Positions 1 through 64,000 of a DNA stretch of 64,000 nucleotides are shown here, in pieces (positions within the stretch are counted from its first letter, which is position 1; each line of letters starts with the position of its first letter). The position numbers and the translations under genes were made by a program. The DNA lies in the sequence record MN850651.1. One strand, 5' to 3'. Below the pieces are notes generated by a model that was given only the letters and a program-made list of their open reading frames with translations, searched no databases and was not told where the DNA came from. Origin of the DNA: Escherichia phage moskry.

Positions 1-1
1 T

Positions 2-319
2 GGGGCTACTCTAATTAGTGGGTCTCAGGTTGTTGGTTTTGGCCTAAGCAACGGTGTCGTGCCTGGTACAAGCCAATATATTGCAAAGTCGTCAACAGAA
101 GGTAACCACACCCATAGTTGGTCAGGAACTACTAGCGCTACGGGTAACCATGCTCATACTGTGGGTATTGGTGCCCATACACATACTGTAGGTATTGGTG
201 CCCACTCTCATTCGGTAGCGATTGGTTCCCACGGACATACAATAACTGTAAATGCCACAGGAAATACAGAAAACACAGTTAAAAACGTCGCTTTTAACTA
301 TATCGTTCGTTTAGCATAA
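2..319 (+). CDS. 37: long tail fibre distal subunit, C-terminal part (gp37-like); 5' end upstream of window
   Basis: Frame open from window start to stop at 317-319; His-x-His repeat block ([38 protein letters not shown]) and C-terminal ..NYIVRLA typical of T-even gp37 tip; followed by gp38 and holin as in T4. Confidence 0.7.
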
Positions 320-324
320 GGAGA

Positions 325-345
325 AGGGACTTCGGTCCCTTTTTA
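325..345 (+). promoter_or_regulatory. RNA hairpin GGGAC-UUCG-GUCCC plus U-run between the Shine-Dalgarno (GGAG near 320) and the AUG of gene 38
   Basis: Perfect stem with UUCG loop read directly; the SD is about 27 nt from the AUG and the hairpin would bring them together, as described for T4 gene 38. Could also act as an attenuator. Confidence 0.5.
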
Positions 346-349
346 TAAT

Positions 350-901
350 ATGAAACTCTATCACTATTATTTTGACACTAAAGAATTTTACAAAGAAGAA
401 AATTATAAACCATTAAAAGGCGTAGGATTTCCGGCTCATTCGACACCAAAAAAACCTTTAGACCCTAAAGAAGGCTATGCTGTTGTATTTGATGAACGCG
501 AACAAGAATGGGTATATGTTGAAGACCATCGTGGAAAAACAGTATGGACTTATGATAAGCAAAAAATTGTTATTGACACTCCAGGTGCTCTTCAAAATGT
601 TACTACAGAAGAACCCGGTGAATTTGACATTTGGACCGATGACGGGTGGAAGGAAGATGAAGCATATAAACGCGTAGTTCAACGTGATAAGAAAATTCAT
701 GAACTCTATAAATTATTCAGTGTTTTAAGTTCTCTTATTGACGCAGATGTTGCTAATAGAGAAGAAAAACGAAAATTTAAAGAGCTCAAAAAATTCTTTG
801 CTCTTTTAGAAAAACATGAACATCTTGGCGGCGAATTCCCTAAATTCCCTGACCTTGAAAACAAATCTATTATCAAAGCGATTATAAATATCTTTAAGTA
901 A
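350..901 (+). CDS. 38: tail fibre assembly chaperone gp38 (T4-type, 183 aa)
   Basis: 183 aa, N-terminus MKLYHYYFDTKEFYKEENYKP matches my recollection of T4 gp38; synteny gp37-gp38-t. Confidence 0.85.
   Translation: MKLYHYYFDTKEFYKEENYKPLKGVGFPAHSTPKKPLDPKEGYAVVFDEREQEWVYVEDHRGKTVWTYDKQKIVIDTPGALQNVTTEEPGEFDIWTDDGWKEDEAYKRVVQRDKKIHELYKLFSVLSSLIDADVANREEKRKFKELKKFFALLEKHEHLGGEFPKFPDLENKSIIKAIINIFK
883..890 (+). promoter_or_regulatory. T4 late promoter box TATAAATA upstream of holin t
   Basis: Exact TATAAATA octamer about 20 nt upstream of the t start codon, inside the 3' end of gene 38. Confidence 0.55.
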
Positions 902-910
902 GGAGGTATT

Positions 911-1570
911 ATGGCAACACCAAAAGTATCATTTTCGCCTAGTGATATTCTATTTGGGTTGCTAGATCGTATTTTCAAAGATAACGCTACTGGAAAGGTT
1001 TTAATGTCTCGAGTAGCGGTAATTATTCTTTTGTTCCTAATGGCACTAATATGGTACAAAGGAAGTATTTTGCTGGATTATTATGTAAGAGCTAAGTATG
1101 ATACTTATACTGAAATAATCCAAAAAGAACGAGCTTTACGTTTTGAATCTGCGGCTCTAGAACAACTGCAAATAGTTCATATCTCATCTGGTGCAGATTT
1201 TAGTGCTGTGTATTCTTTCAGACCTAAAAACTTAAATTATTTTGTCGACCTTATAGCTTATGAAGGCAAACTACCTAGCACAATTTCTGAAAAGTCCCTT
1301 GGCGGATTCCCAGTGGATAAAACGGCCGATGAATATATAATTCATTTAAGCGGCCGTCATTTCTCATCTAAATCAGAATTTGCATTTTTGCCTACAAAAT
1401 CTAAGACTGCCGAACTTTCTTATATGTATAGCTGTCCATACTTTAATTTGGATAACATCTATGCTGGAACTGTGACGATGTATTGGTATAAGGGGAATAA
1501 TATACTTGAGGAAGATCGCTTAGCGGCTATATGCAACCAAGCGGTCCGAATACTAGGAAGGGCTAAATAA
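911..1570 (+). CDS. t: holin T (lysis inhibition holin)
   Basis: 219 aa; N-terminus MATPKVSFSPSDILFGLLDRIFKDNATGKVL with one TM segment, matches T4 holin t as I recall it; SD AAGGAGG upstream. Confidence 0.9.
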   Translation: MATPKVSFSPSDILFGLLDRIFKDNATGKVLMSRVAVIILLFLMALIWYKGSILLDYYVRAKYDTYTEIIQKERALRFESAALEQLQIVHISSGADFSAVYSFRPKNLNYFVDLIAYEGKLPSTISEKSLGGFPVDKTADEYIIHLSGRHFSSKSEFAFLPTKSKTAELSYMYSCPYFNLDNIYAGTVTMYWYKGNNILEEDRLAAICNQAVRILGRAK

Positions 1571-1843
1571 TTAGTTGTTAGAATACATCGCTAAATGACG
1601 ATAAATATTTTCAAAACCTTCATTGAATTCACTAATCAGTGTTTTCTTTTCTTCGGCAGTTAAATTTGTAATTAGTTTTCTGAACGAATTCTGATTTAGC
1701 TGCCGACCATCTTTTTTAATTCCAATCTCATTCAAGAATCCGATGAAACTTGCTCGGTCTTCAACAATATCTTCCCTAGAGAATTTAATCAAAATAGAAG
1801 CAATAGTAATAATTTCACGTACGATTTCAATGTCTTTATTCAT
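1571..1843 (-). CDS. asiA: anti-sigma70 protein AsiA
   Basis: 90 aa, MNKDIEIVREIITIASILIKFSREDIVE.. closely matches T4 AsiA from memory; position after t as in T4. Confidence 0.9.
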   Translation of the reverse strand: MNKDIEIVREIITIASILIKFSREDIVEDRASFIGFLNEIGIKKDGRQLNQNSFRKLITNLTAEEKKTLISEFNEGFENIYRHLAMYSNN

Positions 1844-1889
1844 AACGTTTTATTCATTCCACTTAGTTGATATGGATATAGTACCATTA

Positions 1890-2105
1890 TCAGTGTTGAT
1901 TGTAAACGGCTTTTTCTACGCTTTTAACGTAATTGGTATAGTCTTCCTGTTCGTACGAGTGTAAGGCTAAGAACAGAGCTAATAATTCATTATAGACTAA
2001 GGCCTCACGCTCACGTTCGGCCTCTACTACGTTCTGAAGATTATGACTCATATCGTTCCTTATAACTATCAATGTAATCCTGTATGTCAAAGAATGACAT
2101 TTCAT
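1890..2105 (-). CDS. hypothetical small early protein (start uncertain, likely internal Met)
   Basis: ORF track only; overlaps the next ORF by about 65 nt so the 5' end is doubtful. Confidence 0.25.
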   Translation of the reverse strand: MKCHSLTYRITLIVIRNDMSHNLQNVVEAEREREALVYNELLALFLALHSYEQEDYTNYVKSVEKAVYNQH

Positions 2106-2439
2106 ATTCTAGGACATTAAGAGCCCGTTCTTCAGTATAGTCAGAACCAAAGACGATAGTGATTTCACCAGGCTTCATATGATTGAAATCGACACTAAAA
2201 GGAATACGAGAACATACTTCGTCTGCCATATCTACGATAACACTACGACACACTTCTCGGTTAACCTGATAAAGCTCTGCAAGTTCTTCACATCGAATAA
2301 CAAGTTCAGTGGCAGGATTTTCTTTGATTTTAGTAAGCATAGTCTTTACCCTTATGTTTTTGTTTACGTTTAGATTGAAGTTCTGATTTCTTTTTGTCCT
2401 TATGGACGGAAGCCTTATTGAAATCATGTTTTGCCACAA
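2041..2439 (-). CDS. hypothetical acidic early protein (occupies the arn position of T4)
   Basis: ORF track; basic N-terminal extension then acidic body; alternative start at 2340. Identity with Arn not verifiable from memory. Confidence 0.4.
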   Translation of the reverse strand: MWQNMISIRLPSIRTKRNQNFNLNVNKNIRVKTMLTKIKENPATELVIRCEELAELYQVNREVCRSVIVDMADEVCSRIPFSVDFNHMKPGEITIVFGSDYTEERALNVLEYEMSFFDIQDYIDSYKERYES

Positions 2440-2642
2440 GATTGTTCATAATGCTTTATAACCTCGTTTAAACATTTACTAGTGAAAGAAAACTTTTTAG
2501 CCACAGAACATTCGATAATGTGCTCTTTCAAATCTTTAGAGTCGGTATAACCCATCTCAATAATAAAGTGGCGAATTAAAGCTTTATTCTTATCATTAAC
2601 AGAATTAAAATAATCTGCTTTAGAATCAATTATTCTCATCAT
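2424..2642 (-). CDS. hypothetical protein
   Basis: ORF track, co-oriented with neighbours, small stop/start overlap. Confidence 0.4.
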   Translation of the reverse strand: MMRIIDSKADYFNSVNDKNKALIRHFIIEMGYTDSKDLKEHIIECSVAKKFSFTSKCLNEVIKHYEQSCGKT

Positions 2643-2907
2643 CTAATTTCCTTAATTGATATTGCAACGAGCTAATAATTTCTTCGTTCATTTTAATATA
2701 CATGTCACGCAAGAAAGGTTTTAATCCATCACGAATAATTGCTAACGTATCACCTTTACATAAATTAACCAAATAAGGATGGTCTAAAGCGTCCCAACCA
2801 GGCTGATTAGCATACATACCATAGTTTTCTTCCATCATAGCATTCAGGCGTTTGATATGATTAATGTGGGCTTCAATAGCATCAATCTGGAGTTGTTTAA
2901 GATTCAT
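2626..2907 (-). CDS. hypothetical protein
   Basis: ORF track; tight packing with neighbours. Confidence 0.45.
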   Translation of the reverse strand: MNLKQLQIDAIEAHINHIKRLNAMMEENYGMYANQPGWDALDHPYLVNLCKGDTLAIIRDGLKPFLRDMYIKMNEEIISSLQYQLRKLDDENN

Positions 2908-3368
2908 TAGTAAAGGTCCTCAGAGTAAAGTTCTTTTTCATTACCACCACGTTCAATACGTACTTGTCCAGCGTAAGTTGCAATAATCATTGCTTCTTCA
3001 CGTGTCCAGTAATTAGAGTATTGATCAATAAAGCCTTGGTCGTCGCCACAAACTTGCTGCGAGACTAATTGAGGACCAACTATATCAAGTACTTCAGCCA
3101 TATCTTTAGAGTAATGACGAGCACCTGGAATAATAAGAGTTCGTCCATCTTTTAATTTAAAACGATTAGCTGCACAGACAATTCGTCGTTGATACTTTTG
3201 GTTTTCATCCCAATACAGAGTCTGCCAACAGATTTCAGGAACTTCATCTAAAACATTTTGTTCTGTATATTCACCGCCGTAAGAAGCTAATTTAGCAGCC
3301 AGACTTTCCGGAGTCTCACGCGACAAAGCTTTATCTAACAGAGCTAAACGTTCTTTAAAAGTTTTCAT
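2907..3368 (-). CDS. hypothetical protein
   Basis: 153-aa ORF, start overlaps the stop of the upstream gene (coupled). Confidence 0.5.
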
Positions 3369-3694
3369 TTAAACCATCCTTTAATACGTTGCCAAATAGA
3401 TTTTTGTGCTTGTTTATTTACACCAATCGAACGAATAACCGGTTGTGACTGCTGATATTCTTTATAATCTTCTTTATAGATTTCGTAAGCTGCATCAACA
3501 AATGAACTGATCGCTGCCATGTAGTTTTTACGAAGGCCAAATGGCGCGTCATTATTTTCACGAATAACCGTATATTGGCCTGCTTTAATCTTTACAATTG
3601 TCCCTAAATAAGCCCCGTGGTACCAAATATCCCATCCTTCCTGAGTAGGTTCTGCACATTTACGAAGTTCGTTAATAATATTCAGCTTATTCAT
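3365..3694 (-). CDS. hypothetical protein
   Basis: 109-aa ORF immediately downstream of motA. Confidence 0.5.
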
Positions 3695-3704
3695 TATGTA
3701 TTCC

Positions 3705-4337
3705 TCACAGTACGTTAGTTACAAGGGTAATGATTTCTTTGGACACATTAGGGAAGTCAATGTAAGTATATTTACCACCGATCTTAATCTTAACATCATT
3801 TTCAAGAGAAGTAAACAGCTTTGATTCAGTTTCTGACATGTTGTATGCAAAGATTCTAAGAGAACCATCTCGACGAATTTCGATCTGACGAATACCTAGA
3901 ACTCGTTTAGCGAATCGAACTTCTAAGTTACTACGGTTTTCACCAATTTCTTTAACTTCAACTTTATCTTTAATATTTTCAAAAACAAAGTTTGCTAATT
4001 CATGCATTTCAGGAGTAACTCCACGTGCTTTTCTAGTGTTACGTTTCTGAAGAAGTTCTGGAGCATTTTCTTGGGCAAAGAGGTCTGCAGCTTTTTGGAT
4101 AATATCCATTGCTTCGCCTGTTGCTACAAGTCCATCACCGGATTTTTCGACTAAACCTTTCTTAATCAATACACCAATGTTAGAGTTAACAACCGACGCA
4201 TTGTATTCTGCTTCCAGAGCTTCACGGACATTGGCAGCAGTGGTGAAGTTGTTCTTAATGATATAAACCATTATTGCAGCAGTTTTTTCATTCAGAGCGT
4301 TTTCAGAAGCTTTGATGATGTAAGTAACTTTAGACAT
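3705..4337 (-). CDS. motA: middle-transcription activator MotA
   Basis: 210 aa; MSKVTYIIKASENALNEKTAA.. and NSNIGVLIKKGLVEKSGDGL motif match T4 MotA as recalled; SD GGAGAAA upstream. Confidence 0.9.
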   Translation of the reverse strand: MSKVTYIIKASENALNEKTAAIMVYIIKNNFTTAANVREALEAEYNASVVNSNIGVLIKKGLVEKSGDGLVATGEAMDIIQKAADLFAQENAPELLQKRNTRKARGVTPEMHELANFVFENIKDKVEVKEIGENRSNLEVRFAKRVLGIRQIEIRRDGSLRIFAYNMSETESKLFTSLENDVKIKIGGKYTYIDFPNVSKEIITLVTNVL

Positions 4338-4376
4338 TTTATTTCTCCAATTTGGGTGTTTTGTTTTGATAGGTCT

Positions 4377-4405
4377 ATACTATCATGTTTGAAGCAAAAG
4401 TAAAC
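4377..4405 (-). promoter_or_regulatory. early sigma70-type promoter for motA (GTTTAC-N17-TAGTAT)
   Basis: Read on - strand: GTTTAC, 17-nt spacer, TAGTAT, then conserved AGACCTATCAA; about 40 nt upstream of the motA ATG. Confidence 0.55.
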
Positions 4406-4424
4406 TGTTTTGTGAGAAAAATGC

Positions 4425-4448
4425 ACAAAAGGGAGCCCGAAGGCTCCC
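4425..4448 (-). terminator. rho-independent terminator hairpin downstream of gene 52
   Basis: GGGAGCC-CGAA-GGCTCCC stem-loop followed on - strand by a UUUUGU run. Confidence 0.6.
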
Positions 4449-4524
4449 TAATCATGTTTGTCCAACCAATACAGCCAAATCACTAGTACAGCTATTGCAC
4501 CGAGAAATCCTAAGGCTAGGGCAC

Positions 4525-5850
4525 TCAAAGTGCCTCCAAGTCTTTAGTGTACTCGGTCACAACATCAGTAGACTTCCAATACTCATTTTCTTCTTTCTTA
4601 GCTTTAGCTTCTTCTGCTAGTTTACGTGCTTCGTCGGAAGTGATATGGAAGATGTTAAGACCTACCAGTTTATCGACATGTTCTTTATACATTTCGATTT
4701 GTGCTAGCTCTTCAGTCAAAGCTTTACGAGTCTTGCCCTGAATCACAATTTCACCTGTAATAACTTTTTTGATGAAGTGTGCCTTAGCAAAAGCAAGTTT
4801 AAATGCTTTTTCAGATTCAAGGATTTTGTTGTCAATACGTTTCTGAACGTAAGTCTTACGGACTTCAACAAAATCTTTGATTAAGTCCACTACGTTATCG
4901 TAGACAGCTAATTTACCCTTTTCATTAATCACTGTGATGTTTTGTGAACGACGTTCGATTAGACTAAAATCTTTCATGATTTTTTCATGACGTAGCTCTT
5001 CGTCATCAGGAAGCGAGTACTCTTTACGGAACTTCACCTTAAACCCAAAGCCGTGTTCACCGCAATCATCTTCCCATGAGATTAGACCTTTGTCTTCCAA
5101 CGGGTCAAGAACCTTACTCACATACGTTTCACGGTCAAATTTATACGGGATTTCAGTTATCTGCATTTGAGTTCGAGATGTGAACTTATATGTCCCGTGA
5201 ATCTCATAACGCCCATCAACTTCATGTACTTCACCACGGAATTCCGGGAATTCAACTTTTGGCTTAGTGACATTTTTACCTTGAAGAGCTTGTAATACGG
5301 CCTTTTTGACTGATTTAAAACTATGAGGCAGAATATTTGTTGCGTAACCGGTTGCAATACCAGAGACGCCATTCAAAAGAACTGTCGGAATAATAGGAAG
5401 ATAGAATTTTGGTGGAATGTGTTCTTTATCTTCATGAGCTGGAGCATATTCAGTATCTTTATATACGTTATAGAAATTTTTACTTACACGAGCAAAAATA
5501 TAACGAGATGCTGCAGCTTTTTGGACTGTTCTAGAACCAAAGTTGCCTTGGCCATCTAACAGTGGATAGTTGTTGTTCCATGTGTTAGCCATCAATGCAC
5601 CTGCATCTTGTGCAGAAGATTCACCGTGGTGATAACCTAAATCTGCAACACCACCTGCAATTGACGCAAGTTTATGAAATTTTTCTTTATTACCACGAGC
5701 CAAATCTAACGCACGATGAACCACAAAACGTTGAACCGGCTTAAATCCATCAATCATGTTTGGGATTGCACGGTTTTCAACGGTGTACATCGCATATGCT
5801 AAGGCTTCGTTATCAATAATACTTTTTAGATTACGAGAATTCAATTGCAT
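4525..5850 (-). CDS. 52: DNA topoisomerase II medium subunit gp52
   Basis: 441 aa; GyrA-like N-terminus (..RAIPNMIDGFKPVQRFVV.., active-site region) matching T4 gp52. Confidence 0.95.
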   Translation of the reverse strand: MQLNSRNLKSIIDNEALAYAMYTVENRAIPNMIDGFKPVQRFVVHRALDLARGNKEKFHKLASIAGGVADLGYHHGESSAQDAGALMANTWNNNYPLLDGQGNFGSRTVQKAAASRYIFARVSKNFYNVYKDTEYAPAHEDKEHIPPKFYLPIIPTVLLNGVSGIATGYATNILPHSFKSVKKAVLQALQGKNVTKPKVEFPEFRGEVHEVDGRYEIHGTYKFTSRTQMQITEIPYKFDRETYVSKVLDPLEDKGLISWEDDCGEHGFGFKVKFRKEYSLPDDEELRHEKIMKDFSLIERRSQNITVINEKGKLAVYDNVVDLIKDFVEVRKTYVQKRIDNKILESEKAFKLAFAKAHFIKKVITGEIVIQGKTRKALTEELAQIEMYKEHVDKLVGLNIFHITSDEARKLAEEAKAKKEENEYWKSTDVVTEYTKDLEAL

Positions 5851-5854
5851 ATTT

Positions 5855-5995
5855 TCACCATATTAATGAACGAATAGCCATTATAACATCTGAAATGAAA
5901 AGCACTACTTGGATTAGTCCAAACATCACACCATAATACAGAACCGTAAGCAACAACAAGAGCCCGAAGGCTCCTGCTAGGATTTTCTTAATCAT
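5855..5995 (-). CDS. tiny hydrophobic protein (46 aa)
   Basis: Not in ORF track (<60 aa). MIKKILAGAFGLLLLLTVLYYGVMFGLIQVV..; start overlaps the stop of the upstream tiny ORF as TAATG; between gene 52 and ndd where T4 has 52.1/ac/stp-type small genes. Confidence 0.35.
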   Translation of the reverse strand: MIKKILAGAFGLLLLLTVLYYGVMFGLIQVVLFISDVIMAIRSLIW

Positions 5996-6141
5996 TACTC
6001 GCCTTTTAACACGTTAATAAGAGCTAAGACCGCTAAGGTGCCTTGTGATACGGCCTGTTGAAATACTGTTGTTTCGCCTGTAACTAAAGTGTTAACGAAT
6101 AAAAACGACCAACACAGCAATGCAATAATCCATGATACCAT
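5995..6141 (-). CDS. tiny hydrophobic protein (48 aa)
   Basis: Not in ORF track. MVSWIIALLCWSFLFVNTLVTGETTVFQQAVSQGTLAVLALINVLKGE; single TM helix. Confidence 0.35.
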   Translation of the reverse strand: MVSWIIALLCWSFLFVNTLVTGETTVFQQAVSQGTLAVLALINVLKGE

Positions 6142-6193
6142 TTTAATTACCTCAAAAATAAATTAAAGGCCCAACTTAATAGGCCCGTATAAA

Positions 6194-6640
6194 TTAGTAA
6201 CTCTGCAGAATGAATTTGAAATTATCTGCCAGAAGACGGTTCATTTCAGTGAGTGTTTGATATTCTGATGTATGGTTGCGAGTGAATGCCAGAGCCAATT
6301 GTCCTTTACCATAACCAGTAGTCAGGGGTTTCATGTTCTTAGCTGCAACAAAGATTACATCATATTCAATATTGTTAGTGCCCATAGTACGGGCTAGTTG
6401 CGAACGGCCTTGACGAATGTGAGAAAGAATTGCATCCAACCCTTGTTTAGAACGTTGACGTCCTACAAAGAATCGTGCTGCTACTTGTCGCCAATCAGAT
6501 GAACCTTTAACAAAGAAGTAAAAACCTTCACGAGAACGAAACTCTTTAGAAACTTCAGAACCGTATTCACCATTACGAACTACTGCAACAACTTCACCGC
6601 CAACTGCCAGAAGGTCTTTACGAGTTAAATATTTGGACAT
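6194..6640 (-). CDS. ndd: nucleoid disruption protein Ndd
   Basis: 148 aa; ..[70 protein letters not shown] matches T4 Ndd from memory. Confidence 0.85.
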
Positions 6641-6684
6641 GCTAATTTCCTCAATTGATTAATGTTTTTGTAATCCATGAGAGC

Positions 6685-6713
6685 ATTATACTCTGCTCTC
6701 AAGAGTTTGTACA
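6685..6713 (-). promoter_or_regulatory. early promoter upstream of ndd (TGTACA-N17-TATAAT) with dyad GAGAGCA/TGCTCTC flanking the -10
   Basis: Read directly on - strand. Confidence 0.5.
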
Positions 6714-6716
6714 ATT

Positions 6717-6917
6717 TTATTCGGCCATATCAGAACGTTCAAAAAGCTCTTCAACAGTTAAACATTCAGTGTCATCTTCAATAAAGAATCGAGTCCAACA
6801 CGTTGGGGCGATACAGTTATGAGTTTGTCCGGCGATAGAAGCTACACGAATAAGCTGCTGACCATTATTCAGAACAAATTTTTCACCAATTTCAACATCT
6901 TTAAAAAGCTTAGCCAT
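6717..6917 (-). CDS. hypothetical protein (66 aa)
   Basis: ORF track; SD GAGGAA before ATG; own promoter upstream. Confidence 0.45.
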   Translation of the reverse strand: MAKLFKDVEIGEKFVLNNGQQLIRVASIAGQTHNCIAPTCWTRFFIEDDTECLTVEELFERSDMAE

Positions 6918-6945
6918 TTTGTGTTCCTCATGTTTCAGTAGGACT

Positions 6946-6975
6946 ACTATACCATAATCCTACCTTGATGTAAAC
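6946..6975 (-). promoter_or_regulatory. early promoter GTTTAC-N18-TATAGT
   Basis: Consensus hexamers plus downstream AGTCCTA box; upstream of the 6717-6917 gene. Confidence 0.5.
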
Positions 6976-7167
6976 AATTAAATTACATTAAAATATGTTA
7001 AAGCCAACCATGTTCCAGTGAACGAACATGCGATGTAAAACCCCGTATCACAAATTGTTCTTAGTACAATAAGAAGTGCATTTTTCATAAGTACCTCAAC
7101 ACAATTGAAAATATTATACAAATCATAGGGATACTAAGCAACCATATTCCGATCCACATTTTAGAGC

Positions 7168-7431
7168 TCATATCTCAACTTCCGTGAGTTCCATATATCC
7201 TTTGTTGATAACCTCTTTAAGATCTTTAGAAAGAATAACACCAAAATGGTCATTCATATGTCCATTAACTAAACGAGTTATTTCGGCTTCAGATGACATA
7301 TAAGGCACGTCTGAGTCCCAATGAGATAGACTTAAATGAGTATAAATCATCCCTTCGTCATCTGCAGTGTTGTACATTGAAACAAATTCGCCTGTTACTT
7401 TATGTTTTGCGTAGAAAAATTTAAATTTCAT
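7168..7431 (-). CDS. hypothetical protein (87 aa)
   Basis: ORF track; SD AAGAGGA before ATG. Confidence 0.5.
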   Translation of the reverse strand: MKFKFFYAKHKVTGEFVSMYNTADDEGMIYTHLSLSHWDSDVPYMSSEAEITRLVNGHMNDHFGVILSKDLKEVINKGYMELTEVEI

Positions 7432-7457
7432 GATGTTATCCTCTTTTAGATAGGACT

Positions 7458-7487
7458 ACTATATCATAGTCCTACTTAGTTGTAAAC
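7458..7487 (-). promoter_or_regulatory. early promoter GTTTAC-N18-TATAGT embedded in dyad TAGGACT/AGTCCTA
   Basis: Read directly; upstream of the 7168-7431 gene. Confidence 0.5.
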
Positions 7488-7499
7488 ACTTTTATGAAA

Positions 7500-7976
7500 T
7501 TAAAGATGAAGATACCACCCGTTGTAGTTGCTCTTGCGGACGATTTTCTTTAGGTCTTCATGGTCTCCCACAAACTTTATAGAATAAGAGAAGACGTCAG
7601 GTGAGGTTTCTTTGACATCTAATATAATAATGCAATCTGCGACTCGATGATTCAAGAAGGGCCCTATATTGATTCCATTACCACCCGGATAATCACCACT
7701 GTATCCTGTGGTAACCGAAATCCATTTAGAATCTATCTGGTGTGTCTTGACTTCTACACGAATTCCACAATACTTGGGATGAGCTAACACGTCCCATGCA
7801 TACGTGTACGGGTCTTCTACGTCTTCAATACCTTTATTAACATATCCATCTAGCCAATTTGCTACTACATACTCTGCAAAGACTGCAACCTTACAACGTC
7901 GAACAACGTCTTCTTTTATTTGACCTGGATCTTGTTTCAACGAGTACCGAGCAGTATCAGCGATCTTAACCTTCAT
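7500..7976 (-). CDS. hypothetical protein (about 158 aa; track ORF extends to 8120)
   Basis: ORF track 7500-8120 overlaps the upstream gene by 128 nt; internal Met (MKVKIADTARYSL) gives a non-overlapping start. Lies at the position where T4 has denB; identity unverified. Confidence 0.4.
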   Translation of the reverse strand: MKVKIADTARYSLKQDPGQIKEDVVRRCKVAVFAEYVVANWLDGYVNKGIEDVEDPYTYAWDVLAHPKYCGIRVEVKTHQIDSKWISVTTGYSGDYPGGNGINIGPFLNHRVADCIIILDVKETSPDVFSYSIKFVGDHEDLKKIVRKSNYNGWYLHL

Positions 7977-7992
7977 TTCGCTAGTCAAAAAC

Positions 7993-8280
7993 TCATTCGA
8001 CAGGATAAATGTCGGAAGACTCTTCAGCCTCAACAGTCCCAAGTTCGTCTTTACCATAGATACCTCTGATGTGTAGTTCACCAAAATAAATGCGGTCACC
8101 TTCTTCAAGATATTCTGCATCTACAGGCGGAATTTCAATAACAACTTCGTCGCATTCTAACCAGCCGTAGTGTGCATCACCAGGATGTTTTACCAATTTA
8201 GCACAATAAACTGATTTACACTTATGATGACCACGAAGATTAGCAATTTTGGATTCTGATACGTCAAATGGATGAATCAT
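7993..8280 (-). CDS. hypothetical protein (95 aa)
   Basis: ORF track; first gene after the rIIB terminator. Confidence 0.4.
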   Translation of the reverse strand: MIHPFDVSESKIANLRGHHKCKSVYCAKLVKHPGDAHYGWLECDEVVIEIPPVDAEYLEEGDRIYFGELHIRGIYGKDELGTVEAEESSDIYPVE

Positions 8281-8295
8281 AATTACCCCTAAAGA

Positions 8296-8315
8296 AAAAG
8301 GGGACCGAAGTCCCC
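8296..8315 (-). terminator. terminator hairpin downstream of rIIB
   Basis: GGGGAC-CGAA-GUCCCC followed on - strand by UUUUUCUUU. Confidence 0.6.
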
Positions 8316-8320
8316 AATTA

Positions 8321-9268
8321 TTATTCTGTAAATAATTCAGTAACGTCTGAAATTACTTCATAACGACAAGTACGCATCTTAGCATCGCCATAGTCAACCG
8401 GGATGGATACAACATCACGTGGATGAACTTTAACCTTAACAACTTTATCTGAGCTAGAACCAAAGTAACGAATATATGATTTAGCACAAACATGTAGACC
8501 ACGGGAGCAGGTTTGAGTATCATCATCGTTAACACGAGTACGAGGCATTGAAACAACTTTACCTGGCGAGTTATCAAATGTGCCACTATAGCAATCTAAA
8601 TAGTCTTTACGAACTACTTTCCACGCATAGAAATGCCCATCTTCAGTGATTTCAATATCGTTTGCAACCAAGAAGTCGAATAAACGTTGTACAGCTTTTT
8701 CGCTTGGGTTTTCTAACAGGTTTTCAAGGAACGGCAGATAGAATTTAAAGTCTTCGCCTTTTTCCATAGAATCAATAATACGATTAACCAGTCCTGAACG
8801 AATTTCTATACCTTGATAAAATAAACTACCACCTTCAATAGTAACATTACCGTCAACAAACTTAGTAATAGCTTTCTTGATGTTAATAAGTTCGACAGCT
8901 TTACTAAGGTTTCCTGCGACCAGATTAGCTTTAATTTCTTCAAAATTTGCATGACTTGATGGGGTCGCATTGTATGCTACGCGTCCTTCAATGATTGAAA
9001 TAAATTTAGATGACGCGTTCCATACGATTTCTGGACGATGACCTGTAATAATAGGTTCATTATTTTCTGGAACTTCTTCGATTACATAAGAGGCATCGTT
9101 TGCTTCAGGGACAACGCCTTCTGCTTTAAAATTCTTAACAATCTTACGAAGAGTATCTGTTGAAATGTCGAAGTAATCGGCAATTTCTTTACGAGTCCAT
9201 TTGCCTGATTTGACCAGGCCGTAAGCTTCTAACTGTTCTTCTTGGGACAAGCATTTGATATTGTACAT
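8321..9268 (-). CDS. rIIB: rIIB protein
   Basis: 315 aa; MYNIKCL.., ..RVNDDDTQTCSRGLHVC.KSYIR.FGSSS.KVVKVKVHPRDVVSIP.. match T4 rIIB from memory. Confidence 0.95.
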   Translation of the reverse strand: MYNIKCLSQEEQLEAYGLVKSGKWTRKEIADYFDISTDTLRKIVKNFKAEGVVPEANDASYVIEEVPENNEPIITGHRPEIVWNASSKFISIIEGRVAYNATPSSHANFEEIKANLVAGNLSKAVELINIKKAITKFVDGNVTIEGGSLFYQGIEIRSGLVNRIIDSMEKGEDFKFYLPFLENLLENPSEKAVQRLFDFLVANDIEITEDGHFYAWKVVRKDYLDCYSGTFDNSPGKVVSMPRTRVNDDDTQTCSRGLHVCAKSYIRYFGSSSDKVVKVKVHPRDVVSIPVDYGDAKMRTCRYEVISDVTELFTE

Positions 9269-9277
9269 AATGTTTCC

Positions 9278-11491
9278 TTATTTGGCCGCTTCCACGGCCT
9301 TCATGAATTTAACGATTTGAGCGACCTGTTCTTTAGAAAGAGTACCACGTCGTCCCATGTATTCTGACACAATATGATAATTGGTTTCAAATTCAATAAC
9401 CATTTTATCATCATTATCGTAAGCATTATCTTTAAGCTTATCGAAAATTTTAGCACACAATTCTAACTTCTTATTCAGGTCTGTATTAGTAGCACCTGCG
9501 AATCGATTCCATCCCCAGCGATTATTTACTGTTGAGAGTTTTGCAAAGTCTTTACTGATTTCTTTGTTCTTAGAGCTAAAATACTTACTAAGGAAGTTAA
9601 GCTCTTCGTTACGAGTAATATGATTCAAATAAGGCTGTGCTCTACGACTTGGTGATACATACTCATCATAATCCACTTTATCAATTAGCGTAATATAGTC
9701 GTTAATTGATTTTTCGAACAAGCATTCTACTTCACCAAGTTTACGAACTTTCTTAGCAATCTGTGGACGGACTACAGTGAACTCTTTAATACCTGACAAA
9801 TCAGCAATACGGGTCAAGAAATTAGAGTCATAGTTCAACCAACCTTTATCTGCGTCAAGACATTCAGCATTAGAACGATTACGAACTATAGCATAACCTT
9901 GGATTTCATCAGCTTCACTCGCTGGAATAAAGAGATCTTCCGATACCCAAACATCGTTTTCATTCTTAAAGAACCGATGAGCACTTGGGGATTTAGGACG
10001 AGGCCCATTAGAACGAGTCTTGACTTCAATCCACGGCTTAACGATTTGTAAAAGCTCTGAAGTCTTGTACATGTTAATGTTGTCGCCATCAAAGATAACT
10101 TTAAGACGTTCCAGAAGTTTCATTGCATCTTCGTCTGTAGGGTCAACGAATAGTACGCTTTTACCAAAACCTCGTGGAACTTTACCGTTTAATTTAACCT
10201 CGTCTTTAGACATTTCAATTGAATTAAGAGCTCGCATTAACGGAACGCGTCCCTTAACGTCGTCAATAACAATTTCAACGTTTTTAATGTTAATGCCAAT
10301 CAGACTGTTAATTGAAATAGTTGCCGATGAGCTACCACTTTCACGAATACGACGAAGACGAGGGGATTCAACGATATCGTATACGACGCCAAGATTACAC
10401 CACTCAGGCCCCATTTTAAAACGTTTGTACAACTCAGAATAAGTTAGTTGTTCTTTAGAATATTTCAGTGATTCAATATTAGAACCAGCTTTTTCCATGT
10501 ATTTACGAGCGGTATAACCAAGAGAATCAATTTCACGGAACACATGACGTGGATATTCACAATCAATCCATTTCTTAGAATCTTCAGCAAATAATTTTGC
10601 ATCGATTTCTGCAACGCGTTTATGGATATTTGCTACTGTACGTTTATCAAATGACAATGCTTCACGAGACGGGGCTACATCTAGTTCACCCATAGGGAAT
10701 TTAATATAAGCTGTAGTGCATCGCGTCATCATCCATGTTTGTTCTTTAATAACACTTCCGATTGGATATACAATACCACCATAAACAGCCATGATATTAC
10801 CACGTTCACCCCATGGAGCTTCCTTGGCCAAATATACATCGTCAAATTCAGGAAAGTATTTAATATCTTTAACACCACGAACTTCTGCAATATCACCTAG
10901 AGGACGCATAACATATGCAATTTCGGATGCGAACTTTTCAAAATCTTCTGGGTTAACCGGTACAACTACTTCTACACCCGTACGGTCATCAGGGCCCATC
11001 TTATCTACAAAGGTTGGCTTAATCTGTGGACCACTGTCATCTTGGTAGATTACGTAACCACGAACTTCACCGTTGTGATAAGACGTAAGGTTAAACGTAT
11101 CAGTATATGCTAGTGGAGCTTTAGAGCCGAGTCCGAATCCACCAATGAAATCGTTACTCGATGTTTTAGTTGAAGCAAAATATGAGTTATAGATTCCTGG
11201 CTCTTCGTCATTACCTCGAATGGTGAAATCACTCATACCAGGACCAAAGTCTCGAACTACAAAACGTGGGTCTAAACGACCTGGAGCCTGAACAATAAAT
11301 TTATCAGTGCAACCATTAAGAATTTGTCCATCGATACAGTTTGTGATTAATTCACGTACACAAGCCAATTCTTTGTTTGTATAAAGGTCGTTAGACAAAA
11401 TCTTATAAACTTTGCTATTGCCTTGAATAGTGAATGCTGTGCTCTTACCGCCTGAACCAATAATCGTTTCTTTAGCCGTTTCAATAATCAT
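9278..11491 (-). CDS. rIIA: rIIA protein
   Basis: 737 aa; N-terminal ATPase-like region (..VRELITNCIDG..FGPGMSDF..GGFGLGSK..) matching T4 rIIA. Confidence 0.95.
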   Translation of the reverse strand: MIIETAKETIIGSGGKSTAFTIQGNSKVYKILSNDLYTNKELACVRELITNCIDGQILNGCTDKFIVQAPGRLDPRFVVRDFGPGMSDFTIRGNDEEPGIYNSYFASTKTSSNDFIGGFGLGSKAPLAYTDTFNLTSYHNGEVRGYVIYQDDSGPQIKPTFVDKMGPDDRTGVEVVVPVNPEDFEKFASEIAYVMRPLGDIAEVRGVKDIKYFPEFDDVYLAKEAPWGERGNIMAVYGGIVYPIGSVIKEQTWMMTRCTTAYIKFPMGELDVAPSREALSFDKRTVANIHKRVAEIDAKLFAEDSKKWIDCEYPRHVFREIDSLGYTARKYMEKAGSNIESLKYSKEQLTYSELYKRFKMGPEWCNLGVVYDIVESPRLRRIRESGSSSATISINSLIGINIKNVEIVIDDVKGRVPLMRALNSIEMSKDEVKLNGKVPRGFGKSVLFVDPTDEDAMKLLERLKVIFDGDNINMYKTSELLQIVKPWIEVKTRSNGPRPKSPSAHRFFKNENDVWVSEDLFIPASEADEIQGYAIVRNRSNAECLDADKGWLNYDSNFLTRIADLSGIKEFTVVRPQIAKKVRKLGEVECLFEKSINDYITLIDKVDYDEYVSPSRRAQPYLNHITRNEELNFLSKYFSSKNKEISKDFAKLSTVNNRWGWNRFAGATNTDLNKKLELCAKIFDKLKDNAYDNDDKMVIEFETNYHIVSEYMGRRGTLSKEQVAQIVKFMKAVEAAK

Positions 11492-11503
11492 ATTTTTCTC
11501 TCA

Positions 11504-11704
11504 TCACAAGTTACGTTTAAAAATTTCTGCTACTTCAAGAAGTTCTTCTTTAGTAGCTGTATCGGTTTGTATTTTATATCGAATTTCTTTAAAGCGTTCT
11601 TTAAAGGACTCTGCTGACTCGATATCAAAAAATCTTTGGATAAGCCGGAATTCCCGGAGCACTGCTTTATCAAAAAGTTCCAAGTCCACGTTATATGTTC
11701 TCAT
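11504..11704 (-). CDS. rIIA.1: rIIA.1-like small protein
   Basis: 66-aa ORF directly downstream of rIIA, as in T4. Confidence 0.55.
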   Translation of the reverse strand: MRTYNVDLELFDKAVLREFRLIQRFFDIESAESFKERFKEIRYKIQTDTATKEELLEVAEIFKRNL

Positions 11705-11796
11705 AATATTCTCTTCAGTAGATTCCTAGGGCACTATTACTAAAGACCATATAATTTATCATCTTATGTGTAATAGTGCCTCAGGCTATTCAGGAT

Positions 11797-12897
11797 TTAC
11801 GCTGTGAAGATTTTATCCCACATCGCAACAACTGCATCTCGATTATACTTCTTCCATACTGCTTCAGCACGTTTAACTCGAGCTTCGTATGTGTCAGTGA
11901 ATTCTAATACAGCTTTTGTGTAAAGCGCAACTACTTCTTTCTTAGGAGTAGAGGAATCAATTTCTACACGCACAGTATCTGGGTCGTATTCGAATGTCGC
12001 ATGAGGATAATCCTTAAAAACTAACTGGATTACAGGGACACCTTTAGAGATGGCTTCAATAGAACTATTCTCTACCGTACCTGTGTCAGGACACGTATTA
12101 ATAAGTGCTTTAGCTGTTTTAAGACATTCCATAATTTCACTGTGTGGAGCATCAATAATAACAGGATATTTAGCTGGTGGTGCCCATTTGCTTGGACAAT
12201 AACCAATACCATTTTCGCCTAGTGCTTTAATCGCTTCAAGAGCAACATCAGTACGACGCATTTTAGTGTCATAACGTTGTGCACTAATAATCAGATCAGT
12301 CGCCGGAAGAACTTCAGGTTTCTCATTCAAACAAATAACCGGATAATCTTCGGCTTCAAACAACGGATTTGCTCGCCAATAATCATAATCGATTTTGTCA
12401 GTCAGACCTGAAGTCATATAACAATATTTGCGTTCAAATTCACGGAAGGCTTTAGTAGGAGCATAACTCTTACCGCCATTCTTATGAATTTGAATAGTTT
12501 GGTCCCAAATTTGAACAATGCCACGAGATACCGGTTCAAATGGTGTTGCCATAAAATTCTTGTGAACTTTAGAGAGACCTGCGTCTTTAATTGCCTGAAC
12601 GGTTAGTTTAGTCGGTTCCATAGTAACAACAAAATCGTATTCATGGATGCCGGCTAGTTCAACAATCTTACGAGCCATAGTATAACTCATACCTAGACTG
12701 AATTTAGTCAGATGACCAACAGGATGGTGTGTAACTTTCCAGTCACCAAACGTGTCGTTATCAAAGCCGATATAATCAATATCAGCACCGATGGACACAA
12801 GATATTTCAACACGTTCAAATGAACCGCTTCAAGACCACCTTGTACACGTTCTGGGTTAAATGGGACTGCGCGAGATGGGATAAACATAACTTTCAT
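11797..12897 (-). CDS. putative glycosyltransferase (GT-B-like), candidate DNA sugar transferase
   Basis: 366 aa; C-terminal ..ENSSIEAISKGVPVIQL.. resembles the E-x-G-x-PV(I/V) region of GT-B transferases; sits between rIIA.1 and gene 39 where T4 has gene 60/mobA. Fold assignment is inference only. Confidence 0.45.
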   Translation of the reverse strand: MKVMFIPSRAVPFNPERVQGGLEAVHLNVLKYLVSIGADIDYIGFDNDTFGDWKVTHHPVGHLTKFSLGMSYTMARKIVELAGIHEYDFVVTMEPTKLTVQAIKDAGLSKVHKNFMATPFEPVSRGIVQIWDQTIQIHKNGGKSYAPTKAFREFERKYCYMTSGLTDKIDYDYWRANPLFEAEDYPVICLNEKPEVLPATDLIISAQRYDTKMRRTDVALEAIKALGENGIGYCPSKWAPPAKYPVIIDAPHSEIMECLKTAKALINTCPDTGTVENSSIEAISKGVPVIQLVFKDYPHATFEYDPDTVRVEIDSSTPKKEVVALYTKAVLEFTDTYEARVKRAEAVWKKYNRDAVVAMWDKIFTA

Positions 12898-12923
12898 AAT
12901 TAAGCCTTATTAAAATTAAAATG

Positions 12924-12941
12924 AAGCTCCCGAAGGAGCTT
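12924..12941 (-). terminator. hairpin overlapping the gene 39 stop codon
   Basis: AAGCUCC-CGAA-GGAGCUU stem-loop followed by an AU-rich tract. Confidence 0.45.
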
Positions 12942-14757
12942 AGGACATCCATTCTTTACGAAGTTCTGAATCATCACCCATCAACATTTCAAAGAGTTCT
13001 TTCCAATTTTCAGGAAGTTTAACTACGTCGTACACAGGGTTCTGAATCATTTCACGATATTCTGTCTTTTCAAGGGAGCCCAATCCCTTGATGTATCGAA
13101 TACTATGCTTAGGCAGTGTATCTTTAACTTCTTCATACTCAGCTACAGTATAAAACCATTTTTGAGTTTTGCCAATTTGTGCAATAATTACAGGCGTTTT
13201 AACAAAGCGAATACGTCCTTGTTCAAACAATTCAGGCCAATTACTAAAGAAAGCAAGCAAAGCCGGATAGATACTTCCAAGACCGTCATGATCTGCATCG
13301 GTCATAATTGCAATATTACGATAGTTCGTATTCTCTGCCTTTTCACCAAGAATAAGACCTGTGATAGCACAGATATCGAAGAGCTCTTTGTTCTTCATCA
13401 TATCAGCATATGACATACCCCAGCTATTCATCACCTTACCACGTAATGGGAATCCGCCGTGTAGTTCACGGTCACGAACATCAATGAGATAACCAATTGC
13501 AGAATCACCTTCTGTTAAGAACAATGTCGTATCTGCATCTTTACCACATTGGTTAGCTTTAATATGCTTATGAACCTTAGCTTTAGTTGCCTTTTTAGCT
13601 GCTTTAGTTTCTGCAGCCTTTTCTGCTGCCAATTTACGAGCTAATGCTGCTTCAACAATAGGCATAATCAAGGCTTCGTTTTTAAGAAGTGCCTGAGCAA
13701 TTTTCTTAGCATCTAATTGGATATGATTACGAATATCACCATACGTTGACGTTAAACGTTCTTTAGTCTGAGAATCAAAACGCATGTTGCTCATGTCTCT
13801 AATAAACATCAACATTGTGAGACATTCTTTAACACGAGCTTTAGTGACTTCAATACCCTTATATTTCTTTTTAATACCCGGCAAAAGATGTTCGCAGATA
13901 TCATCCATTACACATTCAACATGATGACCACCATTTTTAGTATGGATGTTATTCACATAAGTTAAATGACGGAAGCCGTCTGGTGATGTTGTGAATGCTA
14001 TAGAGACTTTATCATTTTCTTGAATGATGTTATCTTCGCCAAATTGTTTAGCAAATCGTTTAAAATTACCATCAACCTTTTTACCATTAAATGTGAACTT
14101 GATATCAGGATAAACGACTGCCAATGTTTGAAGTCGGTCTAAAGTAATATCTAAATAAATTTGAGATAAATTATGCTCTTCAAATGAAGAGAAATCAGGA
14201 GTGAAGATTACTTTAGTGCCTTTACCTTTAGATTTCTTAGAAGACCATGATTTGTTTTCCATTCCGTTTGAACAGTTAACAGTGATTTCATTTTCGCCAT
14301 CTGACGTGATGCCTGTAAACAACGTAGAGAAGATATTAGTTAAACTACTCCCGACGCCGTTCATACCACCAGTCTTGCGTTCAGAGTCATCACCAAAGTT
14401 ACCACCGGCCTTTGGAATAGTCCAGGCTGCTACAGGCCCAGGAATTTGTTCACCTGTTTGGTCGGTAACTAAACCTTGAGGAATACCACGTCCATTATCT
14501 TCCACCGAAACTTGATTATTTTTAATTTGCACATCAATTTTATTTGCAAACTTAAATGATGTACGAATAGCTTCATCAACCGAGTTGTCAATAATCTCAT
14601 CGATTAATTTAACCAGACCAGGAACATATTCAACTTGTTGATATTTACCAAACAAAAAACGCTCATGTGCTTCTTTAGCTGAAGAACCAATATACATACC
14701 ACTACGTTTCTTAATATGTTCTACATCTGACAATACCTTAATTTCATTTTTAATCAT
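12940..14757 (-). CDS. 39: DNA topoisomerase II large subunit gp39 (unsplit, GyrB-like ATPase + Toprim)
   Basis: 605 aa single ORF; ..DNSVDEAI.., ..ENEITVNC.., C-terminal Toprim ..IMTDADHDGLGSIYPALL..; includes the region encoded separately by gene 60 in T4. Confidence 0.95.
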   Translation of the reverse strand: MIKNEIKVLSDVEHIKKRSGMYIGSSAKEAHERFLFGKYQQVEYVPGLVKLIDEIIDNSVDEAIRTSFKFANKIDVQIKNNQVSVEDNGRGIPQGLVTDQTGEQIPGPVAAWTIPKAGGNFGDDSERKTGGMNGVGSSLTNIFSTLFTGITSDGENEITVNCSNGMENKSWSSKKSKGKGTKVIFTPDFSSFEEHNLSQIYLDITLDRLQTLAVVYPDIKFTFNGKKVDGNFKRFAKQFGEDNIIQENDKVSIAFTTSPDGFRHLTYVNNIHTKNGGHHVECVMDDICEHLLPGIKKKYKGIEVTKARVKECLTMLMFIRDMSNMRFDSQTKERLTSTYGDIRNHIQLDAKKIAQALLKNEALIMPIVEAALARKLAAEKAAETKAAKKATKAKVHKHIKANQCGKDADTTLFLTEGDSAIGYLIDVRDRELHGGFPLRGKVMNSWGMSYADMMKNKELFDICAITGLILGEKAENTNYRNIAIMTDADHDGLGSIYPALLAFFSNWPELFEQGRIRFVKTPVIIAQIGKTQKWFYTVAEYEEVKDTLPKHSIRYIKGLGSLEKTEYREMIQNPVYDVVKLPENWKELFEMLMGDDSELRKEWMS

Positions 14758-14803
14758 GTTGTCTCCTCGTTATGAAGGTATTCTATCATCCGAAATCTAA
14801 AGC

Positions 14804-14820
14804 AAAAAGGGCCGAAGCCC
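14804..14820 (-). terminator. terminator hairpin after the 14821-15243 gene
   Basis: GGGC-CGAA-GCCC preceded on + strand by an A-run (U-run on - strand). Confidence 0.5.
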
Positions 14821-15243
14821 TTATTTAAATTTAATTTTCTGAAGTGCATCAATTGCAGCCAAACGCCCTTGTTCACTTTTAACTGTAATGACCACATCGC
14901 CTGATACGATCACCGAACCATCAACAAATTCTATAGAGCCTTTTTTGAAATCGACAGCTGTATCTGGTTCCGGAACTTCTTCAAAGAATTTAAATTCTGC
15001 ACCATAAAGCAGAATATCACCTTGCATACTAATGATTGTACGTCCAGGTCCATCGGTTTCAGCGGCAATCATTGAAACACCGTAACCAATCATCTCTTCT
15101 ACAATAAAATCTCTTGATAATAAAACTGTATGCAGAGTAGTGTTAAGACGTTTACCAGTTGTATTAAGAATTCTCAAGAAATTATCTTCTTGACCTTTGA
15201 TAATACGATATTTCTTACCAACTTCAAAACCTTTAAAAGCCAT
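14821..15243 (-). CDS. hypothetical protein (140 aa)
   Basis: ORF track; position corresponds to the 39.x/goF region of T4, identity unverified. Confidence 0.5.
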   Translation of the reverse strand: MAFKGFEVGKKYRIIKGQEDNFLRILNTTGKRLNTTLHTVLLSRDFIVEEMIGYGVSMIAAETDGPGRTIISMQGDILLYGAEFKFFEEVPEPDTAVDFKKGSIEFVDGSVIVSGDVVITVKSEQGRLAAIDALQKIKFK

Positions 15244-15245
15244 AA

Positions 15246-15425
15246 TTAACCCTTCTTAAGTAAGTCGTAAAAACCACCGTTCACATGTTTAGGAGCAGAA
15301 ACCCGACGAGTAGACAGACGATGACATTCAGGGCAAACATCGTTTTCTCGTTCAGAAATTCTTTTAATTTTTTCATATTCATGACCACAATCTTCAGATT
15401 GGCATTTATAGTCGTATAACGGCAT
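15246..15425 (-). CDS. zinc-ribbon protein (FmdB-like, 59 aa)
   Basis: Not in ORF track. [47 protein letters not shown]..; CxxC..CxxC; start overlaps the upstream stop as TAATG. Confidence 0.5.
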   Translation of the reverse strand: MPLYDYKCQSEDCGHEYEKIKRISERENDVCPECHRLSTRRVSAPKHVNGGFYDLLKKG

Positions 15426-15856
15426 TATTGTTCCTTAAAGTGAGCTTTCAACATTTGATACAATGACCATGCCTGGTCATTATTTTCGATAGTAATCGTC
15501 ATCACAGGAAATTCAGACAATTCGTCAAGTTCACCAGAATCTTGCTCTTCAGACGCTTGATATGGATTTCCAACTTCATCAAAAAACTCTGCTTCATTCG
15601 TGGAGAGCCAGATAAAGTTTTCATCAAGGATATCACCGCCTGTTGCGTATCCAACCATGCCAGTAGATGTCACAATTTTAGTAGGACGACCAAGATGGTC
15701 AACATCTAATACTTTAAATGGTTCCATGCCAAGACGTCGTGCATAAATCCCATTATCAGTGTGGTCTTTAATAAACTCTTCTTGGGCACGTTTATCTTTA
15801 AATTGGTACCATGAATTAACGCGGAATTTATTAGCCATTAGTAAGTTTCCTTCCAA
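15425..15856 (-). CDS. hypothetical acidic protein (143 aa)
   Basis: ORF track. Confidence 0.5.
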
Positions 15857-16065
15857 TAAGTTGTACCGTTTTCAGTGATTTCACGGAAGATACCATAGAT
15901 AGGCATTTCATCACCGAGTTTTTCGTAAACGTAAACCACTTCAGTGTAGCATAAAAATTCAGTCCAGTTTTTCTGTACAACAACTAAATCAGGATTAAAC
16001 AGAACATCTTCAAACTCATCGATGTTTGAATCAGTAGTTACGTTTTTAATGATTTGACGTTTCAT
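15838..16065 (-). CDS. hypothetical protein (75 aa; track ORF extends to 16110)
   Basis: The track's 5' extension runs into the promoter; internal Met MKRQIIKNV.. is preceded by SD GAGGAG. Confidence 0.45.
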
Positions 16066-16093
16066 AATATTCTCCTCTTGTTTTGATAGGTCT

Positions 16094-16122
16094 ATAGTAT
16101 CATAGACCATAGTTGTTGTACA
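16094..16122 (-). promoter_or_regulatory. early promoter (TGTACA-N17-TACTAT) with dyad GGUCUAU/AUAGACC
   Basis: Read directly; followed by AGACCTATCAAAAC box. Confidence 0.5.
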
Positions 16123-16647
16123 TCATTTTAGCAAAATAAAATCAACTTGTTCTGCCAATGAACGTCTAAACATTAATTGACAACTTCCGAGGATGAAATC
16201 AGGTGCTTCATAGACCGCGATGTAGTATCCTTTAGCTTTCAAGAGTTCAACATCCACCTGGTCATCAAACCATGCATAAACCGCGTCAACACTTTCAAAT
16301 CCAAAATAGAACTCTTGAGCCCAATCTTCGTTCAATTCAAATGTGTGCTCAATTCTATAGTATCTTAAGATATTTTGTTCAAGGAGTTTGTCTTCATTTA
16401 CTGTAGGACGATTAGGGACATTATAGTTGTCGCCGTGATGGTAGAAGTTACCTGAGAGTATTCCATGTTTATCAAGGAATTCCCATGTTTCTTCAGAGTT
16501 GTCAGTGCCAGACCAACCGTATGGCGAACGAGGTTCTTTATTCCAAGAGGTTTCCCAAATTCTGACGGCTTTACCGTCTTTGATAGCAATTCCTGGTAAT
16601 GATTCACGTTGAGTACAAAAACTACGTTCTACGCGGTAAACTAACAT
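16123..16647 (-). CDS. hypothetical protein (174 aa)
   Basis: ORF track; SD GAGGAG 8 nt before ATG; own promoter. Confidence 0.5.
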   Translation of the reverse strand: MLVYRVERSFCTQRESLPGIAIKDGKAVRIWETSWNKEPRSPYGWSGTDNSEETWEFLDKHGILSGNFYHHGDNYNVPNRPTVNEDKLLEQNILRYYRIEHTFELNEDWAQEFYFGFESVDAVYAWFDDQVDVELLKAKGYYIAVYEAPDFILGSCQLMFRRSLAEQVDFILLK

Positions 16648-16652
16648 ATTAT

Positions 16653-16695
16653 TCTCCTCTGGTTGACATGGTTATAATATCAAAACCAGAGGAGA
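16653..16695 (-). promoter_or_regulatory. 13-bp inverted repeat (UUCUCCUCUGGUU / AACCAGAGGAGAA) able to sequester the SD of the 16647 gene in read-through RNA; promoter -10 lies in the loop
   Basis: Perfect complementarity read in sequence; the 3' arm contains the GAGGAG SD. Confidence 0.5.
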
Positions 16696-16702
16696 AGTAA
16701 AC
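16674..16702 (-). promoter_or_regulatory. early promoter GTTTAC-N17-TATTAT
   Basis: Consensus hexamers; transcripts starting here would lack the 5' arm of the SD-occluding hairpin. Confidence 0.5.
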
Positions 16703-16706
16703 AATT

Positions 16707-17126
16707 TTATGCGAAAGCAGCTGGGCTATATTTTTTAATTTGGAATTCAGGAACTACCATGAACTGACCAGCGAAAACGATGTTATAAAGCTTAACACCA
16801 TCTTCTACCCAACGGTCGCTAATAAATCCGGCGATTTGCTTAGTTTTCCATGGCGTTCCATCAGTTGCCGCAGCAATAGTGAATTCATGGTCTTTTTCAA
16901 CAGAAACTGATCTGCATAGTCCCCATTTGAACGCTTTTTCTTCTGGTTCAATGAACTGGCTTGAGACGTAGCCAATATTACCATTAGCATCACGAACTTT
17001 AACTTGGTTACGACCAAAAACCGGATCACTCACAGAAAGAACTTCAACCAACTTCCCGGCAACTTTAGAGCGAGAAGCAACAGATACATATACGTAATCA
17101 CCTGTAGAGAGATTTACAATATTCAT
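16707..17126 (-). CDS. hypothetical protein, member A of a tandem paralog trio
   Basis: 139 aa; shares N-terminal ..ASRSK.AGKLVEV.. and C-terminal ..GFISD.WVEDG.KLYNIVF.G.F.VV.. with the next gene. Confidence 0.55.
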   Translation of the reverse strand: MNIVNLSTGDYVYVSVASRSKVAGKLVEVLSVSDPVFGRNQVKVRDANGNIGYVSSQFIEPEEKAFKWGLCRSVSVEKDHEFTIAAATDGTPWKTKQIAGFISDRWVEDGVKLYNIVFAGQFMVVPEFQIKKYSPAAFA

Positions 17127-17135
17127 AATAATTCC

Positions 17136-17600
17136 TTAAGCTTTACGAGGAGACACATAGCGAGTGATTTCAGATTCTTTAACAACTCGGAAGTCACCTA
17201 AGAATACGATATTGTATAACTTTTCACCATCTTCAACCCATTGGTCACTAATGAAGCCACACATAGTATCAGTTTTGCTTGGATAACCGTATTCATCGAT
17301 GAAGTCAAATTCTTTATCAGTCTGGAATTCAACGCCTTTGCAAAGGGCCCATTTGAACTGTGTAGTAGGCTCAACTATATCGCTTGAAGCAAAGTGGGCA
17401 CTTACACGAGTTTCCAAGAATTTAGGACTTACATAGGCGAACTGAGTTTCAGTTTTTCCAGAACTAGGAATGATTCGAACTTTAACTTCTTTAATACGGC
17501 CCATGCCATTAGTACGAAGTCCTACTACTTCAACCAGCTTTCCTGCAGCTTTAGAACGAGACGCTGTCGATACACGTTTAATTTCACCAATATTAATCAT
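17136..17600 (-). CDS. hypothetical protein, member B of the tandem paralog trio
   Basis: Track ORF 17136-17663 begins inside the promoter; internal Met MINIGEIKRVSTASRSKAAGKLVEV.. aligns with the N-terminus of member A. Confidence 0.5.
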   Translation of the reverse strand: MINIGEIKRVSTASRSKAAGKLVEVVGLRTNGMGRIKEVKVRIIPSSGKTETQFAYVSPKFLETRVSAHFASSDIVEPTTQFKWALCKGVEFQTDKEFDFIDEYGYPSKTDTMCGFISDQWVEDGEKLYNIVFLGDFRVVKESEITRYVSPRKA

Positions 17601-17630
17601 ATTTTTTCTCTCTTTGTTTAAATTGAATTC

Positions 17631-17660
17631 ATTATACTCCATCCATCCTTGGATGTACAA
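17631..17660 (-). promoter_or_regulatory. early promoter, copy 1 of a repeated about 30-bp module (TGTACA-N17-TATAAT)
   Basis: ATTATACTCCATCCATCCTTGGATGTACAA on + strand. Confidence 0.5.
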
Positions 17661-17662
17661 CA

Positions 17663-18157
17663 TTAATTTAGAATATTAACTACTGCACTACGTGGAACAA
17701 CGCTAAAATCACCGGCATGAACAACGTTCAGAAGTTCAACCCCATCTTCAATCCACTGATCAGTTACCCATCCACTCACTGGACCTGCGAACGGACGACG
17801 AATTGAAACAGCTTTACACAACAAATCAGTAGGCTCAATAGGCTTAATCAGAGTACCGTACATACAAGCGATATCCATATCAATACAGATGTCTTTAACG
17901 GGTTCTACTTCTTCAACCAACAGTTCAAAGTCGGTGCTTGGAAGGGCGGTAGTAGAAATTGTACCATATGAATTTTTAATTTCTAAGAATAACCAAGGGC
18001 CTTCAGCTTGTTTGATGAAGTTAACAATAGTGAAACTATTACCTTGAGTGGCACCTAAAATTTCACAAAACTTTTCATAAGCTCGCACTGAAGCACCATA
18101 CCAGTTGATTTGTTTTTCGTCTTTCAGGATGTAAGTAGCCGTAGTATTGATATTCAT
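17663..18157 (-). CDS. hypothetical protein, member C of the tandem paralog trio
   Basis: 164 aa; C-terminal ..SGWVTDQWIEDGVELLNVVHAGDFSVVP.. related to members A and B. Confidence 0.5.
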   Translation of the reverse strand: MNINTTATYILKDEKQINWYGASVRAYEKFCEILGATQGNSFTIVNFIKQAEGPWLFLEIKNSYGTISTTALPSTDFELLVEEVEPVKDICIDMDIACMYGTLIKPIEPTDLLCKAVSIRRPFAGPVSGWVTDQWIEDGVELLNVVHAGDFSVVPRSAVVNILN

Positions 18158-18188
18158 AATGTTTTTCCTGTTTGGTTAAGATAGAAAG

Positions 18189-18218
18189 ATTATACTCCAA
18201 CCATCCTTGGTTGTAAAC
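18189..18218 (-). promoter_or_regulatory. early promoter, copy 2 of the repeated module (GTTTAC-N18-TATAAT)
   Basis: ATTATACTCCAACCATCCTTGGTTGTAAAC on + strand; nearly identical at about 60265 and 61285. Confidence 0.5.
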
Positions 18219-18223
18219 TGATT

Positions 18224-18901
18224 TTATCGCTGTTTTACACTTAACGGGTCAGGATTCTCAGGGACATCTTCAAGGCCAAGCGCATAACGCTGAGCATATT
18301 TTAACATCAAAATATCTTTAGCACAATCGTGAATACTATCATGGGCAACGAATCCTTTTAGCGTACCCATCGGTAATGGACACATACTTAATCCTCGTGT
18401 CAACGAGTAAGCTTCGATTGCCGTACGAATATCGCGTTGGGCCCAGAATTTAACCGGTTCTAATTTATCAGTATCAATCTCTGGTTCAAGAACACCTTCA
18501 TCACGATAGAGGTCACGAATCAAATCAACCAAGATCGGGAAGTCAAAGCTCATACCACGGCACCACATCTGTGATTTCCATTGGTCAACTTTATTAGCTC
18601 GGCAATAGTCTAAAAAGATTTTAATGCCTTCAAGCGTAGTGACATCATCTTCAGACGGAGCCAGGTTTTTACGCGCTTCAGCCGATTGTTCTTTCCACCA
18701 TTTCATAGTGGATTTAGCGAAAACTCGCTTCCCTTTCTGAGAAGCTAAATTAAATTTAATTCGCTTACCTCGTTGAACAAGTTCTTCAAATGATTCAACA
18801 ACTTCAGGGTCGGAATTATATGCAATAACCGCAAGGTCAATAACAGCCGCTTTTGATGTATTGCCGAATGTTTCAAAATCTATAATAACATCAGTGCTCA
18901 T
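18224..18901 (-). CDS. dexA: exonuclease A (DexA, DEDD-type 3'-5' exonuclease)
   Basis: 225 aa; N-terminal ..VIIDFETFGN.. exonuclease motif; immediately downstream of dda as in T4. Confidence 0.8.
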   Translation of the reverse strand: MSTDVIIDFETFGNTSKAAVIDLAVIAYNSDPEVVESFEELVQRGKRIKFNLASQKGKRVFAKSTMKWWKEQSAEARKNLAPSEDDVTTLEGIKIFLDYCRANKVDQWKSQMWCRGMSFDFPILVDLIRDLYRDEGVLEPEIDTDKLEPVKFWAQRDIRTAIEAYSLTRGLSMCPLPMGTLKGFVAHDSIHDCAKDILMLKYAQRYALGLEDVPENPDPLSVKQR

Positions 18902-18910
18902 AATTTTCTC

Positions 18911-20224
18911 TCAAATAAAATGGACGTCAAACCGGCCACGAGTTGTGCCGACATACAATAACTGTTTAGCTAATTCTGAATCGGCATAATGGATACACGG
19001 TGTATAAACAAAGGCCGTGTCAACAGACATACCCTGGGCCTTATGGAAGGTTGATACTGGTAGTGCCTTCACCTTAGTGAACATACGTTTAGCATCCCAG
19101 AATTCGCTCCATGGAGCTTTACCACCTTTATTCCAGAATTTGTATGTTTCTGCGGTCTTAGCCAAAAACAAATTGAATTTATAAAGCTCTTCTTCAGAAG
19201 AAATAACCTTTATATCTTCTCGGATATATTCTTCATCATCCCCATATGTTTCTACTGTAAGATTCCAGTATCGTATCATATATTCGCCTGAAACGCCACG
19301 TGCTTTAACGAATGTAGACGTTTCTACAGCATCTCGAATACGAACGAATTGCCCGTTATTGAAAAGCATTTCAGTCATATTTTTGCCATCTAGCTTGTAC
19401 GTCTTAGTAAACGGCTCTTGTAGAACAATGACTTCGTCTTTAATAAATGGTTTTTCTGTTTCAAGAAGTTTTCGGCGAATAATTGAATTTAACTTGTCCA
19501 CCGACTTATTTGTGAATGCCATCATTCGATTTTCGAAAAGGTCTTCAGGAGTTTTAACGACGTTAAAATAGTTCGTCATATACGATTTAAGGTCTGTATA
19601 TCCATGAACACCGTGCCCATCAACTACTTTATCGTAAATCCATTTGCCATTACGAATATCGGTCGCAACATCAATAATTGGTGCATTGCTACGTTTAACT
19701 TCTGTAAGGTTGCATTGCACGAAGTCTTTGTGAGTGAAGAAAGGACTTAGATACGCAGTTGATTCGCCTGGGTCTACCGGACGAATCTGGCATCGGTCGC
19801 CGATGCCAATTACTGTACACCATTTAGGGATACTAGCTAACATTATTTTAAACAGAGAACGGTCGCACATTGACGCTTCATCAAATAACAGTACACGACA
19901 CAAGGCTAAGTCGGGAACCTTTTTCTGTTCAAACAATACGTTTTCTTCGTATGTAGTTGGGTTGATTTTAAGAATGCTATGAATAGTCGATGCTTCTTGA
20001 CCAGCAAGTTTGCTTAGAACCTTTTTAGCAGCATGTGTAGGGGCTGCTAAAATAATACCTGATTCTCCGGCAGAAATAAGAGCTTCAACGATGAATCTAG
20101 TAAGGGTTGTTTTACCTGTACCAGCAGGCCCATTAATAGTTACGTGATGTTTCTTTTCTTTAATAGCTTTCATAACAACGTTGAAGGCGTTTTTCTGGCC
20201 TTCAGTCAAATCATCAAATGTCAT
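18911..20224 (-). CDS. dda: Dda DNA helicase (SF1B)
   Basis: 437 aa; MTFDDLTEGQKNAFNVVMKAIKEKKHHVTINGPAGTGKTTLT.. matches T4 Dda from memory; Walker A/B motifs. Confidence 0.95.
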   Translation of the reverse strand: MTFDDLTEGQKNAFNVVMKAIKEKKHHVTINGPAGTGKTTLTRFIVEALISAGESGIILAAPTHAAKKVLSKLAGQEASTIHSILKINPTTYEENVLFEQKKVPDLALCRVLLFDEASMCDRSLFKIMLASIPKWCTVIGIGDRCQIRPVDPGESTAYLSPFFTHKDFVQCNLTEVKRSNAPIIDVATDIRNGKWIYDKVVDGHGVHGYTDLKSYMTNYFNVVKTPEDLFENRMMAFTNKSVDKLNSIIRRKLLETEKPFIKDEVIVLQEPFTKTYKLDGKNMTEMLFNNGQFVRIRDAVETSTFVKARGVSGEYMIRYWNLTVETYGDDEEYIREDIKVISSEEELYKFNLFLAKTAETYKFWNKGGKAPWSEFWDAKRMFTKVKALPVSTFHKAQGMSVDTAFVYTPCIHYADSELAKQLLYVGTTRGRFDVHFI

Positions 20225-20532
20225 CGTAAAGTCCCTGCAATTGGAATACTAACAATACGGCCTGTGTCCAGGATTCGTTGATATAATCTTTGCGTCTCCG
20301 CATCTAGTTTAATGTGTTTCATTTCGAGCTTATTAAACCAGAACTTACGCGGAGTTTCGACCATTCTTAGAACTCCCATTTTTAAATCTGTTTTATACTG
20401 TGTTTTCAAAGTATCGAAAACTTTATCTGCAATATCCTTTCTAAAAAATACTGCAGGACGATGCTCATCAAGTGGAACCGGGACAGTAAATCCTTCCATA
20501 TCTCGATAAACTATTGCATATACATAAACCAT
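20221..20532 (-). CDS. hypothetical protein (dda.1 position)
   Basis: 103-aa ORF whose stop overlaps the dda start. Confidence 0.5.
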   Translation of the reverse strand: MVYVYAIVYRDMEGFTVPVPLDEHRPAVFFRKDIADKVFDTLKTQYKTDLKMGVLRMVETPRKFWFNKLEMKHIKLDAETQRLYQRILDTGRIVSIPIAGTLR

Positions 20533-20534
20533 AA

Positions 20535-21281
20535 TTAACCTTTAATCAGTTGGAATAATGATGCGCTAAGTGGTAAGCCACGTTTCAATTTTAATTTACC
20601 AATGAAACCAATCTTTTCAAAACGTTGCAGACCTTGGATAACTTTATCATATGTATCGAAAAGCGATTCAGCGTCAGTTAATTTAGTTTTAGTTTTCCAG
20701 TCAGAGCCTTTAAGAAGAACATTGAGTTTAGTAAGTTCATGGCCTTCTGCTTGATGTGAGCCATTAATGCGTGCTTTCAAAGCAACAATTCTAAGTTTAG
20801 ATTCGTTAGATAAAGGTTGATTTTTCATCATGTTCGCCATATGCTTAACACGATTTTCACGTTTTGCTCGGATTTTTAAAATAGTACCATAAACCTTTTT
20901 AATTTGGGTCCATTTCTTCTCGTCGAGATTAAGTTTCTCTACTTTACGGACAGAAGGATTAGCAATACGTCTTGCAACAGCGTCACGTTTCTCAATAAGT
21001 TCTTCTAATGTTAAATCAGAACGAGCGGTGTTATATTTTTTCTTAACTGGGATAACATTACCTTTAATGTAGCCTATATCATTATTAAAACGTTCTAAGG
21101 ATAATTTCTCACCTTCAACAGAGTTATTAAAAGATTCACCTGAGTAAGCGCAGACCTTTTGATCAAGAATGTTTTTAAGGTAATTAAAGTCTAAGTTAAA
21201 ATCCTTAGAGCGTCTCTTCGCAGAAGCTCTGGTGTGGTCAAGACGACGATTGATTTTGTTAATTTTATTATTTGATAACAT
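20535..21281 (-). CDS. srd: hypothetical basic protein; Srd-like by position and size
   Basis: 248 aa, lysine/arginine rich; position dda-srd-modA as in T4. Sequence identity not verifiable from memory. Confidence 0.4.
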   Translation of the reverse strand: MLSNNKINKINRRLDHTRASAKRRSKDFNLDFNYLKNILDQKVCAYSGESFNNSVEGEKLSLERFNNDIGYIKGNVIPVKKKYNTARSDLTLEELIEKRDAVARRIANPSVRKVEKLNLDEKKWTQIKKVYGTILKIRAKRENRVKHMANMMKNQPLSNESKLRIVALKARINGSHQAEGHELTKLNVLLKGSDWKTKTKLTDAESLFDTYDKVIQGLQRFEKIGFIGKLKLKRGLPLSASLFQLIKG

Positions 21282-21331
21282 AATATTTTCCTCTGTCTTA
21301 CGGACGTTAAGGTCATTTAGCTGATAAGCTT

Positions 21332-21360
21332 ATAATATCACGCCCTCAGGTAGTGTACAC
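21332..21360 (-). promoter_or_regulatory. early promoter (GTGTAC-N17-TATTAT) upstream of the srd-like gene
   Basis: Read directly. Confidence 0.4.
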
Positions 21361-21434
21361 TCTTTTTTCATAAAATGCTTTAATTTTTTATGTGTTATAA
21401 TGGTTCTGAGTTCCATCCGGTTATTCCAATTCAG

Positions 21435-22043
21435 TCAGTAACTGACAATAGACAGATTCCAGATTGTATAACGTCCATCTTGAATAATAGAATCTACACG
21501 CAGTGTAGTCCCTATAGGGAGCATAAATTCACATTCGTCGGATATAAGTCTAGCATTAGACCGTCTTGTCGCTTCAGGGAAAGCTCCATTGAACTCACAA
21601 GATGGCGCAGCCAGAATCATGTTAAGCATATGTTCACGGAAGTTGAAAGCAAATGGTGCATCTTTGATGCAGAACATATTAAATGTTCCGTAAAAATTAT
21701 ACGAAGCAAAGTTACGTGCTACACCGAACACTGGGCTGAAGCTCATTACTCTGTCAAATTTAATAATACTACCAATGCCTTTATCATCGAGTGTGGCCAT
21801 AGTTTTCTTAGAGATTCCACGATACATTGTCTCAGGAACAGAAGACGTCCAATTTCTACGAACGATTGAACTTAACTCCTGTTGAATACAGTCTGGCTTG
21901 TTTTCCATACACTGCCAAAGGATGCTTTGTTCATTATCGTTGAATTGACTATCAATTTCGTACTGCAATACATCTTGATATTCGGGGTTTTGAGCACGAC
22001 GAACCATTTCTTCAATTTCACACTCGTTATACGGCATAAACAT
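21435..22043 (-). CDS. modA: ADP-ribosyltransferase ModA-like
   Basis: 202 aa; R (..TMYRGIS..), S-x-S (..SFSP..) and E-x-E (..DECEFMLP..) motifs of R-S-E mono-ADP-ribosyltransferases. Confidence 0.7.
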   Translation of the reverse strand: MFMPYNECEIEEMVRRAQNPEYQDVLQYEIDSQFNDNEQSILWQCMENKPDCIQQELSSIVRRNWTSSVPETMYRGISKKTMATLDDKGIGSIIKFDRVMSFSPVFGVARNFASYNFYGTFNMFCIKDAPFAFNFREHMLNMILAAPSCEFNGAFPEATRRSNARLISDECEFMLPIGTTLRVDSIIQDGRYTIWNLSIVSY

Positions 22044-22071
22044 TTAGGTTTCTCCTGTGGTTGATAAAGGT

Positions 22072-22100
22072 ATAGTATCATCATCGGAAGAGTTTGTACA
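22072..22100 (-). promoter_or_regulatory. early promoter (TGTACA-N17-TACTAT) for modA
   Basis: Read directly; followed by ACCTTTATCAA. Confidence 0.5.
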
Positions 22101-22682
22101 CTAAAAATTCAACATTTTCAAATGAATGATTTTGTATAATCGAGATAAAGGGTCATATTCTAAGTCTTCAATTTCCACAATCTCAAATCTAGAGATACCT
22201 GAGACCATGTACTCTTGTTCAGATTCAATCATATCTAGGACGTCAACACGCTTTTCTTCCATAACATGCTTAGGGTTCTTTCCGGCGAGTACAATGTTAA
22301 CCATGTTTTGGTAGTAATCAAAAATGAATGGAGCATTCCTGAGACTAAGAATAGTGTACGTCTGATATTCCCATCTCCCGGAGAATTGACGAGCTGTACT
22401 GAAATCAGTTGTGAACGATGTTACTCGTCCAGGAGACCAATGGCATCCAACAGAAAGAAGGGAAAGACGTTCTGCTTCTTCTGGAGTTACACCACGGTAG
22501 AGTTCTACCGGTACTGTAGAAGTCATATGCTTACGAACAAGATGGTCTAATTCATAGTGGAAATCCGGGTCTTCCTTAGAATCGGTGCAAGCCCAGAGAA
22601 TGTTTTGTTCTTGGCGGGTGAATTTGCTATCAATCAGATTTGTTAGGTATTCACGTTCTTGAAGTTCAGATTGACATGTCAT
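22101..22682 (-). CDS. modB: ADP-ribosyltransferase ModB-like
   Basis: 193 aa paralog of the preceding gene; ..LYRGVT.., ..SFTTD.., ..EQEYMV.. Confidence 0.7.
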   Translation of the reverse strand: MTCQSELQEREYLTNLIDSKFTRQEQNILWACTDSKEDPDFHYELDHLVRKHMTSTVPVELYRGVTPEEAERLSLLSVGCHWSPGRVTSFTTDFSTARQFSGRWEYQTYTILSLRNAPFIFDYYQNMVNIVLAGKNPKHVMEEKRVDVLDMIESEQEYMVSGISRFEIVEIEDLEYDPLSRLYKIIHLKMLNF

Positions 22683-22709
22683 GATAGACCTCCATTTAAA
22701 GATAAGCCT

Positions 22710-22738
22710 ATCATAACACGAGAGGAGGGAATGTAAAC
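22710..22738 (-). promoter_or_regulatory. early promoter GTTTAC-N17-TATGAT for modB
   Basis: Read directly. Confidence 0.5.
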
Positions 22739-22898
22739 TACTTTTTAAGCTTTCCTACTAAAGGTCCATCAGGACCAGGTTGTTCTAACATGAATAAGGA
22801 TGCTTTAAAAAGCAATGTCAACCCTTTCACCATTCGATACCATGTCTCAAAGTCTTTTTCCTTGATTTCTAGTAAGAATTTCTCTTTAAATTTCTCTT

Positions 22899-23087
22899 TC
22901 ATTTCCAAGGACTCCATGGTGGAGGGTCGTCATAATAAGAGGCAAGGTCTTTCAGGGCTTCAACAGGTAAACTAAAGCCGTGTCGTTGTATAATACTATC
23001 TAGTTCATCAATAAGTTCACTACGATGCACTTTAGGAGCCTCAACTTCAGGCTCGTCAAACATACTCATAAGGTCCATATTATTCAC
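22899..23087 (-). CDS. hypothetical protein (62 aa)
   Basis: ORF track. Confidence 0.35.
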   Translation of the reverse strand: MNNMDLMSMFDEPEVEAPKVHRSELIDELDSIIQRHGFSLPVEALKDLASYYDDPPPWSPWK

Positions 23088-23544
23088 CTAAATAAAAACT
23101 AGCAGGTTCAGAGAATGTTTCTAGTGCTACACCTTTTGTCTTAAAAAATTTCCAAATAGCTCGTTGCAAATGGATTAAATCTGCTAATGATGTAATAAAG
23201 TATTTTTTGGCAAAATACTTATGGTCTCGCTTTTCAAACAAGTCTAAACGCTTTTCAGGATTCACATAAACTGCATTTTCCGTAGATTCATAACCTAAGT
23301 CCTTTATGCCTTCTTCAAGACTAAACGGAGAATTTTTAGAACGAGTAATAGCTCCAACTCGCTCTACACGAATTTTGTAACCTTTAGGAATCTGTAATTT
23401 GCAGAATTCTTCTACGATATATTGCGGATTATTTAGACTTTTGTTAATGAGAATAGCTATTTCTAGTGGAGTCTTATCTTCCACTGGTATATGTTTAAAT
23501 GACTTGGCTTCAAGCAAATACATTTTAAATAGCATAGCATCCAT
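23080..23544 (-). CDS. hypothetical protein (154 aa)
   Basis: ORF track; coupled to the upstream gene. Confidence 0.5.
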   Translation of the reverse strand: MDAMLFKMYLLEAKSFKHIPVEDKTPLEIAILINKSLNNPQYIVEEFCKLQIPKGYKIRVERVGAITRSKNSPFSLEEGIKDLGYESTENAVYVNPEKRLDLFEKRDHKYFAKKYFITSLADLIHLQRAIWKFFKTKGVALETFSEPASFYLGE

Positions 23545-23750
23545 TATAATTTCCTCGATGGTTCACCCATATAAAGTTTTACAATACGTTCGCCTTCATC
23601 TTCGACGAGTTTTTCTTCATGTTTCTGGAATTCTTTAGCCATATTCTCTTCAAGAACATCCAGCCAATCTTCTGGACCGACACCATCGTCCCAGCTTTTA
23701 AACCATTTAACTATCTTGTTCATTCGCAGCTCCCTGAGCTTGAACCACAA
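23544..23750 (-). CDS. hypothetical protein (68 aa)
   Basis: ORF track. Confidence 0.45.
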   Translation of the reverse strand: MWFKLRELRMNKIVKWFKSWDDGVGPEDWLDVLEENMAKEFQKHEEKLVEDEGERIVKLYMGEPSRKL

Positions 23751-23908
23751 TCAGAATAACTTGACCCGGAATCACCAGGCCAAGACGATACGTATGAATG
23801 ATTATAACTTGAAGAGTTTGAAGCAGACTTAGGACGAATAACTTCTTCCATCATGCCGTCACCAATGTATTCCCAACTTTTTTCGTGTGTATCAGGAATA
23901 GGCATCAT
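23720..23908 (-). CDS. hypothetical Ser-rich small protein (track ORF extends to 24028)
   Basis: Internal Met preceded by SD GAAGG gives a non-overlapping gene. Confidence 0.3.
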   Translation of the reverse strand: MMPIPDTHEKSWEYIGDGMMEEVIRPKSASNSSSYNHSYVSSWPGDSGSSYSDCGSSSGSCE

Positions 23909-23921
23909 ACCTTCGCCTGGT

Positions 23922-24149
23922 TTAACAGCAAATAACTTCTTCAGTATCGTAAGCATTAATTGTTCCTCGAACAAAACGAACACCACCATCATCCCAGCGG
24001 ATTTCGGCATTAAATTTGACGTCTTCACTATCCATCATGAATGAGTGTACGACTACATCATCGTAATATCCAAGACCGTATTTCAACGAAACTTCTTGAG
24101 CAATCAAAGCACCTAATGTGTTATTAGGTTTAATCCAACGATTTAACAT
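23922..24149 (-). CDS. hypothetical protein (75 aa; track ORF extends to 24218)
   Basis: Internal Met MLNRWIKPNNTLG.. preceded by SD AGAGGAG and a promoter; the track extension overlaps the promoter. Confidence 0.4.
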   Translation of the reverse strand: MLNRWIKPNNTLGALIAQEVSLKYGLGYYDDVVVHSFMMDSEDVKFNAEIRWDDGGVRFVRGTINAYDTEEVICC

Positions 24150-24177
24150 ATTGTTCTCCTCTTGAGTAAGTAAGAAT

Positions 24178-24207
24178 ATCTTAACACAGTTTTTAGTGGT
24201 TGTAAAC
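24178..24207 (-). promoter_or_regulatory. early promoter GTTTAC-N18-TAAGAT
   Basis: Read directly. Confidence 0.45.
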
Positions 24208-24215
24208 TGTAGAAA

Positions 24216-24244
24216 CAAAAAAAAAAGGAATCCCGAAGGATTCC
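24216..24244 (-). terminator. strong rho-independent terminator downstream of soc
   Basis: GGAAUCC-CGAA-GGAUUCC stem-loop followed on - strand by a run of about 10 U. Confidence 0.7.
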
Positions 24245-24253
24245 TTAAATTAT

Positions 24254-24490
24254 TTAACCACTTACTGGTGTAGGGGTAAACATTGCAGCGTTCTTAGTTT
24301 TCCAGTCAGCTGCATCAGAAACTACAGTAGAATATGCCGCCTTTTCAGAAGGAAAGGTCTGATAATGAGAATCTGCAATACGATGCTCGTTAGAATAGAT
24401 TTCAAATGGTACAGAAACTTCCATACCTTTAACTTCTTTACCTTCACCAGCAGGATGCGTAAAGGTTTTGATGTTTACATAACCACCCAT
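24254..24490 (-). CDS. soc: small outer capsid protein Soc
   Basis: 78 aa; ..GYVNIKTF.., ..HYQTFPSEKAAYSTV.. match T4 Soc from memory. Confidence 0.85.
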   Translation of the reverse strand: MGGYVNIKTFTHPAGEGKEVKGMEVSVPFEIYSNEHRIADSHYQTFPSEKAAYSTVVSDAADWKTKNAAMFTPTPVSG

Positions 24491-24492
24491 AA

Positions 24493-24813
24493 TTAACTCC
24501 TTTGTTGTTTAATTACAGGTGTATTTATAATGAATTTCTTCGGGACAATAAAATATCCGAATTTAGCTAATATAACAACATCACCGTTAATTATTACCGG
24601 AGAATAATCATCTGGAGTATTAAATTTCCAGTGGAGTCTAGTATTATATCCATCAGAGCCGAATGCTTTATTAGCCGGTCTCCCGGCTTTTTGCCATGCA
24701 TAAAAATCAAGTTTCATTTGCAACCCAATCAACCATATGTAGATTGTCTGATAATTGACTAACATGCTGAAGCTGATTAGACAGGAGCTTACAAATAAGC
24801 TCACTGTTATCAT
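24493..24813 (-). CDS. hypothetical protein with N-terminal hydrophobic segment
   Basis: ORF track 24493-24831 (TTG start in track); first ATG at 24813; weak RBS. Confidence 0.3.
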   Translation of the reverse strand: MITVSLFVSSCLISFSMLVNYQTIYIWLIGLQMKLDFYAWQKAGRPANKAFGSDGYNTRLHWKFNTPDDYSPVIINGDVVILAKFGYFIVPKKFIINTPVIKQQRS

Positions 24814-24879
24814 TTTTAAATAGCTGGTCAATACGTTTCTTGTGGGCTTTCTTAAGCTGTCGTTTATTTAAACGAGCCA

Positions 24880-25401
24880 TTAGTAACCTCGGTCTTGGCG
24901 AGCGAAGTTTTCAGCATTCTTCAGGTAATACAGTTTAAAGATTTCTTCAGCGGAAAGACCCAGACCTTGGAACATATTCAGAACAAAGTGGAGGATATCA
25001 ATCATCTCGAATTTAATTTCAAGCTGGTCTTCAGGAGACAGTTCATCGATACGACGATTTCGATATTCAGCGTGTTGTGCCTTCCACGGCTTCCATACAC
25101 TGCTGGCGGCTTTTTCACCGTTGCTCATACCACCAAGTGAAGTCAGCAGTTCACGAAATTCATCATCAATATAATCTTTCTGATTACGCAGCCAATCAAC
25201 AACATCACCAGCAGTGGCCAATTCATCAGGATGTTTGTTATGTTCAGGCTTGTCATTTGCCAGACGAACCTGTAAAGATTTCTGCATATCAAGCATTACC
25301 TGCAGTGGGTCTTTATCTTCGTGAATCAGAGCATTAAAATAAGCTTCTTCTGCTTTATCAACACCAGAAATAAGTTGTGAACATTCGTTAAAGTGTGCCA
25401 T
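24880..25401 (-). CDS. 56: dCTP pyrophosphatase (dCTPase/dUTPase) gp56
   Basis: 173 aa from MAHFNECSQLISGVDKAEE..; ..DPLQVMLDMQ..LQVRLAN.., ..LEIKFEMIDILHFVLNMF.GLG.. match T4 gp56 from memory. Confidence 0.9.
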   Translation of the reverse strand: MAHFNECSQLISGVDKAEEAYFNALIHEDKDPLQVMLDMQKSLQVRLANDKPEHNKHPDELATAGDVVDWLRNQKDYIDDEFRELLTSLGGMSNGEKAASSVWKPWKAQHAEYRNRRIDELSPEDQLEIKFEMIDILHFVLNMFQGLGLSAEEIFKLYYLKNAENFARQDRGY

Positions 25402-25489
25402 TATTTTTCCTTTCAATTCAGTATAAGAGAGTTAATTCTAACATTAATTTTATAAAGCGTAATAAATAATAGGTAACTAAGGAGATATT

Positions 25490-25687
25490 ATGTTTAAACT
25501 TCCATCGTTAATCAACGCTATTAAAGGCAATAAAAAGAAAACTGCTATCGCTGCAATAGTTGTAGGTGGCATTATTTCATGGAACTTCGGGATTGCACCA
25601 TTGTTAGTTGCCCATGGTATTATAGTTCCTTCTGTTCCATTGGATACTGTAGTTGATTTGGCCTTTGCTATTATAGGGCTTGTTTAA
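25490..25687 (+). CDS. small membrane protein (65 aa), plus strand
   Basis: Strong SD TAAGGAG 7 nt before ATG; hydrophobic (..AIAAIVVGGIISWNFGIAPLLVAHGIIV..); 3' end converges on and overlaps the primase stop. Confidence 0.5.
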   Translation: MFKLPSLINAIKGNKKKTAIAAIVVGGIISWNFGIAPLLVAHGIIVPSVPLDTVVDLAFAIIGLV

Positions 25688-26706
25688 ATCTTCGAATAAC
25701 GAGATAATCTCATTTTAGCATGCAACCCACTTGAAATATTCTGTTTCATATATTCTAAAATTTCTTGTGGTGTTGCATTTTCTTTCATTACCATATCATT
25801 CACATCCTTTGATCTCCATGGAGCTCGATCCCAGAACATGACACGTTCGCCTGCATCAACTAATCGCTTCATACGAGCTATAGTATCCGGATGCCTAGGT
25901 TCATTATCCATTACCCATACCCGACGCTCTTTAAATGGTACCACATCTAAATCTATTGAGCCGCCTGTAATAGCGATTGCATTGGGTATGAATAAACTAT
26001 CAATAGGACCTTCCATTACCCAGACGTCCCCTTCCTTAACACGTTCAACACCATAAATTTTTGTTGCAGACTCAAACGCTTTAATAGTGATATATTTCTG
26101 AGGAGCATCTTTACGAAGTGCACGTCCTTGAAATGACTCGGCCTTCCCATCTTTATTAAAAATAGGAATAACTAAACGTGGTTCGGGAATCTCTTTCTTA
26201 TACGTACCAGGTTGAATCTTGTTGACCAATTTAGGCCATTCTAATGTGAACCATAATCTGTTCCATGATTCTTTAGGAATGCATCGAGACTTAACATATT
26301 TCACAATAGGATGCTCTTCAGGCAGCTTGTCCAGACGAGAACAAGACGGCAAAGAATTTATAGTCTTTTTCTCCGGTTCTGGTTTATGTTCAGGAACCTT
26401 TTCAATCTTTGGTTCCATTCTAGCTTTTTCTTTACGAACTTCCATTAGATACTCACGATAAAGCTCTTCATCATACTCTTTTAAGTATCCGGAAATTGTA
26501 TTGTGGTATTGACAATTATAGCAATGTACATTACCAGGAGTACCGCCATAATACCATCCGCGAGCTTTCATTGCATCTGTTTGGGAGTCGCCACAAACTG
26601 GACATCGAAATGTTAATTTAAATGTGCTTGAATTATTGATTTGTCTAAAACGAGGTAGGTGAGAAAACGCACGATAAGCAAATTCATTATCTATCCATTC
26701 AGCCAT
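25684..26706 (-). CDS. 61: DNA primase gp61
   Basis: 340 aa; N-terminal zinc ribbon (CPVCGDS..CYNCQ), Toprim-like core; matches T4 gp61 in length and motifs. Confidence 0.9.
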   Translation of the reverse strand: MAEWIDNEFAYRAFSHLPRFRQINNSSTFKLTFRCPVCGDSQTDAMKARGWYYGGTPGNVHCYNCQYHNTISGYLKEYDEELYREYLMEVRKEKARMEPKIEKVPEHKPEPEKKTINSLPSCSRLDKLPEEHPIVKYVKSRCIPKESWNRLWFTLEWPKLVNKIQPGTYKKEIPEPRLVIPIFNKDGKAESFQGRALRKDAPQKYITIKAFESATKIYGVERVKEGDVWVMEGPIDSLFIPNAIAITGGSIDLDVVPFKERRVWVMDNEPRHPDTIARMKRLVDAGERVMFWDRAPWRSKDVNDMVMKENATPQEILEYMKQNISSGLHAKMRLSRYSKI

Positions 26707-26745
26707 AGTATTCTCCAGAGGCCTTATTAATTTAAGGCCATCATA

Positions 26746-27240
26746 TCACAACTTATTAATATTTACTTTAATTCGCTTTCTTTTCTTGGAAGGAATTTGT
26801 TCTGGACCTTTATTTACGACTGCACCTGTAGTTGTTCCTGATGCAATAGCTTGAGGACTGCCGCCTGAATCACCAGCAACCATATCCTCAAATAAAGGGA
26901 GTTCTTTAAATATTTCTTTCTGTTGTTCTTCCGTAATGTTATAGCGTGAAGCTACAGCACTCCAGGCAGACATCATTGAGGCCATTCCATTAAGACCCGG
27001 AACAGTGCTCATCATTCGCTTCATTGAACGAACTGAAGCATGAAAAGGTGTATACGCCGCTTTTTCTTCGGGAGTAGAAGGACGTTTAAGAACACTTCCA
27101 CGTTCATCGATGATTTTGGCTTCGTATGCTTTCCATTCGGTAAAAGGTTTTTGCATTAGTCGAATAAACTTATATGCATAAACAGAATCTATTGCAGTGT
27201 TAATAATACCCATAGGTACCTCCTGAGTATATTTAATCAA
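26746..27240 (-). CDS. hypothetical protein (164 aa)
   Basis: ORF track. Confidence 0.5.
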   Translation of the reverse strand: MIKYTQEVPMGIINTAIDSVYAYKFIRLMQKPFTEWKAYEAKIIDERGSVLKRPSTPEEKAAYTPFHASVRSMKRMMSTVPGLNGMASMMSAWSAVASRYNITEEQQKEIFKELPLFEDMVAGDSGGSPQAIASGTTTGAVVNKGPEQIPSKKRKRIKVNINKL

Positions 27241-27430
27241 TTACAAAGATCGCTTTGTCACCATTTATATCTGTGACTTCATATGTAGTGCCTTCATACT
27301 GTGGAATATTCCAAATTACACCATCATTAGCTTTTACGCTAATATGGCATTGGCGTTTTGAAACAACTTCATAATCTTCAAAACTTGTAAAAACACTAAT
27401 TTTAGAACCAGTGCAAATTGCAGTAGTCAT
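27233..27430 (-). CDS. hypothetical protein (65 aa)
   Basis: ORF track. Confidence 0.4.
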   Translation of the reverse strand: MTTAICTGSKISVFTSFEDYEVVSKRQCHISVKANDGVIWNIPQYEGTTYEVTDINGDKAIFVID

Positions 27431-27431
27431 T

Positions 27432-28091
27432 TTAACCTCGATTCATAAATGCATTAAATATTTGGTCATCAACAGAAATTTCTAATTCGACTTCAATTGC
27501 TTCAGCCTTTTCTTCAGGTGGTAATTCATATCCACACACTACAATTTTTTCATCGATATCAAAATATACAGAAGCAATACGATTAATGTTATTTTCAGTT
27601 AAGTCTAAATCAACATCAACATCTTTTTGACCTACACTTAAAGGATAACTAATACGGGTTATTTTATTATCTTTAACAAAGAGTCCACCAACATACTCTG
27701 TACTACGTTTGAAGTCTACACGTTTCCGAATTGAAAGATATGATACATCTTTACCGTGAGCTCGGCTCATAGGACATAATGAATAGCTAGAATAAGAGAT
27801 GTCAAATCCTACACCTTCAATATGAGCCAACGTGTCATGATTAAACCAATTATAATCATATGCCAAATCCATTATATTGTAATATGTGAAAGGCACAGGA
27901 TTAACATCATATGTTGTACCTTTAAAATCTGCCCAGGCAACGATTTCGTTATCTTTAACAATTACAAAAATTACACCAATATGATATCCGTTATTATTTT
28001 CGTTCGGCGTTATATTATAACATTGTGCATTAGGAAATTTACCATATTTAAATGGTGCGTTTTTGTGCATATAATAAATCATATTATTCAC
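27432..28091 (-). CDS. hypothetical protein (219 aa)
   Basis: ORF track; start overlaps the upstream stop. Confidence 0.5.
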   Translation of the reverse strand: MNNMIYYMHKNAPFKYGKFPNAQCYNITPNENNNGYHIGVIFVIVKDNEIVAWADFKGTTYDVNPVPFTYYNIMDLAYDYNWFNHDTLAHIEGVGFDISYSSYSLCPMSRAHGKDVSYLSIRKRVDFKRSTEYVGGLFVKDNKITRISYPLSVGQKDVDVDLDLTENNINRIASVYFDIDEKIVVCGYELPPEEKAEAIEVELEISVDDQIFNAFMNRG

Positions 28092-28377
28092 CTGTGATTT
28101 CGGTTACGATATCTTTGTTATCGAAATTAGGGTCACAATACAAAACATAATTGTACTGCATGATACCGCCGGACTTAAGTTGTTCAACAACTTTATTGAC
28201 CATATTAGGACGGTCTCGTTTAGTGATGTTCATGATATCAGAGAAGATTTGTTGTTCAACATCTTCTTGATTTGCAGTCATTGACCACTCACAGAGGTCT
28301 TTATCATAACCTGCCGTAACTGGAGCCGGTGCACATGATACTGCAAGTAAGATTGCTGCCAATGATAACTTTTTCAT
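28084..28377 (-). CDS. sp: Spackle-like periplasmic protein (lysozyme inhibitor / superinfection exclusion)
   Basis: 97 aa with signal peptide MKKLSLAAILLAVSCAPAPVTAG, then ..YDKDLCEWSMTA.., ..GGIMQYNYVLYCD..; size and features match T4 Sp as recalled. Confidence 0.6.
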   Translation of the reverse strand: MKKLSLAAILLAVSCAPAPVTAGYDKDLCEWSMTANQEDVEQQIFSDIMNITKRDRPNMVNKVVEQLKSGGIMQYNYVLYCDPNFDNKDIVTEITGE

Positions 28378-28406
28378 TTTAACTCCTTAGTTGATTTGAT
28401 AGGACT

Positions 28407-28436
28407 ACTATAACATAGTCCATCTATAATGTAAAC
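28407..28436 (-). promoter_or_regulatory. early promoter GTTTAC-N18-TATAGT
   Basis: Read directly, with dyad GGACUA/UAGUCC around the -10. Confidence 0.5.
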
Positions 28437-28440
28437 AAGT

Positions 28441-28689
28441 TTATTCTTTTTCGCGAATAATAATTACTTGTTGAGGCTGCTGAGCAGATTTCTTTTCGGC
28501 AACGATAGACCAAATTAAAGTTCCAATCCAACCAATCATCGTCCAGTTAAAGAGTAAAGATACAAAGAAGATTGCTGTTGTGCCTTTTGTGCCACGAATA
28601 AGTGCGATTACCCAAGGCAACATGTAAATGATGATTGAACCAATACCTGCGATTAAAACTGCTACTGAACTAGCCACGAATAATTCCAT
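28441..28689 (-). CDS. two-TM membrane protein, superinfection-immunity (Imm)-like
   Basis: 82 aa; ..YMLPWVIALIRGTKGTTAIFFVSLLFNWTMIGWIGTLIWSIV.. resembles the LPxxIA..R....NWT.IGW pattern of Imm-family proteins (from memory). Confidence 0.4.
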   Translation of the reverse strand: MELFVASSVAVLIAGIGSIIIYMLPWVIALIRGTKGTTAIFFVSLLFNWTMIGWIGTLIWSIVAEKKSAQQPQQVIIIREKE

Positions 28690-28750
28690 GTTAATTTCCT
28701 CTTGATTTGTTATGTTTATAGTATCTTGTTTTAACTTTGGTGTAAACCAA

Positions 28751-29119
28751 TTAATTAAATTTGTTTAAACGTTCAATACACTGGACGTAGTTATTCGCTA
28801 TTTGTTTCTGGGTAGGCTCTTTACCAGTTGTTTCAACATAGCGAATGAATGCGATTTCAGTAGCCTGTAAACAATGCTCTTTAACACGTTGTTCTTTTGA
28901 CAATGCTACAGTATCAGAGTCACGATAACGTTGAGCATGGGCATCAGCTTGAATCATTCGATTACCTACAGTAACCGGGTCTTCCACTTCAACTTTAGGT
29001 TGTTCATATTGTTTAACATTCGGATTGTAAATCAATTGGCCAACGTTATTAGGGATAAAGCCATGGGCACCACATCCGGTTAATCCAAATACCATTGCTA
29101 AAGCGATTAATTTTTTCAT
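28751..29119 (-). CDS. putative lipoprotein
   Basis: Signal peptide with lipobox (..AMVFGLTGC) at the N-terminus; 122 aa. Confidence 0.55.
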   Translation of the reverse strand: MKKLIALAMVFGLTGCGAHGFIPNNVGQLIYNPNVKQYEQPKVEVEDPVTVGNRMIQADAHAQRYRDSDTVALSKEQRVKEHCLQATEIAFIRYVETTGKEPTQKQIANNYVQCIERLNKFN

Positions 29120-29147
29120 TTCAATTTCCTCTGTAGTTGATAGAAAG

Positions 29148-29177
29148 ATAGTAACACAGTATGTGGGGCCTGTAAAC
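29148..29177 (-). promoter_or_regulatory. early promoter GTTTAC-N18-TACTAT
   Basis: Read directly. Confidence 0.5.
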
Positions 29178-29179
29178 AG

Positions 29180-29437
29180 CTATTTTAAACTTTTGCGAAA
29201 TTTGCGTTTTTCTTGACGAATCTGTCGTTTAGTCGGACGTACAGCAAATTTAACGAAGTCCACTTTGCCGTGTGGAAACTTTTCAGATGCTTCACAGTCC
29301 ATCATTAGTTCCCATCCTTCCAGAATAAGAGCTTTCCATTGTGTAGTTGATGCAAATTCGTATGTTGATGGTTTAAACACAGTTGAATACATATTATCCT
29401 CTGAAATCAGCTTCAAAAACTTTCTCGTCATTAACAA
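29180..29437 (-). CDS. hypothetical protein (85 aa; TTG start in track)
   Basis: ORF track; 5' end overlaps dmd by about 44 nt, start may be the internal Met. Confidence 0.35.
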   Translation of the reverse strand: MLMTRKFLKLISEDNMYSTVFKPSTYEFASTTQWKALILEGWELMMDCEASEKFPHGKVDFVKFAVRPTKRQIRQEKRKFRKSLK

Positions 29438-29588
29438 ATGCTTTAACTAATGCGTTGTTCACTTCAGCAAACTGCATGGTAGCCCACATGATATGCTCTT
29501 TGTCTGTTATATCCATGCGGATTTCTTTGGTAAACATACTACCATTTTCAAACCAACCAATAAAAACTACTTTAGCAAACTCTTCCAT
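29394..29588 (-). CDS. dmd: Dmd-like antitoxin (discriminator of mRNA degradation)
   Basis: 64 aa; ..KVVFIGWFENGSMFTKEI.., ..WATMQFAEVNNALVKAF.. resemble T4 Dmd as I recall it. Confidence 0.55.
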   Translation of the reverse strand: MEEFAKVVFIGWFENGSMFTKEIRMDITDKEHIMWATMQFAEVNNALVKAFVNDEKVFEADFRG

Positions 29589-29906
29589 TTAGATTTCCTC
29601 ACAGAACGCCCATTCAGCATGATAAACTGTAGCGCCTTTAGTATCATTCATTTGAACTACATCTACCGGAGAAATTACTCGATAGAGACGTGGTTCACCT
29701 CCATAAGAGCGTGCTGCTCGTCCTGCATAAATCTTTGCTAAACCGATATCTTCAGTAAAGAATACACGATCCAAGTTTTTCTTACGTCCAGTTTCAGACA
29801 GAACTCCTGTTTCCTCAGGAGGACAAAGCATGTTTTCGATGTTAGCTGAACTACTTGAACCGTGATAAAAAATCTTAAATTCTGCTTTACAATCGATGGT
29901 TTTCAT
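29589..29906 (-). CDS. hypothetical protein (105 aa)
   Basis: ORF track. Confidence 0.5.
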   Translation of the reverse strand: MKTIDCKAEFKIFYHGSSSSANIENMLCPPEETGVLSETGRKKNLDRVFFTEDIGLAKIYAGRAARSYGGEPRLYRVISPVDVVQMNDTKGATVYHAEWAFCEEI

Positions 29907-29932
29907 TTTGTTCTCCAGTAGTTGATAGGTCT

Positions 29933-29960
29933 ATAATAACACAACTACTGGAGAAGTAAA
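29933..29960 (-). promoter_or_regulatory. early promoter GTTTAC-N16/17-TATTAT
   Basis: Read directly; followed by AGACCTATCAAC. Confidence 0.5.
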
Positions 29961-29961
29961 C

Positions 29962-30336
29962 TTAAAAACGTAATTTAGATATATCTGCGTTGATTTCGTT
30001 TTGGTTCGCGTCATATGCAATTAAACGAACCGCTTTAGATGGGTCATTCAATGCATAGAAATGATGGAACATTGCTCGAACGATATCACCATTTACGAGT
30101 TCTACCTGGATAGGAGAACCTTTTTCGAGTTGGAAATGTTCATAAGCTTTGATGGTTCGTAGATAATCAAGTTTTTGATTTCCAGCTCCAACTATTTGTA
30201 CGATACGTTTGCCCATGTTTTCCATACGAGATACAATAGTTTTAGGAGCAAGAATAACGTAGGTTGCCAGCGGAGAAACTACTTCAACAGTTGTGTTTTC
30301 GGTGATTGCAGTAAAAATTGCTTGAGACATATTCAT
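29962..30336 (-). CDS. hypothetical protein (124 aa)
   Basis: ORF track. Confidence 0.5.
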   Translation of the reverse strand: MNMSQAIFTAITENTTVEVVSPLATYVILAPKTIVSRMENMGKRIVQIVGAGNQKLDYLRTIKAYEHFQLEKGSPIQVELVNGDIVRAMFHHFYALNDPSKAVRLIAYDANQNEINADISKLRF

Positions 30337-30365
30337 AATGTTTTCCTCTTGGTTAGTGTAAGTAC

Positions 30366-30395
30366 ATCATATCATGCCTAGAGGAAGATGTAAAC
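30366..30395 (-). promoter_or_regulatory. early promoter GTTTAC-N18-TATGAT
   Basis: Read directly, between the gene 41 terminator hairpin and the next gene. Confidence 0.5.
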
Positions 30396-30401
30396 CCCGA
30401 A

Positions 30402-30424
30402 AGGAGACCGAAGTCTCCTTTTTA
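30402..30424. terminator. hairpin AGGAGAC-CGAA-GUCUCCU downstream of gene 41, with U-run on the + strand
   Basis: Perfect 7-bp stem; T5 run follows on + strand; may stop antisense transcripts or stabilise the gene 41 mRNA 3' end. Confidence 0.5.
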
Positions 30425-31867
30425 TTAAAATTTTAACTCATTGGCTAAGCTATCTAGGTCAGCACGTGTTGCTTTGGCTTTACCTACGCGTTCCGTACGA
30501 TTCACCTCTGCCTGACGCATCTGAGCACCTGCGTTTTCATTTACTGTGTTAGGTGTGTTCATGCCTTCTTGCTCAATCTCAATCCATTTCTGGTTGCCTT
30601 TACGTACACCCATCAGGAATTTATTCCACTTATTCTTATCACCATATCGTGATTTGATTTGTTTGATAAGTTGTTGTTCAGCTTGTGCAAGTTCTTCGGT
30701 TTCAATTACGGCCAACATGAAATCTGCCGTTGCTGGTAAACCTGCTGATTCTGCAATATCGCTCATGTTCATGTCTGAAGCATCCCATGCTGCACGTCCT
30801 ACTTGAGCTGCAGTCCATAGAACTGTTTCAGATTCTACTGCTAATGCACGAAGTTCTTCTGCGATAGCTTTAACTAATGTGTAGCTATTTTCAGTGTAAA
30901 CTCTGATACGACAAGACCCACAAATACCTAAGTAATCAACCATGATTACAGATGGCACAAAATTCTTCTTAAGTTTTAACTCATTAAGCAATGCACGGAA
31001 TGTATTAGCATTAGCTCCACCAGTAGGATACTGTTTAACTACTAAACGTCCTAATGTAGATTTTGAACGCCATTTTTCCATCTTGGCTTTATATTCAGCA
31101 TAAGATACGTTACCATCATCGATATCATCGAGTGATACGTCAAGCATGTTTGCATCTATACGCTTAGCACAAACTTCTTCAGCCATTTCCATGGAAATAT
31201 AAAGAACATTATGACCTGTTTGAAGATAATCTGCAGCAAGTGAACAAAGGCCTAAAGATTTACCAACGTTAACACCAGCCATTAAAACATTCAGTGTACC
31301 TGTTTCTGCGCCGCCTTTGGTGATTTTATTCAGAATGTTTAATTTGAACGGGACCTTACGTGCTTTATTTAGATAAGAAAGCCAGCGTGCTTCGTAGTCT
31401 TCCATCCAGTCATGTCCAACATAACTATCAAACGAAATTGAAAGTGCTTGACGCATAATATCAGGAATAGCTCCTACATCAGGCATTTTCTTGTTACGTT
31501 GTTCTGGAGGTAGTTCAGCATTAGACTGAATCTCAATGATTTTGGATGTAGCATTATACATCGCTTTTTGCTGGACATATTTCTCAGTTTCTTTAACCAA
31601 CCATTCGTGGTCTTCAGGAGTATCAGCCAATTTTTCAATTAGGTCTGAAGTTCCTTTATATTCGGCTTCAGTTAAAGAACTGTTATCTAAAGCCACCTTT
31701 AATGCATTGATGGATGGCATTGCATTATATTCGTTAACGTGGCTCTTTATAATTTTAAAGACATTTTTTGCCGGTCCACGCTCAAAATACTCAGAATCCA
31801 TATAAGGCCAGACCTTAGAAAAATAAGCCTGGTCGTATACTAGATGAGACAAAATAATTTCTACCAC
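30425..31867 (-). CDS. 41: replicative DNA helicase gp41 (DnaB-like)
   Basis: 480 aa; near-identical to T4 gp41 as recalled (MVEIILSHL.., Walker A ..GVNVGKSLGL..). Confidence 0.95.
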   Translation of the reverse strand: MVEIILSHLVYDQAYFSKVWPYMDSEYFERGPAKNVFKIIKSHVNEYNAMPSINALKVALDNSSLTEAEYKGTSDLIEKLADTPEDHEWLVKETEKYVQQKAMYNATSKIIEIQSNAELPPEQRNKKMPDVGAIPDIMRQALSISFDSYVGHDWMEDYEARWLSYLNKARKVPFKLNILNKITKGGAETGTLNVLMAGVNVGKSLGLCSLAADYLQTGHNVLYISMEMAEEVCAKRIDANMLDVSLDDIDDGNVSYAEYKAKMEKWRSKSTLGRLVVKQYPTGGANANTFRALLNELKLKKNFVPSVIMVDYLGICGSCRIRVYTENSYTLVKAIAEELRALAVESETVLWTAAQVGRAAWDASDMNMSDIAESAGLPATADFMLAVIETEELAQAEQQLIKQIKSRYGDKNKWNKFLMGVRKGNQKWIEIEQEGMNTPNTVNENAGAQMRQAEVNRTERVGKAKATRADLDSLANELKF

Positions 31868-31876
31868 GATAACTCC

Positions 31877-32239
31877 TTAAAAGAATTTAAATTTTTTCTT
31901 GGTTCGTTCATTAAAAGCTTGTTGTACTTGCATTGTAACACATTTTTCAACATGTGGTGCAAGTTCTGCTTTTCTGTCCTGATCAAGAACTGCAAAGTCC
32001 ATTACGATTTTACCATCAACCCAGTCTAGTTTTGTAATATAGACTATATGATGAGAACCGTCTTCAAGTGTAATCAGAATCTCTTGAATGACATTTTCCA
32101 TTGCTGAACGGACAATTTTAAGAGATTCATTAAACACTCGTTCTTTGCGAATGTCTTCCCCTTCCGAAGAAGGGGATTCATCAACGATTTCTAGATTTAA
32201 ATCATCGAGATTATTCATCGAAATCTTCCATTTCGTCAA
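31877..32239 (-). CDS. 40: gp40-like protein (by position between gene 41 and uvsX)
   Basis: 120-aa ORF; synteny only. Confidence 0.45.
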   Translation of the reverse strand: MTKWKISMNNLDDLNLEIVDESPSSEGEDIRKERVFNESLKIVRSAMENVIQEILITLEDGSHHIVYITKLDWVDGKIVMDFAVLDQDRKAELAPHVEKCVTMQVQQAFNERTKKKFKFF

Positions 32240-33383
32240 GGTCGTTTTCTATATCTGCTGCAGACGGAGCATCAGAAGTTTTAACAGGAACTTTAGTTGT
32301 TGCTTTGCAATTAATAAGGTCGTTAACAGCGTCATCAACTTCTTTAATAGAAGAGATAGCACCTAGTTTATATTTAGTTTCAATTGCATCTCGGAAAGGT
32401 TTGTGTTTAAACAAAGGTCCCCAGAATTCTACACAATCAGTAGCTTTAGCACGCCATGATTTTTCTTCACGAATCATTTCACCTGTTTCTTCGTCAAGGA
32501 ATTCACGAGCATACCAACCGGCTTTAGGCTTAACTACAAAACCAATTTCAGTTGCCATTTCTAACAAGCCACTGAATGGGTCAATACCGCCATCAAAATT
32601 AACCGTGATTGGGAAAGTAGATTTCTCTTTAACTGTACGAGATTTTTCTGCTTTCAACGTGAAGTCATAACCGGTCAATTCTGTACCTTCTTTAACCTGA
32701 CGTTTAGAGATAAAGAATACAGTGTTAGCAGAGTAAAGAATACCTGTACCACCACCCATAATCTCTTTAGGATATAGTCCGCCGATTTCCATTGCTGTAT
32801 GGTTGATTGCAACACACGGAATATCTTTAATAGTCAGATAAGGAGTCACAATACGGAACAGAGATTTAAGTGCCTTAGCACGAGACATATCACCTACAAC
32901 TTTCTCGTTCAATGCATCTTCGGTTTCTTTCTTAGATGCAGTATTACCAATCGAGTCAATAAAGATAATAACTTTATCACCGCGTTCAATAGCGTCAAGC
33001 TGATTAGTCATATCGACTTTAAGTTGTTCGACAGACTGAATTGGTGTATGAACTACACGGTCTAAATCGACACCCATCGAACGGAAGTAAGATTCTGAAG
33101 CACCGAATTCTGAGTCATAAAACAAACAGATTGCATCTTTATATTTCTTCATATACGCTGCAACCATAGTTAGTCCAAACAATGTTTTAAAATGTTTAGA
33201 AGGTGCAGCAAAAATAGTCAAGCCTGATTGCAATCCTGCATTCAGAGCACCACCTAGTGCAATATTCAACATCGGAATACGAGTAGGGACTTCATCACGA
33301 TTATTAAACAGCTTAGACTTAGTCAAGTCTGCAGTCATTTTAGAAGTAGAAGCTTTAATCAGACGAGATTTTAAATCAGACAT
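32211..33383 (-). CDS. uvsX: UvsX RecA-like recombinase
   Basis: 390 aa; ..RIPMLNIALGG.., Walker A-like ..FAAPSKHFKT.., overall match to T4 UvsX. Confidence 0.95.
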   Translation of the reverse strand: MSDLKSRLIKASTSKMTADLTKSKLFNNRDEVPTRIPMLNIALGGALNAGLQSGLTIFAAPSKHFKTLFGLTMVAAYMKKYKDAICLFYDSEFGASESYFRSMGVDLDRVVHTPIQSVEQLKVDMTNQLDAIERGDKVIIFIDSIGNTASKKETEDALNEKVVGDMSRAKALKSLFRIVTPYLTIKDIPCVAINHTAMEIGGLYPKEIMGGGTGILYSANTVFFISKRQVKEGTELTGYDFTLKAEKSRTVKEKSTFPITVNFDGGIDPFSGLLEMATEIGFVVKPKAGWYAREFLDEETGEMIREEKSWRAKATDCVEFWGPLFKHKPFRDAIETKYKLGAISSIKEVDDAVNDLINCKATTKVPVKTSDAPSAADIENDLDEMEDFDE

Positions 33384-33481
33384 TGTATTTTTCCATAGGC
33401 ATCATTATATTTTACTCATGTTTAAAAGATAAGATGATTATATACTAAGGGTTATACAGCATTTAAAAATTTAAATGGCTC

Positions 33482-34030
33482 TTAACGAGCCCATTTAATG
33501 ATTTCTGTAATCAAATAATTACGTTCGCTTGCATTAAATCCTATAACTTTGTTAGCACCATCATGATTAAGTAATTGATACGTTTGGATTTTGTTATGAA
33601 TTGCAAACTCTTCAAAATATGAAATGACTGTATTAAAACCGAATGAAGACAAAGTAATAAGGTCGTCTTCAAAACTTTCAGTCATTTCGTTACGTGTTAA
33701 AATAATTGTGAACACATCATGGTTTTGGCAAAGACGAACATAATCCTGTTCATAAACATCAAGAACCGAGTCCGCATCTTGTCGAATACGTCCATAAACC
33801 CAGTTACTAATATATCCACGGTCTAACAGATAAATCTTAGTAGGGTCTAAATAATTCAACATCGTTTCGAAACAGCCGACTTCATTTCGAGACTTAACAT
33901 CGAAACGCCCATCAACTGTTCGTTTAGGGAAATCAATCTTTACATATCTTTCACTAATTTCCATTATGTCATTAATGAAAGTTGTTTTACCAGCATTATC
34001 CGGCCCGTCTACTAAAATAATTTTAGCCAT
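33482..34030 (-). CDS. P-loop kinase (nucleotide- or sugar-kinase-like), function unknown
   Basis: 182 aa; Walker A ..ILVDGPDNAGKTTF.. near the N-terminus, ..YLLDRGY.. downstream; not present at this position in T4. Confidence 0.5.
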   Translation of the reverse strand: MAKIILVDGPDNAGKTTFINDIMEISERYVKIDFPKRTVDGRFDVKSRNEVGCFETMLNYLDPTKIYLLDRGYISNWVYGRIRQDADSVLDVYEQDYVRLCQNHDVFTIILTRNEMTESFEDDLITLSSFGFNTVISYFEEFAIHNKIQTYQLLNHDGANKVIGFNASERNYLITEIIKWAR

Positions 34031-34031
34031 T

Positions 34032-34931
34032 TTATTCCTCGATTACGACATCTTCGTATTTAGGTATATTATACGGTGAAGAAATTAAAGCATTAAAGTA
34101 GATGAACTCACCAAGACCTGGATGGAATACTTCTTCAGGATTTTCGAAATATTGAATCTTCGGACGTCCTTTAAGAATTTGATAGTACTCAGTTTTAGTT
34201 GGATTAAAAATTCGAATCAGCGCTTCTTCAGGATACTTATTTCTGTCGAAGCTATTATTTGGATCGGTTATATAAAGCGGTTGACCTAATTGAATTGCGC
34301 ATTCAACCACTTGTTCAAAACGATAACACGGGTCACTAATTCGAAATGGATGAAAAATACCATCTAGATGAATAGGAGCCAAATCACCTACAAGACGCTG
34401 CATGATGGAAGGACGTATAACTTTCTGAGTTACGATAATCTTATTACCATCTGCACCTGCGTTAACCAGCACTTCTTTTTGACGTTCATTCAACACAGTA
34501 GTTTGAAGTGAACTATTAACTGACAACATATCGGTTTTTAAGAATTCGTCAATATAAAAACGTGGTTTATTAGGGTCTGCCGTGATATTGAAATTGAATT
34601 CTACATCAAAAGCGCCGTCATAACCAGTGATATCTGTTATTAGAAAATCACAATCATAATAAGCAATTAATGAATCAACCACAAATTCATTTTCAGACCA
34701 GAAATATTTACGAGTGTTATACGCGTTATCTTTATACCATAATGGAACAAACTTAAATTCCGGGAAAAGACGTTCACATTCTTTAATATCAGATGCATTA
34801 CGTGGATATGTAATCACATCACCTGGATTAGCACGGTGCAAATGAAGTTGGAAGTTGCCATCCTTAAGGATAGCATACTGTCCAGTTTCATAAGACCGCA
34901 TACTCAAAATAGGTACGCGGAAAATAGCCAT
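34032..34931 (-). CDS. hypothetical protein (299 aa) occupying the T4 beta-glucosyltransferase position
   Basis: ORF track; stop/start coupled to the kinase and hydroxymethylase genes; no motif I can assign with confidence. Confidence 0.5.
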   Translation of the reverse strand: MAIFRVPILSMRSYETGQYAILKDGNFQLHLHRANPGDVITYPRNASDIKECERLFPEFKFVPLWYKDNAYNTRKYFWSENEFVVDSLIAYYDCDFLITDITGYDGAFDVEFNFNITADPNKPRFYIDEFLKTDMLSVNSSLQTTVLNERQKEVLVNAGADGNKIIVTQKVIRPSIMQRLVGDLAPIHLDGIFHPFRISDPCYRFEQVVECAIQLGQPLYITDPNNSFDRNKYPEEALIRIFNPTKTEYYQILKGRPKIQYFENPEEVFHPGLGEFIYFNALISSPYNIPKYEDVVIEE

Positions 34932-35647
34932 TAGTCAAGAAATCCTTTAACATAATCAAAATCACGTTCAAACACATGGGCACTTACCATGGTATGAGTA
35001 TAATCACCAACTTCTACACCACATTCGTTAGCGATATAATGAAGTAATTTTCCTTGGAGATAAAAATCCAACTGCATAACAACAGCACAGTTCTGAGAAC
35101 GCATATGACAGTGGGTATAAAGCTTACCATCACGAATATAATAAGTCACTGAGTCAGTACATGGATATTCAAGTGTTTCGTCCGAATCAAGCAAAGCCTG
35201 ATCAGAACTTTCTAGAATTTGGAACACAACTCTTCGAGAGTTAGGTTTCTCTTTAAGTTCTTTTAGAAGAGCCGGTAATTGGGCCGCAATGCGAGGACCG
35301 TAGAAAGTGTTGAAGTTTGCAGGCAAAGCGTCTGATTTAGGTTTAGAAATAAATTTAGCGACATTAGGATATGCCTTAAACGCTTCTTCTGCATCAGTAC
35401 CACCAGAAATCATAAACTTCCAGAAGTCTTCGGCATATTCATAAGAGATGCGGTTAATACGTGGGTCGGTCATTTTGAATGATGATGGATTGTCAACAAC
35501 TACTGTCATGGACCCGATTTCATTACAACGTCCAATACGAGAATTAGTTACGAATTCGGGGTTTTCTAAAATTTCACGATTGACTGCTTTAAATGCGGTT
35601 TGAAAATCTGCGGCTTTGATATATTTCATTGTGTTATGTTTTCCCAT
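34931..35647 (-). CDS. 42: thymidylate-synthase-fold dNMP hydroxymethylase (gene-42-like, probably dCMP-specific)
   Basis: 238 aa; ..LEYPCTDSVTYYIRDGKLYTHCHMRSQNCAVVMQLDFY.. aligns with the TS/dCMP-HMase catalytic Cys segment (P-C..Y.(I/V)RD(G/K)K..(Q/N)..RS.D) with Asp at the base-specificity position. Confidence 0.65.
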   Translation of the reverse strand: MGKHNTMKYIKAADFQTAFKAVNREILENPEFVTNSRIGRCNEIGSMTVVVDNPSSFKMTDPRINRISYEYAEDFWKFMISGGTDAEEAFKAYPNVAKFISKPKSDALPANFNTFYGPRIAAQLPALLKELKEKPNSRRVVFQILESSDQALLDSDETLEYPCTDSVTYYIRDGKLYTHCHMRSQNCAVVMQLDFYLQGKLLHYIANECGVEVGDYTHTMVSAHVFERDFDYVKGFLD

Positions 35648-35689
35648 GTTTACCTCAATACAATTTATTATATACTCAATTCGTAAAGC

Positions 35690-35929
35690 TTATTTGAATT
35701 TCTTAGCAATGTTGATATAACGTAAAGCTTCAGAATCTATACTTCCAAGAACACTATGAAGGAATGCATCAGCGTAGTATTCTAGTTGAACAGGTTCTTT
35801 AATCGCTTTAGCCGCTTTAGTTTCAAACAGGCCCATAAGGGCCTTTTTAAGAATTTGTTCGTTGCTATTAATTTTTATGGTCAAAATCTCTTCATTAAGT
35901 TGGTGGTTAAAAGTTTTTCTAGAAATCAT
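35690..35929 (-). CDS. hypothetical protein (79 aa)
   Basis: ORF track; overlaps the upstream gene by 4 nt. Confidence 0.4.
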   Translation of the reverse strand: MISRKTFNHQLNEEILTIKINSNEQILKKALMGLFETKAAKAIKEPVQLEYYADAFLHSVLGSIDSEALRYINIAKKFK

Positions 35930-37104
35930 TCCGGGTACCTCAAAGCGTCGTCAGAGTTAGTTATATCAATAATAGATATAGAATTTTCTGATAACCCATT
36001 TTTAGATAACTGGCGTTTATAATATCTTTCACAATATGTACACGTCGTCCCGCAGATTTCATTAGCACAATCGAAATCTGGATGTCTGAACCACCTTTTT
36101 TCTAAAAAGCCGTCTAACAAAGAGGTTTCAATATTTACCGTATGTGAAAACTCGGTCTCATTTTCAAGAGTGAAAATGGTCTCTAAAGGCTTCCACAATT
36201 CCAACAAATTACCTTCAAACTTTTCAGAAGCATAAGCTTCAAGAACTTTCAAAATGTAGTCGGTGCTACCTGTACGTCCCGAAACTTTAAATTGAGTGAT
36301 ACCAATATCGTTATAAAGTTTCAAATCTTGGGGACGAACAAAACGAGTTCTCAACCAGTTAAATGGGTCTGTATCACGAGCTTTAATACAGTGCTGCATA
36401 GGATATCCGTTTAAGGATTTAGCATCATCAGCCGTAACATCAGTACTATGGAAAATATAGCAAGAGTCACGATAGCTACAATGTGTTGTATACCCTTTAC
36501 CAGCATTAGAACAGAACTCATTTACAAGAACTTCAAATATTATATTGTTCTTATTGCAAAACTCTGCTGCACGCTTCAGGAAAGAAACTGAACGGTTCTT
36601 ATGAATTCCACAGCAGACCTTTTTGATATTATATTGGTCATGCAAGTATTTGATTTGAGTTACAGCATCGACATGTAGAATTGTTGAAACTTCAATCTCA
36701 ATGTCTTTATTGACTTCACGAACAATTTCCATAACAACAGGGTTAGCGATAGTAATACGCCATACGCCTATTGACCAAAGATACTGAACATAATCCTGAA
36801 TAGCTTTCTTCTTCCACTCAACTAGTTCTCTTTTTGAACCAGGATTTATCGTGTTGAGTGTATAGTTAAAGCAAATACCTAATTCGTTACAACGTTTAAC
36901 GTAGTCTTCTAACATCTTTTTGTCAACGTCAGGAAGCCTAAAATCAGGTCTGGCTGCTACAAAAGCCATTTCTCTTGTAGAGCCGTATACTTCGTTTATC
37001 AAGCTATTAGGATAAGTTTTATTGAGCTCTACGATTTTATCAAGAAGAGCTAAATCAAAATTCGTTCCGATTTTAAAAGTATTCATTTTTTTTTTGCATC
37101 TCAC
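35926..37104 (-). CDS. Cys-rich protein of unknown function (392 aa); candidate metal-dependent enzyme/transferase
   Basis: ORF track; Cys clusters (..EFCSNAGKGYTTHCSYRDSCY.. and C-terminal ..CANEICGTTCTYC..); part of the sugar module. Confidence 0.5.
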   Translation of the reverse strand: MRCKKKMNTFKIGTNFDLALLDKIVELNKTYPNSLINEVYGSTREMAFVAARPDFRLPDVDKKMLEDYVKRCNELGICFNYTLNTINPGSKRELVEWKKKAIQDYVQYLWSIGVWRITIANPVVMEIVREVNKDIEIEVSTILHVDAVTQIKYLHDQYNIKKVCCGIHKNRSVSFLKRAAEFCNKNNIIFEVLVNEFCSNAGKGYTTHCSYRDSCYIFHSTDVTADDAKSLNGYPMQHCIKARDTDPFNWLRTRFVRPQDLKLYNDIGITQFKVSGRTGSTDYILKVLEAYASEKFEGNLLELWKPLETIFTLENETEFSHTVNIETSLLDGFLEKRWFRHPDFDCANEICGTTCTYCERYYKRQLSKNGLSENSISIIDITNSDDALRYPE

Positions 37105-37145
37105 GTTAATTGATGCGATGGTTTTTGCAGGTCTTACTTAAATTA

Positions 37146-37547
37146 TTATAGATTAGGTTTATATGATTTAAATGTTTCGAATTCGCCTTTATTCATAAGA
37201 GCTTTGAATTCGTCAGGACGCATAGCTTTGTCGTCGATAATCCAATCATATACTGGTTTATGTGTTAGCAAATTATGGTACTTCAAGCCAATGTTTGCTA
37301 AGTTCTGAATCAGACTTGGGAGAATGTCAATTGCTATACGACCAGGACCTACTGACTTCATACCGCGAGCAGTGTAAAGCGTTATGGTATGCCCTGCATC
37401 ATACAGGGCATTAATGGCAGACACCATTTCGACGTCTGGTTTGAAGTTCACGTAATCACGATTGTTATTCCACTCTGTTATACAATCATCGACATCAAAA
37501 CAAAGATTAAGCATGTTTTCTACACGGTGCATTAGATTCGTTCCCAT
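37146..37547 (-). CDS. HAD-superfamily phosphatase (small, cap-less)
   Basis: 133 aa; motif I ..LCFDVDDCIT.., motif II ..TLYTARG.., motif IV ..WIIDDK.. Confidence 0.55.
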   Translation of the reverse strand: MGTNLMHRVENMLNLCFDVDDCITEWNNNRDYVNFKPDVEMVSAINALYDAGHTITLYTARGMKSVGPGRIAIDILPSLIQNLANIGLKYHNLLTHKPVYDWIIDDKAMRPDEFKALMNKGEFETFKSYKPNL

Positions 37548-39217
37548 TGATGAGTGATATCGCCACCAATTGGGCGATAAGAAACACCAGTTTCTTTATC
37601 AGTTAGTACCCATTTACCAGGATTTTTTGTAATCAGAGTAGCCGTTACAGGTTCTGCTACGTCATAACTAATAGAGCCGTCTTGAAGTACACGGCCCATG
37701 TTACGTAATTGCTTAGTCAGAAGTTCCATACCTTTATAATATGCAGCTACCGCTTTAAGTGGATTATTCTTGAAATAACCACCTAATGCAATCCAGATAA
37801 TTGCCACTGCCAAATGATGATACTCGTTAAACGAACTCATCTTTCCATATTTGTAAACTAATGGATTGATGTTAATAGTCACATTACAAGTTGTTTCATC
37901 AATAGTAAACTGTCCCCAGGTCGGATTAGCGTTGAATTCATCATAACCTGAAACAGCATAAAGCACTTTAGCTTCATCGTACAATTTTGGCCCGTAAATC
38001 TTGGTTTCCCCAAAATATCCACGAGGGTCGATAAACTTGACTTCGCCGTTATCAGTAATCATAGTATTACTGAAGTTCGGGTCACCATGAATAACAGAGT
38101 ACTGTCCCTGAGAACGGTTATGATAACGAATAAGGTGTTCTAAAGCTTGTTTCAGCATTGGCTTCAGACGCCCAATCTTAGTGTAGTTCACATGGGTGAT
38201 TTTACCAAATGAATCAATCAATGGTTGAATGCTTTCACAACGATCAATAACTTTCGTATAGAATTCTTTAGTGAAATCACGGCGAACAGTTTCAGGACTT
38301 ACAAAATAAGTGTCTGTGCTGAATTTCAGTGCATCTAAAATTGCATCAACAATTTGTGGACGAGCAAGACTTGATTTGGATTTAATATATTCAAATGCCG
38401 GCTTACCTTTAATGCGTTCCATTTCAAAGTTATTTTCATTAACAGAAACTAACTGAGGAACTGAATCTGATTTCACTTTAAGATACCATGAAATCTCATC
38501 TTTCTGAAGAGCTCGACCCTGTTCGGTTAATGCGAATTTAGTTACAGTTTCTTCACCAATTTCAACTGCATTAAAACTACGATTAAGTTCACGAACTTCA
38601 TGAGCTTTTTCAAGTTTAGGCATATCACCTAAATCAATTAGATTCATAAGCTCTGATTTATTGAATGCGCTGCCGTAAAGGAATTCTACGAAATCGCGTC
38701 CTTTGCAGTATTCATGAATTTCCTCATCGGTAGAACCCATATAGAATTCCCAGTCTTTGAACTGATAAATTCCTACAACATTACCACCTGTTGAACCTAC
38801 GTTAGTGATATTTTCACCGTCGAAATTATATCGACATTCGTCACCCTTAACATAGATTGCGTTAACATTCCAAGACCATGAACCAAAATCGGGAATAATA
38901 TCACACCAGTTAACAATTACATTATGGCCGTCTAAATCTTTGTGTAATTTAGCAAGAGCATAAGCAGAACCGTACGCTTCATCAACTGTACGAATAGTCA
39001 CATTGAACCCTTCTTGCTCACAATAAGCTCGAACAGTTTCAGCAAATTTTGAATGAACTACTACAATAATTTCATCTGCGCCAAGGTCAGAATAAATTGT
39101 ATACAAATTGCTCAGAATAGTGTCTTGTTTATAGTTAACAAGCACCTTAGGAATATGATGCGTTATTGGATATAAACGAGTCGCCAGTCCAGCACCAAGA
39201 ATAACAGCTTTTTTCAT
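37532..39217 (-). CDS. bifunctional sugar-1-phosphate nucleotidyltransferase (N) / APH-choline-kinase-like anomeric sugar kinase (C)
   Basis: 561 aa; N-terminus MKKAVILGAGLATRLYPITHHIPKVLV (G-x-G-x-R-L-x-P-x-T..PK-x-L nucleotidyltransferase signature); C-terminal ..VIHGDPNFSNTMIT..VKFIDPRGYFG.. (H-G-D-x-x-x-N and I-D-x-x kinase motifs). Confidence 0.7.
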   Translation of the reverse strand: MKKAVILGAGLATRLYPITHHIPKVLVNYKQDTILSNLYTIYSDLGADEIIVVVHSKFAETVRAYCEQEGFNVTIRTVDEAYGSAYALAKLHKDLDGHNVIVNWCDIIPDFGSWSWNVNAIYVKGDECRYNFDGENITNVGSTGGNVVGIYQFKDWEFYMGSTDEEIHEYCKGRDFVEFLYGSAFNKSELMNLIDLGDMPKLEKAHEVRELNRSFNAVEIGEETVTKFALTEQGRALQKDEISWYLKVKSDSVPQLVSVNENNFEMERIKGKPAFEYIKSKSSLARPQIVDAILDALKFSTDTYFVSPETVRRDFTKEFYTKVIDRCESIQPLIDSFGKITHVNYTKIGRLKPMLKQALEHLIRYHNRSQGQYSVIHGDPNFSNTMITDNGEVKFIDPRGYFGETKIYGPKLYDEAKVLYAVSGYDEFNANPTWGQFTIDETTCNVTININPLVYKYGKMSSFNEYHHLAVAIIWIALGGYFKNNPLKAVAAYYKGMELLTKQLRNMGRVLQDGSISYDVAEPVTATLITKNPGKWVLTDKETGVSYRPIGGDITHQWERI

Positions 39218-39245
39218 GTTGAAGTCCTCATTGGTAAGTAGGAGT

Positions 39246-39270
39246 ATTGTACACTATTCTAGTTAAAGCA
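39246..39270 (-). promoter_or_regulatory. candidate MotA-dependent middle promoter (MotA box TGCTTTA, 12 nt, -10 TACAAT) upstream of the nucleotidyltransferase/kinase gene
   Basis: Read on - strand: GAATGCTTTAAC..TACAAT about 30 nt upstream of the ATG. Confidence 0.4.
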
Positions 39271-39398
39271 TTCATACTTTGCTTGTAGTCCAATCATAAT
39301 CCATCCAATTACAAGTGTTGGAATCATTACTGGAGCCGTTAAGCTCCAGTAGATAGTCATGACAAGCATCAATAGTAAAAGTCCTATTGTTATTGCTT

Positions 39399-40034
39399 TC
39401 ATTGTTCGCCTCGTAACATGGCACCTAGTGCACCGCCTGGATGGAACTTAAGGAAGTCATTAGAGGTAAATCCACGCTCAGACGAAAGGTTGATAGCGAA
39501 CGTATCGATAAGCGCTAACAACAATGTAGTGGACATAGTCGGAGCTAAAGAGTTCTCGTCAACTTCTACCGCGATACCGGTACAGAACGTATAATCAAAA
39601 AGAGCTTCGTATTCTTGTGGAATGTCAGGGTTACAATGCAACAGAATCTGTTTGACGTTCGGGCGAATCATTTTAAGATGCTTAGCCACGCCTATCATTT
39701 CTTCAGTTTTACCAGAACGACTAATATGAATCAACACATCATTAGGCGCAATGAATCCTGCATCACCGTGAGAATAATGCCCAGTGTTCAAGTACATACT
39801 AGGGATACCGAGTGAAGCAAATGTCTCAGAAGCTTTAGTTGCAATATTAGCATTCTTACCAACACCTGTAATAATTACTCGGCTTTCATAATTACTAAGT
39901 CCCGGGCGTCGAAGAGTTTCTAGAATAGCATTATAACGAGCAGGGTTTTGACTAATTACTTTGGCCATAGCGGCCAAAGAAGAAGCTTGTTTTATGATTG
40001 CGTCAATAGCGATAGTAATAGGAGTAGTTTTCAT
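39399..40034 (-). CDS. SIS-domain sugar-phosphate isomerase (arabinose-5-phosphate isomerase-like, no CBS domains)
   Basis: 211 aa; ..ITGVGKNANIATKASETFASLGIPS.., ..HISRSGKTEE.. typical SIS (KpsF/GutQ/KdsD-type) motifs. Confidence 0.65.
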   Translation of the reverse strand: MKTTPITIAIDAIIKQASSLAAMAKVISQNPARYNAILETLRRPGLSNYESRVIITGVGKNANIATKASETFASLGIPSMYLNTGHYSHGDAGFIAPNDVLIHISRSGKTEEMIGVAKHLKMIRPNVKQILLHCNPDIPQEYEALFDYTFCTGIAVEVDENSLAPTMSTTLLLALIDTFAINLSSERGFTSNDFLKFHPGGALGAMLRGEQ

Positions 40035-40074
40035 ATTTCTCTCATTTAATTAGTTTACCGTCCATGTCATTATA

Positions 40075-42786
40075 TCAAAAATCGAACATATCGAACAGAG
40101 ATGCTTTCTTCTCGTAATCGAGTTTCGCCGCTGATGTGAATCCTTCAAGTGGTTTAATAAATGTCTTCTCAAGGAGAACCGTGTAGTCCATCCAATGAAG
40201 TACATCATCTTTGATTAAATCAGTGATTTCAGTACCAGAAGGCCATGCGATACATTTATCACCGAATGGGTTTCCTTCACGTAAAGGCAGAACATATACT
40301 TTTTCACCTTCTACAACTTGTGGTGCATCGATATTACCTTTGATAGCCCGGTTATACGTCAGAATTCCACGAATATGGAACGGGCATTTAGGACCAGGGA
40401 ATCCACCTACATCATATTTAGCAATGTTATTCGCAGAAGATACCGACGCGATGCTAATATAATTCAATTGACGGAATTCTTTTTCAAACTCTTTAAAATA
40501 TTCTTGTAATGATTCTTCACCTTCTTGAAGCATACGACGAATACATTCCTTAAGAGCTTTCTGTACTGCTTTAGGGGTTGAAGATTTCTGTGTTTCGAGA
40601 CCCATGATTTTAAGCTTAGGTTCAGCGTATCTAGTTCCTTCCATATCCCACACGTTTAATGCATAACGTTTCTTACCAGTCCAAAATCCACCAATACCTT
40701 TAGAACCAAGCGGAGGTCCAGCGATAGCTTCTCGGTCCATGAACATCAAATGTTGCTTATTATTCATGTATTCGCACATTTCACGGAAACCTCTATCAAT
40801 AGCAGGTTCCATACGTTCACGAGCGAACTTATCTAAGAAGTCTACCCAATGGTTAGTATCGCGGAATTTAGATTCACCAACCTTATCAATAATTTTATCT
40901 GCAGATACGTAAATGGAGTCTGTATCACCATATAGAACGAAAGCTTCACCTTCTGTACCACAAACTTCATTCAGATATTCATTAACTTTACGTTCAATCC
41001 ACTGTAAAGCCATTTGACCAAATGTTGTGATTGCAGTAGCATTACGCAAATCGTAATAACGGAACCAAACGTTGCCAAGTGCACCATAAAGTGAGTTGAT
41101 AAGCAATTTACGGTTAATTTGGGCAGTCATACCTGCAACTTCAGTACGTTGAGCTCTAAACAACATTTCATTAAGAGATTTAGCAGACAACTTTTTAATC
41201 TTTTCTTTAATCTCATCGCTAAAGTCGAAACGATAATCAACATCTAATGGTTCGTCAACAGAAAGATTAGGATTATGCAACGCCTCTTTAATTATTTCAC
41301 CATTACGTTGAGCCGCAAGCATATAACCTTTATGTTCTTTACGTTGATTAAAGACTTTAGTGATTTCAGTTGGAACTACACCATCACGGTCTTTATAATA
41401 CATCATGCCGTTAGGAGAGCAACTGTACACATCAGAAGGACGTTCAGCAACAGCGTTAATATAATCATGCAATGGAGCTACTTTAAACGTTCCTGCTATT
41501 GTTTCTGGGCTAATATTCACTTGGCGAATAATACTTGGATACAGAGATGTAAGGTCGAAACTCATTACATATTTGTATCGATTTGGAATAGGTTCCTTAA
41601 CAAAAGCGCCAGGATAAGGTTGAACTGGATGCGAACGACCTTGTGGAATCACCTTGTTCTGCTCTTTAAGGCTATTGAAAATAATAGCGTCCCAAGTTTT
41701 AATTGGACTGAACACAGATTGAATCTGAATTTTAGCATAATACCCCATGTCCAAACTCAAGTTAATGAACTGGCGTTTAGCATCAATTTGCAATACACGA
41801 TACACGTCGATAATGTTATAAGAAATATATCGTTGGTGATTGCTTTCACGAAGCTTAGAAATAGGGCCGTCATATTTCAGTTTACCAACGTTCAATTCAA
41901 ATTCTGAAATGTAATCCAGAGAATATGACGGTTGGTTCGTGAAAGAGAACTTTTTGTAAAGGTCAATGTAATCAAGAACAGAGATACCGAACAATGTAAT
42001 GATTTCACGAGAACCATACATGTTTTCGATAACTTTAACACGAGTTTTACGATGTGGTGATAAACGTTTCGCAGTAGATTCGCCAAAAATATTCTTGATT
42101 CGGTTATACACATATGGAATATCAAATGACTCAACGTTCCATCCAGTCAAAATGACAGGAGTTTTCTGTTGCCAGAAGTTGAGATATTCCATCAATAATT
42201 CTTTTTCATTATCAAACGGCATATAAACGATTTTGTCGATAATTTCGGATGGAACTTCATCACCACCTTGTTCTTGAAGCTTAGCTGCAATTTCGATAGA
42301 CCATTCTTCTACATTACCATATGGAGAATTCAATAGATCAAATACGTAGAACCTGTCGTCAATTGAGTCATAATGGGTGATGGCATCAATTGGATGTTTT
42401 GCTTGTGACGGCTCAGGGAACCCATCCGGAGATGTTACTTCGATGTCGAAGTTAGCCACACGAATTTTTGTATGGTCGTATTTGATTTCATAGTTATAAG
42501 TGTCAGACAAATACGCCAATTTGAAATCGTCCATGCCAAGTGCTTCAAGTCCGATATCTTCCATGCGTTTAATCCATTGGGAGGCATCACGCATATTAGC
42601 GAACAACTTACGAGTACACGGCTTACCGTAGATATCGAAATATTTCGTAGCCTGACTTTCTGGACAATGAGCAAACAGTGATGGTTTATATTCTACTTCA
42701 CGAGTACGTTCACGGCCATTAGAATCGATGTAACGTTCAAAAATTGAATCACCAATCTGTTCAACCGTTAAGTAAAATTCTTTCAT
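40075..42786 (-). CDS. 43: DNA polymerase gp43 (family B, RB69-type)
   Basis: 903 aa; N-terminus MKEFYLTVEQIGDSIFERYIDSNGRERTREVEYKPSLFAHCPE.. and exo/pol motifs (..FDIEV.., ..YGDTDS..) match the RB69 polymerase sequence as I remember it. Confidence 0.97.
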   Translation of the reverse strand: MKEFYLTVEQIGDSIFERYIDSNGRERTREVEYKPSLFAHCPESQATKYFDIYGKPCTRKLFANMRDASQWIKRMEDIGLEALGMDDFKLAYLSDTYNYEIKYDHTKIRVANFDIEVTSPDGFPEPSQAKHPIDAITHYDSIDDRFYVFDLLNSPYGNVEEWSIEIAAKLQEQGGDEVPSEIIDKIVYMPFDNEKELLMEYLNFWQQKTPVILTGWNVESFDIPYVYNRIKNIFGESTAKRLSPHRKTRVKVIENMYGSREIITLFGISVLDYIDLYKKFSFTNQPSYSLDYISEFELNVGKLKYDGPISKLRESNHQRYISYNIIDVYRVLQIDAKRQFINLSLDMGYYAKIQIQSVFSPIKTWDAIIFNSLKEQNKVIPQGRSHPVQPYPGAFVKEPIPNRYKYVMSFDLTSLYPSIIRQVNISPETIAGTFKVAPLHDYINAVAERPSDVYSCSPNGMMYYKDRDGVVPTEITKVFNQRKEHKGYMLAAQRNGEIIKEALHNPNLSVDEPLDVDYRFDFSDEIKEKIKKLSAKSLNEMLFRAQRTEVAGMTAQINRKLLINSLYGALGNVWFRYYDLRNATAITTFGQMALQWIERKVNEYLNEVCGTEGEAFVLYGDTDSIYVSADKIIDKVGESKFRDTNHWVDFLDKFARERMEPAIDRGFREMCEYMNNKQHLMFMDREAIAGPPLGSKGIGGFWTGKKRYALNVWDMEGTRYAEPKLKIMGLETQKSSTPKAVQKALKECIRRMLQEGEESLQEYFKEFEKEFRQLNYISIASVSSANNIAKYDVGGFPGPKCPFHIRGILTYNRAIKGNIDAPQVVEGEKVYVLPLREGNPFGDKCIAWPSGTEITDLIKDDVLHWMDYTVLLEKTFIKPLEGFTSAAKLDYEKKASLFDMFDF

Positions 42787-42845
42787 TTAATTTCCTTTAG
42801 ACGAGTTATTGTCTTTTGTTTGTTGATGAACTTATTATACTCCAA

Positions 42846-42863
42846 ATGGGACCGAAGTCCCAT
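42846..42863 (-). terminator. hairpin AUGGGAC-CGAA-GUCCCAU between regA and gene 43 (terminator/RNA-stability element); TATAAT box follows at about 42834-42839
   Basis: Perfect stem read directly; flanks are not strongly U-rich. Confidence 0.4.
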
Positions 42864-42867
42864 TGCT

Positions 42868-43236
42868 TTAATTACCAATTGTATATTTTGCTTTCAAAGT
42901 CCAGTCATCTTTCTGTTTAAAAGAGATAACACGGAAGTTATTAGTTAGGCCAAACAGATCTTCACGAGCAGAGTCTTCAATAACAATCAATCCCCAGTCT
43001 TCAAGCAACTGGGCAATCGAATCACGTCGTTGGTAGTCTTCACCATCAATATCAACTTGACGCCCGTCCATACGCAACATTTCTTTAAAGTGGACGATGT
43101 AATATTTACCTTGCTTTTGGAGGATATGACAGGACTGATAAAGAACTTTATCCTTGTTATTAGCGATGCCCATACGGGTCAGAGTCTCTTTGACTTTAAG
43201 AAAATCTTCGGGGTTCTTCAATTTAATTTCGATCAT
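42868..43236 (-). CDS. regA: translational repressor RegA
   Basis: 122 aa from internal Met MIEIKLKNPEDFLKVKETLTRMGIANNKDKVLYQSCHILQK.. matching T4 RegA; track ORF has a 3-codon extension. Confidence 0.9.
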   Translation of the reverse strand: MIEIKLKNPEDFLKVKETLTRMGIANNKDKVLYQSCHILQKQGKYYIVHFKEMLRMDGRQVDIDGEDYQRRDSIAQLLEDWGLIVIEDSAREDLFGLTNNFRVISFKQKDDWTLKAKYTIGN

Positions 43237-43238
43237 TT

Positions 43239-43802
43239 TTACCATTCCAATGCTAATTTTTTAAATTGTTTTTGTTCTTTCACATTTTTTGTAACTTCTT
43301 TGAGAAACTCATCAGTGACCATGGCCTTCAGTTCTTTAAGGACTATTGGCAGCTTGTTATTTTTTTCAAGGAGCCGCTTATACTCGGTAGCATCATTCAT
43401 GTTGATTGTGTAACGTTTCATCAACAGTTTGATAACTAGTAACTCTGAAGTGTCTTCGACTAGTTTAGCCCATTTAGAGAATCGACGACCATGCGGAATT
43501 GCCGCCATCATATAGTTGAAGTGCGCTTCATCACTTAATTCAGAACCGACTAAGTTCATCATGTAAACGGCTGGCATACATTCCGGGAACTGTGATAATG
43601 AGTTCTCAACCATAAATTTTGAGTAGTCGACCTGAGCAATTGACATAGATTTCTTTTCATTAATAGCATTAATGATTTTAAAGAATTCATTCTCAGGTTT
43701 TTCTTTAAACATGTCAGCACATTTTTGAATCGCATCAGCGTCGTTAGACTTCCATGCGATTTGGTGCTCGTTAAGCTGGACGTCATCATCAAATAAGTTC
43801 AT
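43239..43802 (-). CDS. 62: clamp loader small subunit gp62
   Basis: 187 aa, position and size as T4 gp62. Confidence 0.85.
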
Positions 43803-43803
43803 A

Positions 43804-44766
43804 TTATTTCCAAGTCAGTTCGCAGGTCAGTTGAAGAAGCATATACATAACATGTAATTCAATATTACTTGCTAATCCATGAAACTTATTATTTTCGCCT
43901 GCAATTTCATAAAGCGAAATAATACTTTTACCAGGTGCAACTTGGTCATAACATTCTGAAACTAATTTATCGATGAACCATGAATAATCTGCAGCATATT
44001 TTGGAGCTAATGCACGAAGTTGTTTGATATCTTTGTTCTTCATTGCTTCGATAACATCAGAGACTGTGCCACGGTCATTAGTTACGATAGACAAAATACC
44101 AGCATCAAGAACACCTTTAGACGAGTACTGGTCTAATTGTCCAATTGTACGGCGAAAGTCCGGAAAGTTCTTTTTAACCAGAGCTGCAACAACTTTCATA
44201 TCAGCGATTTCGATATTTTCGTTCTTACAGATTTCAACCATACGATGAATCATTTTCTTCATCATCGAGATTTTATCTTCTTCGGTTGGACGTCCGAATT
44301 CGATAACTCGACAACGACTACGTAATGGTTCAATAATTCCATCGATGTTGTTAGCAGTAATAATAATAGAACAGTTACTAGAGAATTCTTCCATGAATGT
44401 ACGAAGATGGCGTTGTGATTCGGCGAGGCCACTACGGTCAAATTCATCGATAACGATAACTTTCGGCTTGCCTTCCATTGAGACTGAACGAGCAAATGCA
44501 GTTAACGGACCGCGTACAAAATCAATCTTACAATCAGAACCGTTGACGAACATCATTTCAGCATTGATATCATTACATAATGCTTTTGCTACGGTTGTTT
44601 TACCTGTACCAGGAGAAGGAGAGTGCAAAATAATATGAGGAAGTTTTCCTTTAGATACTAAAGACTTGAATGTTTCATGGTCATACGCAGGCAGAATACA
44701 TTCGTCAATGGAAGAAGGACGATATTTCTGTTCTAGAATGTGTTCTTTGGAATTGATAGTAATCAT
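43804..44766 (-). CDS. 44: clamp loader ATPase subunit gp44 (AAA+)
   Basis: 320 aa; Walker A ..[10 protein letters not shown].., Walker B ..VIVIDEFD.., SRC motif ..LRSRC.. Confidence 0.95.
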
Positions 44767-44841
44767 GTAATTTTCCTCATTATCATTAAACTGGAGGATT
44801 TCTCCTCCATAATCGTATCACAATAAACGTAAAGCTTTGAC

Positions 44842-45528
44842 TTAGAAGTCGTGAGTAGAATCGGCTTCCATCGCAATAACATAACTTACTTGAGAGCTTT
44901 CAAACTTGGCTGCAACTTTATCACCGGCTCCCCACAACATTACTTTATAGTTACCTGGTTGGATTTTCATATTAGCCATATTGATTACGAAGTTAAAGTT
45001 ATTAGAACCGTCATAATCAGTAAGAGTCAAAGAATACTTAGGACGAGTTAGTCCGGAATCTTCAACTTTATTGTAACCGTTGATAACAATTTTACCATCT
45101 TTATTTGTAATAGCAATTGTATCAATCTGAAGACCACGTGAAACTCGAAGCAATTGTTGAAGGTCTTCAGCTTTAATTTCAGTAATCACAGAAGCCACTG
45201 GGAATTGAATTGGCTTATTAGGAAAAACAATGGTGCTCTTGTCAGCGGCAGGCCAATAAACTGTGGAACGTGTATCTGCAATTTTAATGTTGCCATCAGT
45301 GTGCATTGAAATTTCAGCATCATCAGACACTAGACTCAAAATGCTTAAGAAGCTATTCAAATCATAAAGTGCTACGTCAAAATCAATTTCATCAGAGATA
45401 TTTGCTTCCGCATAAGTGGTGCCATTAACTGCACGAGTCATAATAAATTTACCTTGACTCAGCAGAATGCCGGAGTTAATAGAGGCAAAGTTTTTCAGAA
45501 TAGCGATAGTATCTTTAGACAGTTTCAT
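44842..45528 (-). CDS. 45: sliding clamp gp45
   Basis: 228 aa from MKLSKDTIAILKNFASINSGILL.. matching RB69/T4 gp45; track ORF has a 5-codon extension. Confidence 0.95.
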   Translation of the reverse strand: MKLSKDTIAILKNFASINSGILLSQGKFIMTRAVNGTTYAEANISDEIDFDVALYDLNSFLSILSLVSDDAEISMHTDGNIKIADTRSTVYWPAADKSTIVFPNKPIQFPVASVITEIKAEDLQQLLRVSRGLQIDTIAITNKDGKIVINGYNKVEDSGLTRPKYSLTLTDYDGSNNFNFVINMANMKIQPGNYKVMLWGAGDKVAAKFESSQVSYVIAMEADSTHDF

Positions 45529-45570
45529 TTTATTTCCTTTCAAGACAATTCAAAGTTTATAACAAATTTA

Positions 45571-45987
45571 TTATGCAGCAACCATCTGCTTTTTAATAGC
45601 TTCAGGCAGTGATTCAATATATTCTGGAATTTTAGAAGCAACAATTTCGCCAGCGGCAATTAGTTGTTCGTCGGCATCAACACAGTAGAAATCTTCCAGA
45701 CGCTCAGAACCGTCTTTATCAAGAATGATTTTTCCGCCGGCTTCAATAGAATCTTTATAGTGCTTACGCATCAGATGAATCCACATATCAGATACATCAT
45801 TATCAATAAAACCATAAATCATAAAACGAGTTTCTTGTGGCAAAGATTGGAGTTTTTTAGCACTTGCGTCATCACAATGCAGGACCCATGCTTTACGAAC
45901 ACGATTATGGTTATGTGGGTTAGCGTCAGTACGGATAGAAGTAACTTTCAGATCAGCAGCAGTGAAACCTTTAGCAGTAGTAAACAT
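45571..45987 (-). CDS. rpbA: RpbA-like protein (by position)
   Basis: 138-aa ORF between gene 45 and 45.2, as in T4. Confidence 0.45.
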   Translation of the reverse strand: MFTTAKGFTAADLKVTSIRTDANPHNHNRVRKAWVLHCDDASAKKLQSLPQETRFMIYGFIDNDVSDMWIHLMRKHYKDSIEAGGKIILDKDGSERLEDFYCVDADEQLIAAGEIVASKIPEYIESLPEAIKKQMVAA

Positions 45988-45999
45988 ATTATTTCTCTC

Positions 46000-46200
46000 T
46001 TATTCGTAGAAGTCGGTAACTGTCCATGCGGAATTGCGATTAGACATTATTTTATTATACTCATCTTTAAAAGCAGATTTGAGCATTTGTTCAGTAACAA
46101 TATGTTCTTCACCTGAAAACGTATTGGTCAAAACATATTTTTTAATTTCAGGGACAACGAGAAGATGTTGGCCAGTTGAATACTCCATGTTGTTCTCCAT
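46000..46200 (-). CDS. hypothetical protein (45.2 position)
   Basis: 66-aa ORF. Confidence 0.45.
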   Translation of the reverse strand: MENNMEYSTGQHLLVVPEIKKYVLTNTFSGEEHIVTEQMLKSAFKDEYNKIMSNRNSAWTVTDFYE

Positions 46201-46242
46201 TTAATTTGATGTGGTCATTATAACCACATCGTGTTAAAGCGT

Positions 46243-47931
46243 TTATGAAACAGTCATTACCGTAAATCGTCCAACTTTGCTCATCTGAAGATGTTGTCCA
46301 TAACGTTGAGGGTCATGGTCTCGATGAGAGATAATGAACACATTAGTATTTTGTAAACTTCCAAGAATGGTATCTATAGCCTTAACAGCCTCAGAATCGA
46401 CAGCACCATCAAAAACCTCATCAAGAATCAGAGTGTTGATTTTAACACCAGAGACCTTTTCAGCAATATCTCGCCATGTAAACAACAACGCGATATCGAT
46501 ACGTGCCTTTTCACCTTGACTAAATGAAGCATAACTAAAATCTTCACGACCACGTGATTTTATAGATTCATTGAATTCTTCATCAATAGAAAACACGTAA
46601 TCAGCTTCCATGATTTTAAGATAATGGTTAATCTGCTTGTTGAACAGAGGCACATATTTTTTAATGATAGCACCTTTAATACCAGAATCTTTTAACATAT
46701 CTGTGATAATACCACGATGGTATTTTTCAAGAACGATATCCGATTTTGTTTTAATGATTTTATCAAGTTCTTTTTGAAGCAAAGCTATCTCATCGGCATG
46801 GTCGATAAATTCCGCCGAGGCTTGTTCTATTGCAGCTTTAACTTTCTTAGCTTTATCAATAGTGGCAATCATTGCTTGTTTCTTGGTACGAATATCAGAT
46901 GCAAGGTCCTGTTTAGTCTTAACATTAGCTCTATATTCGTCCACTAGGACACTCAGATTATCTCTGTGACAGGTAAGTTGCTCGAATGAGTGATTACATT
47001 CATGAAGCTTATCGGTAATCTTAGAGACAATAGGATCACCCTGGTGCAACTGTGATGCACAAGTAGGACATGTACCACCATCATGATACATCTTAATAAC
47101 TTTGTTATATGAGTCGATTTTAGATTTAATCAAGAATGCTTCTTGTCCGATCTTGTTGAATGCCTCAGTAGGGTCTTCATCAAGAACGATATTAAGTAGT
47201 CGCTCATTAGCTTCTTCGATTTCTGCTTTTAATGAACGAGCTTCTTTGGCTAGGTCGTCATACATATTCTGTAGACGCGCTACATTATCACCAGATAATT
47301 TCTTTTGACGTTCGATATTCTCGTTATAAATCTTAATTTGTTGGATAACACCATCTTTCTTAGCATCGAGAACTTGTCCCTGGGAATTAAGTTCTCGAAC
47401 TTGAGACTTATTGATTTTATCCATTTCGGCGAGTGTGCCGACTTCTAAAAGGTCTTCGACAAGTTTTCTACGAGCAGGGGTGCTAAGAGCCATGAAAGGG
47501 GTATACCCTGCCGTCCCAAGCACAACGATCTGTTTAAAAGACGCGTATGACATTCCGATGCTACGTTCAAATTCTTCTTGGAAGTCACGACTGCTGGCAG
47601 ATTCATCAAGACGAACACCGTCAACGGAGATTTCGAAAATATTGGGCTTTTGGCCTCGTTTAATGAAGTATTTTTTATCATCGAATTCCATCCAAAGCTC
47701 AACTAAGAGCTCTTTCTTGTTCGTGCTATTAATGATTTGTCCTTTCTTAACATCACGAAATGGTTTACCGAAAAGTCCGAAAGTAATGGCTTCTAACATC
47801 GTAGATTTACCACCGCCATTTTTACCAGTGATTAATGTCTTTTGGACTTTATCTAATTGGATATCAATAGGATTCCCACCTACCGACATGATGTTTTGAT
47901 AACGAACACGATTTAATTTAAATGATTTCAT
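46243..47931 (-). CDS. 46: recombination endonuclease subunit gp46 (Rad50/SbcC-like ATPase)
   Basis: 562 aa; Walker A ..ITGKNGGGKSTMLEAI.., long coiled-coil middle, C-terminal signature/D-loop (..LILDEVFDG..). Confidence 0.95.
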   Translation of the reverse strand: MKSFKLNRVRYQNIMSVGGNPIDIQLDKVQKTLITGKNGGGKSTMLEAITFGLFGKPFRDVKKGQIINSTNKKELLVELWMEFDDKKYFIKRGQKPNIFEISVDGVRLDESASSRDFQEEFERSIGMSYASFKQIVVLGTAGYTPFMALSTPARRKLVEDLLEVGTLAEMDKINKSQVRELNSQGQVLDAKKDGVIQQIKIYNENIERQKKLSGDNVARLQNMYDDLAKEARSLKAEIEEANERLLNIVLDEDPTEAFNKIGQEAFLIKSKIDSYNKVIKMYHDGGTCPTCASQLHQGDPIVSKITDKLHECNHSFEQLTCHRDNLSVLVDEYRANVKTKQDLASDIRTKKQAMIATIDKAKKVKAAIEQASAEFIDHADEIALLQKELDKIIKTKSDIVLEKYHRGIITDMLKDSGIKGAIIKKYVPLFNKQINHYLKIMEADYVFSIDEEFNESIKSRGREDFSYASFSQGEKARIDIALLFTWRDIAEKVSGVKINTLILDEVFDGAVDSEAVKAIDTILGSLQNTNVFIISHRDHDPQRYGQHLQMSKVGRFTVMTVS

Positions 47932-48182
47932 ATGTATTCTCTTCGAATGAAGTCCTCTACATATTTTAACATGTCATCTCTATCAGCAAAATATTCATCT
48001 AGTTCTGCATACATAACAACACCTGGCGCGTACTCACAGGTAACATACATTGTTCCAAAGAAACGAGGAGTTGATTCCTCGTAATTCTCAGTCCATTCAA
48101 CGATACCAATATAACCGTCACCAATACTAAATTCATGACGATGGATTTCATAATCAGTCTTCGTCATTATACGCATCCTCAA
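47928..48182 (-). CDS. hypothetical protein (46.1 position)
   Basis: 84-aa ORF overlapping the gene 46 start by 4 nt. Confidence 0.5.
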   Translation of the reverse strand: MRMRIMTKTDYEIHRHEFSIGDGYIGIVEWTENYEESTPRFFGTMYVTCEYAPGVVMYAELDEYFADRDDMLKYVEDFIRREYI

Positions 48183-48411
48183 TACACGCTTCAGCCATTT
48201 TAAGAATAGAACTGGGAGTATCGTTGTCCATTATATTAAAGCTAAATTCAATAGCCCAGTCGGTGCAGACATGAACTGCTTTAACTTCATTGCCTTCAAC
48301 GCGTAATGGCTCAATCCAATACTTGATAGTGTTCTCGAATCCATCATCATCTTTAACGTCTATTTCAACTTCAAGCCCGAGCCCAGCATTGTTAAATTCA
48401 TCTAAAGTCAT
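48154..48411 (-). CDS. hypothetical acidic protein (46.2 position)
   Basis: 85-aa ORF. Confidence 0.45.
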   Translation of the reverse strand: MTLDEFNNAGLGLEVEIDVKDDDGFENTIKYWIEPLRVEGNEVKAVHVCTDWAIEFSFNIMDNDTPSSILKMAEACIEDAYNDED

Positions 48412-49427
48412 TGTGTTGCCTCAATATAAAGTTCGTTGGAATATTTGACCAGCGCTTCTCTGTCTTCGTCTGAGATATCTGGAATCGCGTCAATATATTC
48501 TTTAATGATATCTTGAAGTGATTTAATCTCGATTTCCTGGTCGTCATCAGATTCAACACTGTTATCAACTTTAGAAACCATACGAAGAGAGTGAACTACT
48601 TTTTCAAGTTCAGATTCAAACTTAGTCAAATCTGAATCAATTTCTGATACTATAACACGTACGGCTAGATTAGTATAATCAGAATAATTGATTTTGCCTT
48701 TAAACGGATAAGTGATTCGTCGATGCCATGTTGTTTCATTAGGAATAAATTCCATACGTTCAACATCAGTGTCAAATACCCAGAATCCTCGAGGGTCGTT
48801 CTCATCACCTGCAGTAAGGGTCCATGGTGTCCCAATATATTTGACGTTAGCAGCTTCAGAGATTGTGTGGAAGTGGCCGGACCAGACTTGTTTATAGGTC
48901 TTTAAGAAATCAGGTTCAAGCCCATGAGACTTCATTCCTTTATAGAAATAAAAGCCGTTCAGTTCCCAGTGACCAACACAATACGCAGCAGAAGAAGTCT
49001 TGATGTGCTCTAAGATTTCACCTGTATTTTCTTCACACATCCATGGAACGATATCAATCAGACATCCGTCAAAATCTACAGTAGTTGGATGTTCGTAAAT
49101 AGTAAAGTTTTCAAATTGAGTTAACAATTCAGAAACAGTGTTAGGTGTTATTGTATTTTTAAACGCCATGTCATGGTTTCCTATCGTGACATGAACGTGA
49201 ATGCCTGCTTTAGAAATCATATCAACGATTTCACGATTGAATTCCATTGTACGATGTGTTATTGCTTTACGGACGTCAAACCAATCACCGTACTGAATCC
49301 AAGTTTTAATCCCGTGTTTCTTAGAGTATTCAATTGCTTGACGAATACCGTCACGTTGAATATCTTGGACCCATGGGTCGTCTTGTTTGACTCCGATATG
49401 GAAGTCGCCTAAGTGCAAAATTTTCAT
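48408..49427 (-). CDS. 47: recombination endonuclease subunit gp47 (Mre11/SbcD-like phosphoesterase)
   Basis: 339 aa; calcineurin-like motifs ..MKILHLGDFHIG.., ..GDWFD.., ..GNHD.. Confidence 0.95.
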   Translation of the reverse strand: MKILHLGDFHIGVKQDDPWVQDIQRDGIRQAIEYSKKHGIKTWIQYGDWFDVRKAITHRTMEFNREIVDMISKAGIHVHVTIGNHDMAFKNTITPNTVSELLTQFENFTIYEHPTTVDFDGCLIDIVPWMCEENTGEILEHIKTSSAAYCVGHWELNGFYFYKGMKSHGLEPDFLKTYKQVWSGHFHTISEAANVKYIGTPWTLTAGDENDPRGFWVFDTDVERMEFIPNETTWHRRITYPFKGKINYSDYTNLAVRVIVSEIDSDLTKFESELEKVVHSLRMVSKVDNSVESDDDQEIEIKSLQDIIKEYIDAIPDISDEDREALVKYSNELYIEATQ

Positions 49428-49473
49428 ATTATTTCCTCATTAGTTAATTCATTTTATCATCCGTTTATAAAGC

Positions 49474-49499
49474 AAAAAAAAGGAACTCCGAAGAGTTCC
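49474..49499 (-). terminator. terminator hairpin upstream of gene 47 / downstream of a small ORF
   Basis: GGAACUC-CGAA-GAGUUCC followed on - strand by a U8 run. Confidence 0.6.
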
Positions 49500-49672
49500 T
49501 ATCCACATAGTACACCGTACAGAGGCTCATTTGAACTTTTAAATCGAATGGGCTTGTATGTAATAGTTCCTTCGGCTTTAGCTTTATCATAAGACTCTTT
49601 AAAACGTCTCATTCTTTCTGCTTTGCCTTTACTGATTTTATCGAAATTTTCAGAAGTCGGGATGTTCGTCAT
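49499..49672 (-). CDS. small hypothetical protein (57 aa)
   Basis: Not in ORF track; MTNIPTSENFDKISKGKAERMRRFKESYDKAKAEGTITYKPIRFKSSNEPLYGVLCG; occupies the region where T4 carries alpha-gt. Confidence 0.3.
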   Translation of the reverse strand: MTNIPTSENFDKISKGKAERMRRFKESYDKAKAEGTITYKPIRFKSSNEPLYGVLCG

Positions 49673-49711
49673 GCATAATCACCTCTCAGAAAATACCTAA
49701 ATCGATTTCTC

Positions 49712-49918
49712 TCATCGTTTCCACCATTTCTTAACTTGAAATGAATCAACCCACACGAGTTGTTTTGGGTCTGCCTTTACAATAGGCGGACAAATTTCTG
49801 TAATAGAACCGTCGTGATATTCCTTTTCGGAAATTTTAACACAAAGAGGACCACCTAATTTAATGGTGAACCCTGCGTTCAGCTTCAGACGTTTAAACTT
49901 TGTTTGAACTAGCGCCAT
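49712..49918 (-). CDS. hypothetical protein (track ORF extends to 49933)
   Basis: ORF track. Confidence 0.35.
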   Translation of the reverse strand: MALVQTKFKRLKLNAGFTIKLGGPLCVKISEKEYHDGSITEICPPIVKADPKQLVWVDSFQVKKWWKR

Positions 49919-50216
49919 TAATGATGTCCTCAATAGCCTGACGAGTAGTAATCCACTGGATTTTAATTAACTTGTCATTATATGGTTGTCGTAGAATATC
50001 CCGAGATTTCTTAATAGCATATTCATAAGCTTCGAAGTTGTTTTGAATTGCTGCTTCTTGAGCATGAGCATAAAGACGGTTTAGTTCAAAACGATTCTTT
50101 TTAAGAATCTTTTCAGATTTTTTACGTGCTTCAGCTTCATTTTTCTTTTGGATTTCTTGTAGCATTTTAGCTACTGCATCTTCTGCTTCTTTATTTTCAA
50201 TAATCTCGGTAGTCAT
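49893..50216 (-). CDS. hypothetical protein (107 aa), Lys/Glu-rich
   Basis: ORF track. Confidence 0.45.
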   Translation of the reverse strand: MTTEIIENKEAEDAVAKMLQEIQKKNEAEARKKSEKILKKNRFELNRLYAHAQEAAIQNNFEAYEYAIKKSRDILRQPYNDKLIKIQWITTRQAIEDIINGASSNKV

Positions 50217-50217
50217 A

Positions 50218-50433
50218 TTATCTCATTAAATTAAAATAAAAACGTCCATCCTCTTCAATACAGAACTCATACTCAACCGGAGTCCCATTTATCGAAAATG
50301 ACACGTCATGTGGGTTCAAAGGGTCGATGTCAAAATTAATTTTAAATTCACGACCCAACAATTTTACCAAATAAGGGATTGCTTCGTCAAAAGGTTCTTC
50401 TAAGTAGTTAGAGATGTCAATTGTCATCCTCAT
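50218..50433 (-). CDS. hypothetical protein (track ORF extends to 50511 into gene 55)
   Basis: Internal Met ([10 protein letters not shown]..) just downstream of the gene 55 stop. Confidence 0.4.
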
Positions 50434-50974
50434 ATAAAAAATCCAAACTAGGCGAATCGCTAACAACTTCCTTCTTTTCAGCCCCAGGAGCTTTATAAGC
50501 GGATTCTTCATAATGCGTCATTTTATCGTAGATGTCTTGAATAAACGTTTCATCTACCAACGCTACCATATCATCGTCATGACTGTCGTAGACATTATGA
50601 ACGAAGTAACTATATTTCTTTGCAACTTCCTTACGTTCTTTTTTGATACGTTGGACAAAAGCATTAAAACAAGCTCGAGTTATGTATGCATGTGGGTTAT
50701 TGTACTTAGTTTCGTCGAAATTATGAAGTCCCTTAATAGAGGCTTCAATCCCATCTGCAATCATCTCCTGCTTCCAAGACTGGGTATATCCTGAAAAGTT
50801 GAAACGTTTGGACAGGCCTTCGGCGATAAGCATAATTGCTAAACCGATGGTATCATTCTGACGAATAATTTTGTTTGGGTCTTTATTATTTAAGAGCTCC
50901 TTTTTCCACTCGATTATAGCGGCGAGAAGCTCTTTATTATTCACATAGTTATTTTTAGGTTTTTGTTCAGTCAT
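50417..50974 (-). CDS. 55: late-transcription sigma factor gp55
   Basis: 185 aa from ATG ([17 protein letters not shown]..); ..[49 protein letters not shown].. matches T4 gp55 from memory; the track start at 50992 is a TTG. Confidence 0.9.
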
Positions 50975-51046
50975 AAGTACCTCTTGGCTCAATTCATAGG
51001 TCTATTATATCATAATATTTAGAGACCTATCTTAAAGCACGAGATA

Positions 51047-51316
51047 CTATCGGAGCAAACAATACGCCTGGAATACTTTTTCCATTAAACGTTTGAACTC
51101 ATGGATATCGATATAAAGCTCAGTAAGACCGGCATTATAAAGAAAATCTAAAAAGTTCTCATGTGTTTCGTTATAGTCGCCTTCGTTTAATTGAGATACA
51201 TGAGTTTCCCAAAAACCAACACCTTTAACGAATGGAAAATACGTGACTTTCATGTATTCGTCAACATAAAATTCGCCCAGCTTTTCTTCAGTTATACTGA
51301 TTCGAGTTATTTTCAT
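51047..51316 (-). CDS. hypothetical protein (89 aa)
   Basis: ORF track. Confidence 0.45.
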   Translation of the reverse strand: MKITRISITEEKLGEFYVDEYMKVTYFPFVKGVGFWETHVSQLNEGDYNETHENFLDFLYNAGLTELYIDIHEFKRLMEKVFQAYCLLR

Positions 51317-51540
51317 TCTAGTTCCTTTGCTGCTTCAAGAGCAGCATCCAGCGAATCAAATTGGTCAACGAAATCAATATTCAACGCATCGTCAACCGTA
51401 GCATATAACCACCATTGTTTGAATTCGTATTCTAGGATAAATCCAGGCCCTTCAATCTGAGGAAGACCTAGGCTATTTGTACCAACTTCGTAACCAGCTA
51501 GACGCAGGTCATTAATCAAAGTTTCTGTTAATACGCTCAT
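51313..51540 (-). CDS. hypothetical acidic protein (75 aa)
   Basis: ORF track; coupled to flanking genes. Confidence 0.45.
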   Translation of the reverse strand: MSVLTETLINDLRLAGYEVGTNSLGLPQIEGPGFILEYEFKQWWLYATVDDALNIDFVDQFDSLDAALEAAKELE

Positions 51541-51869
51541 TTTACCGCCTTAACAATTTTCAGGTCAACGAATTTTTTCTTACGTTGATTTTTCATACGA
51601 CGGATAGTCTTTTCAGAGATTTCATGTTTCTGATAAGCTTTAGATTCAACACCAAATGCAGCAACGTCAAATTCAGAAAGAATATATTGTACTAGAATTT
51701 CACGAATAGAATTACGTCCAATTTTCTGGTCGTGTTTTTGCATGATTTCATAAAGACGGAATTCCCACGCATCAAGAACTTGAGGAGTAACAATATTGCC
51801 AGATTCCAGAAGAGCAACAACTTTATCGAAAGCGAAAGAATTAACTACGTTTTTGATTTTAGTAGACAT
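51537..51869 (-). CDS. hypothetical protein (110 aa; track ORF extends to 51917)
   Basis: Internal Met MSTKIKNVVN.. preceded by SD GAGGAA; the track extension overlaps the promoter. Confidence 0.45.
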   Translation of the reverse strand: MSTKIKNVVNSFAFDKVVALLESGNIVTPQVLDAWEFRLYEIMQKHDQKIGRNSIREILVQYILSEFDVAAFGVESKAYQKHEISEKTIRRMKNQRKKKFVDLKIVKAVK

Positions 51870-51906
51870 ATTATTTTCCTCGGTTATTTTATTATCCAAC
51901 GAGAGA

Positions 51907-51935
51907 ATTATACTCATCTCTCAAGAGTTTGTATA
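51907..51935 (-). promoter_or_regulatory. early promoter (TATACA-N17-TATAAT) with dyad GAGAGA/TCTCTC
   Basis: Read directly. Confidence 0.45.
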
Positions 51936-52175
51936 CTATTTTTTAAGCATGAAAAGTAAGTAATTTGTATCACGTGGAGTAATATCAACACCCATATCAA
52001 AGATGCCTTTATAGATTGGGTATTTGTTTTCGGTTGTATCGAAGCTGAAACTATTTCCATCACAACTAACAGTAATAGCATCTGTTAAAATGTCATACTC
52101 AATCCTAACAATTGAATCCCCAATTTTAACGTCGAGGTGTTTTTTGAATTTGATAAAATCTAATTCTTGGGCCAT
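51936..52175 (-). CDS. hypothetical protein (79 aa)
   Basis: ORF track. Confidence 0.4.
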   Translation of the reverse strand: MAQELDFIKFKKHLDVKIGDSIVRIEYDILTDAITVSCDGNSFSFDTTENKYPIYKGIFDMGVDITPRDTNYLLFMLKK

Positions 52176-52238
52176 GATATTTTACTCATTTTAAGACGAT
52201 AGGAAGATAATAACATGTCTTCCTATCGTTGTACATTA

Positions 52239-52451
52239 TTAACCGAACTTTTTAGCGCCTTTCCAGCCTTCGTACATAACTGCACAAGTCAATAGTACAG
52301 CGTGCTGGCATTCTTTGTATTTGTAAACCCAGAACCAGCGTAAGAAGTCTTCATCCTCAACGCCGTTGAGTTTCATATTGGCAAAGAATTCTGCACGTTC
52401 TTCACGAAGCTTTTGCGATAACATAGATTCAGGATTCATTTTGTGTTCCAC
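52239..52451 (-). CDS. hypothetical protein (70 aa)
   Basis: ORF track. Confidence 0.4.
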   Translation of the reverse strand: MEHKMNPESMLSQKLREERAEFFANMKLNGVEDEDFLRWFWVYKYKECQHAVLLTCAVMYEGWKGAKKFG

Positions 52452-52570
52452 GCCCCATTTTCATCGATGAACTTAATCCAGTCATTTACAGACCATTTAG
52501 TTGTATCACCCTTTGGATTAACATTTAAAGTGTATAATCCCTGCTTAAAAAGCATTCGTTTGATATTCAT
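52436..52570 (-). CDS. small hypothetical protein (track ORF extends to 52663)
   Basis: Track ORF overlaps the upstream gene; internal Met start suggested. Confidence 0.3.
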   Translation of the reverse strand: MNIKRMLFKQGLYTLNVNPKGDTTKWSVNDWIKFIDENGAWNTK

Positions 52571-52577
52571 AATTTCC

Positions 52578-52871
52578 TCAACTGTAACGATAACATTCGT
52601 TAGCTTTACGTTTGGCTTCAGTATGAGAAGTATTATAATCATAATCTTCTTTACTGTAAACATCTTTTTTCAACTTACGAACTTCTTTGCGGAGTTGTCG
52701 ATTCATTTCGTTCTTGACTTCAGAATCAACGCCTTTCATACGTTTCCATTTATCTGAGCGGAAGATGTTTTCAACCATGTCTTTGTGGCTAACACCGTCA
52801 GGAGCTTTACGCTTACCAAAATAGTCGTAATCGCGAACTTTCAAATCTTTACGACGATATGTTTTACCCAT
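52578..52871 (-). CDS. hypothetical basic protein (track ORF extends to 52901)
   Basis: ORF track; Lys/Arg-rich. Confidence 0.4.
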   Translation of the reverse strand: MGKTYRRKDLKVRDYDYFGKRKAPDGVSHKDMVENIFRSDKWKRMKGVDSEVKNEMNRQLRKEVRKLKKDVYSKEDYDYNTSHTEAKRKANECYRYS

Positions 52872-52878
52872 AAGTACC

Positions 52879-53127
52879 TCAGAGGTTGATTGATACGACA
52901 CGTTTGATAAAATTCACTTCACTTACTGAAAGGTCTTTAAGACCGATTGATTCTAAACGCTGAGTAAGCGTCAACATCGGGATATAATCCCAATGAGTTT
53001 TATTTGCTTGATAAGTACGGACGCCATTAGCAATTTCAACATGCAAATCGGAAATGGTAACGAATACCAGACGCTCGTCATCAACTTTAAGGGTTAGAAC
53101 AACTTTCTTTGAATCTAAACTAATCAT
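52879..53127 (-). CDS. hypothetical protein (82 aa)
   Basis: ORF track. Confidence 0.4.
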   Translation of the reverse strand: MISLDSKKVVLTLKVDDERLVFVTISDLHVEIANGVRTYQANKTHWDYIPMLTLTQRLESIGLKDLSVSEVNFIKRVVSINL

Positions 53128-53306
53128 GGCTTAATTTCCTTCGCAATTGAACAGAAGATACCACGGTCACAAAGCATTTCGCCAATTTCTGGATATTTGA
53201 TTGAACGGTACCAAACATCCAGGCTTGAAACTCTGGTTATCTGTACTGCATTACCGTTGACAGAATAGTACTGGTCAACCTTAATTTCTTTATCTTCAAT
53301 TGTCAT
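53124..53306 (-). CDS. hypothetical protein (60 aa; track ORF extends to 53468)
   Basis: Internal Met MTIEDKEIKV.. preceded by SD AGAGGA and a promoter; the track extension spans the promoter. Confidence 0.4.
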   Translation of the reverse strand: MTIEDKEIKVDQYYSVNGNAVQITRVSSLDVWYRSIKYPEIGEMLCDRGIFCSIAKEIKP

Positions 53307-53334
53307 TTTATTTTCCTCTATAGTAGATGGTTTA

Positions 53335-53363
53335 ATCTTAACACATTTATTGAGGATGTAAAC
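53335..53363 (-). promoter_or_regulatory. early promoter GTTTAC-N17-TAAGAT
   Basis: Read directly. Confidence 0.45.
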
Positions 53364-53472
53364 TGTTTTATGAAAATATTTTTTGATTTGAGAGGGGCAC
53401 AAGGAGATAGTGAAGTGAAGATTCCAATGGATTATATTAGAAATGAGATAAAGAAGACCAGGCGGCACCTGG

Positions 53473-53796
53473 TCAATCTTCTATGATATCAGAGTCATAT
53501 CCTAATGAAATCAAGGACTTTTTAAACTCTGCAATATTCTTTTGTTTCTTATCATTTAAAAATATGACAGGATAACGAATATTAAGTGAAGTGAATCCTG
53601 CACGTTTAGCAAGAGATACGATTAAAGGACGGTCATATTCAATCTTACCATTATTAGTGAGGACTTTATAAAATGTATAAGGAGCATTGAGCTCCTTTAA
53701 AAGTTTTGTAACAGTATAACATCCTGGACAACGTCCAACTTCTTCAGGGATGCCATAAATTTCAATCTTGTTCTTTAAGTTCGAGTTTTGTTCCAC
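53473..53796 (-). CDS. thioredoxin/glutaredoxin-like protein with CxxC (NrdH position)
   Basis: ..IEIYGIPEEVGRCPGCYTV.. redox motif; probable GTG start at 53796 preceded by SD AAGGAA (track ORF begins at 53925 and overlaps the upstream gene). Confidence 0.4.
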   Translation of the reverse strand: MEQNSNLKNKIEIYGIPEEVGRCPGCYTVTKLLKELNAPYTFYKVLTNNGKIEYDRPLIVSLAKRAGFTSLNIRYPVIFLNDKKQKNIAEFKKSLISLGYDSDIIED

Positions 53797-54079
53797 GAGA
53801 AATAATTCCTTGGTAAGCCCAATAAGGAGGATTAACAGAATCCTCACCAGAGTTTTCTTCAGGAAAATAAACCTGGATAACGAAGCCGGATTCATCAAAG
53901 GTAAAATAAACCGTAGGCAGTTCACCTAACAAATCGGCACGAGCGTTGATTTCTTCGAGGTCTTGTTCACGTCCAGCCCAAAAACTAGGATTTAGACTAC
54001 ATTCATAGAAATAATAGTCATTACCGAACATATCAAAACCTTTCCAACTCTCTACCACATACCGCTCAAAACTAATCAT
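53762..54079 (-). CDS. hypothetical protein (105 aa)
   Basis: ORF track. Confidence 0.4.
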   Translation of the reverse strand: MISFERYVVESWKGFDMFGNDYYFYECSLNPSFWAGREQDLEEINARADLLGELPTVYFTFDESGFVIQVYFPEENSGEDSVNPPYWAYQGIISRGTKLELKEQD

Positions 54080-54081
54080 AA

Positions 54082-54297
54082 TTAAGCCTTTTTATCAAGA
54101 ACAGAATTCAGTTTATTAGTAATTTTGTCCAAACGTTCATTGAATTCGCTGGAGGATAAACCCTTTTCTGGAGAAATTAAACTAATCACGAAAAATACAC
54201 CAGTAAAAGGAATAAGAAAAATAGCTCCAACTGCCATAAACAAAAAGAACGTTACAGTTGTAAGAAAATCAGCTAAACCTTTACGAAATTTATACAT
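54082..54297 (-). CDS. small membrane protein (71 aa)
   Basis: ORF track; central hydrophobic stretch. Confidence 0.4.
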   Translation of the reverse strand: MYKFRKGLADFLTTVTFFLFMAVGAIFLIPFTGVFFVISLISPEKGLSSSEFNERLDKITNKLNSVLDKKA

Positions 54298-54407
54298 ATT
54301 TACCCTTAATTAACTAAGCATTGATAAGCACTAAACTATATTGGGAATAAAATTCTGGACCAAAACGAAAAATCATATCATTTATAGTATCCATAATATA
54401 ATTCAAT

Positions 54408-54878
54408 TTAATCATGTTTCCACACCCCATCTGTATTTGACCAAAGTCGCTGATTATCTGATCCTCGCCACAGCTTTTTAGTCGGAAGATTTTTCTCATA
54501 CTTCCCATCAATAATAACATCAACATATTTAAGCATTTCTAGTTGTTTAATATCTTCAAACTTATATCCTGTCCACAACCAAATGCTTTTATTAGGATAA
54601 AGATTTTTTACTGTTTGAGCAATGCGATGAATAACATCTCGGTTATCAGGATAGAGAGGGTCTCCTCCTGTTATAGTTAATCCTTCTATATAATCATTAT
54701 TCAAACATTCAATTAATTGTTCTAGTGTCTCTCCAGTGAATGGAGCACCATTTCTAGCGTTCCATGTTGATTTATTATAACACCCTTCACATTTATGCAA
54801 ACAACCTGTAACGAAAAGAACGACCCTACAACCAGGGCCATTCACAAAATCGCAAGGATAAAATCTATCATAATTCAT
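54408..54878 (-). CDS. nrdG: anaerobic ribonucleotide reductase activating protein NrdG (radical SAM)
   Basis: 156 aa; CxxxCxxC (..GCLHKCEGCYN..), ..GLTITGGDP..; overlaps the nrdD stop. Confidence 0.9.
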   Translation of the reverse strand: MNYDRFYPCDFVNGPGCRVVLFVTGCLHKCEGCYNKSTWNARNGAPFTGETLEQLIECLNNDYIEGLTITGGDPLYPDNRDVIHRIAQTVKNLYPNKSIWLWTGYKFEDIKQLEMLKYVDVIIDGKYEKNLPTKKLWRGSDNQRLWSNTDGVWKHD

Positions 54879-56692
54879 TGGTGTTTAACCCTATGCATGA
54901 TTTCTTTATTTTTGCCTAGATTAAATCCGCGTTCGTTCGGGTTTCCAAGATAACCGCATGTTCTTCTTATAGTGTTCATCTTTTTAGGATCAGTTTCTCC
55001 GCAAACTGAACAAACAAATCCATTTTCGGTAGGAGTCATTTCATGAGTACTTCCACATGTAAAACATTTATCTACTGGCATATTAACACCAAAATAATCT
55101 AAATGTTGTGCAGCATAATCCCAGACAGCCTCAAGTCCCTTTAAATTGTTTTTCATATCTGGAAGTTCAACATAAGAAATGTGACCACCTGTCGCAATGA
55201 AATGATATGGCGCTTCACGAGAAATCTTTTCAAACGGAGTAATATTTTCTTCTACTGAAACATGGAAACTATTAGTGTACCAGCCTTTATCAGTGACATC
55301 CTTTACACTTCCATATTTTTCTGTATCAAGTTTACAGAAGCGATAACAAAGGTTTTCAGCAGGAGTGGAATATAAACTAAAAGCAAATCCGGTTCTTTCA
55401 GTCCACTGTTTAAGATGAGCATTCATTTTAGTTAAAATTTCTTGTCCAATATCACGACCGACAAGAATATTCAATTCGTGAATACCAATGTATCCTAGGG
55501 ACACTGAACTTCTACCGTTTTTAAATAACTCAATTATATCGTCATCAGGTTTAAGACGAACCCCGAATGCACCTTCTTGGTAAAGAATAGGAGCAACAGT
55601 CGCTTTAACTCCTTTTAAGGAACTAATTCTACACATCAAAGCTTCAAAACACAGGTCCATTCGTTCATTGAACAATTCGGCAAATTTCTGTTCATTGAAT
55701 TGTGTTCCAATATAAGAATCTAACGCAATACGAGGAAGATTCAGTGTTACAACGCCAAGATTATTGCGTCCATCAAGAATTTCATTGCCAGTTGAATCTT
55801 TCCATACGCTCAAGAAACTACGGCAGCCCATTGGAGAAACAGGAACTGAAGAACCGGTAATAGCTTTATTATTCTTAACCGAAATAATATCAGGATACAT
55901 TCTTTTGCTTGCGCACTCTAGAGCAAGCTGCTTAATATCATAGTTCGGATCATCTTTATAAAGATTAACACCTTCTTCAACAAACATAACAAGCTTAGGG
56001 AAAATAGGAGTTATTCCATCACGACCAAGACCTTTAATGCGGTTTTTAAGAATTGCTTTCTGAATCATTCGTTCAGTCCAGTCGGTTCCTGTACCAAATG
56101 TAATTGTTACAAAAGGAGTCTGTCCGTTTGAACTAAAGAGAGTATTTACTTCATATTCATAAGCTTGGAATGCATCGTATACGTCTTTTTCTGTTTTAGA
56201 TTGAGCATAATTCAACGCATCAGCGATTTGCCATTTTTCTGCATCTTCAACATGTTTAGCGTATGTGCGTTTAACATAAGGAGAAAGAACTTTATCGACA
56301 TTCGCAAATGTAGTTCCGCCATATTGGTGTGAAGCAACTTGTGCGGTAATTTGTGCCATAATTGCAGTAGCAACGCCAATAGATTTAGGCGTTTCAATTT
56401 GAGCATTGCCTAATTTAAATCCATTCTCAAGCATCCCCTTTAAATCGACTAAACAGCAATTGGTAAACGGAAGAGCAGGAGAATAATCAATATCATGCAT
56501 GTGAATGATTCCGCTTTCATGCGCATGCATAATAAAAGACGGGACCATATTTTTGGCAATGTGCTTAGACACAATACCAGCCATAAGGTCCCGTTGAGTT
56601 GGAAAAACACGAGAATCTTTATTAGCATTCTCGTTCAAAAGATCTTTATTAGTTTTATAAATTAATCCTTCAATTTCTTTTTCAATTTTCAT
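54875..56692 (-). CDS. nrdD: anaerobic ribonucleotide reductase large subunit NrdD (class III), intronless
   Basis: 605 aa uninterrupted; C-terminal Zn ribbon (CFTCGS..CSVCG) and glycyl-radical motif ..RRTCGYLG.. Confidence 0.95.
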   Translation of the reverse strand: MKIEKEIEGLIYKTNKDLLNENANKDSRVFPTQRDLMAGIVSKHIAKNMVPSFIMHAHESGIIHMHDIDYSPALPFTNCCLVDLKGMLENGFKLGNAQIETPKSIGVATAIMAQITAQVASHQYGGTTFANVDKVLSPYVKRTYAKHVEDAEKWQIADALNYAQSKTEKDVYDAFQAYEYEVNTLFSSNGQTPFVTITFGTGTDWTERMIQKAILKNRIKGLGRDGITPIFPKLVMFVEEGVNLYKDDPNYDIKQLALECASKRMYPDIISVKNNKAITGSSVPVSPMGCRSFLSVWKDSTGNEILDGRNNLGVVTLNLPRIALDSYIGTQFNEQKFAELFNERMDLCFEALMCRISSLKGVKATVAPILYQEGAFGVRLKPDDDIIELFKNGRSSVSLGYIGIHELNILVGRDIGQEILTKMNAHLKQWTERTGFAFSLYSTPAENLCYRFCKLDTEKYGSVKDVTDKGWYTNSFHVSVEENITPFEKISREAPYHFIATGGHISYVELPDMKNNLKGLEAVWDYAAQHLDYFGVNMPVDKCFTCGSTHEMTPTENGFVCSVCGETDPKKMNTIRRTCGYLGNPNERGFNLGKNKEIMHRVKHQ

Positions 56693-57162
56693 TTTAAACT
56701 CTTTCTAAGCTGCTTTTTGAATGAAGCTATTAATTGTGTTTTAGTATCAGATTCATTATATTCAAATCCTCTTTGAAGCATCTCGGTCATCATTTCCTCT
56801 TTACCTAGTCTTGAGAACTCTTTAGTTTTGTCTGGAACAAAATTAGGATGGACATTATTATCAGAATAGTCTTGTTTCAAATAAGCAAGAAGAGCTTCAA
56901 GCCATTCGAGGTAATCAACGTTTTGACCTTTAAGACCAGAACGGTTGAACTTATGCTTCATTTGACCTTCTGCTGCATTGCACAGGTTACATAGTAAACC
57001 ACGAACCTTACCAGCTTTTGGCCCGTTTAATTCATGGTCGTGGTCAAGATGGTTACCTTGAACATCAGGGTCTAATTCACGGTGGCAAATAGGACACTTA
57101 CCATTCTGTGCATCATAAAATTTTTGTTTTTCTTCTTTATATTTTGCGCCTGATAATAACAT
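56689..57162 (-). CDS. 49: endonuclease VII (Holliday junction resolvase) gp49
   Basis: 157 aa; MLLSGAKYKEEKQKFYDAQNGKCPIC.. and ..HLDHDHELNGPKAGKVRGLLCNLCNAAEG.. match T4 endo VII from memory. Confidence 0.9.
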   Translation of the reverse strand: MLLSGAKYKEEKQKFYDAQNGKCPICHRELDPDVQGNHLDHDHELNGPKAGKVRGLLCNLCNAAEGQMKHKFNRSGLKGQNVDYLEWLEALLAYLKQDYSDNNVHPNFVPDKTKEFSRLGKEEMMTEMLQRGFEYNESDTKTQLIASFKKQLRKSLK

Positions 57163-57197
57163 GATAAACCCTTACCTTAAATAGATAAGGGTATTTA

Positions 57198-57623
57198 TTA
57201 ACTTAAACGTCTTTCTAAATATTCAATGTATTCTGCGGCTGCTTGCATCAGGTTACCTTCATAGCCGTCGTTATTTTCTTGTCCGGCTAATTTAGCTAAT
57301 GCATAAGAAATTCGTTCACCTTCGAATTCACCAAGTTTACTACCTAGCACATCCGCAATATCAGCCGAATCAATTTCTTCGAGTTCATCTATTGAATGGG
57401 ATTCCCAGAAGCACCAAAGAGAAGTATCACGGTCATAGATGCAAAGTTTCTCACCTGTGTTCAACATCACTTCGATAATGCCATGGTCGCCATAACCATC
57501 TTCGGTAGTAGTACCAATTACCTTGATGATCGTATCTTTCTTTAATTCAGGAAACTTGACTTGTAGTTCTTCATCTTCTTTAACAATCTTGAACCATTTA
57601 CCGCGAGTTTCAGAAATATTCAT
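57198..57623 (-). CDS. hypothetical acidic protein (pin position of T4; track ORF extends to 57761)
   Basis: Internal Met start chosen to avoid overlap with the upstream small ORF. Confidence 0.4.
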   Translation of the reverse strand: MNISETRGKWFKIVKEDEELQVKFPELKKDTIIKVIGTTTEDGYGDHGIIEVMLNTGEKLCIYDRDTSLWCFWESHSIDELEEIDSADIADVLGSKLGEFEGERISYALAKLAGQENNDGYEGNLMQAAAEYIEYLERRLS

Positions 57624-57624
57624 A

Positions 57625-57795
57625 TCAATATTCTCTATAAAAGTTACGATGAGAACGTTTAGCTTTGCGAAGCTGACGTTTAGTAGGACGAACTGTAAAT
57701 GGTTGTCCAGAGAAAAAATTCGGATCGGTTTTAATAAGCAAATACCAATCATGTTTGCCATTTTTTAATAAACGGTACAATAATTTAACTTGCAT
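57625..57795 (-). CDS. small basic protein (track ORF extends to 57822)
   Basis: ORF track. Confidence 0.3.
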   Translation of the reverse strand: MQVKLLYRLLKNGKHDWYLLIKTDPNFFSGQPFTVRPTKRQLRKAKRSHRNFYREY

Positions 57796-57923
57796 AATAA
57801 TCTCTTCCCATTTCCATATCAATTAATTCATTTATTGAAGGTTCATCATAACACGTTTCTTCGTCGTTGTAAACTGATTCGACGTCTGGCTCGACCGTCT
57901 CCCATCGAGCCGAATACCATGGT

Positions 57924-58133
57924 TTAACCGCGGAGCTTATTGAGCTCTTCATAATCAACCCAAGATTCTAGCCCAGATGGCAAATCAGATTCAATTTCCC
58001 AAAGAAGCTCTTCAATTTTCTGAAGACGATCTAATTCTTCAACAGGAATAGTAACCATTGATGGAGCTCTTGCTGCACTAATATCGTAAATCATATTTAC
58101 CCCAGTTTGACCACACAATCGCCATATTTCCAC
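57924..58133 (-). CDS. hypothetical protein (69 aa)
   Basis: ORF track. Confidence 0.35.
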   Translation of the reverse strand: MEIWRLCGQTGVNMIYDISAARAPSMVTIPVEELDRLQKIEELLWEIESDLPSGLESWVDYEELNKLRG

Positions 58134-58312
58134 TTAGAAATAGACTTTTCGCCATTAGAATAATAAACTTCGAGTTTAGCACGATTATTTTTAATTTGAA
58201 TAACCTTGGCTGTCATCAAAGTTCCATACCCATAGTAAACTGCAACTTCATCACCTACATATACCGCGTTTCCACGGTAGTCATGGATATAATCAGTTCC
58301 TTTAAGCATCAT
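58097..58312 (-). CDS. hypothetical protein (71 aa)
   Basis: ORF track. Confidence 0.4.
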   Translation of the reverse strand: MMLKGTDYIHDYRGNAVYVGDEVAVYYGYGTLMTAKVIQIKNNRAKLEVYYSNGEKSISKWKYGDCVVKLG

Positions 58313-58572
58313 TTAAAATATTCCCGCAGTTGATCAAATCCACCAATGTGACTTCCGTCAGGAGCAAACACTTGAGGCATAGTCAATCCAACTTGTGATT
58401 TACGTCCAAGCTTAACCAGAAGCTCAGCAATTTTTTCTTCATCGAATACACCTTTTTCTGGCATAACATTAATGAATTCAAATGGCTGTTTCTTAACAGT
58501 CAGCAATCGTTTAGCATTATCACAATAAATGCATTTATGAATAGTAGAGTCATACCCGTACACTTTAAACAT
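58309..58572 (-). CDS. nrdC: thioredoxin/glutaredoxin NrdC
   Basis: 87 aa from MFKVYGYDSTIHKCIYCDNAKRLL..; ..GLTMPQVFAPDGSHIGGFDQLREYFK matches T4 NrdC from memory. Confidence 0.85.
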   Translation of the reverse strand: MFKVYGYDSTIHKCIYCDNAKRLLTVKKQPFEFINVMPEKGVFDEEKIAELLVKLGRKSQVGLTMPQVFAPDGSHIGGFDQLREYFK

Positions 58573-58978
58573 TATTTTTCCTTTCATCGATTAAATATGC
58601 AACGCCAAATACAATACATGTAATAAAACCTGTGATACAGATAGAAACCAACAACACTGTACCAAAGAACCAAATCAGGTTATCTTTAGTAGTTTGTTTG
58701 ATATCCATCTCACGAATTTCTATAGCTATCGTATCACCTTTATTCAGAAGCGTATAAAACGAAGGTGATACACGCCTGTCAAAAACTCGTCCTTGTTCAT
58801 CTTTATAAACTGCAATAAATTCTAATTTAGAATATTTTCCTGTAGATTGTCCTGAGATTAATTCCACTACCTCCACAGGAATTACTTTAGTTTCCATGTA
58901 AGTATTCTGGCTGTTCCAAATGAATGGAATGATGGCAAAAACTAAAGCTGCGATAAAACAACGAAGGCTATATCTCAT
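58565..58978 (-). CDS. membrane protein (137 aa, N- and C-terminal TM segments)
   Basis: ORF track; hydrophobic termini. Confidence 0.5.
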   Translation of the reverse strand: MRYSLRCFIAALVFAIIPFIWNSQNTYMETKVIPVEVVELISGQSTGKYSKLEFIAVYKDEQGRVFDRRVSPSFYTLLNKGDTIAIEIREMDIKQTTKDNLIWFFGTVLLVSICITGFITCIVFGVAYLIDERKNNV

Positions 58979-59283
58979 TATAATGTTCTCTCAAATTTGT
59001 GGAAGCATTTACGGCATTTCAATTTCAAGTTATCAGTGGTCCAGTTAACCAGTTGGACTTGGATAGTTCCACATTCCGGGCATGGATGTTTTGCTGCCGA
59101 TTTGGCAGCATTTTCACGTCGTTCAACCATTTTCATTATTTCGTTCCATGCCGGAGGAACGAACTCTTCTTCACCGTGGATTTTATCTCGCTGAACAAAT
59201 TCGATCTTTGAACTATCGTCAATAAACTTAACCAAGCCATGATTAGTGCTCATATCAATATCCTCTAAAAGACGTAGTTTCAT
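58978..59283 (-). CDS. zinc-ribbon protein (101 aa)
   Basis: ..CPECGTIQV..CRKCFHKF.. near the C-terminus. Confidence 0.5.
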   Translation of the reverse strand: MKLRLLEDIDMSTNHGLVKFIDDSSKIEFVQRDKIHGEEEFVPPAWNEIMKMVERRENAAKSAAKHPCPECGTIQVQLVNWTTDNLKLKCRKCFHKFERTL

Positions 59284-60233
59284 TATAACACCTCAATGGC
59301 ATTTCGTAAACCATCCGCTTTCGCATTCAGAGCTTTTAACGATTTAGTTTGTTCTGCAATCTGGGCTTCGACTTCTTTCAGACGAGATTTGAGATATTCG
59401 CGTTCTTCTCTTAAGTTATCAACTTTTTCTGCTTTAGGCTCTTTAATAGGCTTAGGCTTATACTCGTTAGGGTTCTTCAACTTAATTTGAATGCGAGAAC
59501 TGTATAACATTGAACCATTATCTTCGGTTTCATCATACATTTCTACCACGTCCATGATTCTTAACATCATGCGAAGTTTATAAGACAGCGAACGAACGGT
59601 TTTGTTGCGCTTATTAATTTCTTCGGCTTTCATGGTACCGAGATTACGTGAGTAGTAATAAGGAACCTGGATATCAATTGATAATGATGCGTTACCATTA
59701 CCGGTTGGTTTGAATACTGCAGTAACCCAATCTTTAACATGAACTTTATTTGTACGATCATCGCCGCCTGTGAATAATTTACGAGAATGTTTAAAAAGCA
59801 TATTCACTTGGTTATTGAATTCACAAGCAAATTTATCAGCAAATTTAGTTTCAGGAATGGTAGATAACCAATCAGCCAAATGAGTCTTTTTAACATCATT
59901 AACAATAGTGAATTCAACCAAATCGGTTTTAGATGTCACAGATTTAATAAAGCTCGGCTTCATAAAGTTTTTAATGTTATCGCGAGCTACAGTAGAAGAT
60001 AATAAACGAGAACGTTTGAACCATTGAAGCAACGTCCCTAACGAATGAGAATACGCATTTTGAGTATCTTTACAGATATGATTTTCTTGGCCTATGTATG
60101 TACCAAAATCGCGAAGAATACCACTTACTACATCTCGGTGTGGAACATCAAATCCTAGTGCACCAGAAGCACGTTGGGCATGAACGTTAGCGATAAGACC
60201 TGCAAAGTATTCAATGTAATGTGAACGTGTCAT
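59283..60233 (-). CDS. hypothetical protein with C-terminal coiled coil (316 aa)
   Basis: ORF track; heptad-like C-terminal 50 aa (..LKSRLKEVEAQIAEQTKSLKALNAKADGLRNAIEVL). Confidence 0.5.
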   Translation of the reverse strand: MTRSHYIEYFAGLIANVHAQRASGALGFDVPHRDVVSGILRDFGTYIGQENHICKDTQNAYSHSLGTLLQWFKRSRLLSSTVARDNIKNFMKPSFIKSVTSKTDLVEFTIVNDVKKTHLADWLSTIPETKFADKFACEFNNQVNMLFKHSRKLFTGGDDRTNKVHVKDWVTAVFKPTGNGNASLSIDIQVPYYYSRNLGTMKAEEINKRNKTVRSLSYKLRMMLRIMDVVEMYDETEDNGSMLYSSRIQIKLKNPNEYKPKPIKEPKAEKVDNLREEREYLKSRLKEVEAQIAEQTKSLKALNAKADGLRNAIEVL

Positions 60234-60260
60234 AATATTTTCCTCTCATTAAGATAGATT

Positions 60261-60290
60261 CATTATACTCCAACCATCCTTGGTTGTAAA
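60261..60290 (-). promoter_or_regulatory. early promoter, copy 3 of the repeated module (GTTTAC-N18-TATAAT)
   Basis: ATTATACTCCAACCATCCTTGGTTGTAAAC, identical to the copy at about 18189. Confidence 0.5.
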
Positions 60291-60295
60291 CTATT

Positions 60296-61255
60296 TTATG
60301 ATTTTAATGCATTCATTGCGTTAAAAAGTTTAGAATACTGCAACTGGAGATTCGTTACAACACTTTGAGCATCACGAAGTTTAGCTTGTGCTTTGTCAAG
60401 TTCAACAGACAGTTGGTCCATAGTGGCCTTGATTTGATTATAATGGTAATCTTCGGCCGGAAGAAGGTCATTAGAAACATTTAGTTTTACTGCAGACAGT
60501 TTGCACACATTTGGCAAACCTTTAAACATTGATTTACCCGAAGTAGAATAAGCACTTAGGACTTCGGCCTGTTCAATTGGGGTCCCAGTAAGCGATGCTT
60601 CAAACGTTGCATTTTCCTTTTTAAGATTTTGATAATATTCGGAGTCTTTGTGCCACCATGGCGCAGGAACCTTTTTACCAATAGATACACGAGCCTGGAT
60701 AGCGATATGGCCCTTATTCTTGATAGGGTTGATAATATTAAGCTCACGAGAATAAATTGCTTTAATCTGGTGAATATTATCACCTAAAACTTCCAACGCT
60801 TGGTGGAATACACGAGCAACGTTATCATTCTTAGGTTTATACGTAAGAGTGAACTCATTCTCACTGATAACCATGATTTCCAACTTATCGTAAGTATATT
60901 TCAAATGTTTCATGTTAATTGCTTGAGGATGAATACGAGAAGCAATGGCCATCAGATTGTTAAGGTTATTCCGGAACTGCTTAGCGAAATATTGTCCTTC
61001 ACCGCCAATACAAAAATTACGAAGTTTCTGTTTGGCTAATAAACGGCTGAACTCACCATTTTTAATGAACTCTTTAACGGGTGTGTTAGTAACGCATTCA
61101 AATTGAGTAAACTTACGAGAAGTAATCCCATAATATGAACAGACTTCCTCAATCTCTTCAGGAGTCTTTACAGGCATACGGATAGGATTAGGTCCTGGAG
61201 TATATGCGTTCGAGGTAAATTCTTTGATAAGTTCTTTACGTGTAATAAAAGCCAT
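60296..61255 (-). CDS. hypothetical protein with C-terminal coiled coil (319 aa)
   Basis: ORF track; C-terminal ..LDKAQAKLRDAQSVVTNLQLQYSKLFNAMNALKS. Confidence 0.5.
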   Translation of the reverse strand: MAFITRKELIKEFTSNAYTPGPNPIRMPVKTPEEIEEVCSYYGITSRKFTQFECVTNTPVKEFIKNGEFSRLLAKQKLRNFCIGGEGQYFAKQFRNNLNNLMAIASRIHPQAINMKHLKYTYDKLEIMVISENEFTLTYKPKNDNVARVFHQALEVLGDNIHQIKAIYSRELNIINPIKNKGHIAIQARVSIGKKVPAPWWHKDSEYYQNLKKENATFEASLTGTPIEQAEVLSAYSTSGKSMFKGLPNVCKLSAVKLNVSNDLLPAEDYHYNQIKATMDQLSVELDKAQAKLRDAQSVVTNLQLQYSKLFNAMNALKS

Positions 61256-61281
61256 TTTATATTCCTCATGTTGAAAAATTT

Positions 61282-61310
61282 ATTATACTCCAACCATCCT
61301 TGGTTGTACA
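61282..61310 (-). promoter_or_regulatory. early promoter, copy 4 of the repeated module (TGTACA-N17-TATAAT)
   Basis: ATTATACTCCAACCATCCTTGGTTGTACA. Confidence 0.5.
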
Positions 61311-62306
61311 TCATTCCTTAAGAAGTTTTACTACTTGAATAAGATTAGCTCGTTCTGTTTTATTTTTACCATTTAAGCCTGCTAATCGTGAGATTTCATC
61401 GTCAGTCTGTTGAATAGTTACATTAAGTTCGTTAATCAAAGCTTCAAAGTATTTGATTTGCTCAGCATGTTTTGATTCAAATTTCTGAACAGGAATAACG
61501 TCTTGGTTCAGTTCATCAATAAGGTCTTTAAGAGCATCTTCTTGGTTGATATCATATTCAACTTCTTTTATTTCTTCAACGAGCTCGTCTTTATATCTAA
61601 CGTCTTTTAGTCCTGGTGCTGGTCCTGAAATCTCTTCTTTAAGAGTACAAACATATCCAATACGGTATCCAATGCCGTCTCGCTTGATATCAACTTCGTC
61701 GATAAATCCACAATGTTTAAGACCAGAGCCGATTAGGTCAAAATATCCTTGACGTCGTCCTTCAAACGTTACACGAACTACTAAGACAGTTTTACCTGCA
61801 ACCTTTTGAAGCTCACATTTATAAAAGTCAGTTGAACCTGAATAACTTGGATGAGTTTTAAAGTTCATCTGACGATCTAGGCCCATTTGTAAGCGTGCTG
61901 TTACGGCCATAAAACGTGTTTGGTTCTCGTTAAGATGAGCAACAATCCATTTCAAAGGCATTTTACACTGTTCACGACCGAACAAATCAGTACGTCCTAG
62001 ATTACGCAGGATGTTGTTAGAGTTAATCATCGACAGAACGTTAAGTTTATTCAGCGCGCTGAAGATTCCATCAGCCATTGATTTTCCATAACCTTTACAC
62101 GCTTTAATAAGTGCTCGCGGCAGATTAGTATAGATTTCAGACGGCATATGAAAATCAAATTTACTAACCAGTAATTGATGAACTTGGATAGCAATTTGTT
62201 CATAATTAAGTGCTCTGCGATCGTTATGGTCTTTAAACCACACTTTAATCTGTGAAGCACATAAACCGTTAATTTCATGTTTTACCGCATCAGATGTAAT
62301 GCTCAT
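61311..62306 (-). CDS. hypothetical protein with C-terminal coiled coil (331 aa)
   Basis: ORF track. Confidence 0.5.
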   Translation of the reverse strand: MSITSDAVKHEINGLCASQIKVWFKDHNDRRALNYEQIAIQVHQLLVSKFDFHMPSEIYTNLPRALIKACKGYGKSMADGIFSALNKLNVLSMINSNNILRNLGRTDLFGREQCKMPLKWIVAHLNENQTRFMAVTARLQMGLDRQMNFKTHPSYSGSTDFYKCELQKVAGKTVLVVRVTFEGRRQGYFDLIGSGLKHCGFIDEVDIKRDGIGYRIGYVCTLKEEISGPAPGLKDVRYKDELVEEIKEVEYDINQEDALKDLIDELNQDVIPVQKFESKHAEQIKYFEALINELNVTIQQTDDEISRLAGLNGKNKTERANLIQVVKLLKE

Positions 62307-62368
62307 AACTATTTCCTCAGATTGAATTGGAACTCAAAACCATTATAACCCGTCCTTGGGTAAAGCGT

Positions 62369-62893
62369 TTATGCGTGAACCGTCTTTAAACGTTCTTCAA
62401 ATTTCCGAAGAAGTGCTTGGCGTTCTGCTCGTTGTTCCGTATAAGTTTTAATACGACCTGAAGTGAGGGCGTATTGTTCGTTTACCGATTCCTTCATAAA
62501 ATCAGGAATCTCACGACAAGCTTTTATTTCGTCGAACTTGTCAATAACTGCTTGTTGTTCTGCAATCAGATTGTTGTAGTATTCGATATCCGATTTAATG
62601 TTTTGGATATCAGACTCAGTAGGCATGTTACGTGCTTTACGTTTTGCCTGATACTCTGCGTTTGTAGCACGACTCCAGTGAAGAGTACGTTTTTTGTTAG
62701 TGTTTTTATAGACTTCCAAAATCCCAACTGAATCGATGATAACAATCCAGTTCCAACGGCTTTTGTAAATCTCTCCTCCAGAAACGGTAATCTCGTTACC
62801 GCATGCTACTTCATTAAAGAACTTGCTTTGTGCTTCAGATTTAAATTTACCGTCGTTATAATTTACCAGGTTGAAAATATCTTTAGCGTTCAT
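62369..62893 (-). CDS. hypothetical protein (174 aa)
   Basis: ORF track. Confidence 0.5.
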   Translation of the reverse strand: MNAKDIFNLVNYNDGKFKSEAQSKFFNEVACGNEITVSGGEIYKSRWNWIVIIDSVGILEVYKNTNKKRTLHWSRATNAEYQAKRKARNMPTESDIQNIKSDIEYYNNLIAEQQAVIDKFDEIKACREIPDFMKESVNEQYALTSGRIKTYTEQRAERQALLRKFEERLKTVHA

Positions 62894-62920
62894 GTTTTAC
62901 CTCCAGTAGTTGATAGGTCT

Positions 62921-62949
62921 ATAATAACATAACTATAGACCTTGTAAAC
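62921..62949 (-). promoter_or_regulatory. early promoter GTTTAC-N17-TATTAT
   Basis: Read directly; followed by AGACCTATCAAC. Confidence 0.5.
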
Positions 62950-62951
62950 AA

Positions 62952-63239
62952 CTAAAAGAAACTTTTTTCGGTATTTTTTCCACTGAACCAAACCGACTTC
63001 GGGATTTTTTGTAATTTTTCAGATTTAAGTTTCTCTTCCAGTTCTTTCTTATATACACCCTTGTCGTACTGGAGCATCTCTATGGCATTCTTTTGCAAAC
63101 GATCTAAGGTAATTAAGGCTTTAGTTTTTCCTTTCAAGGAAGAGTCCTGGCGAACCTCCTCGCTATATTGCATCGTAGAACTAACCATACGATGAGCATA
63201 CAGTTCGACTGCGGCTTTAATTTTTTGCATAAAATCCAT
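62952..63239 (-). CDS. hypothetical protein (95 aa)
   Basis: ORF track. Confidence 0.4.
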   Translation of the reverse strand: MDFMQKIKAAVELYAHRMVSSTMQYSEEVRQDSSLKGKTKALITLDRLQKNAIEMLQYDKGVYKKELEEKLKSEKLQKIPKSVWFSGKNTEKSFF

Positions 63240-63377
63240 AACATATCCTCTTTGATTTGTACATCATTATTTTTAAATATTTCTATGCCCTCAGTAGGTT
63301 CCTGGTGTCCTTCTTTGAGGTAAGCCATATGATTATTCATCTTTATGGCTTTTGTTACCTCAGAACTTCCTATAAGC

Positions 63378-64000
63378 TTATTTCAGTAAAGTTACTTCAG
63401 AGATTTCCTCCCAACCATCTTTATCAGTTGAAATAAAATCTGCTACATAAAGAGCCGTACGTAATGATACATTGCGAAGACGAGATACGTTAGCCTTCAT
63501 CCAGGACAATGCTTTATACGTTTCTGCATCAGTCAGACCACGTTTCTGCATCATGTCAGTAGATAATATTACATCTTCAACTCGAACCATAATCTCTTCA
63601 TTAGAGTGTACTCCAAGGTCGAGATACACTGAACGAGATACTAAAGCTTGAAGGTGTGGAGCAAGTTTCGAACCGCGTTCTAACTCTTTATCGATATCAA
63701 CGTTTGTAATGAAAACGATAGTACCTTCAAACTCAAATTCTTTATCAATACCCTTATCATCGAGATAAGATGACGCAGTGCTCCAACAAACTTTGCGTTT
63801 ATCTCCGGTATCTAATGCTGCTTTAAGAAGATTCAAGATGTCCATATCTGAGAATACGTCAACGTCATCGATTAAGAGAACGCTGTCTGCATCACGGTTG
63901 AGCCAAAGTTGTTCGTAAAGGCCAATACCAGAGATTTTACCATTAATGCTTTTGTATTTGATGAAACCATTATCATTAGCATTATTAAGTGCTTTATCCA
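63378..64000 (-). CDS. hypothetical protein, N-terminal part beyond window end; possible ATPase (Walker-B-like LLIDDVD)
   Basis: Track ORF 63378-63845 starts at a Met with no RBS, and the same frame stays open to position 64000 (..SINGKISGIGLYEQLWLNRDADSVLLIDDVDVFSDMDILN..). Confidence 0.45.
   Translation of the reverse strand, partial: DKALNNANDNGFIKYKSINGKISGIGLYEQLWLNRDADSVLLIDDVDVFSDMDILNLLKAALDTGDKRKVCWSTASSYLDDKGIDKEFEFEGTIVFITNVDIDKELERGSKLAPHLQALVSRSVYLDLGVHSNEEIMVRVEDVILSTDMMQKRGLTDAETYKALSWMKANVSRLRNVSLRTALYVADFISTDKDGWEEISEVTLLK

Follow-up and report, generated by a model that had tools for sequence, protein, structure and literature searches.

An mRNA hairpin within the coding sequence of 52.1, upstream of gene 52, in an RB69-like phage

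Genes and signals between ndd and gene 52

The window is the whole 64,000-nt (64-kb) stretch of DNA analysed here and comes from an RB69-like phage of the T-even type (Mosigvirus). Every gene of the region considered is carried by the minus strand (Table 1). Two small open reading frames are found on that strand and are flanked by gene 52 and ndd, as had been stated in an earlier note made from the sequence alone. Both are known T4-type genes, ac and 52.1, which the annotations of RB69 and T4 already contain, and the genes themselves are ordinary. The earlier note had pointed to the T4 peptides Ac and Stp. One of the frames is indeed ac, but the downstream frame is 52.1 and not stp, which is absent from this phage (tblastn of the window gave only noise). 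Annotation pipelines are inconsistent at this locus, as some omit 52.1 and give a terminator alone while others do the opposite. The T4 GenBank records AF158101, NC_000866 and HM137666 have no promoter or terminator features at this region.

Table 1. Features of the ndd-motA region in the window
Feature	Position	Strand	Basis
ndd, nucleoid disruption protein, upstream early gene	6194..6640	minus	Pfam Phage_T4_Ndd E=4.3e-89; ndd annotation in relatives
Terminator-like hairpin GGGCCU..GGGCCU then UUAAUUUAUU, ndd-ac gap	6167..6186	minus	terminator scan
Shine-Dalgarno GAGG of ac, 8 nt 5' of ATG	6150..6153	minus	sequence reading; RBS annotated here in phage 55
ac ortholog, 48 aa, Ac acridine-sensitivity membrane peptide	5995..6141	minus	PHROG 2501 E=3.4e-22
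TAATG stop/start overlap ac/52.1	5993..5997	minus	sequence reading
52.1 ortholog, 46 aa, conserved hydrophobic peptide (DUF7396)	5855..5995	minus	Pfam PF24129 E=6.5e-23
mRNA hairpin UAGCAG-GAGCC-[UUCG]-GGCUC-UUGUUG, codons 6-14 of 52.1	5954..5979	minus	folding, recoding test
U-rich stretch UUGUUGUUGCUU, four Leu codons after GC core; possible weak terminator tail	5948..5959	minus	sequence reading
Predicted MotA-dependent middle promoter of gene 52, 3' half of 52.1	5872..5912	minus	relatives, consensus
Shine-Dalgarno GGUGA of gene 52 (last codon + stop codon of 52.1)	5855..5859	minus	sequence reading
Gene 52, DNA topoisomerase II medium subunit	4525..5850	minus	Pfam DNA_topoisoIV E=8e-78; PHROG 551 E=4e-217
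Terminator hairpin AGGGAGCC-[UUCG]-GGCUCCCU + UUUGUG after gene 52	4430..4449	minus	terminator scan
motA, activator of middle transcription, 210 aa	3705..4337	minus	ORF list; syntenic with annotated MotA of JK36

At the amino acid level, residues 1-46 of gp52.1 align with positions 1-46 of the PF24129 profile (81.1 bits, with a cut-off of 27), and the peptide matches PHROG 3595 (E=1.8e-23). A comparison with T4, which the earlier note had proposed, gives 74% identity for gp52.1, which is 46 aa long in both phages, and 32% for Ac. gp52.1 is present in 730 phage records. The ratio dN/dS is 0.03-0.07 for the C-terminal half of gp52.1, at a dS of about 1-1.5, and 0.05-0.10 for the whole open reading frame among non-Mosigvirus genera. 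The substitution pattern indicates that the 52.1 frame is under purifying selection and encodes a real protein, and the conservation in related phages on which the earlier note had staked its reading frames is present. An AlphaFold2 model shows one continuous helix from residue 2 to residue 45 (pLDDT 96.8), which is compatible with the single transmembrane (TM) segment proposed for the downstream peptide. Relatives were collected by a word-index protein search, which gave 13 clusters; the Klebsiella and Edwardsiella relatives were reached only via tblastn. A metagenome scan brought further variants and no additional deep lineage, and a literature search on 52.1 yielded nothing usable.

The Ac peptide belongs to no Pfam family by profile search, and a T4 Ac query finds it in the window with a tblastn E value of 1.8e-5. 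Orthologs in RB69, JK36 and other phages bear the name 'Ac acridine resistance protein'. Acriflavine resistance upon loss of ac is a phenotype known only for T4 (bioRxiv 10.1101/2025.06.30.662393). The hairpin in the ndd-ac gap was predicted as the RB69 terminator 'ac<--ndd' (Nolan et al. 2006, PMC1524935 supplement) and is also annotated in OL960576, G2285 and PhAPEC2.

The last A of the ac stop codon TAA (5997-5995) is also the first base of the 52.1 ATG (5995-5993). Thus, the TAATG overlap described in the earlier note is present in the window, but its exact form is not conserved, as the overlap may be 1, 4 or 8 nt long. One of these three forms joins an upstream open reading frame to the 52.1 start in 38/38 distinct loci, a regularity that points to the tight coupling which had been proposed for the two small hydrophobic frames. 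At the other end, 4 nt separate the 52.1 stop codon from the gene 52 ATG of the window; across 38/38 distinct loci the distance to the next ATG is 4-8 nt. The Shine-Dalgarno sequence of 52.1 itself reads as weak (AAGGCGAG). The small open reading frame 5' of 52.1 represents at least five unrelated-looking families across the lineages, and 52.1 and gene 52 are constant. Among the entries listed in the T4 proteome and expression tables, ac and 52.1 are absent, and they are given temporal classes only.

The hairpin inside 52.1 and selection on its structure

At the RNA level, codons 8-12 of 52.1 form the hairpin core GAGCC-UUCG-GGCUC (5973..5960, minus strand), whose loop is closed by a C-G pair. 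The earlier note had located this inverted repeat correctly within the downstream frame but gave the loop as CGAA; with the genes on the minus strand, the transcript carries UUCG in this loop. Inclusive of G-U pairs the stem has 11 bp, and four G-C pairs are in the 5-bp core. The predicted stability is -16.7 kcal/mol (z -3.9 to -4.2), and 0/200 dinucleotide shuffles are equally stable. Among 30-nt local folds on the minus strand of the window, the hairpin ranks second in stability. The antisense (plus) strand folds with merely -8.6 kcal/mol; the structure thus owes its sense-strand specificity to the G-U pairs. An Rfam covariance-model search of positions 4300-6800 at E<=1 gave no match on 5855-6141.

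Synonymous recoding of the same peptide shows that the Mosigvirus hairpin is far more stable than its codon alternatives (z = -4.7, p < 0.001). Under the same procedure, the T4 group reaches z values of -3.9 to -5.0, Marfa/Biddle-like Klebsiella phages -3.2 and Metamorpho -2.9. In windows taken as controls from ac, gene 52 and the remainder of 52.1, z lies between -2.7 and +1.6. The hairpins of other genera are found at the same codons of 52.1, which encode the variable TM portion of gp52.1, and have unrelated sequences, with loops of 3 to 5 nt that also differ in sequence. As these hairpins are in different registers, column-wise covariation across genera was rejected; column counts are confined to the T4 group, and the lineages were instead tested singly by recoding. 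In the T4 group 156/156 cells are paired, where slid controls reach 24-60%. The same columns show seven additional kinds of pair and one double change, from C-G to U-A. In Mosigvirus, stem substitutions preserve pairing, and the stem is kept in all sequences examined save for the outermost U-G pair in DCP548. The loop is UUAG in place of UUCG in RB69, phage 55 and LF82-3/-9, and the example of RB69 means that the UUCG loop is not essential.

By these comparative criteria, the 52.1 hairpin is real and is maintained by selection on RNA structure. What is new here is the occurrence of same-codon hairpins of unrelated sequence across genera, together with RNA-structure selection inside 52.1. In every lineage that has the hairpin, its 5' edge is at +15 to +24 of 52.1. 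KpV477-like phages, K65 and Kanagawavirus have a weak hairpin or none. The KpV477-like phages and K65 retain the Mot box of the downstream promoter; therefore the hairpin is dispensable and is not tied to the promoter.

Putative terminator signals, the predicted middle promoter and possible roles

C(UUCG)G hairpins are abundant in the window. With a stem of at least 6 bp, 11 are observed against 0.135 expected, an approximately 80-fold excess, and 10/11 are on the transcribed strand. Most are no more than 7 nt from a stop codon, and three overlap one by 2 nt; the 52.1 hairpin is 15 nt 3' of the ac stop. Four have a clear U-run, with 6-8 U in the 8 bases 3' of the stem, while several have no U-tail and are positioned directly 5' of a Shine-Dalgarno sequence. 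The hairpin after gene 52 and the one in 52.1, 1.5 kb apart, have a 15-nt core in common (GGAGCCUUCGGGCUC). The former was predicted as the RB69 terminator 'motA<--52', and the 52.1 hairpin is not among the terminators predicted for RB69 in that work (Nolan et al. 2006, PMC1524935 supplement).

The sequence UUGUUGUU that follows the 52.1 hairpin has 6/8 U when counted after the 5-bp core and 4/8 U after the 11-bp stem, where a terminator criterion is about 7-9 U. The tract is interrupted by G and C and is partly taken up by the extended stem. Its U-richness was set aside as termination evidence, since a TM coding sequence is U-rich in any case; four Leu codons can hold at most 8 U in 12 positions, a value that common codons already reach, and the tail is thus not independent evidence. 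The terminator scan of the window did not call the 52.1 hairpin. It is annotated as a rho-independent terminator (TransTermHP, WebGeSTer) in Mosigvirus SA79RD (OL960576), terminator features underlie the same stretch in NBG1, ATK48 and G2469, and a terminator is called at the equivalent place of 52.1 in Tequatrovirus G50 and ASO78A. No anti-terminator alternative structure was found for it. A literature search found no Term-seq, 3'-end mapping or termination assay for T4-type phages. An attenuating role toward gene 52, as suggested in the earlier note, is plausible; because the U-tract is interrupted and the scan gave no call, its mechanism is something that we infer from sequence.

The predicted promoter of gene 52 consists of a Mot box TGCTT (5904-5900) and a -10 hexamer TATAAT (5885-5880), with the start expected near 5873. 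It reads TAG-TGCTT-TT, 12 nt, TATAAT (5907..5880) and was judged to conform to the pattern (a/t)(a/t)(a/t)TGCTT(t/c)A, 11-13 nt, -10 TAnnnT. The Mot box is about 48 nt downstream of the hairpin. Both GTGCTTTT and the -10 element are conserved at synonymous sites in all genera sampled except Kanagawavirus. The RB69 counterpart is Pm:164206, with an HMM score of 16.9 (Nolan et al. 2006, PMC1524935 supplement), and a middle promoter of gene 52 is annotated in OL960576. The window also contains motA, whose activator product the predicted promoter would require. A literature search for a mapped gene 52 middle promoter, primer-extension or transcription start site data found none. With respect to T4, the T4 omics supplement lists gene 52 in the prior classes as middle, and ndd, stp, ac and 52.1 as early. 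The RNA-seq re-classification gives gene 52 as early-like, as are its upstream neighbours, which argues against strong insulation.

The overlapping first junction and the 4-nt second one show the small membrane peptides to be part of a chain of coupled translation, from ac to 52.1 to gene 52. Tentatively, and with not quite an even chance of being right, the hairpin may be a leaky terminator and/or 3'-end stabiliser set between the early ndd-ac unit and the MotA-driven gene 52. The hairpin with its U-rich Leu codons would behave like the stable hairpins 3' of other early genes here, and would form a leaky intrinsic terminator and/or an exonuclease barrier at the 3' end of the early ndd-ac transcript. 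Less early transcription would then run on into gene 52, and the main source of gene 52 expression would be its own middle promoter. A separate observation that speaks against termination is the location of the hairpin within a translated frame, where ribosomes should melt the stem.

Alternatively, the hairpin may serve solely in RNA stability or processing and not terminate transcription; it would then block 3'->5' exonucleases or shield a GGAG sequence from RegB such that the ac message outlives its neighbours. The 5' arm of the hairpin, GCAGGAGCC, places GGAG in the stem, and GGAG is protected from RegB by RNA secondary structure (review PMC3014915). In T4 and Mosigvirus ac is bracketed by one hairpin immediately 5' of its Shine-Dalgarno sequence and another 9-15 nt after its stop, and the window hairpins that precede Shine-Dalgarno sequences without a U-tail are also in keeping with such a function. 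However, the GGAG motif is missing from the hairpins of other genera, and the terminator-predictor scores at the site are left unexplained; a role confined to stability is considered somewhat unlikely. A further question is whether the hairpin, which begins at +17 to +24 of the frame, shortly beyond the footprint of a ribosome at the 52.1 start codon, keeps terminating ribosomes at the stop/start overlap in favour of re-initiation, or limits independent initiation so that the output of 52.1 and gene 52 would be proportional to ac translation. The constancy of the 5' edge in all hairpin lineages despite unrelated sequences suggests this, as do the universal 1-, 4- or 8-nt overlap and the weak 52.1 Shine-Dalgarno sequence. 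The position is equally explained by the variable TM codons 6-19 together with a location that stays upstream of the promoter, however, and the part of the T4 proteome table that was searched contains neither ac nor 52.1. To our knowledge, aid to re-initiation by a downstream hairpin is not an established bacterial mechanism, and a translational role seems unlikely. It is decidedly doubtful that the element is a translation-sensitive attenuator coded within the gene of a membrane micro-protein. Ribosomes that restart from ac to 52.1 close behind RNA polymerase would then block the stem and allow read-through into gene 52; with lagging translation, the transcript would end at the hairpin and gene 52 would wait for MotA. 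As the variable TM codons tolerate the element, it would have arisen anew, each time from unrelated sequence, in four or five T-even lineages at the least.

The hairpin could also be without function, a by-product of GC-rich Ala, Gly and Leu codons of the TM segment or a scar left by recombination with the near-identical terminator downstream of gene 52. Recoded Klebsiella-phage sequences average -9 to -10 kcal/mol, and peptide composition therefore predisposes to structure; the identical 15-nt core at 4430-4449 and the loss of the hairpin in some lineages point the same way. Native folds, on the other hand, are 3-5 SD stabler than their recodings in four sequence-unrelated forms and the controls are not, the stem substitutions are all pair-preserving save the one at the outermost pair, and the structure is sense-strand specific through its G-U pairs. 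These properties make the absence of function very unlikely. At the DNA level, a recombination cassette of the PeSL/PmSL type might mark the exchange border of the variable small genes 5' of 52.1. The variable upstream frames next to a constant 52.1 and gene 52 would suit such a border, and PmSL cassettes, which consist of a stem-loop and a Mot-box, have been described for phage nt-1 (PMC4122927). Yet 52.1 is already conserved 5' of the hairpin, over its first 15 nt (ATGATTAAGAAAATC), which puts the exchange border 5' of the start codon and not at the stem; the hairpin sequences differ between genera and so offer no homology for exchange; and the stem is within an open reading frame, 48 nt from the Mot box. 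A cassette of this kind is highly improbable.

The 46 codons of 52.1 thus carry three layers of information: a conserved peptide, an RNA hairpin in the first third, and the predicted MotA promoter and gene 52 ribosome binding site in the last third. In the hairpin layer, structure is conserved and sequence is variable. If the hairpin is a terminator or RNA-end barrier, the locus would be a compact, testable case of the separation of immediate-early from middle expression of a T-even replication gene. It would also be an example of an RNA structure maintained in coding sequence by way of a substitution-tolerant TM segment.

Relation to known systems

The gene order ndd - ac - 52.1 - 52, all on the same strand, is the same in T4 (NP_049877, NP_049876) and RB69 (NP_861957, NP_861956). 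In both T4 and this phage the ac stop overlaps the 52.1 start, but the overlap is 8 nt in T4 (ATGATTAA) and TAATG here. The space between ndd and ac holds stp in T4; in this phage, which lacks stp, a terminator-like hairpin is found there instead. Codons 7-19 of the Mosigvirus gp52.1 are rewritten in comparison with T4.

C(UUCG)G hairpins of T4 mRNA were reportedly the subject of work by Tuerk et al. in 1988. They are summarised in PMC4371310. The 52.1 hairpin is akin to this T4 class in its UUCG loop, C-G closure, location on the transcribed strand and early region; the classic T4 hairpins, however, are intercistronic, and that of 52.1 is inside a translated frame. It resembles intrinsic terminators in that a GC-rich stem is followed by U-rich sequence at a site where an early unit gives way to a gene with its own promoter, but differs by its interrupted U-tract and its location inside an open reading frame.

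Similarity to the PeSL/PmSL cassettes (Arbiol 2010; Comeau 2014, PMC4122927) lies in the succession of stem-loop and promoter at the edge of a small-gene exchange region. The known cassettes occupy intergenic positions, and their stem-loop immediately precedes the promoter, whereas here both elements are embedded in a conserved 46-codon gene and are 48 nt apart. Membership in the PeSL/PmSL class was rejected on the grounds of the stem within an open reading frame, its distance from the Mot box and the different stems of the genera. Promoter-coupled bacterial terminators (Fletcher et al., bioRxiv 10.64898/2026.08.19.745784) offer another parallel, as there too a terminator is near the promoter of the next tandem unit. 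The signals of Fletcher et al. overlap and share sequence, whereas in 52.1 the hairpin and promoter are separate elements whose coupling is only putative.

Two overlapping small genes ahead of gene 52

Gene 52 of phage moskry is preceded by two real, coupled small genes, ac and 52.1, and the second contains a strong, selected sense-strand hairpin with a conserved Mot-box promoter 48 nt beyond it. Both genes are already known. The earlier note had read them as hydrophobic frames of 48 and 46 amino acids, and both are present in the ORF list (Table). Along its whole length, the 46-aa frame hits Pfam DUF7396 (81 bits vs. a cut-off of 27); it also hits PHROG 3595, and has 74% identity with T4 gp52.1. 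The 48-aa frame hits PHROG 2501 (E = 3.4e-22) and has 32% identity with T4 Ac; its counterpart is annotated as Ac in RB69 and many relatives. Homologs of gp52.1 are found in 730 phage records with a Mosigvirus query and in a further 86 with a Klebsiella-phage query, and range over Tequatrovirus, Mosigvirus, Gaprivervirus, Dhakavirus, Jiaodavirus, Kanagawavirus and Marfa/Biddle-like Klebsiella phages. Codon alignments of 52.1 display many synonymous differences and few replacements, with dN/dS of 0.03–0.07 over codons 20–46 (dS ∼1–1.5) and of 0.05–0.10 over the entire ORF in genera other than Mosigvirus. Thus 52.1 is a real gene, and conservation of the frames in related phages, on which the earlier note had staked its reading, is found.

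An AlphaFold2 model of gp52.1, built with 12 homologs, is a single continuous helix (residues 2–45, pLDDT 96.8), and hydropathy is high throughout the peptide. The hydropathy profile of Ac points to a single clear hydrophobic segment near the N-terminus and a weaker one towards the C-terminus. In a 2025 preprint, T4 Ac is proposed to be a membrane-inserted peptide that interferes with AcrAB-TolC.

A sequence search with 601 bases around the locus matched 163 phage records, 151 of them 95–99% identical; almost all of these 151 belong to Mosigvirus, which comprises the RB69-like T-even phages of E. coli and Shigella. The gene order ndd, ac, 52.1, 52, motA on the minus strand is found in every annotated relative, and in the window gene 52 is closely followed by motA. 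In T4, stp is situated between ndd and ac. It was sought in the window and is absent; in its place the 52 nt ndd-ac spacer has a terminator-like hairpin, also predicted in RB69 (Nolan et al., 2006; PMC1524935 supplement). The locus is annotated inconsistently in NC_054917 (G50), MZ726795 (ASO78A), NC_024794 (PhAPEC2) and OL960576 (SA79RD): some records omit 52.1 and annotate the terminator alone, and one omits ac. Some GenBank records name 52.1 'acridine resistance'.

The minus strand reads GAG-TAA-TG at 5997–5993, one A being common to the ac stop and the 52.1 ATG. Each of the 38 distinct loci collected has a small upstream hydrophobic ORF, 43–57 aa long, that overlaps the start of 52.1 by 1, 4 or 8 nt. 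The TAATG overlap of the earlier note is therefore present in the window, but that exact form occurs in only 10 loci; ATGA occurs in 10 and ATGATTAA in 18. In Mosigvirus G2285, a 1-nt deletion turns TAATG into the T4-like 8-nt overlap. Accordingly, the conserved feature is the overlap and not TAATG. The next ATG follows the 52.1 stop by 4–8 nt, and the downstream gene has its ribosome binding site in the final 52.1 codons, UGG-UGA/UAA/UAG.

The upstream ORF is not an Ac homolog in every locus. At least five unrelated-looking families occur across T-even genera (loci L008, L014, L025, L045, L052 and others), and only some are Ac-like, carrying the motif GET(T/S)VFxQA; the slot before 52.1 is conserved and its occupant exchanged. 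In some Gaprivervirus- and Dhakavirus-like phages (L015, L016, L017, L026), an inserted ORF starting MSDV... or MADVID... separates 52.1 from gene 52, with the short stop-to-start spacing kept.

Features of the locus and related hairpins
Feature	Position	Strand	Remark
ac, 48 aa	5995..6141	minus	ORF list
52.1, 46 aa	5855..5995	minus	ORF list
52.1 hairpin, full stem	5979..5954	minus	11 bp with G-U pairs
52.1 hairpin, palindrome	5960-5973	minus	GAGCC-UUCG-GGCUC
TGCTT (predicted Mot box)	5904..5900	minus	in 3' half of 52.1
TATAAT (predicted -10)	5885..5880	minus	in 3' half of 52.1
Terminator after gene 52	4449..4430	minus	15-nt core GGAGCCUUCGGGCUC same as that of 52.1 hairpin
Intragenic C(UUCG)G hairpin	32157-32176	minus	UCCCCUUC-UUCG-GAAGGGGA
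Promoter-overlapping hairpins	7449-7478; 6935-6964	minus	UAGGACUA...UAGUCCUA
Sigma-70-like early promoters	7486..7458; 6974..6946		TTTACA-17-TATAGT
T4-type hairpin 1	nt 18-34 of 52.1		GGGCUA-UUCAU-UAGCCC
T4-type hairpin 2	nt 36-54 of 52.1		UGCUGCU-UUAUU-GGUAGCA
Klebsiella phage form	nt 19-42		GUAGCCAUC-CUUGU-GAUGGCUAU
Klebsiella phage form	nt 19-42		GUGGCAGC-UAUU-GCUGCCGC
Klebsiella phage form	nt 19-42		GGCGGCAA-UGA-UUGCCGCC
Klebsiella phage form	nt 19-42		GGAGCGGCU-UUAGU-AGCCGCUUU
Hairpin 5' of ac in T4 and Gaprivervirus	L004 (T4 locus) 3510-3545	minus	GGCGUC-UU(C/U)G-GACGCC

The hairpin within 52.1

The palindrome is real, but the loop proposed for it was CGAA; the mRNA corresponds to the minus strand and so has a C(UUCG)G tetraloop. 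The full stem has a stability of −16.7 kcal/mol, matched by none of 200 dinucleotide shuffles (z = −3.9 to −4.2); the plus-strand version reaches only −8.6 kcal/mol. Among all 30-nt windows scanned on both strands, it is the second most stable local fold of the minus strand and equals the terminator after gene 52. No Rfam family matches it. The UUCG hairpin is a member of a class described in T4 in 1988, UUCG tetraloops having reportedly been first noticed in T4 mRNA by Tuerk et al. in that year. These T4 tetraloops are summarized in PMC4371310.

CTTCGG is found 32 times in the window vs. 15.5 expected, and C(UUCG)G hairpins with stems of at least six pairs number 11 vs. 0.135 expected (200 shuffles), 10 of them on the minus strand. 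Most start within 7 nt of the preceding ORF's stop, three overlap the stop by 2 nt, and four have clear U-runs (6–8 U in the 8 bases past the stem). The 52.1 hairpin starts 15 nt past the ac stop, and thus is at the expected site of an ac hairpin, and the 52.1 frame passes through it. One further C(UUCG)G hairpin, of 8 bp and without a U tail, is also intragenic, within a 113-aa ORF. The identical 15-nt core GGAGCCTTCGGGCTC is present in the terminator after gene 52 and at 5960–5974, so that gene 52 is bracketed by two copies of one palindrome 1.5 kb apart; this could mean that both converged on a strong stem, or that gene conversion left a trace. In T4 and Gaprivervirus (L026, DCP80), a hairpin directly precedes the ac Shine-Dalgarno sequence, in T4 within the final stp codons, so that ac has a stable hairpin on either side.

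The hairpin is kept by selection, and at a conserved position, in several lineages. The 38-nt region is found with at most three mismatches in all 151 Mosigvirus records. Among 17 distinct sequences the stem changes preserve pairing (U-G to U-A, G-U to G-C), save one at the outermost pair; the loop is UUAG in RB69, phage 55 and LF82-3/-9. T4 and its relatives differ in the amino acids of codons 7–19 and lack the UUCG loop, and have two adjacent hairpins at the equivalent place (together −18.7 kcal/mol, z = −4.9). In 12 distinct sequences of this group, all 156 stem cells are standard pairs, vs. 24–60% of cells in slid controls. There are seven additional pair types, among them one double change from C-G to U-A that replaces two amino acids, and loop columns vary freely. 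Many stem pairs are G-U and therefore fit the sense RNA only. Klebsiella phages fold yet other stem-loops at nt 19–42 (Table). Kanagawavirus has a weak hairpin, K65 only a weakened one, and folding reveals none at this site in KpV477-like phages.

For each peptide, 1000 recodings were made from phage codon usage, and nt 13–57 were folded. The native sequence is more stable in the window (z −4.7, p <0.001), the T4 group (z −3.9 to −5.0, p ≤0.001), Marfa/Biddle-like Klebsiella phages (z −3.2, p 0.002), Metamorpho (z −2.9, p <0.001) and, at z about −1.8 to −2.0 (p 0.03–0.06), two Jiaodavirus forms; KpV477, K65 and Kanagawavirus were not significant. Permuting synonymous codons within the ORF leaves the lineage ranking unchanged. 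Controls (ac, the remaining 52.1, the first 240 nt of gene 52) gave z = −2.7 to +1.6.

The predicted middle promoter of gene 52

The spacing of TGCTT and TATAAT fits the T4 middle-promoter consensus. Exactly this site was predicted in RB69 (Pm:164206, score 16.9; Nolan et al., 2006), and the predicted promoter is annotated in one GenBank record. All genera share the sequence GTGCTTTT(C/T)ATTTCNGATG(T/C)TAT(A/T)(A/G)T except Kanagawavirus, where the box is TGCTG. Conserved positions include synonymous sites of the Mot-box Val and Leu codons; adjacent synonymous sites vary. A transcript from the predicted start at ∼5873 would contain only the gene 52 ribosome binding site and coding sequence. 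In T4, gene 52 was previously classed as 'middle' and ndd as early; an RNA-seq study reclassified gene 52 as early and, at the RNA level, placed the previously unclassed stp, ac and 52.1 in the early class.

Codon 40 of 52.1 (5876–5878), immediately past the −10 and ahead of the expected transcription start, is hypervariable in otherwise near-identical Mosigvirus (GCT, GAT, GTT, ATT; A, D, V, I). Elsewhere in the window, two similar hairpins overlap sigma-70-like early promoters before small ORFs and look like PeSL-type promoter/stem-loop cassettes.

Possible role of the hairpin

The hairpin may end or protect the early ndd-ac message and lower read-through into gene 52, which would then depend on its own middle promoter. 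Against this role, the U-tract behind the hairpin is interrupted, the site is translated, neither an in-house terminator scan nor Nolan et al. (2006) called the site, and some lineages that retain the promoter dispense with the hairpin. It may instead be a pure stability element, or have a translational role tied to the stop/start overlap. In view of the recoding and covariation results, the hairpin is unlikely to be a chance by-product.

In favor of an end to, or protection of, the early message, terminator predictors call the hairpin in Mosigvirus, with terminator features under the stretch in three more records, and the T4-type hairpin is called a terminator in Tequatrovirus records that lack a 52.1 annotation. 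A terminator label at the site is thus already present in several records. The literature covered yielded no account of a hairpin within 52.1 that holds its position but changes its sequence from genus to genus, or of peptide, hairpin and promoter/ribosome binding site overlapping in three layers. Also in favor of that role, the 52.1 hairpin is like the other post-gene hairpins of the phage genome, and T4-type phages are known to contain cassettes of stem-loop and Mot box, termed PmSL (PMC4122927).

Follow-up and report, generated by a model that had tools for sequence, protein, structure and literature searches.

Why do short inverted repeats lie across the -10 boxes of so many early promoters in an RB69-like phage, and do they act in DNA or in RNA? 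The question arose at positions 6685 to 7487 of a 64-kb window (the whole 64,000-nucleotide stretch analyzed) of MN850651.1, Escherichia phage moskry, an RB69-like Mosigvirus with about 97% identity to RB69. A preliminary description, made from the sequence, had listed six such dyads and a conserved box downstream of the -10, and had offered two readings of them: RNase processing or structured sites in read-through RNA, or binding sites for a phage or host factor that modulates early transcription.

Early promoters of the window and their +1 box

About 26 to 27 early promoters occur in the window, all on the minus strand, which is the gene strand; the plus strand of the window has no early promoter of this type. 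They are grouped at 1.8 to 7.5 kb, 16 to 30.4 kb, and 51.9 to 63 kb, and the replication-gene core at 31 to 51 kb contains none. The consensus of 27 promoters is sigma-70-like, with an A-rich UP element, GTTTACA, a 17-nt spacer, and TGnTAtnAT. Promoters recur in the window as paralogous cassettes, and a 29-nt cassette, ACAACCAAGGATGGTTGGAGTATAAT, is identical at three sites 42 kb apart. Three minus-strand promoters fall in the interval of interest. That of the RB69ORF270c homologue (7451-7486; promoter 7463) has a -35 TTTACA at 7481-7486, a -10 TATAGT at 7458-7463, and a predicted +1 A at 7451. The ndd.1 promoter (6939-6974; promoter 6951) has a -35 TTTACA and a -10 TATAGT at 6946-6951, and the ndd promoter (6678-6713; promoter 6690) has TGTACA and a -10 TATAAT at 6685-6690. 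At promoters 7463 and 6690, the upstream TAA lies 5 to 6 nt before the -35, and ATG follows 32 to 50 nt past the start of the -10.

The shared AG(A/T)CCTATCAA that had been noticed just downstream of the -10 is real and extends from -6 to +5 relative to the start site. The consensus after the -10 reads A-n-n-C-C-T-A-T-C-A-A, with T in 23/26, A in 22/26, T in 18/26, and C in 18/26 promoters at offsets 11 to 14. The copy at promoter 7463 is AGTCCTATCTA (7447-7457, minus strand, -6 to +5), and copies reading AGACCTATCAA or AGTCCTATCAA lie on the same strand at 62910-62920, 29922-29932, 28396-28406, 16083-16093, and 4366-4376. In the Tevenvirinae early-promoter consensus, this box constitutes the discriminator plus the initial transcribed sequence (C-3 C-2 T-1 A+1 T C A A), and it occurs in a T4-type genome too. 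It frequently serves as the 3′ arm of a hairpin. The preliminary description had recognized neither the nature of the box nor the PeSL architecture discussed below.

Hairpins at the -10 element

All six dyads are present, each where it had been placed, namely, at the low end of a minus-strand -10 hexamer. The stems are short, as claimed, but range from 6 to 9 bp and so run slightly longer than the 6 to 7 bp first given. The -10 does lie in the loop for the most part, the last T of the hexamer being the first base of the 3′ arm. At promoter 7463, TAGGACTA-tgatatag-TAGTCCTA (7451-7474, minus strand) forms 8 bp around an 8-nt loop with TGnTATA, and its 3′ arm stops at the predicted +1; the read-through segment folds at -15.4 kcal/mol (z -2.44). 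The hairpin at promoter 6951, GTAGGATTA-tggtatag-TAGTCCTAC (6938-6963, minus strand), has 9 pairs including one U·G wobble (-17.7 kcal/mol, z -3.02), and its outer G-C pair is replaced by G·U in RB69. At promoter 6690, TGAGAGCA-gagtataa-TGCTCTCA (6678-6701, minus strand) has 8 bp (-14.6 kcal/mol, z -2.34) and belongs to family B (ACAAACTCT-stem-GAGTATAAT-stem). A family B paralogue, (U)GAGAGA...UCUCUC(G) at 51900-51923 (minus strand), is a compensatory variant of it, and its outer U·G becomes C-G in RB69.

The remaining two of the six, also on the minus strand, are GGTCTAT-gatact-ATAGACC (16089-16108), which spans the -10 of the promoter at 16099, and GGACTA-tgttatag-TAGTCC (28402-28421), which spans the -10 of the sp (spackle) promoter. 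In Dhakavirus, the orthologue of the latter carries GGTCTAT/ATAGACC, and in Gaprivervirus GGATAAT/ATTATCC. Further minus-strand hairpins are AGGTCTATA ... TATAGACCT (62915-62942), with 9 bp over the -10 at 62926 (z -3.28), and ACGATAGGAAGA ... TCTTCCTATCGT (52196-52229), with 12 bp over the -10 at 52212 (-18.6 kcal/mol, z -4.79). Besides the class that straddles the -10, there is a second class that lies wholly within the promoter spacer. This spacer-internal class, the dyads of 12 to 14 bp (52196-52229, 29911-29955, and 16652-16696), and the modB hairpin at 22675-22720 are absent from the preliminary description. Fold z scores are -2.3 to -3.0 for the three hairpins in the 6685-7487 interval and -4.8 to -6.9 for the long ones. 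An Rfam scan of the whole window gave no match at the gathering threshold. A separate scan flagged 7451-7474 and 16089-16108 as terminator-like on the plus (antisense) strand; we set these calls aside because pairing is better on the sense strand.

Dyads exceed chance expectation

The preliminary description had named dyads no more common than expected for AT-rich promoters as the result that would refute it. We compared the aligned promoters with 1,000 column-preserving shuffles. The mean best perfect dyad in the 26 to 27 promoters is 6.7 bp, against 5.12 ± 0.18 in the shuffles, 0/1000 of which reach 6.7, and six promoters have dyads of at least 8 bp where 0.56 are expected. Random 60-nt windows from the same strand have a mean dyad of 5.04; dyads of at least 8 bp occur in 22% of promoters and 2.6% of these windows (Mann-Whitney P = 2e-6). 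The same excess is found in RB69, phiEC1, EP02SG, MN04 (Dhakavirus), TH22 (Gaprivervirus), and LQ5, and the 38 promoters of the T4-type genome HP3 give 6.55 against 5.07 ± 0.15, with nine dyads of at least 8 bp where 0.69 are expected. Among 164 non-redundant promoters, 47 dyads reach at least 8 bp (2.9 expected) and 17 reach at least 10 bp (0.2 expected). The dyads are thus far above chance frequency across Tevenvirinae genera.

Pairing is conserved and favors the sense strand

The arms are dissimilar between promoters (GAGAGCA, TAGGACTA, GGTCTAT, ACGATAGGAAGA, and TTCTCCAGTAGTTG, for example): complementarity is conserved, and sequence is not. We collected related promoters from annotated phage records and by DNA-pattern scans; the family B pattern allowed a gap of N{7,9}, the gap of the family being 8 nt. 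An IMG/VR search for related loci with gp61 returned two loci only. In the family B alignment, 97.9% of cells are paired, compared with 83.7% after shuffling and at most 53% after sliding. Both sides change at 6/8 pairs, and there are 21 double-change cells, against 6.9 ± 1.9 expected (0/500); compensatory arm pairs include GAGAGCA/TGCTCTC, GGGGTCA/TGACCCC, and GGGACCA/TGGTCCC. A second alignment, of family C, which includes promoters 7463, 6951, and 28412, has 25 double-change cells against 10.4 ± 4.3 (0/500). At the orthologous sp, motB, and modB promoters, a hairpin of different sequence, and even at a different position, is kept across four genera.

The imperfect pairs differ between the strands. 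G·U outnumbers A·C on the sense strand by 10:0, then 14:1 and 21:4, and by 9:2 in non-redundant promoters. These counts are in part phylogenetically dependent, and C-to-T bias of the sense strand, whose GC skew is positive in this window, could inflate them. Minimum free energies do not differ between sense and antisense (mean z -1.43 and -1.48), so the assignment to a strand rests on the G·U/A·C counts. Nine promoters have a canonical terminator within 70 nt upstream, and their dyads are at the null level (5.44 versus 6.67 bp, P = 0.049; n = 9). Our search of the literature for T4 3′-end or TSS maps spanning these sites turned up nothing usable.

Covariation together with the sense-strand excess of G·U points to a hairpin in read-through RNA and not to a protein operator. 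The pairing is conserved, most likely as a hairpin in RNA read through from upstream genes. This supports the first of the two proposals as regards structured sites in read-through RNA: the arms covary, G·U far exceeds A·C on the sense strand, and promoters shielded by a terminator lack dyads. Since transcription from the promoter itself starts downstream of the 5′ arm, RNA begun there cannot contain the hairpin.

A subset probably masks translation starts

Three of the hairpins, all on the minus strand, reach into ribosome binding sites. In the 14-bp hairpin at 29911-29955, the 5′ arm is in the spacer and the 3′ arm consists of the +1 box and the Shine-Dalgarno sequence GGAGAA of the ORF040c homologue (-21.5 kcal/mol, z -5.03). 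In the 13-bp hairpin at 16652-16696, spacer TTCTCCTCTGGTT pairs with AACCAGAGGAGAA, the Shine-Dalgarno region of motB.2 (-23.9 kcal/mol, z -6.92). At the modB promoter (22675-22720), the extended -10 and -10 pair with the Shine-Dalgarno sequence, the AUG, and the first codons (-22.5 kcal/mol), and this hairpin is conserved with differing sequences in four genera. When other upstream sequences were swapped in, 0/22 masked the start equally at the ORF040c homologue, and 0/22 at modB. At these three promoters (29938, 16679, and 22715), the predicted fold of the long transcript pairs the Shine-Dalgarno sequence or AUG with a 5′ arm from upstream of +1.

Masking is marginal at promoters 53340, 4382, and 30371, and the fold comparison with swapped upstreams showed no masking of the Shine-Dalgarno sequence at promoters 7463, 6951, and 6690. 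We rejected the idea that every dyad masks a ribosome binding site: swapped upstreams leave overall Shine-Dalgarno accessibility unchanged (P = 0.33), and only four to five promoters are specific. A plain comparison of accessibility between own-promoter and read-through RNA is confounded by RNA length. Complementarity between spacer and Shine-Dalgarno sequence is significant in the pooled set and in HP3 but not in the window alone. Judging from the predicted folds, the translation start is probably masked only in read-through RNA for modB, motB.2, and ORF040c, and perhaps for motA and the gene at promoter 53340 as well.

T4 has a precedent in hairpins that sequester a ribosome binding site and contain an internal promoter, described for soc, e, 25, 26, I-TevI/II/III, and segB and for mobE of Aeh1 (PMC2988022). 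There, the Shine-Dalgarno sequence or AUG is occluded only on transcripts begun upstream, as at 29911-29955, 16652-16696, and 22675-22720, and the promoter inside the hairpin yields a shorter, translatable RNA without the 5′ arm, which is the architecture found here. The published cases, however, are "all late genes," and their promoters are late (or middle), whereas here the promoter is an early sigma-70 one and the genes, modB, motB.2, and ORF040c, are early. Moreover, only a minority of the dyads in the window, and 0/3 in the 6685-7487 interval, mask a translation start. For the masking subset, RNA begun at the gene's own early promoter would be the only RNA on which the gene is translated and its GGAG RegB site lies open; GGAGAACAAAA in ORF040c (29907-29917) is a candidate RegB target, and GGAG sites are known to be protected from RegB by secondary structure (PMC3014915).

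The hairpins as PeSL elements

The whole arrangement resembles the promoter-early stem-loop (PeSL) cassettes of T4-type phages (Arbiol et al. 2010, PMC2839356; Comeau et al. 2014, PMC4122927). As in a PeSL, a strong early promoter of the sigma-70 type, preceded by an AT-rich region, is placed between the upstream stop codon and the downstream Shine-Dalgarno sequence and ATG; the stem-loop lies between the -35 and -10 or over the -10 and tolerates G·T pairs; and many copies occupy hyperplastic early regions of small non-essential ORFs. PeSLs are also associated with indels of ORF modules, and some of the indels here may be of this kind. The stems of T4/PST PeSLs, treated together with those of KVP40/nt-1 in PMC4122927, have the form AGNA-loop-TCNT, which TAGGACTA/TAGTCCTA fits. 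The stems here are richer in AT than the polyG/polyC stems of RB49 PeSLs, and no U tract follows them. The published description of PeSLs does not include covariation, the excess of G·U on the sense strand, or the Shine-Dalgarno-masking class, and neither PMC2839356 nor PMC4122927 mentions RB69 or the Mosigvirus group. We put the probability that these hairpins are PeSL elements, an architecture that is real but already described, at roughly 65%.

How might such a hairpin arise and act? Genes are so tightly packed that the upstream stop codon sits within the promoter UP element and the Shine-Dalgarno sequence comes after +1, and this packing leaves only the -35/-10 spacer and the discriminator as free intergenic bases. 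The hairpin would be assembled from these positions, while the invariant TGnTATAA would stay in the loop, and it would form only when early promoters farther upstream give rise to polycistronic read-through RNA. For the simple -10 hairpins, we infer a role in the fate of that transcript: as self-contained structures between two cistrons, they may attenuate or pause read-through, or may insulate or stabilize the flanking cistrons. This is the model of the PeSL authors, whose test concerned one RB49 stem-loop, which lowered expression of a downstream lacZ as the strong terminator rrnB T1 did (PMC2839356). The conserved, repeated cassettes could also serve as recombination points for the gain and loss of modules.

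Alternative explanations

A more ambitious version of the RNA reading extends the masking subset to the genome as a whole. Each early cistron would be tagged by the origin of its transcript, with the leader open on RNA from its own promoter and locked on read-through (delayed-early or middle) RNA. An open leader would be translated and its GGAG cut by RegB; in read-through RNA, the hairpin would hide the Shine-Dalgarno and RegB site or shield the intercistronic junction from nucleases. We consider such a genome-wide device rather doubtful. If it were true, dozens of early genes would be silenced at early-promoter shut-off despite continued RNA polymerase traffic, a mechanism known only from late genes of T4 would extend to sigma-70 early promoters, and the RegB resistance of most middle transcripts would be explained.

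Could the dyads instead act mainly in DNA, as hot spots of recombination (targets in hairpin or cruciform form, or simply conserved repeats) that shuffle ORF modules, with any effect on RNA secondary? The PeSL model has such an evolutionary side, and PeSL-bounded indels and mini-circles were found in RB49/phi1 (PMC2839356); some observations here point the same way. In EP02SG, 29916-30332, comprising one ORF and one promoter, is absent, and the junction falls between two promoters, in the Shine-Dalgarno region; two relatives have no gene 61.4 (29205-29404), and one end of that gap coincides with a UP element; and the 29-nt cassette ACAACCAAGGATGGTTGGAGTATAAT recurs intact at its three sites. 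But of about nine indels relative to RB69, EP02SG, and phiEC1, only these two have a boundary within a promoter or Shine-Dalgarno region, and most are not promoter-bounded. What recombination requires is sequence identity from one site to another and not an inverted repeat inside each, and the arms differ between most promoters; it also leaves the strand-specific tolerance of G·U unexplained. As the principal role, we think it unlikely.

Quasi-palindromes can arise by templated mutation, classically described in T4 rII. The dyads might then be neutral, functionless by-products of such mutation and of recombinational copying of cassettes at unconstrained intergenic positions. Most stems are indeed perfect Watson-Crick and equally stable on both strands, the promoter consensus already holds a partial dyad (TGATA ... 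TATCA), the promoters are paralogous cassettes, and templated correction would imitate compensatory change. Neutrality does not account for the persistence of a hairpin with different sequence and position at the sp, motB, and modB orthologues of four genera, for the bias of G·U over A·C, for the lack of dyads where a terminator blocks read-through, for the concentration of 3′ arm ends at +1 and the Shine-Dalgarno sequence, or for 17 stems of at least 10 bp against 0.2 expected. We regard it as improbable.

Rho-independent termination, which would make each site a composite promoter-terminator that halts read-through, is more improbable still. The RB49 lacZ result and the missing dyads next to canonical terminators speak for it, and the dyads share with intrinsic terminators an intergenic hairpin in sense-strand RNA. 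Yet 0/61 dyads of at least 7 bp have at least 5 T in the 8 nt past the stem, mean stem GC is 43%, and loops are of 8 to 10 nt (median, 10 nt), whereas the real terminators of this phage (8300-8315, 12924-12941, and 14807-14822, and others just upstream of promoters 24183 and 30371) have a GC-rich stem, a UUCG loop, and a U run. With no U tract after any dyad, the dyads are not canonical terminators, an identity we rule out, and efficient intrinsic termination here is unlikely.

Least credible, to the point that we give it hardly any weight, is the second proposal of the preliminary description, recast as a DNA operator through which a dimer of a phage or host protein would turn off or modulate early promoters. 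In its favor, the dyads overlap the -10, where repressors classically bind and where palindromic operators of the lambda or LexA type lie, several have a common symmetry center between the first two -10 bases, sense and antisense fold energies are equal, and T4 early shut-off, on which an operator would bear, is "not completely understood" (PMC3014915). But, unlike in such operators, no arm or half-site sequence is common to the promoter families, arms within a family change by compensatory pairs that keep structure and not a recognition sequence, dyads vary in position (some within the spacer, some across the -10, some extending to the Shine-Dalgarno sequence), and the tolerance of G·U with hardly any A·C, meaningless for duplex DNA, means that one strand pairs better than the other, a poor fit to a symmetric operator.

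Implications

If these hairpins are PeSL elements, an architecture known from RB49/phi1, T4/PST, and KVP40/nt-1 now also extends to RB69 (Mosigvirus), Dhakavirus, and Gaprivervirus. The original papers did not report that the stems evolve by compensatory change or that G·U is favored on the sense strand, and both results point to a role at the level of read-through RNA. In annotation and phage engineering, the spacer and discriminator should be regarded as constrained, and relocating a gene with its "own" promoter would also alter the behavior of read-through RNA. modB, motB.2, and ORF040c offer testable cases in which translation of an early gene may depend on the promoter its RNA came from.

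Results

A pattern scan combined with a position-weight matrix located 27 early promoters in the window, all 27 on the minus strand, which carries nearly all genes. The matrix found no early promoter on the plus strand anywhere in the window, and none at ~31-51 kb, the replication-gene core. By the RB69 annotation, the sequence runs from the tail-fibre/t/asiA region through rIIB-rIIA to nrdC, and about 150 Mosigvirus genomes match bases 6000-9000 at 95-99% identity (RB69, 97.4%). The consensus of the 27 promoters is an A-rich UP element, GTTTACA, 17 nt, TGnTAtnAT and then A..CCTATCAA. Three of them lie within 6685-7487, on the minus strand: those of the RB69ORF270c homologue (−10 at 7458-7463), ndd.1 (6946-6951) and ndd (6685-6690). 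Each has an upstream stop codon a few bases 5′ of the −35 and a Shine-Dalgarno sequence soon after +1. The conserved +1 box proposed in the preliminary description is real: alignment of the window promoters gives C-3 C-2 T-1 A+1 T C A A when the start is placed, as is usual, 7 nt from the −10, and a T4-type genome carries the same box, CTATCAA.TA. For RB69, C at −3 to −1 had already been remarked (Nolan et al. 2006, PMC1524935).

All dyad sites named in that description were found, with stems of 6-9 bp rather than the 6-7 bp claimed. The loop of the −10 hairpin contains TGnTATA(A), and the 3′ arm usually begins with the last T of the −10. Longer dyads that had escaped notice, of 12, 14 and 13 bp, occur on the minus strand at 52196-52229, 29911-29955 and 16652-16696, respectively. 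The mean best perfect dyad is 6.7 bp in window promoters and 5.12±0.18 bp in column-preserving shuffles, none of 1,000 of which reaches the observed value; dyads of at least 8 bp occur in 6 promoters, with 0.56 expected from the same shuffles. Random 60-nt windows on the same strand have a mean of 5.04 bp, and only 2.6% of them have dyads of at least 8 bp, compared to 22% of promoters (p=2e-6). The dyads are strongly nonrandom, and since they exceed both controls, they are not a chance product of AT-rich promoters.

With the same matrix, a similar excess was found in each of RB69, phiEC1, EP02SG, MN04 (Dhakavirus), TH22 (Gaprivervirus) and LQ5. HP3, a complete T4-type genome, has 38 promoters with a mean dyad of 6.55 vs 5.07±0.15 and 9 vs 0.69 dyads of at least 8 bp. 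The taxonomy line of the HP3 record (KY608967; 168 kb) reads Rosemountvirus, a label that looks wrong given its T4-type early promoters and its matches to T4-type dmd/sp genes. We pooled all DNA collected into a set of 164 promoters differing pairwise at >12/64 positions; 47 have dyads of at least 8 bp (2.9 expected) and 17 of at least 10 bp (0.2 expected).

A second class of hairpins, absent from the preliminary description, lies wholly within the −35/−10 spacer. On the minus strand, CAACCA-agga-TGGTTG is found at 61291-61306, 60271-60286 and 18198-18213, and a compensatory variant, CATCCA-agga-TGGATG, at 17640-17655. Spacer-internal stems of at least 6 bp number 16 among the 164 T4-type promoters, with 2.4±1.5 expected. 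These stems covary (TACCACA/TGTGGTA, ACACCA/TGGTGT, AACACC/GGTGTT) around a constant purine loop, A(A)GGA. The loop resembles a Shine-Dalgarno sequence.

Pairing, rather than sequence, is conserved. Orthologous promoters across genera keep the hairpin with a different sequence and sometimes a shifted position. The arms of the sp promoter are GGACTA/TAGTCC, GGTCTAT/ATAGACC and GGATAAT/ATTATCC, and the motB promoter has a spacer-internal hairpin in the window, GAGAGCCAT/ATGGCTCTC in Dhakavirus and TGGGGTCA/TGACCCCA in Gaprivervirus. We drew two promoter families from IMG/VR with patterns that fixed the promoter boxes only and left the arms free. Family B (18 distinct members, among them the ndd promoter and promoter 51912) has 97.9% of cells paired, vs 83.7% with shuffled partners and at most 53% with a slid partner. 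Both sides change in 6/8 pairs, and double-change cells number 21 vs 6.9±1.9 (0/500). Family C (promoters 7463, 6951 and 28412 and relatives; 32 members picked regardless of pairing) has 25 vs 10.4±4.3 (0/500). As a natural control, chance pattern matches in unrelated contigs from the same scan were essentially stemless. Binding sites for a protein, one of the functions initially suggested, are not supported, because arm sequences are unrelated between families and it is the pairing that is conserved. Separately, at 6690-6705 (minus strand) and in all family B members, a further pairing, mutually exclusive with the main stem, is possible between ACUCU immediately 3′ of the −35 and AGAGU immediately 5′ of and into the −10; its conservation is uninformative because the search pattern fixed both segments.

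Does the hairpin form in RNA or DNA? Sense and antisense fold energies did not differ; mismatch types did. A transition in a Watson-Crick pair appears as G·U in one strand and as A·C in its complement. The sense-strand G·U:A·C ratio is 10:0 in interrupted stems of 117 promoters (shuffles, 0.85 and 1.29), 14:1 and 21:4 in the two family alignments, and 9:2 in the nonredundant promoter set (binomial p=0.03); the counts share ancestry, and a sense-strand C-to-T bias could partly raise the ratio. These counts favor a hairpin in sense RNA. The 5′ arm precedes the start site, so this means read-through RNA, entering from upstream early promoters, in support of the structured read-through sites originally suggested.

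The dyads are not canonical terminators: all 61 of those of at least 7 bp lack a downstream U tract. The obvious terminators of the phage have GC-rich stems, UUCG loops and U runs (8300-8315, 12924-12941, 14807-14822). Two canonical terminators directly abut UP elements on the minus strand, at ~24190-24225 (promoter 24183) and 30395-30425 (promoter 30371). Promoters behind a canonical terminator have chance-level dyads (5.44 vs 6.67, p=0.049, n=9), which fits a role that matters only with RNA entering from upstream. A terminator scan also made terminator-like calls on the plus (antisense) strand at 7451-7474 and 16089-16108; the T richness of the strand complementary to the spacer, −35 and UP region accounts for both.

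Of the 61 dyads, 18 have a 3′ arm that ends at −1/+1 and 14 have one that ends at +15 to +17, within the Shine-Dalgarno region. Folding suggests that hairpins of the latter kind hide the translation start. We exchanged the native upstream region for those of other promoters (22 swaps). Masking is specific at 29938 (ORF040c homologue) and 22715 (modB), where 0/22 swaps were as low, and weaker at 16679 (motB.2), 53340 and 4382 (2/22). These swaps revealed no general masking effect over promoters (p=0.33) and none at 7463, 6951 or 6690. At promoters 16099 and 52212, the Shine-Dalgarno sequence is more open with the native upstream region than with swapped ones. In the 46-nt modB hairpin (22675-22720, minus strand), absent from the preliminary description, the start of modB (Shine-Dalgarno sequence, AUG and initial codons) is base-paired to the extended −10 and −10 of its promoter. 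It is kept, with different sequences, in Mosig-, Dhaka-, Gapriver- and T4-type phages (−19 to −23 kcal/mol), with counterparts near 14946 in L004, 14496 in L007 and 145836 in HP3. The masked Shine-Dalgarno sequence at 29907-29917 (minus strand), GGAGAACAAAA, lies in the 14-bp hairpin, within its 3′ arm, and exactly fits the published strong RegB consensus, GGAGRAYARAA; structure protects such sites (PMC3014915).

Discussion

Promoter-early stem-loops (PeSLs) were described in RB49/phi1 and proposed to be attenuators and recombination sites; in a lacZ assay, one stem-loop behaved much as a strong terminator does (Arbiol et al. 2010, PMC2839356). They were extended to T4/PST, with stems AGNA-loop-TCNT, and to KVP40/nt-1 (Comeau et al. 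2014, PMC4122927). Neither paper mentions RB69. The promoter type, the embedded stem-loop, the intergenic position and the many copies of PeSLs were all found here, and the terminators abutting promoters 24183 and 30371 match the other PeSL layout, in which the stem-loop immediately precedes the promoter. Association with indels is weak in this window. In EP02SG exactly one ORF-plus-promoter module (29916-30332) is missing; the junction, which lies in the Shine-Dalgarno region, joins the 30371 promoter and the coding sequence of ORF040c. Gene 61.4 (29205-29404) is absent from EP02SG and phiEC1, and the left edge of this gap lies at the UP element of promoter 29153. The remaining indels have no promoter boundary. 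EP02SG, an UNVERIFIED record, also has a clean 504-nt in-frame deletion within modB (window 22135-22639), which could be a real loss of modB or an assembly artefact.

The dyads are thus the published PeSL architecture, in a lineage not previously described for it. In a minority of elements, a translational mask already known from T4 appears to be combined with an early promoter. Their architecture matches that of T4 hairpins at soc, e, 25, 26, I-TevI and others; the T4 cases are "all late genes" (PMC2988022), whereas the internal promoter here is early. Beyond the selected base pairing, we infer function: the simple −10 hairpins may be self-contained intercistronic structures that attenuate or pause transcription, block nucleases or insulate the leader downstream. 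Judging from the predicted fold, translation of modB would require RNA started at the gene's own early promoter.

Follow-up and report, generated by a model that had tools for sequence, protein, structure and literature searches.

What does the gene between rIIA.1 and topoisomerase gene 39 of an RB69-like phage encode, and on what does its product act? The stretch analysed here (the window, 64,000 nucleotides of Escherichia phage moskry, MN850651.1) comes from a Mosigvirus, an RB69-like T-even phage, and the original prediction had placed in it a 366-aa ORF beside an unsplit 605-aa gene 39. Both genes lie where they had been described:

11504..11704, minus strand: rIIA.1, 66 aa, downstream flank of the transferase slot (Pfam T4_RIIA1, E = 2e-30)
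11797..12897, minus strand: 366-aa GT-B glycosyltransferase ORF, orthologous to the crystallised phage HY126 glycosyltransferase and to RB69 ORF003c/gp3; candidate for the second DNA arabinosyltransferase, which would extend the chain
12924..12941, minus strand: hairpin AAGCTCC-TTCG-GGAGCTT, a perfect 7-bp stem closed by a UUCG tetraloop; it overlaps with the stop codon of gene 39 and lies 27 nt upstream of the ATG of the transferase gene
12940..14757, minus strand: topoisomerase II large-subunit gene 39, unsplit, 605 aa, corresponding to T4 gp39 and gp60 joined, with neither the 60.1/mobA insertion nor the gene 60 bypass

An extra gene beside an unsplit gene 39

The genes rIIA and rIIB follow rIIA.1 downstream of the 366-aa ORF, and the order rIIA.1, transferase, gene 39 is the same in RB69 and Bas46. 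The 605-aa product contains GHKL ATPase, DNA_gyraseB and Toprim domains and is 96% identical to RB69 gp39. Its residues 1-474 match T4 gp39 residues 1-473 (79% identity), and residues 473-605 match T4 gp60 residues 27-159 (86% identity). Whereas T4 has a separate gene 60, a 50-nt bypass and the 60.1/mobA insertion, a single ORF covers both parts in the window; the 3' part of gene 39 holds the gene 60 coding sequence, and all that is missing relative to T4 is the 60.1/mobA insertion. The 366-aa gene had been thought to stand in place of gene 60/mobA, which is incorrect, since genes 39 and 60 form one fused gene and the transferase gene is an additional one. It lies in the gap between rIIA.1 and the topoisomerase gene; the corresponding gap of T4 is a spacer of 54 bp. 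The hairpin between gene 39 and the transferase gene may stabilise the RNA or act as a partial terminator. A sigma-70 promoter scan around the transferase gene gave 10 sites compared to 12.5 expected by chance, and we therefore make no promoter claim.

Identity and fold of the 366-aa protein

The 366-aa protein is 99% identical (361/366) to RB69 gp3 (ORF003c, RB69p003, NP_861693.1). It matches phrog_8302 over its full length (1-366 of 366, E = 8e-222) and has homologues in 211 phage records by tblastn, which together indicate that the ORF is a real conserved gene and not a chance reading frame. A word-indexed protein search returned 5 proteins, or 10 with a profile, and an exhaustive phmmer search of 1.84 billion representatives returned 16 at E <= 0.001 and 10 at E <= 1e-10. 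Judged from these searches, this is a narrow family rather than one found generally in bacteria, and none of the three (word-indexed, profile or phmmer) revealed a sequence bridge to bacterial GT4 enzymes. The Pfam scan found no family at E <= 1, including Glycos_transf_1 and Glyco_trans_4, so that assignment to GT4 by sequence profile failed and the identification came only from structure comparison and the PDB match. Homology to T4 a-gt or b-gt was likewise not detectable at the sequence level.

The original prediction had read the protein as a GT-B glycosyltransferase and named fold recognition as the check, and the structure bears this out. The AlphaFold (AF2) model (pLDDT 91.2) shows two Rossmann-like beta/alpha/beta domains with an inter-domain cleft, as in GT-B enzymes, and superposes on PDB 9IR0 ('phage HY126 glycosyltransferase with UDP') with a TM of 0.95 and 98% identity; the protein is also 98% identical to 9IQZ. 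The next structural neighbours are GT4-type GT-B enzymes. UDP would thus be bound by the 366-aa protein as well, as deduced from the crystal structure 9IR0 of its 98%-identical relative.

The C-terminus had been likened to a nucleotide-sugar-binding region, and the stretch quoted for this, ENSSIEAISKGVPVIQL, corresponds to residues 276-292 and holds conserved glutamates: among 10 aligned family members E276 is invariant and E281 nearly invariant, which agrees with the proposed likeness. In the alignment of Thomas 2018, E281 is paired with E311 of T4 alpha-GT, the Glu that binds the ribose (PMC6024577). In the window protein the motif reads D271-TGTV-E276-NSSI-E281, with Gly at position 273, eight before E281, as read from the sequence. 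The conserved residues along the motif regions of the enzyme are G20-G21, R208, E276 and E281.

The gene is, by its sequence, an already known one, an ortholog of the published and crystallised RB69 gp3-type sugar transferase, and the novelty that had been implied does not hold. An arabinosyltransferase was predicted for RB69 ORF003c in 2018 (Thomas 2018, PMC6024577), Lee et al. 2026 name RB69 gp3 'beta-arabinosyltransferase 2', and the position of the transferase between rIIA and the topoisomerase is stated in PMC13390438. Both the GT-B call and the notion of a second, unlinked DNA sugar transferase are in Thomas 2018, Lee 2026 and the Durham Collection 2026, and, as cited there, in Mahler 2025 and He 2026. 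For the window, the result is the correct annotation of a known gene, and it opens no new question.

The modification module and the proposed order of sugar transfer

A sugar-activation module lies about 21 kb from the 366-aa gene, at 33482-40034, and contains a transferase of its own:

33482..34030, minus strand: nucleotide-kinase-like protein, RB69 gp45 ortholog, 98.4% identical to RB69p045 (role from PMC13326640, Table 1)
34032..34931, minus strand: 299-aa module-linked transferase, RB69 gp46:47 ortholog, proposed first arabinosyltransferase, 98.7% identical to RB69 ORF046c+047c by tblastn (role from PMC13326640)
34931..35647, minus strand: thymidylate-synthase homolog (Pfam Thymidylat_synt), ortholog of the RB69 gp48 5-hydroxy-dCMP synthase, 236/238 identical
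35926-37104, minus strand: U32-like protein (Pfam)
37146-37547, minus strand: HAD-type phosphatase (Pfam)
37532-39217, minus strand: bifunctional NTP-transferase/kinase (Pfam)
39399-40034, minus strand: SIS arabinose-5-phosphate isomerase (Pfam)

This arrangement is consistent with the claim of a second candidate DNA sugar transferase that lies apart from the sugar module. The two transferases share no similarity by BLASTP, and we dropped the idea that they are paralogs for this reason.

The acceptor that had been assumed, hmC-DNA, has to be replaced. RB69 gp48, to which the window's synthase is identical at 236 of 238 positions, was shown experimentally to make 5-hydroxy-dCMP (PMC13326640), and RB69 and NP DNA carry arabinosyl-5-hydroxycytosine rather than hmC (PMC13326640, PMC13390438), in RB69 in mono- and di-arabinosyl forms (PMC13326640). 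At position 169, for which a D169N signature has been published in 5hodCMP synthases, a MAFFT alignment to an approximate E. coli ThyA sequence put Ala, with Asn one position earlier; this alignment is ambiguous, so the synthase assignment rests on the identity to RB69 gp48. The sugar-activation genes (35926..40034) are 99% identical to RB69 gp50, gp51 and gp55, and their pathway roles are those given in PMC13326640 in its summary of He et al. 2026.

We favour, at a probability of about 80%, the reading that the product of the 366-aa ORF is a soluble GT-B (GT4-like) glycosyltransferase restricted to arabinose-modifying T-even-like phages, and that it uses UDP-arabinofuranose to extend mono- to di-arabinosyl-5-hydroxycytosine. 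The thymidylate-synthase homolog would first produce 5-hydroxy-dCMP, as shown for the 99%-identical RB69 gp48, and 5-hydroxycytosine would then replace cytosine in the DNA. The 35.9-40 kb module would convert ribulose-5-phosphate to UDP-arabinofuranose, a synthesis that PMC13326640 reports as shown for the phage HY126 enzymes. The module-linked 299-aa transferase is proposed to place the first arabinose on the 5-hydroxyl; the experiments of Lee et al. are compatible with this occurring on the nucleotide or on DNA (PMC13326640). The C-terminal Rossmann domain of the 366-aa enzyme would bind UDP-arabinofuranose, and the enzyme would put a second arabinose on the first to give di-arabinosyl-5-hydroxycytosine, the predominant form in Mosigvirus DNA.

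The distribution of the two transferases argues for this order. The 299-aa transferase occurs in 348 phage records, among them phages of Klebsiella, Serratia, Kosakonia, Proteus, Yersinia and Providencia and also Escherichia phages, for example JS10 and Bp7 (about 66% identical), and the phages with the module-linked transferase alone lack the 366-aa family. That family is found only in the 211 records, as one copy in Mosigvirus and two adjacent copies in Acinetobacter T4-like phages. Thanatos is mono-arabinosylated and reportedly encodes one arabinosyltransferase, in synteny with the module-linked one (PMC13326640), RB69 and NP, with one copy, are mono- plus di-arabinosylated (PMC13326640, PMC13390438), Bas46 and Bas47 are doubly arabinosylated according to PMC12923530, citing Mahler 2025, and DLP3, with two copies, is tri-arabinosylated. 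In these few chemically characterised phages, sugar number and copy number of the family appear to go together. DLP3 gp76 and gp77 together converted RB69 DNA to the tri-arabinosylated form with UDP-Araf in vitro, which indicates that DNA is a substrate for members of the 366-aa family and that they join one arabinose to another; the single DLP3 transferases were inactive alone, and also inactive on 5hoC DNA (Lee et al., PMC13326640). By gene order in phage Apostate, we take the Acinetobacter tandem pair, orf070/orf069 in that phage, as the likely counterpart of DLP3 gp77/gp76. A deletion of 'Aat' in Bas46 by Mahler is mentioned in PMC13216743.

The same data bear on whether the 366-aa protein might instead be the primary transferase, attaching the first arabinose to the modified cytosine while the 299-aa protein does something else. 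This was the original proposal of Thomas 2018, for whom ORF003c was the sole convincing GT-B candidate in RB69 (PMC6024577), the Bas46 gene (bas46_0103) is annotated 'putative hmC-arabinosyltransferase', and the GT-B fold is firmly established, also by a UDP-bound crystal structure, while the 299-aa protein has no Pfam match. We nevertheless consider it unlikely, because many module-bearing phages have no 366-aa homolog (348 versus 211 records), the mono-arabinosylated Thanatos is reported with the module-type transferase only, and DLP3 gp76 and gp77 extended already arabinosylated DNA yet were inactive on 5hoC DNA (PMC13326640).

That gp76 and gp77 are active only together (PMC13326640) might mean that the 366-aa protein extends the chain only within a complex, or sets the linkage or anomer, and so is necessary and not sufficient for di-arabinosylation; a chain H label, and four chains over the two PDB entries, hint at oligomers in the crystals. 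This seems very unlikely to us, as Mosigvirus has one copy of the family, the protein shows no similarity to the 299-aa transferase, and nothing points to a partner. A non-DNA target, such as a host envelope lipid or LPS, a small molecule or a phage protein, would match the work of the closest structural neighbours PimA, BshA, WaaG and sucrose-phosphate synthase, but we regard it as extremely improbable. The family is confined to phages with the arabinose/5hoC module and lies inside that module in Acinetobacter phages, its roughly 10 clusters at E <= 1e-10 among 1.84 billion representatives do not make a general bacterial family, and its homologs act on DNA in vitro (PMC13326640).

If the 366-aa protein is the chain-extending enzyme, the phage DNA is predicted to carry both mono- and di-arabinosyl-5-hydroxycytosine. 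Arabinosylated 5-hydroxycytosine has recently been characterised as a hypermodification of phage DNA. According to PMC13216743, which cites Mahler 2025, it gives protection from restriction enzymes, the Brig1 glycosylase and type I CRISPR-Cas, and a thicker sugar coat would be expected to help evade DNA-targeting host defences.

Comparison with known sugar transferases

RB69 gp3 agrees with the window protein in length (366 aa), genus and position between rIIA.1 and an unsplit gene 39. The two differ by five substitutions (E16D, T56N, I231A, C257R and T327I, window to RB69), none of which we detected to be of functional note. Six substitutions separate the window protein from the phage HY126 glycosyltransferase (9IQZ apo, 9IR0 with UDP; released 2025-07-16), for which the paper is presumably He et al. 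2026, Nat Chem Biol. The Acinetobacter tandem pair (Apostate orf070/orf069) is 40-43% identical to the 366-aa protein over the full length and has the GT-B fold; it sits in tandem inside the module, beside the kinase and the first transferase, whereas the lone Mosigvirus copy is some 21 kb from the module. The DLP3 pair carries out tri-arabinosylation, and both of its proteins are needed in vitro.

The GT4-type retaining GT-B enzymes (BshA 3MBO, PimA 2GEJ, MshA 3C4Q, WaaG and sucrose-phosphate synthase 6KIH) are only 10-15% identical to the 366-aa protein. The motif of the phage protein reads E276-x4-E281, not clearly the E-x7-E of GT4, and its proposed acceptor differs in being a sugar on DNA. 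Since a GT4-like scaffold is normally retaining and Lee et al. label the transfer beta, an unusual stereochemical course and acceptor recognition could be involved, or the Mosigvirus enzyme could work solo where the Acinetobacter paralogs are interdependent; we hold this to be unlikely.

The T4 alpha-glucosyltransferase (1Y6F/1XV5) and beta-glucosyltransferase act on hmC, whereas the 366-aa enzyme would use arabinofuranose and 5-hydroxycytosine, with probably a sugar-on-sugar acceptor. In its proposed role, the closer analogue would be the beta-alpha-glucosyltransferase of T2/T6, which makes gentiobiosyl-hmC.

The locus between rIIA.1 and gene 39

The ORF list places a 366-aa transferase gene directly beside a 605-aa topoisomerase gene, as the original prediction had it, with the rII genes downstream of the transferase gene.

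Genes around the transferase (window coordinates)
8321..9268, rIIB
9278..11491, rIIA
11504..11704, rIIA.1
11797..12897, minus strand, 366-aa transferase ORF
12940..14757, minus strand, 605-aa topoisomerase ORF (gene 39)

Gene 39 is indeed unsplit: its product carries HATPase_c, DNA_gyraseB and Toprim/TOPRIM_C domains, matches phrog_543 ('DNA topoisomerase II large subunit') and covers both T4 parts, with residues 1-474 aligning to residues 1-473 of T4 gp39 (79% identity) and residues 473-605 to residues 27-159 of T4 gp60 (86% identity). In T4 the two parts are separated by the 60.1/mobA insertion, and just 54 bp lie between rIIA.1 and gene 60. Since the gp60 sequence aligns within gp39 of the window, gene 60 has not been replaced by the transferase gene, as had been proposed; it forms the 3' end of gene 39, which runs on without interruption, as the RB69 GenBank annotation already states. 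The transferase gene is an extra one, lying after the end of the topoisomerase gene and before rIIA.1. GC content is even over this region (~0.37-0.40), so the gene bears no compositional mark of foreign origin.

Using megablast we found 150 phage records that match at least 80% of window 11400-15000, nearly all at 95-99% identity and all of them Mosigvirus, T-even phages of RB69 type (e.g. DCP548, F31, PhAPEC2, APCEc01 and Bas46 'ChristianSchoenbein'). The gene order in Bas46 is the same (rIIA.1, transferase, topoisomerase), and the ortholog there, bas46_0103, is annotated as a 'putative hmC-arabinosyltransferase'. The equivalent position in RB69 is occupied by RB69ORF003c (366 aa), which is identical to the window protein at 361/366 residues.

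The transferase ATG is preceded, at a distance of 27 nt, by a UUCG hairpin with a perfect 7-bp stem that overlaps the stop codon of gene 39. A promoter-pattern scan around the transferase gene did no better than chance. From the stop codon of the transferase gene to the start codon of rIIA.1 there are 92 bp, which hold an inverted repeat at 11725-11785 (CCTAGGGCACTATTAC / GTAATAGTGCCTCAGG, 16 nt, 88% complementary, 29-nt spacer), and the PhAPEC2 record annotates two terminators somewhere in the stretch matching window 11400-15000. Upstream of gene 39, a 140-aa ORF (14821-15243) stands where RB69 has RB69p005 (hypothetical protein) and T4 has 39.1; its PHROG match is phrog_622 (unknown function), and its C-terminal 38 residues weakly match a goF-annotated PHROG. 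The RB69 reference gp39 (NC_004928) is one residue longer than that of the window and differs from about residue 15 to residue 57 (window 14590-14715), where its sequence is scrambled and T4 gp39 agrees with the window. On this alignment the block resembles what compensating frameshift errors in the old RB69 sequence would produce; similar errors are given by Lee et al. for RB69 genes 46/47 and 52/53 (PMC13326640).

Fold of the 366-aa protein

The 366-aa protein has no Pfam match, even at E <= 1, and its sole PHROGs family, phrog_8302, is unannotated. A profile search of PDB sequences matched phage HY126 glycosyltransferase (9IQZ/9IR0) at E = 4e-161, and a single-sequence search gave 98% identity over the full length. 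The AlphaFold2 model, built from an alignment of 10 sequences (mean pLDDT 91.2, pTM 0.87), shows the strand-helix alternation of two Rossmann-like domains, and its top Foldseek PDB matches, at TM 0.95-0.96, are 9IR0 ('phage HY126 glycosyltransferase with UDP') and 9IQZ (apo), both released on 2025-07-16. The predicted GT-B fold is thus borne out. The next neighbours are BshA, tetrahydrobiopterin glucosyltransferase, LmbT, PimA, MshA and WaaG, all GT4-type GT-B enzymes, with E-values from 1e-11 to 1e-9 and identities of 10-15%, and Lee et al. give RB69 gp3 the same structural neighbours (2gej, and 6kih at z = 26; PMC13326640, Table 1). The C-terminal motif that had suggested this fold, ENSSIEAISKGVPV, includes E276, invariant in 10/10 family members, and the nearly invariant E281; G20-G21 and R208 are likewise conserved among the 10. 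Thomas et al. matched G20, R207 and E281 to residues with which T4 alpha-GT contacts phosphate and ribose (PMC6024577).

What the original prediction rightly picked out here is a gene that was already known. A GT-B arabinosyltransferase was predicted for the RB69 ortholog in 2018 (PMC6024577), a crystal structure with UDP exists for the 98%-identical protein (9IR0), and both the gene position and a proposed second-transferase role are published (PMC13326640, PMC13390438). Deletion of a Bas46 arabinosyltransferase, 'Aat', is mentioned in PMC13216743, which cites Mahler 2025.

The modification module and the acceptor base

The rest of the arabinosylation pathway is encoded inside the window, where seven genes lie between uvsX (32211-33383) and DNA polymerase (40075-42786).

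Genes of the arabinose/5-hydroxycytosine module
Kinase-like gene
299-aa protein, no Pfam match
Thymidylate-synthase homolog
35926-37104, peptidase-U32-like protein, 392 aa
Small phosphatase-sized ORF
561-aa NTP-transferase and kinase fusion
SIS-domain isomerase

Module genes are 98-99% identical to RB69 gp45, gp46:47, gp48, gp50, gp51 and gp55. In RB69 DNA, 5-hydroxycytosine bears one or two arabinoses, ether-linked straight to C5 with no hydroxymethyl, and 5-hydroxy-dCMP is made by gp48 (Lee et al. 2026, PMC13326640); in Mosigvirus NP the ratio of mono- to di-arabinosyl-dC is 1:4 (Durham Collection paper, PMC13390438). The original prediction rightly recognised a sugar-transferase gene, but its hmC-DNA acceptor is outdated, the base being 5-hydroxycytosine, and its displaced gene 60 is a fused one. 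HY126 AfhE and AfhF make UDP-arabinose from arabinose-5-phosphate (He et al. 2026, as cited in PMC13326640). Lee et al. propose that gp46:47 is the first arabinosyltransferase and gp3 'beta-arabinosyltransferase 2', and they tentatively call gp50, the ortholog of the U32-like protein, a 'sugar or heterocycle reductase' (PMC13326640).

Distribution and the arabinosylation step

Of the 50,697 phage records that we used to compare the two transferases, 348 have the module one (299 aa); these come from phages of Escherichia, Acinetobacter, Klebsiella, Shigella, Serratia, Enterobacter, Proteus, Yersinia and others. Only 211 have the 366-aa family, represented by Mosigvirus phages (95-100% identity) and T4-like phages of Acinetobacter (41-43%). 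An exhaustive search with the 366-aa protein of 1.84 billion cluster representatives returned only 10 clusters at E <= 1e-10; by these sequence searches, the family is a narrow, phage-specific clade. Among the matches listed, every Acinetobacter record has two places matching the 366-aa protein, and in phage Apostate orf070 and orf069 are tandem copies inside the module, adjoining the kinase and the first transferase; orf069 is 40% identical to the window protein.

OZ038340.1 ('Tegunavirus sp. BRC001', 167 kb) has two family copies at 43% identity, as in Acinetobacter T4-like phages, and its organism label may be wrong. Shigella phage JK45 (MK962757.1, 1501-3104) has, after a complete 1101-bp transferase gene, a 411-bp ORF that repeats the gene's 3' part, and its locus exceeds that of the window by 503 bp; the arrangement may be either a genuine partial duplication in tandem or an artefact of assembly.

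The published number of arabinoses runs in parallel with the distribution of family copies. Thanatos DNA is mono-arabinosylated, and the one transferase described there is of the module type (PMC13326640). Acting jointly, and supplied with UDP-Araf, DLP3 gp76 and gp77 turn RB69 DNA into its tri-arabinosylated form in vitro, and neither is active on 5-hydroxycytosine DNA (PMC13326640); we equate the two with the Apostate tandem copies from the order of genes in Apostate. The distributions of the two transferases, the published chemistry and these in vitro data support a chain-extending role on DNA, which we infer for the 366-aa protein. RB69, NP, Bas46 and Bas47, with di-arabinosylated DNA (PMC13326640, PMC13390438, PMC12923530), compare with a single family copy in Mosigvirus, whereas DLP3, with tri-arabinosylated DNA (PMC13326640), compares with the two copies found in Acinetobacter phages of this kind.
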